DNA of 20,000 nt from an uncultured virus (IMG/VR IMGVR_UViG_3300047673_000294) (IMGVR_UViG_3300047673_000294), one strand, 5' to 3'. Counted from the first letter of the stretch, positions 1 to 20,000 are shown. Notes: generated by a model from the sequence alone, not told the origin. A program made the numbers and translations.

Positions 1-451
1 AGTCCATGACGACGCCCGTGCTCGGGGCGTCGATGACGAGCGGCGGACCATCGGTGAGCGCTGGGGTGACGAGGGCGCTGACAACGGCCGCCTGGTCCGT
101 GCCGACGAGGGTCTGCGTTCCGGGGAACCGGCCGTCGAGGTACCGCTCCAGGGTGGCGGCGCCCATCTGCACGGTCTGGTCACTGCCTCCGTCGCGCGGC
201 AGGACGACACCGGCCCACAGCGGGGTGTCCGTGGCGGTGTCGACGGCGACGAGGAGCGTCCTCCCCGGCGCGGTCGCGGCGTCCCACCCGGCGGGGGCGC
301 CGGGCAGGTTGAGGTCGAACTGCAGAGTGGTCGACTCGCCGATTTTCCGCGACAACGCACCCGAGGGCTTGAGGGAGGGGAGGTCCTCGACAATGCCGCC
401 GGTCCGCAGGTCGCAGCCGTACCAGGCGAGTTGGTAGGGCGTGCCTGTCAT
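1..451 (-). CDS. Minor tail / baseplate hub (Tal-like) protein, N-terminal part, runs off the window
   Basis: Not in the ORF track. Manual translation from ATG at 451 (ATGA overlap with the upstream stop at 448-450): MTGTPYQLAWYGCDLRTGGIVEDLPSLKPSGALSRKIGESTTLQFDL...TPLWAGVV..., open to position 1. Resembles actinophage minor tail proteins. Confidence 0.75.
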   Translation of the reverse strand, partial: MTGTPYQLAWYGCDLRTGGIVEDLPSLKPSGALSRKIGESTTLQFDLNLPGAPAGWDAATAPGRTLLVAVDTATDTPLWAGVVLPRDGGSDQTVQMGAATLERYLDGRFPGTQTLVGTDQAAVVSALVTPALTDGPPLVIDAPSTGVVMD

Positions 452-1479
452 GTCGCCGACTCGTAGACGCCGGTCATGCGCAGCTGGTTGGTGCTCGCGA
501 AAGTCTCCGGCCGGGTCGGGTTCATGACGTCGATGCGCGTGTTGGTCGAGGAAATGTTGAAGAACGCGCCGATCGCACTCGCTCCGGGCGAGACGATCGC
601 CTGCCCCATCCATCGGTCTGTGCCGAGGAAATGCGCGCTCATGACGTAGCTGCACCCGACACTGGCCGCAGCGAACGGGATCGCCCAGTTGTACGTCCCC
701 GACCCGTAGGTCGTCGTGCTGCCGGGGATCAGGTTGATGTGGATGGTGACCTGCCGTCCGATCTTGCAATAGCGTCCGACGAGTGTGCCGTTGCCCAGGC
801 TGGGGTTGCTGCCGGAGCCCGTCCACGTCGGCGTGTACGAGGTCCAGGCGCCCGGCGCTTTGACGTAGGTGTCCCAAGCGGAGCCGTTCCAGCGGAGCAG
901 GTCGGTGCCGTTGTCGTAGAACTGCCCGGTGTACGGGCTGGACGGGGCTGTCGACGAGGGCAGGATGCCGCCCGGGGCCGTCGTGTACGGCCTGACTGAC
1001 GTGCTCACGGAAGCGGTGGAGCCGTTCGACACGGACAGGACCGAGATGGTGGCGAGCGGCATGTAGATCTGCGTGCCCGCCGGCGTCGGCGCCACCGGCG
1101 ACGCGGACGGAGTGCCCGCCAGGTAGACGATGTCGCCCTTGGCGAGGCCGGAAGCGTCGACACTGTTGTCCCAGACGCGCAGGTAGACGAGGTCGATGCG
1201 GTTCAGGGTGGCGTGCGCGGCCGTGTATGTGCCGGGCGACACCGAGGACGGGAGAGCGACCCGGTAGACGCCCTGGCCGCTGTAGGCGACAGCGGCCACG
1301 CCGGCCGAGCAGTTGATCGTCGTTCCGGCCAGCGTGACGGTCAGGCCGGGGTCGCCGGGCCGAACACCCGACCGGGAGCCGAGCGCGGTCGCGTCGGTCA
1401 TGATGTCCATCGCCCCGGCGTTGCGGGCCTCCAGGCCGGAGAAGGTCAGCGTGTCGATGGCCCATACGTCTACTGGCAT
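448..1479 (-). CDS. Tail tip / baseplate or receptor-binding-type minor tail protein (343 aa)
   Basis: AGGAGG RBS. N-terminal 'NRIDLVYLRVWD' upper-baseplate-like motif, 'PSSPYTGQFY...LLRWNGSAW' linker, and a C-terminal 'WTSYTPTW...GNGTLVGRY' beta-rich domain. Lies just after Dit. Confidence 0.75.
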   Translation of the reverse strand: MPVDVWAIDTLTFSGLEARNAGAMDIMTDATALGSRSGVRPGDPGLTVTLAGTTINCSAGVAAVAYSGQGVYRVALPSSVSPGTYTAAHATLNRIDLVYLRVWDNSVDASGLAKGDIVYLAGTPSASPVAPTPAGTQIYMPLATISVLSVSNGSTASVSTSVRPYTTAPGGILPSSTAPSSPYTGQFYDNGTDLLRWNGSAWDTYVKAPGAWTSYTPTWTGSGSNPSLGNGTLVGRYCKIGRQVTIHINLIPGSTTTYGSGTYNWAIPFAAASVGCSYVMSAHFLGTDRWMGQAIVSPGASAIGAFFNISSTNTRIDVMNPTRPETFASTNQLRMTGVYESAT

Positions 1480-1489
1480 ATCTGCCTCC

Positions 1490-2359
1490 TCACATCCAGG
1501 CCGAACGCCACGTGGCGGTCAGCGTCGCGCTTGCGTTGTAGGTGCTGGACTGGAACTGGTAGTTGACCGTCGAGCCCGCCGGGATGGTGGGCCAGCCTGC
1601 GGACACCGTCATGAACCGGCGCCTGCTCACGCCGCCGTTGAGGACCACCGTGTGTGCGTCGGTGTCGATGACGAGGCTGTCGCCGCTGGCCAGGTCGAGC
1701 GAGTAGGCGAGTTGCCGGACCGTGCCGTCCGGGTACAGGGCGGACACGGTGGGCGCGACGACGGGCCCGGCGATCGTGATGATCGGCCGGGTGTCCAGCG
1801 AGCCCGAGTTGACCGCGTTGATCTGCCCGGACACCGTCACCGCCGAGAAGGCCACCGGGAAGGTGACCGGGAACGTCAGGCCGCCGGTCGTGGCGGGCAG
1901 CCCGGTCGTGCCGGTCTGCAAGGTGGTGCCGTACCGGCGAGGATCGGCAGCCGTCACGAGGACCGACCAGGTCGCGGTCCGGTCGGTGACGTACTGGGCC
2001 AGCAGCTTCCCCGACCGCCTCACGGTCGCCTGCTTGGGCGTGGTCTCCCACACCGTCAGCGTCGTGTCCGTCAGGGCGGCCGCCGCGTACAGCTGGTCCA
2101 GCGCGGTATCGAGGGAGACCCGGTCCGGGGCCTCCACCGTGCCGGCCAGGGTGACGGGCCGGGACCCGAGATAGACCGGCGCCGCCCACGAGCCGTGATC
2201 CGCCTCCCGCTCCTGGACCTCGGCCCGCACCTCCGCGCTGTCCCAGCCCTCGAGGGACTGCAGGAACCAGGCCACCCCCACTGCGTCGACCGCGCCGAGG
2301 CGGAGTGTGCCGAGGGTGGCCTGCCGGCCGTCGATGTCCGTTCCTGGGGTGTAGGCCAC
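1490..2359 (-). CDS. Distal tail protein (Dit, 289 aa)
   Basis: First gene after the tape measure gene; GAGGAGG RBS; 'LEGWD', 'AADPRRY' and C-terminal 'WRSAW' patterns typical of actinophage Dit proteins. Confidence 0.85.
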   Translation of the reverse strand: MAYTPGTDIDGRQATLGTLRLGAVDAVGVAWFLQSLEGWDSAEVRAEVQEREADHGSWAAPVYLGSRPVTLAGTVEAPDRVSLDTALDQLYAAAALTDTTLTVWETTPKQATVRRSGKLLAQYVTDRTATWSVLVTAADPRRYGTTLQTGTTGLPATTGGLTFPVTFPVAFSAVTVSGQINAVNSGSLDTRPIITIAGPVVAPTVSALYPDGTVRQLAYSLDLASGDSLVIDTDAHTVVLNGGVSRRRFMTVSAGWPTIPAGSTVNYQFQSSTYNASATLTATWRSAWM

Positions 2360-2372
2360 CCGTCGCCTCCTC

Positions 2373-5300
2373 TCAGCCGACGAACGCCATGTGGCGTGCG
2401 ATGTCAGCCGCCTGCTCGGCGGTGGTCTGCTTGGCGCCGTAGAGGTTCACCGTGATCTGCCGGGTGACCTCCCGCGCCATGGCCGCCGCGGACACGGCGC
2501 CGCCCCCGTACCGGCCGGCGGGCACCAGCTGGTAGCCCATCCCCGCCGCGGTCCGGGCCAGGAGTGCTTTCGACCTCGCCGAGCCGTTCCACGGGATCCA
2601 CGACTCGCGGTCCCCGGCCTCTCCGCCGAGCACCATCGTGGGCCGGGACAGGATCCCGCCCGCTGCCATCGCCTTGCCGCCTTGCTGCACCCACTGCCGC
2701 ACGAACGTGGCTTTGTTGGCCTCTGGCAAGTTGCCGATCTGCGCGGCCATCTTCGGGACCAGGGCCTTGATGGTCGCCGTGTCGAGGCCAGCCGCGATGA
2801 GATCCGCATACCCGCGGCCGGCGCCGCCGCGGAGTGTGGACAGCAGGATCAGGGAGTTCGACAGGTCCTCGCCGGTGAGCGCGCTCTGCGCCTTGCCGAC
2901 GGCAGCATTCGCCACTTTCGCCTGCAGCGTGCTGCCGACGGCCTGGTGGGCGAGCTCCTGCGCGCTGGTGTCGCCCTGGGCCGCGAGGGCCTGCGCCAGG
3001 TCCCCGAACCCCTGCGCGGCCAGGGTTTGCAGGTCCTTGGCGAACTGCTGGGAGTCCTTGGTGCTGGCGCCCAGCTGCTTGGTGAAATCAGCCAAGGTCG
3101 CCTTGGCCAGCTCGCCCGTCTTCTCAAGCTTGGACGTGATCGACTTGAACTGTTTGTCGCTCGCCCCGGCGAGGGCGTTGACGAGGCTGTAGCCCTCCTC
3201 GCCCATCCCTTCCAGCATTGTCTGCAGCTCTTTGCCGCCCCGCCTGCCGATCTTGTTGAGGCTGCCGCGCCACTTCTCCGTCGCGGCCACGGACTTGCCG
3301 AGCTGCGCCTCGTAGGCCTTGAGGTTGAAGGCCGTCGGCGCCTTGCTGCCGTTCTTCAACCCGAGAGCCTTGTCGGCCTTGTTGACGTCCGACCGCTCCT
3401 CGTGAACCTTCTTGTCAGCCGACTTCTTCGCCGTCCGCGCCTTGTCCACGCGAGACTCGGCGGCCCGCAGCTGCGTCGCGGTGTGGTGCCCGTGGCGAAC
3501 CCTGGAGAGGTTCTTCTCGGCATCCTTGAGCGCGTCAGTCTTCGTCTTGGCGTTCTTCAGCGCCGTGTTGAGGTCGTCCCACGCCTTCTTCAGCGCCTCG
3601 ACGGCCTTGTCATACCGAGACTTGGCGTCCGACGGCCCGCCGAGGACGGCCCTCCCGCTCGGCGAGTAGGTGAAGCCGGGGATACCACCGCCGCCGGCGA
3701 ACCACTGCACGGTGCCGCCCAGGCGCTTCACGGTCTCGGCGGCGATCTGCCGGGATCGTGGGCGCTTGCTCTGCGCGAGGGGGATGTACGCCTCGCCGCC
3801 TGTCTCGTCCTCGGCCCACACCCGCCAGGCGCCCGCCTTGGCGATCTGCGCAACGTGGTCCTCGCGCATGCCGCCGCTGGCGTAGTACACGGCCCCGTTG
3901 GCATTGTTACTGCCGTAACTGCCGCTGAGGACGCTGTCGCGGCCCCCCGCAGCTGCGATGTGCTCCTGTACGTACACGTCGACAGACCTGCCGTGCAGGT
4001 TGTTGACCCAGCCTTGGATGGTGCGCACCGCCTGGGCTGGGCTGCCCGTAGGGATGGTGATGGACACCTTCCCGTTCTTCATGTGCGTGACCTTGAAGCC
4101 GAGGCCTTGGAGGGCCGCCTCGGCGGTCTTGGTCAGGGCGTTGACCGTGATTGAGCGGCCCTTGGTACCGCGGAGCTTCGCCTGGACGGCTGCGAGATCA
4201 CTGAGCGCGCCCTGCGTCTTCGCATCAACCTTCGTGGCGACTGAGACAGGCAATTGGAGATAGGCCGCGGCAAGCCTGTCCACCGCGTCCTTCGAGAAGC
4301 CTCTCGCCAGCATGTCCTTCTTGAGCAGGGCAATGTCCTGCTCAAGGACAGCCTGGCCCGCCTGCTGACTGTTCTTCTGCTCGGCGACCGCCTGAGCGTG
4401 CGCCATTGCCCCCTGGGCAGCCTCGAAGAACGCGGTCTTCACTTTCCGCCCCTTGTCGCTGGTGACGTCCAGCGAGTGGCCGTTCTCCTTCACGGCTGTG
4501 TTCAGGTCGGCGAGGGACTGCCGGAAAGCAATCTCCTTCTCGCCAGCGCTGATGTTGACGCCATTCAGGGAGTTCAGTGCGCCGACGAGCTTCTCGGCCT
4601 CGGTGCGGTTGTCCTGCAACTGGTCAGCGGTGATCCCGAGCTGCGCGGCCAGTTCCTTCTGGGAAGTGGCATTCGTCTTGGTCTGCACATCGACGCCGGC
4701 GAGCGCATCGCCGTACTGCGGAAACAGGGTGAGCAGTTTCTCCTTGCTGGTGCCGTCCGCCGCTGCCGCGCCCGCGAGCTGGTTGAAAGCATCGGCGGCG
4801 AGCTGCGCGTTGCCTGACTGAGCGAGCTGTGCCAGGGCCTCGTCGACAGCCTTGATTTTGTCGTGAGCCTCATCCAGGGGGATTTGTGATTCCGCAATGC
4901 CCTTGGTGATGTTGCCGGTGAGGCTGTTGACGATGTCGGTGGTTCGGGCTTCCCAGTCAGGGTGAGCGACACGCTTAACAGCCTCGTTGAATTTATCGAG
5001 GTTCCCACCGAGGGACTTGAGGCCCTCGCCGGAGATTTTGCCGTGCTTGCCGAGGTCGACGAGGGAACTCGCCATCTTCGACACCGACGGCGGGGCGTCC
5101 TTGAACTGATCGCGAATCGATTGGGACGCGTAGGAGATGAGCTCCAGACCCGCTACGACAGCGGTCACTTTGCCGAGCATGCCCAGAGCGATCCGTGTCC
5201 GCGCGGCAGTCACACCCATGGACGCGAGCGCCGCACGAGTCGCCGCGATACGGGGCAGCAGGAGCAGGATCCCGGAACCTGCCAGCAGCGCCGCGCCGCC

Positions 5301-6431
5301 GATGCCCGTGAACAGCGTGACGCCCTTTTGGAGTTCGGGGGGCAGGCTGCTGTAGGCGTTGACGAGCCTGGTGATCCACTGAGTCATGCCGCGCAGTGCC
5401 CCGGTGGCTGCCGAACCGCCCTCGATGAGCGCCACCTCGATGGCACCCTTGAGGCGTTCCAGGTCGCCGATCAGGTTGTCGGTCTGGATCGCGGCCATCC
5501 GGCCAGCGGCGCCCTGGTCGTTGACGGACTTGGTGTACTTGTCGATGCCCTGGGAGCCGAGCTCGTAAAGGATCGTCGCGGAGCGCACGGCGTCCGATCC
5601 GAAGATCGTGGCCATGGCCGCGTTCCTGGCCTCGGGCGTGAGCTTCGAGAAGCTGGTCTTCATGCGGCCGGCCAACTCGCTCAAGCCGACGAACTTGCCT
5701 GAAGCGTCGTAAGCGCTGAAACCAATCTTCTGCATGGCGGCCTTGGCCTCGTCCGACTGCGGGACCAAGCGCTGGAGCATCGTCTTCAGCGAGGTACCGG
5801 CGTCCGAGCCGATCAACGCGTGGTCGGCGAACGCCGACAGGACACCAACGGTGTCTTCCAGGGACAGGCCCGTCTGGTGGGCGAGTAGACCGCCCATCCG
5901 CAGCGACATGCCCAGGCCGTGCACGTCCGAGGCGGACTTGTTGGCGCCGGCGCTGAGCACGTCGGCGATGTGCGTGACGTCCTTGCCCGACAGCCCGAAC
6001 GTATTCATAGCCTGGGCGCTGACGGTCGCTGCCTCGGCGAGGTCGATCTGACCGGACGCAGCCAGGGCCAGGCTGCCCTTCAAGGCGCCGCCGGTGATGT
6101 TCGCGACCGAGACGCCAGCGCGCGCGAGCTCAGCCTCGGCGTCGGCGGCCTCCGTCGCCGTGAAACTGGTGGTCTTGCCAGCCTGCAGGGCGGCTGACCT
6201 GAGCTTCTCCATCTCCTTGGAGGACGCCCCGGTGACCGCCCTGACATTACTGAGGGCTTTGTCGAATTTGGCGGCGGAGGCCGCCGCCACCGCGAACCCC
6301 GCGAGCATCGCGGTGCCTACCGCCGCGCCGGCGCCCGCGAGCTTGGAGGTGTCGCGGGCCGCGGTCCGCATGCCGCGCGTGTAGCTGCTGATGTCGGCAC
6401 GCAGCCGCACGGTGACACTGCGAGTAGCCAC
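2373..6431 (-). CDS. Tape measure protein (1352 aa)
   Basis: Longest ORF, Ala-rich and helical. TP901-like TMP core ('AGTSLKTML', 'ATIFGSDAVR', 'DNLIGDLERL'), hydrophobic segments, directly after the tail assembly chaperone. Confidence 0.95.
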   Translation of the reverse strand: MATRSVTVRLRADISSYTRGMRTAARDTSKLAGAGAAVGTAMLAGFAVAAASAAKFDKALSNVRAVTGASSKEMEKLRSAALQAGKTTSFTATEAADAEAELARAGVSVANITGGALKGSLALAASGQIDLAEAATVSAQAMNTFGLSGKDVTHIADVLSAGANKSASDVHGLGMSLRMGGLLAHQTGLSLEDTVGVLSAFADHALIGSDAGTSLKTMLQRLVPQSDEAKAAMQKIGFSAYDASGKFVGLSELAGRMKTSFSKLTPEARNAAMATIFGSDAVRSATILYELGSQGIDKYTKSVNDQGAAGRMAAIQTDNLIGDLERLKGAIEVALIEGGSAATGALRGMTQWITRLVNAYSSLPPELQKGVTLFTGIGGAALLAGSGILLLLPRIAATRAALASMGVTAARTRIALGMLGKVTAVVAGLELISYASQSIRDQFKDAPPSVSKMASSLVDLGKHGKISGEGLKSLGGNLDKFNEAVKRVAHPDWEARTTDIVNSLTGNITKGIAESQIPLDEAHDKIKAVDEALAQLAQSGNAQLAADAFNQLAGAAAADGTSKEKLLTLFPQYGDALAGVDVQTKTNATSQKELAAQLGITADQLQDNRTEAEKLVGALNSLNGVNISAGEKEIAFRQSLADLNTAVKENGHSLDVTSDKGRKVKTAFFEAAQGAMAHAQAVAEQKNSQQAGQAVLEQDIALLKKDMLARGFSKDAVDRLAAAYLQLPVSVATKVDAKTQGALSDLAAVQAKLRGTKGRSITVNALTKTAEAALQGLGFKVTHMKNGKVSITIPTGSPAQAVRTIQGWVNNLHGRSVDVYVQEHIAAAGGRDSVLSGSYGSNNANGAVYYASGGMREDHVAQIAKAGAWRVWAEDETGGEAYIPLAQSKRPRSRQIAAETVKRLGGTVQWFAGGGGIPGFTYSPSGRAVLGGPSDAKSRYDKAVEALKKAWDDLNTALKNAKTKTDALKDAEKNLSRVRHGHHTATQLRAAESRVDKARTAKKSADKKVHEERSDVNKADKALGLKNGSKAPTAFNLKAYEAQLGKSVAATEKWRGSLNKIGRRGGKELQTMLEGMGEEGYSLVNALAGASDKQFKSITSKLEKTGELAKATLADFTKQLGASTKDSQQFAKDLQTLAAQGFGDLAQALAAQGDTSAQELAHQAVGSTLQAKVANAAVGKAQSALTGEDLSNSLILLSTLRGGAGRGYADLIAAGLDTATIKALVPKMAAQIGNLPEANKATFVRQWVQQGGKAMAAGGILSRPTMVLGGEAGDRESWIPWNGSARSKALLARTAAGMGYQLVPAGRYGGGAVSAAAMAREVTRQITVNLYGAKQTTAEQAADIARHMAFVG

Positions 6432-6434
6432 GGC

Positions 6435-6806
6435 TCACCCCCTGTTGCGCTTTTCGAGTTCGAGGTGGACGTGCAGCCCATCGATGGATTGGCCCTTGTC
6501 GCTCCGGGCCTTCACGGTCTTGGCCGACGTGGCGCAGGCGTGGCAACGGATGACCTCGGCCCGGTACGAGAACTCGTTCTCGGGGTCCGTTGCCTCGCTC
6601 CACTGCTGCTGGCAATCAGGGCAGGTGTCTGCCTCGACCTCGGCGAGGGCGAACGCCCAGGCTCGGTCTTCATCCAGGAACAGGGGCTCGCCCTCCGCGA
6701 CGACCCGCCCGAGGAAGACGCTTCGAGGCACCCCCCAGCGCCGTGCTGTCTCTACTTCTCGCCGATGAGGGAGGCCAGGAGTGCGGAGGCGGCCAACGAG
6801 AAAGGG
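6435..6806 (-). CDS. Tail assembly chaperone -1 frameshift extension (lambda gpT analogue; fused product spans 7273 to 6435)
   Basis: The -1 frame is open from the slippery site CCCTTTC (plus strand 6800-6806) to the stop at 6435: ...PFLVGRLRTPG...DRAWAFAL...CPDC...CHAC...; it fills the gap between TAC and TMP exactly. Confidence 0.8.
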   Translation of the reverse strand, partial: PFLVGRLRTPGLPHRREVETARRWGVPRSVFLGRVVAEGEPLFLDEDRAWAFALAEVEADTCPDCQQQWSEATDPENEFSYRAEVIRCHACATSAKTVKARSDKGQSIDGLHVHLELEKRNRG

Positions 6807-7273
6807 ACGACATCGCTGCTGTTGTGCACGTCCCATGCCGCGTCGAACAGCTTCTTGATCTCGCCCTCGTTGATGACCTCGAACAGCTCGGCGACCTGCT
6901 CGGGCGTCATCGTCGGCTGAACGCACGATGCGGCGACCAGCGCCCGCGGGAACGTCTCGGAGTCGAACGCCTCCTGGCTGCTCTCCGAGGGGTGCGCGGC
7001 CATCAGGTCCGAGTACGCCCGGTCGCCGATGTACCGGAACGTGAACGGCTCCTCGGCCGCCCGGACCTGCGTGTGCACCGCCTTGAGCTGCTCGGCGACC
7101 GCGCGGCCCGGGTGCACGTCCGTGAGGTCCTCCGGCTCCCAGTCCTCCGAGACGCGCGACAGTTCGTCCTGGAGACGTTCGGCCTCGCCCGCGAGGTCGC
7201 CCGCGAGGCAGACCTGGACGGTCTTCTCGCGCGGCTTCGCACGGGCGAGGATCTCCTCGATGCTGCTCGCCAT
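6752..7273 (-). CDS. Tail assembly chaperone (lambda gpG analogue, 173 aa)
   Basis: Acidic protein between the major tail and tape measure genes; start overlaps the MTP stop; 'VPFS' slippery codons near the C-terminus. Confidence 0.88.
   Translation of the reverse strand: MASSIEEILARAKPREKTVQVCLAGDLAGEAERLQDELSRVSEDWEPEDLTDVHPGRAVAEQLKAVHTQVRAAEEPFTFRYIGDRAYSDLMAAHPSESSQEAFDSETFPRALVAASCVQPTMTPEQVAELFEVINEGEIKKLFDAAWDVHNSSDVVPFSLAASALLASLIGEK
6800..6806 (-). other. Programmed -1 ribosomal frameshift slippery heptamer C CCT TTC
   Basis: X XXY YYZ pattern correctly phased in the TAC frame (GTC CCT TTC); the -1 frame continues to just before the TMP start. Confidence 0.8.
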
Positions 7274-7752
7274 CAGGCAACCGTCGCGGCGGTCGCCGGA
7301 GCGCTGGTGACCTTCATCGAACTGGTGAACTTCATGACCTCGTTCGACGCTGGCGCGTTGTTCTGCGGCTCGCCGCAGGTGATCGGGTACACCTCCGCCT
7401 TCTGGGACGTGGCCCAGGCGGTGGCGTAGGCGATGCCGCGGCGCACGACCAGGTATCCGCTGACGCCGTACTTCAGCGTCGCGAACGGCAGGTCCTCGGG
7501 CGTGGTGGTGCCCCGCTTGAAGGTCACCTCAGCGTCGTAGCCGATCCGGCCGACGGTTTTGGTGTCGAACGTGCTCGCCAGCGAGGACGTGTCGACGTCC
7601 GCCGTGCTGGGGTCGAGCTTGAGGCCGTCGGGGGTGATGCGCGGCGTGAAGTCCTGGCCCGCGTTCAGCTCGGTCGTGGTCGGGGCGTTGATGTTGGAAA
7701 TGGTCGTCGCCCAGACCACCTTGGTCATGCCGTCATTGATCAGGTCAGACAT
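7273..7752 (-). CDS. Major tail (tube) protein (159 aa)
   Basis: GAGGAGG RBS; 'INAPTTTELNAG.D', 'GYLVVRRG' and 'EVYPITCG' motifs typical of actinophage tail tube proteins; directly upstream of TAC. Confidence 0.9.
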   Translation of the reverse strand: MSDLINDGMTKVVWATTISNINAPTTTELNAGQDFTPRITPDGLKLDPSTADVDTSSLASTFDTKTVGRIGYDAEVTFKRGTTTPEDLPFATLKYGVSGYLVVRRGIAYATAWATSQKAEVYPITCGEPQNNAPASNEVMKFTSSMKVTSAPATAATVA

Positions 7753-7771
7753 GGGGCCCTCCTCGGGGCAT

Positions 7772-7795
7772 AAAGAAAGCCCCGGTAAACGGGGC
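7772..7795 (-). terminator. Intrinsic terminator
   Basis: Minus strand reads GCCCCG-TTTAC-CGGGGC followed by TTTCTTT, between the 7816-8148 gene and the major tail gene. Confidence 0.75.
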
Positions 7796-7815
7796 GGAGC
7801 GGGGCAGGGGGAGCG

Positions 7816-8148
7816 TCAGATGGTGAGGTTGGCGACGGTGACGCTGGTCGTCGACGAGTAGGTGATTGATGCGCTCACGCCGTCCGCGGCGGACGCGAAG
7901 AGCTTTTGGGTGAGCGGGCCGATCATCTTGTCGCCCGTGGTCGCCGGGACCGTGACGACGAGGTCGGTCACGGGCTGGCCGTCGACCTGGGCGGTCGCTG
8001 TGACCGTCACGGTCATCGAGCTGCCGTTCGTGTTCTTCACGTGCAGGAACGAGCGGTCGCCGCACGTCACTGTGGTGGATGCGGCCGCGGCCGAGTAGGT
8101 CGGGGTCAGGCCGGAACGCGCAATGGCCTGCTGCGCGAGTAGCGCCAT
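7816..8148 (-). CDS. Small beta-rich virion protein (110 aa), paralog of the 10261-10638 decoration-like protein
   Basis: Start reassigned to ATG at 8148 (GGAG RBS): MALLAQQAIARSGLTPTY...DLVVTVPATTGDKMIGPL...; shares a DLVVxVxA...IGP...F...DG pattern with 10261-10638. Confidence 0.75.
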   Translation of the reverse strand: MALLAQQAIARSGLTPTYSAAAASTTVTCGDRSFLHVKNTNGSSMTVTVTATAQVDGQPVTDLVVTVPATTGDKMIGPLTQKLFASAADGVSASITYSSTTSVTVANLTI

Positions 8149-8162
8149 GGGGGAATCTCCTG

Positions 8163-8573
8163 TCAGGCGGGGATGGACATCAGCCGGTACTGCACCGGCA
8201 CGAACCAGCTGGGAGGGTTGGTGTCGTCGTCGCGCTGTACCGGAGGCCCGCCCAGATCCTCCGGCCGCCACGTGGCCCGGCCCTCGACCGCCAGCGGCGT
8301 CGACAGGGCGGCACGCACCTTGTCGGCCGCCCACAGGGCGCGCTCCATCGAGCCGCCCACACAGGTGATCTGAAAGGTCGTCGTGAAGTCCGTGCGAGCG
8401 TCGGCGAGCGACTCCCGGACGGCCGCCCCGGGCTCCGGGTACAGCACGACATACACGTCGGGCGGCGACCAGCCAGCCGCCGTGGGCGCCCCGCCGAGGT
8501 ACACGGTCAGGCCGTCGGCCTCAAGCGCGGCCTGGACGGCGTCGACATGCGGCAGGACTGCTGGTGTCGTCAT
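8163..8573 (-). CDS. Tail terminator / tail completion protein (136 aa)
   Basis: Synteny; 'YVVLYP', 'FQITCVG', 'ADKVRAAL' and 'PVQRDDD' patterns typical of this family. Confidence 0.8.
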   Translation of the reverse strand: MTTPAVLPHVDAVQAALEADGLTVYLGGAPTAAGWSPPDVYVVLYPEPGAAVRESLADARTDFTTTFQITCVGGSMERALWAADKVRAALSTPLAVEGRATWRPEDLGGPPVQRDDDTNPPSWFVPVQYRLMSIPA

Positions 8574-8577
8574 CCGC

Positions 8578-8979
8578 TCACCACCAGGCCAGTCCGCGCT
8601 CGGCGATCAGCGCCAGCTGTGCTTCGAAGCGGGGCTCCTCGACGTCCAGGGCCCGACCGCCGTCCCGGTGCGGAGGGTTCTTCACCGAGCCGTACTCCAG
8701 CAGGTTGCCGAGTGCGCCCTGTGCGCCGCCCTTGTCCGGGCCGATGATGGCCAGGGTGAGGTCGGGGCCGTAGGCGGCGACGTCGTAGCTGATCGTGCGG
8801 GGGTAGGCCGGGGCGTGCTTCGGTGCGGACGCGCGGGCGTTTGTCTTCCAGTCCTTCTTGATGTTCATCGCGCCGCGCCGCACCACAGCCCGAGCATCGC
8901 GGCGCGCTCGGGGGATCGCGCGAGCCAGGTGCCGCTCGAGGCGCCGCACGTCGCCCATGTCGAAACGGGCACCGTTCAT
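8578..8979 (-). CDS. Neck / HK97 gp10-like tail completion protein (133 aa)
   Basis: Start reassigned to ATG at 8979 (ATGA overlap with the upstream stop); basic N-terminus and 'LGNLLEYGS' motif. Confidence 0.8.
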   Translation of the reverse strand: MNGARFDMGDVRRLERHLARAIPRARRDARAVVRRGAMNIKKDWKTNARASAPKHAPAYPRTISYDVAAYGPDLTLAIIGPDKGGAQGALGNLLEYGSVKNPPHRDGGRALDVEEPRFEAQLALIAERGLAWW

Positions 8980-9383
8980 GACCGGTCCTCCACTCTGATC
9001 CGCCACGCTGTGGACTGGTCGCTGAAGCTGGCCCCGGTGACCCACAGGACCAGGCCGGCCATGCGGGCATCGGCCGACGCGGTCACCTCGATACGGGTGC
9101 CGGGCAGCACGCGGGCGCCCGGCACGGTCGTCGACCACGGCAGGTGCACCTCGTACTCGCGCAGCACGAGTTCACGCTCACCGGCCTCGGTCTCCTGGCC
9201 GGTGCTCGCGGCGATGGCCTTCACGCGGGCCTTGCCCGTGTACAGGGTCGTCTGGGCGCCCGGCACGGTGGTACCGGTGTCCCGGTCGAAGGTGCCGTCT
9301 GCCTGCGTGTACAGACGGACGGTGTCGCGCATGCGTTCCTCGGCCGCCGCGCGCCCCGACGTCAGGATGGAGTCGAGGTTCAC
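8976..9383 (-). CDS. Head-to-tail stopper / head closure protein (135 aa)
   Basis: Start reassigned to GTG at 9383 (GTGA overlap with the upstream stop); 'GRAAAEERMRDTV', 'LYTGKARVK' and 'STAWRI' motifs; synteny. Confidence 0.78.
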   Translation of the reverse strand: MNLDSILTSGRAAAEERMRDTVRLYTQADGTFDRDTGTTVPGAQTTLYTGKARVKAIAASTGQETEAGERELVLREYEVHLPWSTTVPGARVLPGTRIEVTASADARMAGLVLWVTGASFSDQSTAWRIRVEDRS

Positions 9384-9943
9384 GGTGTGCCCACCACCCA
9401 TACGCACCGTTCGCCGAGTTCGCGCTGGAGGGCGGTGAGTTCGCCGGGCAGCAGGTCGCCGGCGGTCTGGGTGGCTTCGGCCGCGTAGGTCTCCCGGTAG
9501 TCGTCGATGGCCCGCTCGCGGATCCCGGCCTCCATGCCGACCGGGGAGTCCCCGATGCGGTTGGCGACCTGGCAGGCGAGTTCCACGATCCCGTCAGGCA
9601 CCGTCGCCCACCCGCGCCGGTAGGTGACGAGCACGCGCCTGGTCCGGCAGTCGGCCAGCCGCAGGTACTCGCCGTCCCACCACCAGCCCGTGAGGGCGCT
9701 GGTGGTGCCGTCCTCGGCGACCGCCGACACCGTCTGGACTTCCAGGATCGGCGGGGCGGGCAACTCGACTCGGTCACTGTCGACGGTGAGCTGGACGGTG
9801 ACGACGCTCGGAGTGATGGGCTGTCCTGCCGCGCGCCGGATACGGACCGACGCGCGGGTGAGTAGGGCGGCGGCGGACGCCTCCGACAGGCTGTAGCCGT
9901 AGGCGGTGGCGTCCTCGGGCGTGGCCAGGGAGGGGAGTGGCAC
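9380..9943 (-). CDS. Head-to-tail adaptor (187 aa)
   Basis: GAGGAGG RBS; 'LATPED...LLTRASVRIR', 'VTYRRGW..VPDGI' and 'ERAIDDY' motifs; synteny. Confidence 0.82.
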   Translation of the reverse strand: MPLPSLATPEDATAYGYSLSEASAAALLTRASVRIRRAAGQPITPSVVTVQLTVDSDRVELPAPPILEVQTVSAVAEDGTTSALTGWWWDGEYLRLADCRTRRVLVTYRRGWATVPDGIVELACQVANRIGDSPVGMEAGIRERAIDDYRETYAAEATQTAGDLLPGELTALQRELGERCVWVVGTP

Positions 9944-9953
9944 GGGTCCCTCC

Positions 9954-10259
9954 TCAGCTGCTCGGGGTGCCGTACTTCTCGATGAGGTCGGCCTTGGTCA
10001 TGCCGTCCGCCTCTTCGGCATCGGCACCCTGGACGACCGCCCAGCCCATCCAATCCGCCTTGCTGGCGCTTCGGGCAGGCTCGGTGAGCGGGGGCGCCGG
10101 GACCTGGTCGTCGTCCGAAGGCTCGGTGTACAGGCTGCCGTCCTCGTTGACGCGCTGGAGCATGCCCTTGCGCAGCCGTTCCTCGATCGGCTCGGGCAGC
10201 GGCAGGTCCATCGCGTGGATGCCGCCGCCCTCGCCCCGCAGGTGGATCGTCTCGGCCAT
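9954..10259 (-). CDS. Hypothetical phage protein (101 aa) with a small C-terminal helical domain
   Basis: Tightly spaced in the operon. The C-terminal 'ASKADWMGWA...GMTKADLIEKY' resembles the small helical domains often encoded after actinophage capsid genes. Confidence 0.75.
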   Translation of the reverse strand: MAETIHLRGEGGGIHAMDLPLPEPIEERLRKGMLQRVNEDGSLYTEPSDDDQVPAPPLTEPARSASKADWMGWAVVQGADAEEADGMTKADLIEKYGTPSS

Positions 10260-10260
10260 G

Positions 10261-10638
10261 TCAGGTGTTCCTCGGAACTCGCAGGGCGGTGATGGTGCCG
10301 GGGACGACGGCGGCGGCCACGTCGACGAGCATGCTGCCGTCGTTCTGCAGGAACCGGCCGGACTCGAACGGGCCGATCCAGGAGATCGTGTTGGCGGCGA
10401 CGTTCACGACCAGGTCGCCCTGGCCGCTGGCGATGGCCAGGGGCAGGGTGCCGGCCTTGATGGTGACGTTGCCGCCGGTCGAGCCGGCCGCGACGCGGAG
10501 CACGGTGAGCTCGGGTTCGGCCTTGGCGATCGTGTGCCCGTTGCTGGTGCCCGGGTTGAGGGTGACCGCGGTGAGCGAGGAATCCGCCACGCCCGCGTTG
10601 GGAACGAAGCTGTTGTACGCGACAGCGGTGCGTGCCAT
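10261..10638 (-). CDS. Probable capsid decoration / cement protein (125 aa)
   Basis: GGAGG RBS; immediately downstream of MCP; small, beta-rich, A/G/T/V-rich. Function inferred from position. Confidence 0.7.
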   Translation of the reverse strand: MARTAVAYNSFVPNAGVADSSLTAVTLNPGTSNGHTIAKAEPELTVLRVAAGSTGGNVTIKAGTLPLAIASGQGDLVVNVAANTISWIGPFESGRFLQNDGSMLVDVAAAVVPGTITALRVPRNT

Positions 10639-10653
10639 GTCTCAGGCCTCCGA

Positions 10654-11508
10654 TCAGGTCTGGGAAGCGATGGCCGTGGCCAGCGCCTCGGGACGGATGA
10701 CCTTCGCGCCGTACAGCGCCAGGCCCTTGACCGCGTCCGAGAAGCTGCTCTCGGGTCGGTAGGCCTCGGTCTTGTTGATCTGCTCGGCGAAGGAGATCGC
10801 CGTGCCGTTGCCCGCGGTGACCACGTAGTCGTCGCCGGTCGGGTTCGGGGCGTTGTTGGACCGCATGATCGTGAAGCCGCCCGACGAGCCGACGATGCCG
10901 TTGCGGAAGGCGTTACCGCTGTCGCCGGACTTGTCGGCGTTGATGAAGTTCGGGTCGAGCAGCGCGCGACCGTAGAGCCACGGCGGGATGACCATCCACC
11001 GGTTCTCGGCCGGCACGTTGGCCTGGTCCAGCGTCACGCCCAGCGGGACGACGATCTTCGAGTAGAAGTACTCGGGGTTCGCGACCGGGACCGCGATGGT
11101 GCCGAGCTGGTTCGCGGACTGCGCCTGGGTGTAGAGGCTGGCCAGGTACTGGTCGACCACGTCGGAAAGCCCGTAGGACGCCTCGGACATGGCCTGCGGC
11201 ATCACGTCGCCCTTGGCCTGCCGCTTGTCGACGTCATCGACCTTGAACGCCCAGTACTTCGACTGGTCGACGACCAGCGTGCGCTGTGCGTCGGTCAGCT
11301 CCTCGGGCGTGATGACCGTCTGGTTCGGGACGTAGGTCCCGATCGTCGGGCGGGAGATCGAGGTGATGCGGACGGTGTCGCCCGCTTCCTGGATCTCGCC
11401 CTCGTAGTCGCGGTTGACCATGCCGGGCCCGCCGTACACGAGGTTCTTGCGGAGTGCGACCAGGAGCTTGGCGGACCAAATCTCCGGCCGGAAACGCTTG
11501 ATGGACAT
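10654..11508 (-). CDS. Major capsid protein (P22 coat-like HK97 fold, 284 aa)
   Basis: 'FRPEIWSAKLL', 'NRDYEGEI..AGDTVRI', 'LDQANVPAENRW' and 'DAVKGLALYGAKVIRPE' motifs; GAGG RBS; follows the scaffold gene. Confidence 0.93.
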   Translation of the reverse strand: MSIKRFRPEIWSAKLLVALRKNLVYGGPGMVNRDYEGEIQEAGDTVRITSISRPTIGTYVPNQTVITPEELTDAQRTLVVDQSKYWAFKVDDVDKRQAKGDVMPQAMSEASYGLSDVVDQYLASLYTQAQSANQLGTIAVPVANPEYFYSKIVVPLGVTLDQANVPAENRWMVIPPWLYGRALLDPNFINADKSGDSGNAFRNGIVGSSGGFTIMRSNNAPNPTGDDYVVTAGNGTAISFAEQINKTEAYRPESSFSDAVKGLALYGAKVIRPEALATAIASQT

Positions 11509-11527
11509 CGGTTTCCTCTCGGGGTGG

Positions 11528-12265
11528 TTATCCGCCGAGGTAGTCGCGGAGCTGACCCTTGCGGTGAGCCTCGTCGATCTGCTCGGGCGTCATCTTCTTC
11601 ACGTCCTGCTCGCTGAGCTGCTTGGGGCCGCCGGTCCCCTTGCGGGCGCCGCCGTCTCCGGTCCCCTGGAACCTGGGCTCGGGTGCCTTTGCGGCAGTTC
11701 CCAGGTAGGGGCGCTCCTTGAGGAGGTCTTCGATCGCGTCGGCGATCTCGGTCTCGTCGACCTGGCCGTCCTCGTCGACCTCGAACTGGGTCAGGTCGAG
11801 GAAGGCGAGGGCGTCCCGCGGATTGGTGAGCTTGCCCGCGGCGGCGGCCCGGACCTCGGAGCGCACGATGCGGGCGTTGGCCCGGCCTGTCGCGGCCCGG
11901 TCGGCTTCGCTGCGGATCCGCTCCGGATCGTTGGCGTCGCCAGTGCCCTTGAGCTGGTCGCGCTCGGTCTCGGCGGCCTTGCGCCGCTCCCGCTCCGTGC
12001 GCAGCCGCTCCTTCATCGACTCGAGGGCCTTCTTGCCGGGGTCGCCGAGCTGGTCGGCGCCCTCCGGGTCCTTGTCATCGTCGCCGTCGTCCTGGTCGTC
12101 TCCGGTGCCGGAGTCGTCCTGGTCGTCGGCGTCGCCGTTGTCCTGGTCGTCGTCCTGGTCGTCGCCGTCGGCGTAGAAGACGGGCGACCAGGGGCCCACC
12201 GGGTAGGGGTGAGACCAGCCGGCGGCATGGCCACGGGCACGGCGAGGCAGGGTGGAGAGATCCAT
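11528..12265 (-). CDS. Capsid scaffolding protein (245 aa)
   Basis: Acidic low-complexity N-terminal region, 'LGDPGKKAL..MK' coiled coil and 'KERPYL' motif; directly upstream of MCP; GGAG RBS. Confidence 0.88.
   Translation of the reverse strand: MDLSTLPRRARGHAAGWSHPYPVGPWSPVFYADGDDQDDDQDNGDADDQDDSGTGDDQDDGDDDKDPEGADQLGDPGKKALESMKERLRTERERRKAAETERDQLKGTGDANDPERIRSEADRAATGRANARIVRSEVRAAAAGKLTNPRDALAFLDLTQFEVDEDGQVDETEIADAIEDLLKERPYLGTAAKAPEPRFQGTGDGGARKGTGGPKQLSEQDVKKMTPEQIDEAHRKGQLRDYLGG
12089..12163. repeat. Four copies of the 12-mer GTCCTGGTCGTC (encoding DDQD) within the scaffold gene
   Basis: Exact copies at 12089-12100, 12116-12127, 12140-12151 and 12152-12163. Confidence 0.85.
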
Positions 12266-12272
12266 GTGCGTG

Positions 12273-12312
12273 CTCCCATTGCGGAAGTCGGGACCGCGCG
12301 TTGCGCGCGGTC
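12273..12312 (-). promoter_or_regulatory. Paired GCAAY-loop hairpins in the scaffold leader; the second sequesters the RBS
   Basis: Minus strand: GACCGCGC-GCAAC-GCGCGGTC, then CTTCC-GCAAT-GGGAG, 7 nt before the ATG. Confidence 0.55.
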
Positions 12313-13363
12313 AGGTCAGATAGCCGAAGCGGCGCAGCATGGCGATCGCCTCGTCGCGGCTCCCGGCGAGCTCGTAGATCTGCTCGGGCAGGAGCCGCGC
12401 CGTCGTCAGCCGGTACTGGCGGCCGATGTCGGCACGCACACGGCCCCTGGCGATGTCCCGGGCCCGTTCCCGCCGGTAGAAATGGCCGCGCGTCGTCGTG
12501 CCCTCGCGCGTTGCGCGCACCGCCCGTCCGGAGGCGGTCGTGATGGTGTACATGCCCCGACGGGCGTTGACGATCTGGCCCATGTCGGCGCCCTCGCGGA
12601 TCGCCTGCGCCCCGGCCGCGGTGAACACTCGGTCCTGCTCGGGCCGCGACAGGCCGGCGAAGTAGGACCGCGGATCGACGACGCCCCGGGCGCTGCTGCC
12701 GAAGCGGGTCGTGGGGCTGTCCCCGTTGAGCCCGCCGCGATGCTGGTTGCGGGCGATCAGTGTGGTCGGCAGGTGGATGCAGTCGCAGCGTGGGTGCCTC
12801 TGGAAGCCCTTGTTCCAGCCGTACTCCACGCCCGCCAAGATGATGCAGCGGGCGCAGGCCGGCGGCTGTACGACGCGGACGTAGCCCTGGATCGTGCGGC
12901 GCCCCGTGATGCCGACGCCGACAGCCCCCCTGCCTGCGTCGGCGACCTCCGAGCGCACGATCGTCGCCAGCAGCCCGCGCCCGGCCCGGAGGCCCTCGTC
13001 CGCGCTCGCGCCCTGTCCGATGGTCCGGTACGCGGCGATCAGCGGCCGCATCAGCAGCGTGTCCAGCGTCCGTCCGTCCGCGGCGACACCGGCGAACGCT
13101 GAGGCGTTGACCGTGTCGGCGGCCTCGGCCTCGGCGCCCTGCGCGGCCGCCGTCTCTGCGACGTAGTCGGTCGCCCCGTCGGCAGCGGCCAACTGGCCCG
13201 CGGTCAGGACGGTCACCAGGCGGGGGCCGATGACGGACCAGGAGGCGCGCAAATCGGCGACGTTCAGCAGGCCCCACTCGCGCAAGGCTGCGGCCATGGT
13301 GGCGACCGCGATCTTCCGCTGCCGGACCGCGTACTGCCCGGCCAGAGCGAGCGGCTGTGTCAC
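12311..13363 (-). CDS. MuF-like minor head protein (350 aa)
   Basis: Between portal and scaffold; 'CARCIILAG...FQRHPRCDCIHLP' Cys/His motif; GTGA overlap with the portal stop. Confidence 0.82.
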   Translation of the reverse strand: MTQPLALAGQYAVRQRKIAVATMAAALREWGLLNVADLRASWSVIGPRLVTVLTAGQLAAADGATDYVAETAAAQGAEAEAADTVNASAFAGVAADGRTLDTLLMRPLIAAYRTIGQGASADEGLRAGRGLLATIVRSEVADAGRGAVGVGITGRRTIQGYVRVVQPPACARCIILAGVEYGWNKGFQRHPRCDCIHLPTTLIARNQHRGGLNGDSPTTRFGSSARGVVDPRSYFAGLSRPEQDRVFTAAGAQAIREGADMGQIVNARRGMYTITTASGRAVRATREGTTTRGHFYRRERARDIARGRVRADIGRQYRLTTARLLPEQIYELAGSRDEAIAMLRRFGYLT

Positions 13364-14829
13364 GGCCCGCCGTCCCGGGCCGGATCCTCATGCGGGGCCG
13401 ACGTCGGATTGATGGCGGGAGGGCCGCCGCCCATGATGGCGGCCACCGGATCCAGTTCGGCCTCCCGAGCCCGCATATCCATCAGCGTCGTGACCTCGGT
13501 CGGCGTCAGACCGAAGCGCAGGGCGAGCCACTCGAAGGGGAACCCGATCTGCTTCAGCTTCAGCAGGCTGTCCGTCAGCTGCGCCAGGTTCCGCGACTGC
13601 GGGTCCTTCCACAGCACCGTTCCGGCGGCCAGCGCCTTGCCCTTGGCGTCCTCGCCGCGGGCCAGACAGATCAGCTGGAACACCTCACGCAGGGCCTGCC
13701 CGAACCACAGCTGCTTCTCCTCGACCCGCTTCACCAGGCCGGTCTCCGCCGCGATCAGCGCGTCCCCGCTGAGGTTGGCCATGCGGCCGATCAGGTAGTG
13801 CGCCGGAGTGCGGGTCTGTGCGGCGATGTGCCCGACGGCCACCTCGATGACGTCGGTGTAGGCCGTCAGGTTCGCCGCGTTCCAGCTCTCGACCTTGGCC
13901 TCGGGGTTCTCCAGCCACAGGATGCGGTCGGTGACGAACTTCTTCAGGTCGATCGGCCGCTCGCCGACCTTCTGCCCGTTCGCGTCCAGGATCGGCACCT
14001 TGGGGATCTCGGCGCCGATGATGATGCGCTGCTCGAGGCTCGCGTAGTCCGCGGTCGTGAACAGCATCGCCCAGATCAGGTTGATGGCGTCCTGCATGGC
14101 GATCACACCGGACACGTCCGACACCGGCTCGGAGGCCAGCAGCGGCCGGTTGGGCAGCTCCACCATCGGCACCACGCCCATGGGGTTCGGCTGCGGGTTC
14201 GGCTCGCTCTCGAGTTCCCGGGGCGTCCACGACTGGACGACCGCGTCGGCCTCGGCCATCTGCGGCGACTTCTTGTCCCCGGCGGACAGCGGCCGCTCGA
14301 ACTTCCACACCTCTGTGGGCAGGTACAGCGTGGCGTACTCGCTGAAGCCGTCCTGCCACATCTTCAGCGCGGCCCGCCGCCGGCGCCTCGAGCCCGGCTC
14401 GTACTGCACGACGGCCGACGACGCGTCCTCGAACGTCACACAGGGGGTGTCCTCGTCGGAGGGGTCACCCCACACAAGGACGAACGACCGGGCCGCGTTC
14501 CCCGCGCCGAGGAACCCCAGCTGCGAATCGGCGTCCAGGCCGTTGCGCTGCCACACCTCCCACAGCTCGGAATCCGCCTTCACGTCGCCAGGCGCCTGCA
14601 CCCCGGTGACGGTGAGCCGCTCCACCGGCGAATCGGCGACCGGCTGCACCCAGTTGTCCGAGAACCCCTCGTAGCGGTCGGCGCAGTACGTGCGGAACTC
14701 GTCCGAGGCGAACCGCAGGGGGTGCTTGCCCCGGTAGTACCGGTCGTGCCGCAGCACCGCGCCCGAGCGGGACGTCAGCTCCGTCGCGAGGACATCGACC
14801 AGGCGCCGGGCCTGTTCCTCCGTAGCCAC
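13360..14829 (-). CDS. Portal protein (SPP1 gp6-like, 489 aa)
   Basis: Follows terL; 'RYYRGKH', 'NWVQPVAD...ERL', 'GVVPMVELPN', 'TPAHYL', 'NLSGDAL' and 'LWKDP' motifs. Confidence 0.93.
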   Translation of the reverse strand: MATEEQARRLVDVLATELTSRSGAVLRHDRYYRGKHPLRFASDEFRTYCADRYEGFSDNWVQPVADSPVERLTVTGVQAPGDVKADSELWEVWQRNGLDADSQLGFLGAGNAARSFVLVWGDPSDEDTPCVTFEDASSAVVQYEPGSRRRRRAALKMWQDGFSEYATLYLPTEVWKFERPLSAGDKKSPQMAEADAVVQSWTPRELESEPNPQPNPMGVVPMVELPNRPLLASEPVSDVSGVIAMQDAINLIWAMLFTTADYASLEQRIIIGAEIPKVPILDANGQKVGERPIDLKKFVTDRILWLENPEAKVESWNAANLTAYTDVIEVAVGHIAAQTRTPAHYLIGRMANLSGDALIAAETGLVKRVEEKQLWFGQALREVFQLICLARGEDAKGKALAAGTVLWKDPQSRNLAQLTDSLLKLKQIGFPFEWLALRFGLTPTEVTTLMDMRAREAELDPVAAIMGGGPPAINPTSAPHEDPARDGGP

Positions 14830-14841
14830 GCTCGCCCCCTC

Positions 14842-16473
14842 TCATGCCGTGTAGGCGTAGTAGGTGGGCGGTGGCGCGGCCTGGCCCGCGGCGATGGCGT
14901 CGGTGGCCGCCTCGTGGGCGAGGATCGATACGACACAGAGGTCGATCTTCTGCTGGTGCGTGGCCTTGCGCAGGACGTACCGGTTCGCCGGCCTGGCTGC
15001 TTTCCGGGCGTTCCGCACGTGGATCGAGGTGGTCTCGCATCCGTCGTGCCAGAACTCTGTCTTCGCCTTCGTGACGTCGGTGAGCAGCTGCTCGCACGCC
15101 GCGTGCATCTGCGCCGTGCGCTGCGTGTGCCACTCGGTCACCCGCTTCTCGCCGTGCCGGGCCTGCCAGGCCGCGACTTCGCTGGTCCAGTACGGCGGGT
15201 CGCAGTACATGCGGACGACTTCGTAGCGGCGCATCAGCTCGTCGACCGCGGCGTCGACCTCGAGCCGCGGTACCTGGCCCTCCCACTCGGCCGGGTCCCA
15301 GATACACGGCCGCCGGTCCGGCCCGTAGACCGGGGTGAACTGGTAGCCGTCCAGGGTCTCGGCCCGGATCCCGGTCCAGTCGTCCACGTCCGAGCCGTCG
15401 AAGCCGAGGACCACCCGGGCGCCGTCCGGGACCGCTCGAGGCTTTTTCCGGGCGTCCCAGTGGTCCTGCTGGACCCAGGCGCCCATGCCCGCGGTGATTC
15501 GGTTGCCGTAGAAGCGTTCCGCCTCGGCCGGCTCCTTCTCCATCAGCTCGGCGGCCTCGCCCTCGATGGCGTCGAGGTCGATGTGCGAACTGCCCGCGTA
15601 CACAGCGGTGTGGATCTTCCGCCGCTCCGCCTTGTTCGTGTACGAGAGGCCCTTCGGCGGCAGCCGGTGGAACCGGTACACGTCCCGCGCCTTTGTCTCA
15701 GCGGTCTTCTGGGCGACCGAGTTCTCGGTGGGGTCCCAGGCGTTCGTCTGCTCGAGGGAGCGGCCCGACATGCCCGCCAGGCCGCGACGTTGGGTTGTCG
15801 CCACCTTGGTCATGCCGTTGCCGTCGTTCCAGATGCCCGTCTCATCCTGTGCGGCGAACGTGATCGGGTTGCCGAGACGGGACTGCGCGCTCGAGGTGAC
15901 GACGTCGATCCGGCCGTCGTTCGGCAGCCGGATGAACTGCTCACCGACCCGCATCACTTCGGACAACGGTCCGTTCCGGATCATCGCCTGGAGAGGTCTG
16001 TACGTGTTGTCGGTCTGGTCCTCGGACGTCGCCGTGATCTGGATCAGCGGCTGATTCCACGGCCGGCCCATCGGCTCGCCCGGCTCGTACTCGTACACCC
16101 AGCCGCAGCCACAGCGGTGGTCGCGGCAGCGGTACCGCTCCCCGCCCTGCGCCCACCCGTTGAACAGCACCGGGCCGACCGCCTCGGCGGCGATGATGCT
16201 CGCCGCCCAGGGGCCCTTGCCGGACTTCTGCGGAGCGACGGCCTGCGCCCGCCGGTAGTGGAAGGCGGTCGAGAGCTGCCCGAGCTGGGCGGTCGGCTTG
16301 ACCCGGTAGAGGTTGGCCGTGATCCGCAGCTGCCAGTCGTACATCTGGAACGGCTTGGGCCGGAGGTCGAGGCCACCGACGGACTGGAGCAGGCAGTGCC
16401 GGGCGATCCAGTCCGGGACGACGTACAGGGTGGGGACGTCGAGCGGCCAGGTCCCGTCGTCAGCCGCTACCAC
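14842..16473 (-). CDS. terL: Terminase large subunit (543 aa)
   Basis: Walker A-like 'PQKSGKG', Walker B 'FAAQDE', nuclease motif 'LGFDGS..DDWT' and C-terminal 'KIDL'. Confidence 0.93.
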   Translation of the reverse strand: MVAADDGTWPLDVPTLYVVPDWIARHCLLQSVGGLDLRPKPFQMYDWQLRITANLYRVKPTAQLGQLSTAFHYRRAQAVAPQKSGKGPWAASIIAAEAVGPVLFNGWAQGGERYRCRDHRCGCGWVYEYEPGEPMGRPWNQPLIQITATSEDQTDNTYRPLQAMIRNGPLSEVMRVGEQFIRLPNDGRIDVVTSSAQSRLGNPITFAAQDETGIWNDGNGMTKVATTQRRGLAGMSGRSLEQTNAWDPTENSVAQKTAETKARDVYRFHRLPPKGLSYTNKAERRKIHTAVYAGSSHIDLDAIEGEAAELMEKEPAEAERFYGNRITAGMGAWVQQDHWDARKKPRAVPDGARVVLGFDGSDVDDWTGIRAETLDGYQFTPVYGPDRRPCIWDPAEWEGQVPRLEVDAAVDELMRRYEVVRMYCDPPYWTSEVAAWQARHGEKRVTEWHTQRTAQMHAACEQLLTDVTKAKTEFWHDGCETTSIHVRNARKAARPANRYVLRKATHQQKIDLCVVSILAHEAATDAIAAGQAAPPPTYYAYTA

Positions 16474-16933
16474 CGGACACCGCCCTCAGCCTGGCGCGTG
16501 CCGAGTCCGGAGCGATGACCGGGGCCGCGCTCGGTTCGGCCGGCGCTTCGTCCTCGTCGGTGGGCCGGTCGATGCGCCACCGGTTGGACCGCATACCGGG
16601 CATCGTCAGGCCGAGGCTGTCGGCCATCTGCCGAACCAGGGTGCCGAGGTTGACGAAGGCCTCCGGCTTCTCGGCCTCGGCCAGGCGCCGGACGTACAGG
16701 GCGACCTCGATGTACTGGCTGCACCGCTCCCACATGTGGGCCTGCGGCATCTCCCAGAGCTGGTCCCAGAGTTGGGCTTCGCGGTCGGTCTGCTCGGTGA
16801 GGGGCCAGTCGGGCGTTGCGCCCTGGCGGCCCTCGGCGGGTAGGATCGTCCACTCGCCAGCGTCTCGTTCACGCCGCAGCGCGTCGGGGTCGGGTGCCGG
16901 TCCGGACCGAGAGCGGGCGCCCCCCTTCGTCAT
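16460..16933 (-). CDS. terS: Terminase small subunit (157 aa)
   Basis: 'GGARSRSGPAPDP' N-terminus, 'W..LW..PQA..W' and 'LGLT' motifs; overlaps the terL start. Confidence 0.85.
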   Translation of the reverse strand: MTKGGARSRSGPAPDPDALRRERDAGEWTILPAEGRQGATPDWPLTEQTDREAQLWDQLWEMPQAHMWERCSQYIEVALYVRRLAEAEKPEAFVNLGTLVRQMADSLGLTMPGMRSNRWRIDRPTDEDEAPAEPSAAPVIAPDSARARLRAVSGGSG

Positions 16934-17106
16934 CGCAGGACTCCGGTGGCCACCAAAGCGAGGCCTGTCACCTCACATGCGGTGACGAGGACGACGACTG
17001 AGGCGACGCCACCGGTCAGGGGACGTCGCGGCTTGCCCACGTTGGCCACTGCAACGAGGGCGCCGTAGCCGAGAAAGGCCGCGAAGGCCCAGCAGAACAG
17101 TTCCAT
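16930..17106 (-). CDS. Small membrane protein with two hydrophobic segments (58 aa)
   Basis: ATG at 17106 with a GGAG RBS; ATGA coupling to terS; hydrophobic segments FCWAFAAFLGYGALVAVA and VASVVVLVTACEVTGLALVA. Confidence 0.65.
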   Translation of the reverse strand: MELFCWAFAAFLGYGALVAVANVGKPRRPLTGGVASVVVLVTACEVTGLALVATGVLR

Positions 17107-17123
17107 GTTGATCACTCCAACTG

Positions 17124-17165
17124 GCCGCGTTGCGCGGCGAAAATGCCGTCACATTGCGTGACAGC
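17124..17165 (-). promoter_or_regulatory. Paired GCAAY-loop hairpins in the terminase-operon leader
   Basis: Minus strand: GCTGTCAC-GCAAT-GTGACGGC (one G-U pair), then GCCGC-GCAAC-GCGGC, just before the RBS. Confidence 0.55.
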
Positions 17166-17322
17166 GGAGCATGATCACCGGGGGCTCTGAACCCGGAAAA
17201 CCTGGGAGCCACCTCCCCGGCGGTCCTTGTCAGATCTTGATCTTGGGGTACCCCCCCAGGTGATCATGAAAAAAATGTCACCCTGGGTAACCTTTGGCCA
17301 CGGATTGGGCGGCCCTGGGTGA
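17166..17322. other. Probable cos / packaging-initiation region
   Basis: Non-coding gap between the HNH cluster and terS. Contains the palindrome GGGGTACCCC (17245-17254), an A7 tract (17269-17275), repeated TGATCA and CCTGGG boxes, and a candidate overhang CGCCGGGGA (minus strand, 17214-17222). Confidence 0.6.
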
Positions 17323-17553
17323 TCATCGCCAGAGGTACAGGGCCTCGCCGTCCTGGTGCCGGTGCTCGTGCTCCGGGGCGCCGGGCGGCAGGTCCGGGTC
17401 GGGGGCCGGCCCGGTGCAGGTGACGTGCGCCAGGGCCGGCAGGAAGTGAGGCCGGCCGCACACGGTCTCCTGCGCCTCGGCCGCTGTCTGGCCCTCGCGC
17501 TCCGTCTGCTCTGCCTGCTGCTCGTCGTCCCTTGCCTTGGCCTTGGTCGTCAC
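17323..17553 (-). CDS. Hypothetical protein (76 aa) with Cys/His residues in its C-terminal half
   Basis: GAGGAG RBS and GTG start overlapping the upstream stop (GTGA). Confidence 0.7.
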   Translation of the reverse strand: MTTKAKARDDEQQAEQTEREGQTAAEAQETVCGRPHFLPALAHVTCTGPAPDPDLPPGAPEHEHRHQDGEALYLWR

Positions 17554-17804
17554 TGTGTCTCCTCATGTGGTGTCTGGCCGAGCCCCTTGAGCGCGGCCGC
17601 GCTGTCGGACAGCAGCGTCTTGCCGAGCACCTCGTCCCGAATGAAGGTGAGACAGTCGGCCTCGGTGAAGAAGGCGACACCACCGAGGGAGAAGCAGCCG
17701 GGCCCGGCCTGAAGGGTCGCGAGCCACGGGGCTTCGGGTGCGAAGGGGTTGGTCTCGGGGTCGTCATCGTGCTCAGCCCACCAACCGTCACGTGTCGTTG
17801 TCAC
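17550..17804 (-). CDS. Hypothetical protein (84 aa)
   Basis: Start reassigned to GTG at 17804 (GTGA overlap with the HNH stop; AGGAGG 9 nt upstream): MTTTRDGWWAEHDDDPE... Confidence 0.65.
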   Translation of the reverse strand: MTTTRDGWWAEHDDDPETNPFAPEAPWLATLQAGPGCFSLGGVAFFTEADCLTFIRDEVLGKTLLSDSAAALKGLGQTPHEETQ

Positions 17805-18157
17805 GCGTTCCATCCTCCTGGCTGGTGCTTGGCTGTCTCGCTGCTGTGGCACGGTCCGCAGAGACCGCGACCATGCCGGGGATCGTCGGGGTCCAGGCCA
17901 GCGGCGACGAGCGCCTTGCGGTCGAGCGGCCAGTGATCGGCGTGCTTGCTTGGTACGTTCCTGCACAGCACGCAGGTTGGGTCCTTGGCGAGGACGCCGG
18001 GGCGGAAGCGGCTCACGTGCCCGCGGCCGTAGCCGCGCTGTCGTGCGCTGCCTCGCTGCTTCTCAGCCTCGCTGCGGTGGTCGTCGCACTTGCCGTGCTG
18101 CGTGTATTCGGGGCAGCGGGGCACCGAGCAGACGCGCCAGCTCTGGGACTTGGGCAT
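17801..18157 (-). CDS. Phage HNH endonuclease (terminase-associated type, 118 aa)
   Basis: Start reassigned to ATG at 18157 (GGAGG RBS); 'CSVPRC...C..H', 'ARQRGY', 'CVLC...ADH' and 'LCGPCH..ETA' motifs; lies upstream of terS. Confidence 0.88.
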   Translation of the reverse strand: MPKSQSWRVCSVPRCPEYTQHGKCDDHRSEAEKQRGSARQRGYGRGHVSRFRPGVLAKDPTCVLCRNVPSKHADHWPLDRKALVAAGLDPDDPRHGRGLCGPCHSSETAKHQPGGWNA

Positions 18158-18197
18158 GCCGCCTCCGCTACGGTGTCGCCCCTTGGGGGTGGTGAGC

Positions 18198-18359
18198 ATG
18201 AAGCAGAAGCTGGACGTTCCACTCGGGATCGTCGTGGCCGGCGTGGTGCTGATGATCGGCTGCCGACTGATCACGTGGTGGCCGGGTGTGATCGTGGGCG
18301 CGGCGCTGATCCTCGGCGTCCTGGCCTCGGTGGCTGTGAAGCGGAGGCCGAGGCAGTAG
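18198..18359 (+). CDS. Small antisense membrane protein (53 aa), moron-like
   Basis: MKQKLDVPLGIVVAGVVLMIGCRLITWWPGVIVGAALILGVLASVAVKRRPRQ: two hydrophobic helices with basic ends; fills an otherwise empty gap; followed by a terminator. Confidence 0.7.
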   Translation: MKQKLDVPLGIVVAGVVLMIGCRLITWWPGVIVGAALILGVLASVAVKRRPRQ

Positions 18360-18386
18360 CGTCGGCGCGCGCCGACGTTGGGCACG

Positions 18387-18422
18387 ACGAAGCCCCCGGG
18401 TTCAGGTCACCGGGGGCTTCGT
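18387..18422. terminator. Bidirectional intrinsic terminator
   Basis: Perfect 13-bp inverted repeat ACGAAGCCCCCGG / CCGGGGGCTTCGT with a 10-nt loop, between convergent genes. Confidence 0.85.
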
Positions 18423-18465
18423 GTGCGTCTGTGGTGCCCATGTGCGGGCACAGCTGTACGCCGAA

Positions 18466-18494
18466 AGCGTTACATGTCGCTGACCTGCGGTCAA
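18466..18494 (-). promoter_or_regulatory. Possible late promoter
   Basis: Minus strand TTGACC-N16-TAACGCT overlapping the HTH stop codon; the -35 overlaps the palindrome TGACC-N3-GGTCA (18481-18493). The -10 match is imperfect. Confidence 0.3.
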
Positions 18495-18691
18495 GCGGCC
18501 TTGCGGGTCTGTCGTTTGGCGGCGAGGGCGGCGACGTCTTGGATGGGGTACCAGGGCTGCCCGACGGTGCCGCCGGAGCGGGTGAGCTGTCCGCGGTGGA
18601 CGAGGAGGCGGACACCTCCGAGGGTAATGCCGAGCTGCCGGGCGACCTGGTGGGCGGTCAGGTGGCCGGGCCGGATGATCTGCGACTCCAT
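18491..18691 (-). CDS. Small MerR/excisionase-like helix-turn-helix DNA-binding protein (66 aa)
   Basis: Start reassigned to ATG at 18691: 'LTAHQVARQLGITLGGVRLLVHRGQL...WY...DVAAL', a typical MerR/Xis-type HTH pattern. Confidence 0.8.
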   Translation of the reverse strand: MESQIIRPGHLTAHQVARQLGITLGGVRLLVHRGQLTRSGGTVGQPWYPIQDVAALAAKRQTRKAA

Positions 18692-18737
18692 GCCTCCATG
18701 ATGCGGCCTGCGGGGGTTTTCAGGGTCATCCCTAAGA

Positions 18738-18882
18738 ACCCCTCTACGCCCACTACGACGCAGGTGAGGGCCCACTACAGGGGGGTCTACGGCGGTAGAG
18801 ACCCCCCTCTAGATCCACTCGCCGGGTAGGGGTGGTCAAGAGGGGGTCTCGTAGCGGGGGTTGTAGAGCCCTACCCCTCTAC
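18738..18882. repeat. CTAC/GTAG-rich direct and inverted repeat tract (clt-like) just downstream of the FtsK/TraB gene
   Basis: ACCCCTCTAC at 18738-18747 and 18873-18882; GCCCACTAC at 18748-18756 and 18770-18778; perfect 10-bp IR AGGGGGGTCT (18779-18788) / AGACCCCCCT (18799-18808); near-IR AGAGGGGGTCTC (18839-18850); GTAGAG at 18795 and 18863. Confidence 0.65.
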
Positions 18883-20000
18883 CGGGCGTTGAGGAGCTCG
18901 GCTGGCATCGCGGCTTCGAGGTCCTCGCGGCGGTACCCGGCGAGGTTCTTGCCGCCGATGTTGACCTGCTTGGTCATGCGCTTCACGCCGGCGTCCTCCA
19001 GCTCCTTGGCGAGGCGTTCGGCGTCCCAGTCGCCGTAGTCCTCGTCGAGGTTCTCCAGCCGGGCGAGGAGGTCGACGGTGTGGAGCTTGGGGCTGTGCCG
19101 CATGACGGCGAGGCAGTCGGACAGGACGGGGCTGATGGTGATGCCGGAGGCTTCGGCGATGACGCTGGGGTCGTTGGCGGCGTCGCCGGTGAGCTGGCCG
19201 CAGCCTTCGCGCAGGGCGCGGCCCTTGGCGCACATGGTGTTGAAGGCGGCGGTCTCCAGCATGTCGGCCTTCACGGTGACGAAGGATGCCGGACCGGTGA
19301 CGAGGACGCCGACGCCCTTGTGCTCCTCGGAGAGGACGGACGCGTCCGCGCCCTGGGAGGCCTTGCTCTTGCCGAGGATCATGTCGGAGGACGTCTGGTC
19401 GGTGACCTGCGTCGAGTAGCGGATGGTGATGATCTCGCGGAGCTTGGTGGGCACGGACTTGGCGTCGGGGCGCTGGGAGGCGTAGTTGGAGATGAACCCG
19501 GCGGCGGGGCCGCGGCGGGCGATGCGCGCCATGTCGTTGATGATCTCCTCGCGCTCCTGGTCGTCGACGGCGAGGAACGCTTCCTGCAGCTCGTCGACGG
19601 TGAACAGGACGAACGGCATGTTGTAGCGCTTGACGATCTCGGGGGTGAGCTTGCCCTCGGGGCAGATCGAGGTGGGCAGGCCGCGCAGGATGGAGAAGCG
19701 GCGCTCCATCTCGGCGAGCAGCTCTTTCAGCAGGGCCCGGAAGGCGAGGATGGCGTCCTCTTCGGCGCCGAGGACCAGGCGGTGGGCGACTTGCCGCGTC
19801 TGGATCCAGTCCTGGCCGCCCTTGAAGTCGCAGACGTAGTGACGGACGTAGGGGTCGAGGAGGCCGGCGGCGGTCAGGAGGCGCTGGGAGAAGGTCTTGC
19901 CGCGCCGGGGCAGGCCTCCGAAGAACATCGACTGCCAGACGATGGGCAGGGTGACACGGTTGCCGCGGGCGTCCTGGCCGAAGGGGATCGGGTCCCAGAT
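18879..20000 (-). CDS. FtsK/SpoIIIE-family DNA translocase, TraB-like (5' end outside the window)
   Basis: Frame open to the window edge (IWDPIPFGQDARG...). Walker A GLPRRGKT, 'DFKGG', Walker B LFTVDELQE, 'SQRP' motif, and a C-terminal winged-helix-like domain (LHTVDLLARL...ERLAKEL...GYRREDL). Confidence 0.9.
   Translation of the reverse strand: MWDPIPFGQDARGNRVTLPIVWQSMFFGGLPRRGKTFSQRLLTAAGLLDPYVRHYVCDFKGGQDWIQTRQVAHRLVLGAEEDAILAFRALLKELLAEMERRFSILRGLPTSICPEGKLTPEIVKRYNMPFVLFTVDELQEAFLAVDDQEREEIINDMARIARRGPAAGFISNYASQRPDAKSVPTKLREIITIRYSTQVTDQTSSDMILGKSKASQGADASVLSEEHKGVGVLVTGPASFVTVKADMLETAAFNTMCAKGRALREGCGQLTGDAANDPSVIAEASGITISPVLSDCLAVMRHSPKLHTVDLLARLENLDEDYGDWDAERLAKELEDAGVKRMTKQVNIGGKNLAGYRREDLEAAMPAELLNAR

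Follow-up and report, generated by a model that had tools for sequence, protein, structure and literature searches.

Streptomyces conjugation, which relies on a single pump for double-stranded DNA, and infection by tailed phages have been treated as separate routes of gene flow. The DNA analysed here, a 20,000-nucleotide stretch of an uncultured viral genome (IMGVR_UViG_3300047673_000294; "the window" below), asks whether one element can own both: at its right end the gene for an FtsK-like translocase stands beside a siphovirus virion operon. A first-pass annotation had proposed one element with two DNA motors, terminase and TraB, that may spread in virions and from hypha to hypha. Is the translocase a conjugative TraB, is its neighborhood a single element, and what might a phage do with such a pump?

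The gene in question lies on the minus strand at 18879..20000 and is open at the window end, where only its 3' part (373 codons and the stop; GC3 0.96) is present; the N-terminal 327 codons of the full-length protein (700 aa) are outside and were read from G001, a near-identical viral record that, with exact matches in IMG/VR, supplies all the context beyond the window. A Walker A motif (GLPRRGKT, at ~19893-19916) and a Walker B motif (FVLFTVDE, at ~19590-19613) mark the motor. The window fragment matches the PHROGs family phrog_1358 ("FtsK/SpoIIIE-like") at E 2.4e-23 and the Pfam FtsK_SpoIIIE model (PF01580) weakly (23.1 bits, E 5.8e-5, cut-off 24), a borderline behaviour that it shares with its relative in locus L015 (25.8 bits, same cut-off); among PDB profiles the protein matches 6o1w, a "DNA translocase coupling protein" (E 3.6e-9), and FtsK 2iuu (E 3.3e-5). 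Aligned with the characterised TraB of plasmid pSVH1 by hhalign, it gives a probability of 99.9% and an E-value of 2.3e-34 over 594 columns at 30% identity, and tblastn likewise finds 30% identity to pSVH1 and pSG5-size plasmid records. That it might instead prove to be a chromosomal FtsK or a type VII secretion ATPase had been foreseen; the family profile speaks against this and places the protein with TraB, scoring 170 bits for pSVH1 TraB, ~13 bits for EccC-like proteins and 9.2 bits for the presumed chromosomal FtsK; the names FtsK and EccC were given, from length and domain count, to the best PF01580 protein (947 aa) and to two multi-domain proteins (1,3xx aa) of the G002 lysogen genome. 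(The NCBIfam plasmid_TraB model, an equivalog of another kind of TraB, was set aside: 18.8 bits against a cut-off of 800.)

The ends of the protein are less distinct than its motor. The only hydrophobic stretch of the G001 TraB, a candidate membrane anchor outside the window at residues 155-192, is moderate (Kyte-Doolittle ~1.5). The C-terminal winged helix of the first-pass annotation was not confirmed and is putative: the C-terminal 120 residues, run as a profile against the PDB, match no chain at E<=10, and an ESM Atlas look-up of the C-terminal part returned one unnamed cluster at 0.88, with no model, and was uninformative. The only hint of such a helix comes from DUF3631/RepAM, whose C-terminal end is matched below threshold (19.3 bits, E 0.0014, in the window) and for which the TraB of an AICE-type locus, L034, scores 24.7 bits; RepAM is described as binding 8-bp repeats (PMC2440964). 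Judged by dN/dS, which over 78 pairs drawn from 13 phage copies has a median of 0.19 and a maximum of 0.345, traB is under purifying selection; the cassette to which it belongs is intact, sits within the genome of the phage and has retained its cis repeats.

What surrounds the gene is best explained as half of a complete, circularly assembled, temperate Streptomyces siphophage of 40.6 kb: the window is a circular permutation of G001 (40,727 bp with a 127-bp terminal overlap). All credible genes of the window are on the minus strand, and the virion operon is unbroken; the first-pass statement that the translocase gene is co-oriented with the whole packaging, head and tail module holds. The packaging block opens with an HNH endonuclease gene (17801..18157, minus; phrog_589, E 4.4e-17), the match covering residues 81-193 of an ORF, 17801-18385, in which no Pfam HNH match is found at E<=0.01. 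Next come the small terminase subunit (16460..16933, minus; Terminase_7, 28.8 bits), the large subunit, which is the second DNA motor (14842..16473, minus; 60% identical to the TerL of phages Kromp, Dubu and phiSASD1, with no Pfam match), and an SPP1-type portal protein (13360..14829, minus; Pfam, 96.3 bits). The rest of the operon (448..13363, minus) specifies a VG15-like protein, scaffold, capsid, connectors and tail genes, among them tail tube (7273-7752), tape measure (2373-6431), Dit (1490-2359) and a distal tail protein (448-1479), all minus; Pfam identifies terS and portal, scaffold and capsid, tail tube, tape measure and Dit, and TerL is recognised by its identity to the phages just named. 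No Pfam, PHROGs or NCBIfam family matches the small ORFs that lie between HNH and terS, and the loci compared contain no relatives of those at 17323-17553 and 16930-17115, or of the plus-strand ORF at 18198-18359.

Read as a whole, the map runs from integrase and attP (tRNA-Thr) through early and replication genes, the transfer cassette, HNH-terminase, head and tail to lysis; integrase/attP, terminase, portal, capsid, tail tube, tape measure and lysis genes, the marks of a temperate siphovirus, are thus together in one replicon. G001 has a single tyrosine integrase, and the ORFs scanned include no second replicon or recombinase. The attP-like sequence beside that integrase, 44 bp that match, at 100% identity, the 3' end of a tRNA-Thr(UGU) gene from Streptomyces, is ~15 kb away from traB. 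In the isolate genome G002, a related lysogen, integrase, a TraB 89% identical, virion/late genes and lysin/lysis genes all lie between two 45-bp direct repeats, one at 33144 and the other, in tRNA-Lys, at 74419. TraB and the virion genes are therefore one element and not two neighbors: there is a single, distant integrase/attP, and one pair of repeats surrounds everything in G002.

Where might a seam nevertheless run? The reported distance of about 720 bp between the end of traB and HNH is exact enough: 721 bp separate the stop (18879) from the HNH start, Met77 (18157). No tRNA or att site was found in this gap, and between 18400 and 18880 there is neither an att nor an AICE boundary. The gap is occupied by three TAGAGGGG repeats, considered below, a gene for a small MerR-like or HTH_17-like DNA-binding protein of 66 aa (18491..18691, minus; phrog_2474, E 4.7e-12), a strong hairpin with perfect 13-bp arms (18387..18422; z -4.1) and a plus-strand, moron-like 53-codon ORF with two hydrophobic helices, a two-TM protein, at a mosaic junction (18198..18359). 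The MerR-like gene follows traB in most phage loci and is absent from the AICE relatives; the hairpin is likely to be the end of the early (TraB-HTH) transcription unit. Position 18383 is a mosaic breakpoint, at which identity to sister phages ends. One could take this abrupt stop, along with the presence of two mosaic forms in one run and unequal depth on either side of the junction, for the signature of an AICE lying beside a prophage, or of an assembly chimera made at a shared 1.6-kb stretch. Against such a reading stand the circularity of the record with its sole integrase and attP 15 kb away, the single att pair that encloses everything in an isolate genome, the same gene order in 9 isolate genomes, and the Logan contigs that bridge 18383 in 3 of the 4 runs examined. 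(In the fourth, X4, no contig crosses 18383, and the other mosaic form is present; the 24 runs listed, with no RNA data set among them, are all rhizosphere or soil metagenome DNA from a single year, perhaps from one campaign and perhaps with the source sample included.) The junction is real, and two neighbors or a chimera, an extremely improbable account, is refuted as far as sequence can refute it. Att sites, the grouping of TraB and gene order all favor one element with two DNA motors, as first proposed.

The repeats that follow traB are what one would look for beside a TraB-type pump. The array (18739..18881, minus) consists of three direct copies of TAGAGGGG, read on the gene strand, at 18739, 18804 and 18874, together with inverted copies, GGGGGTCT. 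Three copies of TAGAGGGG in the window compare with 0.26 expected, and the whole genome has only these three, all within 136 bp after the traB stop, the last overlapping the stop itself. Their spacing is fixed: in all 15 phage loci examined the copies are at -2, +68/69 and +133/134 relative to the stop, in 3 of 3 AICE-type loci at +68/69 and +133/134, and in a 5.3-kb locus of unknown context at +3, +74 and +139; a 17-nt block of the array is invariant in 17 of 17 sequences. The same repeats follow traB on related AICEs and on a Streptomyces plasmid, and in pSVH1 this place, directly after traB, is taken by repeats of its own, of the GACCCGGA type. As short repeated words next to traB, the array is a putative clt. 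Constraint is visible at the motif copies only: the median p-distance over the clt region is 0.21, no lower than the synonymous divergence of traB (dS 0.10-0.36), and that the region overall is no more conserved than traB synonymous sites speaks against a transfer function.

Beyond 20000 the cassette can be followed in G001, where TraB and the clt-like array are preceded by genes for a DUF6907 protein, for a polytopic membrane protein that ends in an HTH_17 tail and for a small protein. The first-pass annotation had looked to the sequence beyond 20000 for the remaining parts of a transfer and integration system, and this expectation was borne out in part: integrase, attP and a membrane protein are there; a canonical adjacent GntR Kor and a recognisable SpdB2 homologue were not found. 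In every phage locus read, a polytopic membrane protein stands before TraB, and one relative has a DUF2637 match (E 3.6e-17); in the SpdB2 homologue of a plasmid, L024 (34% identity and E 4e-36 to SpdB2), DUF2637 is below cut-off (21.5 against 22.8 bits). Direct comparison with pSVH1 SpdB2 finds no homologue in the phage (BLASTP E 4.3; hhalign probability 0.8%). No full-length GntR Kor/TraR repressor was found adjacent to or divergent from the tra operon; the phage's sole GntR is a 96-aa wHTH protein without a UTRA domain, 36% identical to the HTH part of a plasmid GntR, and it is encoded 16 kb away, between the lysis genes and integrase. The missing divergent repressor, usual for such systems, the undetectable SpdB2, a candidate membrane anchor of only moderate hydrophobicity and a winged helix that is no more than putative also count against transfer.

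The pairing of this cassette with a phage is no singular event. Among the loci examined, 9 of 12 from genomes and 7 of 8 from IMG/VR have the order TraB, HTH, (HNH), terS, terL, whose recurrence had been proposed as a check; L006 has it too. TraBs at least 91% identical occur in loci with four groups of TerL, between which identity is at most 31% or BLASTP finds no match; G001 and one sister phage have only a 4.7-kb block in common, at 96.5%. Prophages of at least 9 species-representative genomes of Streptomyces have the cassette, and so have many viral contigs from soil and the rhizosphere; the earlier description of phages with tra genes as a rare precedent was an understatement because so many phages have it. 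TraB relatives reported at E<=1e-5 number 601, and on a TraB tree the context has to change at least 4 times. (Capture by phages on one occasion only, suggested by 16 of 16 falling in one clade, was dropped when a wider scan put three more phage-context TraBs elsewhere in the tree.) On the evidence of these comparisons, the cassette has moved between AICEs or plasmids and phages several times and now stands before at least four unrelated terminase types.

How does this compare with known systems? The resemblance to TraB/clt of pSVH1 (with pSG5 and the Tra/KilA of pIJ101) extends to near full-length homology, FtsK-type Walker A and B motifs and an array directly after the gene; the differences are in the repeated word (TAGAGGGG in the phage), in the phage's want of an adjacent full-length GntR repressor and a detectable SpdB2, and in the location of its TraB in a tailed-phage genome, between replication and packaging genes. 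The TraB mechanism is described as a hexameric pore whose C-terminus recognises clt, through 8-bp repeats (PMC4447253, PMC3583192). Closer relatives are found in AICEs and small plasmids: TraB is 74-75% identical in the AICE-type loci L034 and L036 and 71% in plasmid NZ_CP107886 (a 14.6-kb unit without phage genes), and the layout of DUF6907 protein, ~400-aa protein, small protein, TraB and TAGAGGGG array is the same, the AICE versions of the DUF6907 and small proteins being 47-56% and 59% identical to those of the phage. These elements differ in being ~15 kb in size, with an integrase or recombinase and replication genes and no virion genes. The phage element has integrase, att, replication-type genes and Tra, yet virion and lysis genes too; it is not an AICE in the strict sense, because a full virion, lysis and lysogeny set lies within the same att pair.

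Phage relatives are more distant. The plasmid-phage pZL12/phage ZL12 (GQ919031, 90.4 kb) also combines virion with transfer genes: its FtsK-like gene 71c is ~2.5 kb upstream of the large terminase gene, 67c, in the same orientation, and still further upstream come genes for a membrane protein and a GntR protein. Its 71c nevertheless has no sequence similarity to the phage TraB (BLASTP E 0.19; profile -1.1 bits), and pZL12 is twice the size and has ParAB, whereas the present phages, of ~40 kb, integrate into tRNA genes. Conjugal transfer of pZL12 is stated to require a principal tra gene along with two neighbors (PMC3583192). The "FtsK-like DNA translocases" of isolated actinophages (Streptomyces phages of the Gilgamesh and TP1604 group; a cluster of mycobacteriophages of ~110 kb each) belong to the same P-loop superfamily (phrog_1358), with 25-27% identity over the motor domain and a best E of 4e-9 for the full-length protein; the window fragment has no match at E<=1e-5 among 50,697 phage records. 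SpdB2 homologues have been noted in phages phiC31 and VWB, a remark that concerns Spd proteins, not TraB with clt. In the literature covered, where subscription journals are thinly represented, we found no description of an integrative tailed phage of Streptomyces that contains a TraB-type gene with clt.

The reading that we prefer, and rate somewhat above an even chance, is that a captured TraB-clt cassette of the AICE/small-plasmid kind gives the phage a virion-independent transfer route beside packaging; virion-free transfer from hypha to hypha can reasonably be inferred. As has been shown for the TraB of pSVH1, TraB would be a membrane-anchored, hexameric FtsK-like pump; its C-terminal tail would dock on the phage genome, a double-stranded circle that is either excised prophage or replicating form, at the TAGAGGGG repeats, and the docked DNA would be pumped across hyphal cross-walls, into a touching hypha, or both. 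The outcome would be conjugation-like transfer from lysogens, intramycelial spread, or both, alongside terminase packaging. An objection is that conjugation could be rendered pointless by a lytic programme in which the donor compartment dies, unless TraB works from genomes that are excised and non-lytic. More tentatively, and with the balance of probability against it, TraB-clt may be a "movement module": after infection or induction the circular genome would be pumped from compartment to compartment and into touching hyphae without virions, by a unit traded repeatedly among AICEs, plasmids and phages.

Might the pump work only vertically, clearing or segregating phage or prophage-plasmid DNA across sporulation or vegetative septa in the manner of FtsK or SffA, so that each compartment and each spore would inherit or receive the genome, with no intermycelial transfer? 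FtsK-like genes are reported as common in actinophages, lytic ones included, with suggested replication roles (bioRxiv 10.1101/2024.02.16.580700, PMC11536984), and traB does lie at the end of the early/replication block, before the hairpin; but this TraB is far nearer to plasmid and AICE TraBs than to phage FtsK-like translocases (at most 27% identity, best E 4e-9), a plasmid-type clt array is retained, and an integrated prophage needs no segregation pump. We consider a purely vertical role unlikely. A shade less likely is that the cassette acts as a moron, to the benefit of the lysogen or in competition with other elements, by mobilising chromosomal DNA, by excluding or hijacking incoming AICEs and plasmids with the same repeats or by superinfection exclusion, the phage itself not being moved. 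In PHROGs the nearest phage family belongs to the category "moron, auxiliary metabolic gene and host takeover", and cross-talk between elements is possible because the same TAGAGGGG repeats are on Streptomyces AICEs and a plasmid; on the other side, the phage genome keeps the repeats after traB in 15 of 15 phage loci, a requirement for a cis-acting transfer site but not for an exclusion gene. That the cassette is a recently captured passenger, functionless in the phage, might be suggested by its form, a mobile block with sharp mosaic ends; a dN/dS of 0.19 across 78 pairs, frames that are open over the compared part in all copies read, and a position conserved in phages with four terminase types make this quite improbable.

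A TraB conjugation machinery and a virion are, then, combined in one 40-kb integrative phage, and the pairing is not a one-off, since the cassette precedes unrelated packaging modules. This blurs the operational line that finders of prophages and of AICEs draw between these two classes of element. Should the phage genome be moved by TraB, lysogeny could be passed on without lysis, receptors would no longer be the sole determinant of phage host range, and defences at the adsorption or injection step would be circumvented. If the movement module is real, a bacterial virus would have a cell-to-cell route of spread in a multicellular host.

Judged by its sequence relatives, the FtsK-like protein whose last 373 codons run from 20000 down to 18879 on the minus strand (ORF lists) is a TraB of the plasmid and AICE type, not one of the FtsK-like genes annotated in many actinophages (bioRxiv 10.1101/2024.02.16.580700 and PMC11536984). 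We assign it so because of a family alignment, profile scores, identity to a plasmid protein and the remoteness of its phage matches. The 65-sequence family alignment matches TraB of the Streptomyces venezuelae plasmid pSVH1 over 594 columns (probability 99.9%, E 2.3e-34). The profile of that alignment gives 1381 and 1328 bits to the AICE and plasmid relatives L034 and L001, 297 to TraB of plasmid L024, 170 to pSVH1 TraB, 82 to a 740-aa TraB-like protein elsewhere in the lysogen and 24-49 to small Tra-like proteins, as against ~13 for two 1,3xx-aa multi-domain (EccC-like) proteins and 9 for the lysogen genome's best PF01580 protein (947 aa, presumably FtsK): the grouping is with TraB, as the first-pass annotation had it, and not with chromosomal FtsK or EccC. 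The window fragment is 71% identical to a 725-aa protein, named "FtsK/SpoIIIE", from a Streptomyces decoyicus plasmid whose 14.6-kb unit (present as a dimer in the assembly) encodes GntR, prim-pol, P4-type primase and recombinase but nothing of phage kind; that plasmid has only this gene in common with the phage. Identity is ~30% to the proteins of pSVH1 and a 12.2-kb plasmid from S. viridosporus. Against a 50,697-record phage collection the fragment finds no match at E<=1e-5; full-length TraB finds only remote "FtsK-like DNA translocase" genes (<=27% identity, best E 4e-9), and pSVH1 TraB as query has the same outcome. Walker A and Walker B are intact, and a single hydrophobic stretch covers residues 155-192. 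The Pfam FtsK_SpoIIIE domain is detected in the fragment only at threshold (23.1 bits); the best PDB sequence relatives are 6o1w, a "DNA translocase coupling protein" (E 3.6e-9), and FtsK 2iuu (E 3.3e-5). The C-terminal winged helix is a prediction, this part of TraB having only a sub-threshold DUF3631 match.

All credible genes of the window lie on the minus strand (GC3 screen and ORF lists), which bears out the co-orientation of the translocase gene with the packaging, head and tail module. Downstream of it come an HTH gene (18691-18491, 66 codons; PHROGs), a perfect hairpin (18422-18387), the HNH gene (18157-17801; PHROGs), three small ORFs, terS (16933-16460; Pfam) and terL (16473-14842; tblastn, 60% identity to TerL of Streptomyces phages Kromp, Dubu and phiSASD1); Pfam then identifies the portal (14829-13360), a VG15-like protein, scaffold, capsid, connectors and tail tube, in that order, the tape measure (6431-2373), Dit and a distal tail protein. 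From the FtsK-like stop to the HNH start is 721 bp, where ~720 had been claimed, and no broken genes are visible in the window's late operon. On the opposite strand, a 53-codon ORF (18198-18359, +; GC3 0.87) with two hydrophobic helices sits precisely where the TraB-HTH block meets the HNH gene, at the mosaic junction; none of the loci compared holds a relative of it, and it looks like a moron. A terminator-like stem (GTTACCCAGGGTGAC, then the T-run ATTTTTTTCA; 17277-17291, minus strand), the only such stem in 16800-19000, separates the small ORFs from terS, in a region where one would look for a cos site or late promoter.

Six IMG/VR contigs share exactly a 51-mer taken from the end of the window, and all (100%) of the window's sampled words recur in the viral record G001 (40,727 bp, terminal overlap 127 bp). 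Window 852-20000 corresponds to G001 1-19149 (99.94% identity) and window 1-978 to G001 39750-40727; the window matches both ends of the record, so it belongs to a closed 40.6-kb genome, circularly permuted. The "direct terminal repeat" of G001 (127 bp, at 1-127 and 40601-40727) is probably the trace of a circular assembly path and not a physical terminal repeat; assemblers commonly use a largest k-mer of this length. Beyond the window, G001 continues with the rest of the FtsK-like gene (its 5' part), small ORFs, an HTH_17-tailed membrane protein, a DUF6907 protein, two HNH_3 endonuclease genes (23336-23854 and 31197-31898 of its early region; with the packaging HNH, the phage has three HNH genes), an SSB gene, a 766-aa protein, one tyrosine integrase, a 96-aa GntR-type protein, two adjacent ORFs of 89 aa each, one of them XhlA-like, an amidase endolysin and a tail-fibre-like protein. 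The 44 bp directly 3' of the integrase gene are 100% identical to the 3' end of Streptomyces tRNA-Thr(UGU); by this match they are the attP, which thus falls beyond the window, ~15 kb away from the FtsK-like gene.

Could translocase and virion genes belong to two adjoining elements, or to an assembly chimera? A sister phage has only a 4.7-kb block in common with G001 (membrane protein, small ORFs, TraB, repeats and HTH; 96.5% identity), with its breakpoint at window 18383, the foot of the hairpin; a chimera at this shared stretch is a concern because the two mosaic forms co-occur in one family of metagenomes. In three of four runs Logan contigs span 18383 with zero or one mismatch (18181-18491 in X1, 17223-18491 in X2, 18191-18707 in X3); run X4 has the other mosaic form there. 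All these runs may stem from a single campaign, the source sample perhaps among them; independent support comes from isolate genomes. In one of them, G002, a related prophage (TraB 89% identical, late genes 73-77% identical in nucleotides) has 45-bp direct repeats as its ends, at 33144 and, within tRNA-Lys, at 74419. Because these repeats enclose integrase, TraB, virion genes, lysin and GntR together, and with attP ~15 kb off, an att or AICE boundary within 18400-18880 is excluded. Two elements or a chimera are scarcely credible, and the two DNA motors proposed in the first-pass annotation, terminase and TraB, do sit on one replicon. Summed contig depth, a poor measure, is 2.5- to 4-fold higher on 18457-20000 (the TraB side) than on 17247-18456 in runs X2 and X4 (33 against 7.7 across 18383 in X2), which fits a TraB cassette common to more than one phage in the sample.

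The arrangement is widespread. When the context of 20 loci was scored by tblastn with marker proteins, terminase and portal were found 1-3 kb downstream of TraB, on the same strand, in nine of 12 species-representative Streptomyces genome loci (HTH in 8/9; TraB at least 91% identical in all nine) and in seven of eight IMG/VR loci, so that the suggested synteny holds. The phage layout is confirmed by Pfam in five IMG/VR contigs, whose upstream replication modules differ. The remaining three genome loci (74-75% TraB identity) lack this arrangement: according to Pfam, two are ~15-kb AICE-type elements with integrase/recombinase and replication-type genes and chromosomal flanks, and the third has no phage genes. 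In a Streptomyces genome, one AICE-type element has a gene for a 139-aa protein that matches Terminase_7, a family of phage small terminases (L036:13119-13538, minus strand; E 8.3e-8). Two small, AICE-sized IMG/VR contigs (14.7 and 15.0 kb) have a TerL-like gene of 552 aa (L074:6632-8290 and L075:12192-13850; 32% identity to the window TerL, TerL_nuclease E ~1e-5), TraB, a TAGAGGGG array, and an integrase or DUF927 replication protein; no other virion genes were seen in them, and they may be satellite-like elements joining transfer with packaging piracy.

Where 0.26 copies of the 8-mer TAGAGGGG (gene strand) are expected, the window has three (a number reached in 2/200 shuffles), all within 143 bp counted from the traB stop; the rest of the 40.6-kb genome has no copy. 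In 15/15 further phage-context loci it stands at -2, +68/69 and +133/134 relative to the stop, with no other copy over 12-21 kb; three AICE-type relatives have it at +68/69 and +133/134, and a plasmid relative has two copies after the TraB stop. A 17-nt block, GTGGATCTAGAGGGGGG, is invariant in 17/17 aligned sequences. The repeat region overall (median p-distance 0.21) is no more conserved than traB synonymous sites (dS 0.10-0.36); within it only the motif copies stand out. According to PMC4447253 and PMC3583192, clt loci contain direct repeats that the cognate TraB reads; at the same place after traB, pSVH1 has its own GACCCGGA-type repeats and L024 has GACACC-type repeats. Position and repeats of the phage array match this published rule, which makes it a putative docking site. 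On L024 (linear plasmid NZ_CP109237, which also has type IV secretion-type conjugation genes) GACACC/GGTGTC words are repeated directly 3' of the TraB gene (21146-21350) and resemble the TGACACC repeats of the pWTY27 clt (PMC3583192).

The TerLs behind near-identical TraBs form four groups, with <=31% identity or no BLASTP match between groups. AICE versions have a DUF6907 protein (47-56% identical) and a small protein before TraB (59%); by these likenesses part of the cassette beyond TraB is common to AICEs. A first tree (quick IQ-TREE, 69 rows, among them 46 of the 120 database relatives listed) joined the 16 phage-context proteins in a single clade (SH-aLRT 99). A scan with a 77%-identical relative added further IMG/VR loci, of which L070, L076 and L083 are phages by Pfam or strong tblastn matches; a second tree, which has 50 rows and omits L024 and most database rows, places these three among the TraBs of AICEs and plasmids, and the single phage clade was given up. 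The cassette has crossed repeatedly between AICEs or plasmids and phages, because this tree needs at least four changes of context.

What might a phage do with such a protein? TraB sits where the early block ends, ahead of a strong hairpin (z -4.1). If it acts as characterised members of its family do, it would be a membrane-bound hexamer that binds the repeats on circular dsDNA and pumps this DNA across to the next compartment or hypha. On balance the probable role is that it moves the phage genome without virions, in a conjugation-like way, within the mycelium or both; against this count the absence of a full-length GntR repressor next to TraB, the lack of a detectable SpdB2 and a C-terminal winged helix that is only predicted. 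A role in vertical segregation is rather unlikely, and one as a moron or in exclusion somewhat less likely again. That the gene is a functionless passenger is very improbable: traB is intact and kept by selection, its dN/dS having a median of 0.19 and a maximum of 0.345 (78 pairs of 13 phage copies, over the 1,119-nt part in the window).

The closest functional precedent is the plasmid-phage pZL12, whose transfer genes are cited as experimentally required (PMC3583192) and in whose record the large terminase gene is preceded on its own strand, 2.5 kb upstream, by an FtsK-like gene. Its FtsK-like protein has no detectable similarity to the window TraB, and pZL12 is a 90-kb plasmid with ParAB, whereas the G001 phage has 40.6 kb and an integrase. 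In the literature searched, mostly outside subscription journals, no paper was found that describes integrative tailed phages with a TraB-clt cassette. TraB-mediated transfer and plasmid-phages are both already known kinds; the genome architecture, a phage with TraB and a repeat array, is well supported as real by the sequence comparisons, and it is plausible that one phage may spread in two modes, as virions and by TraB transfer.
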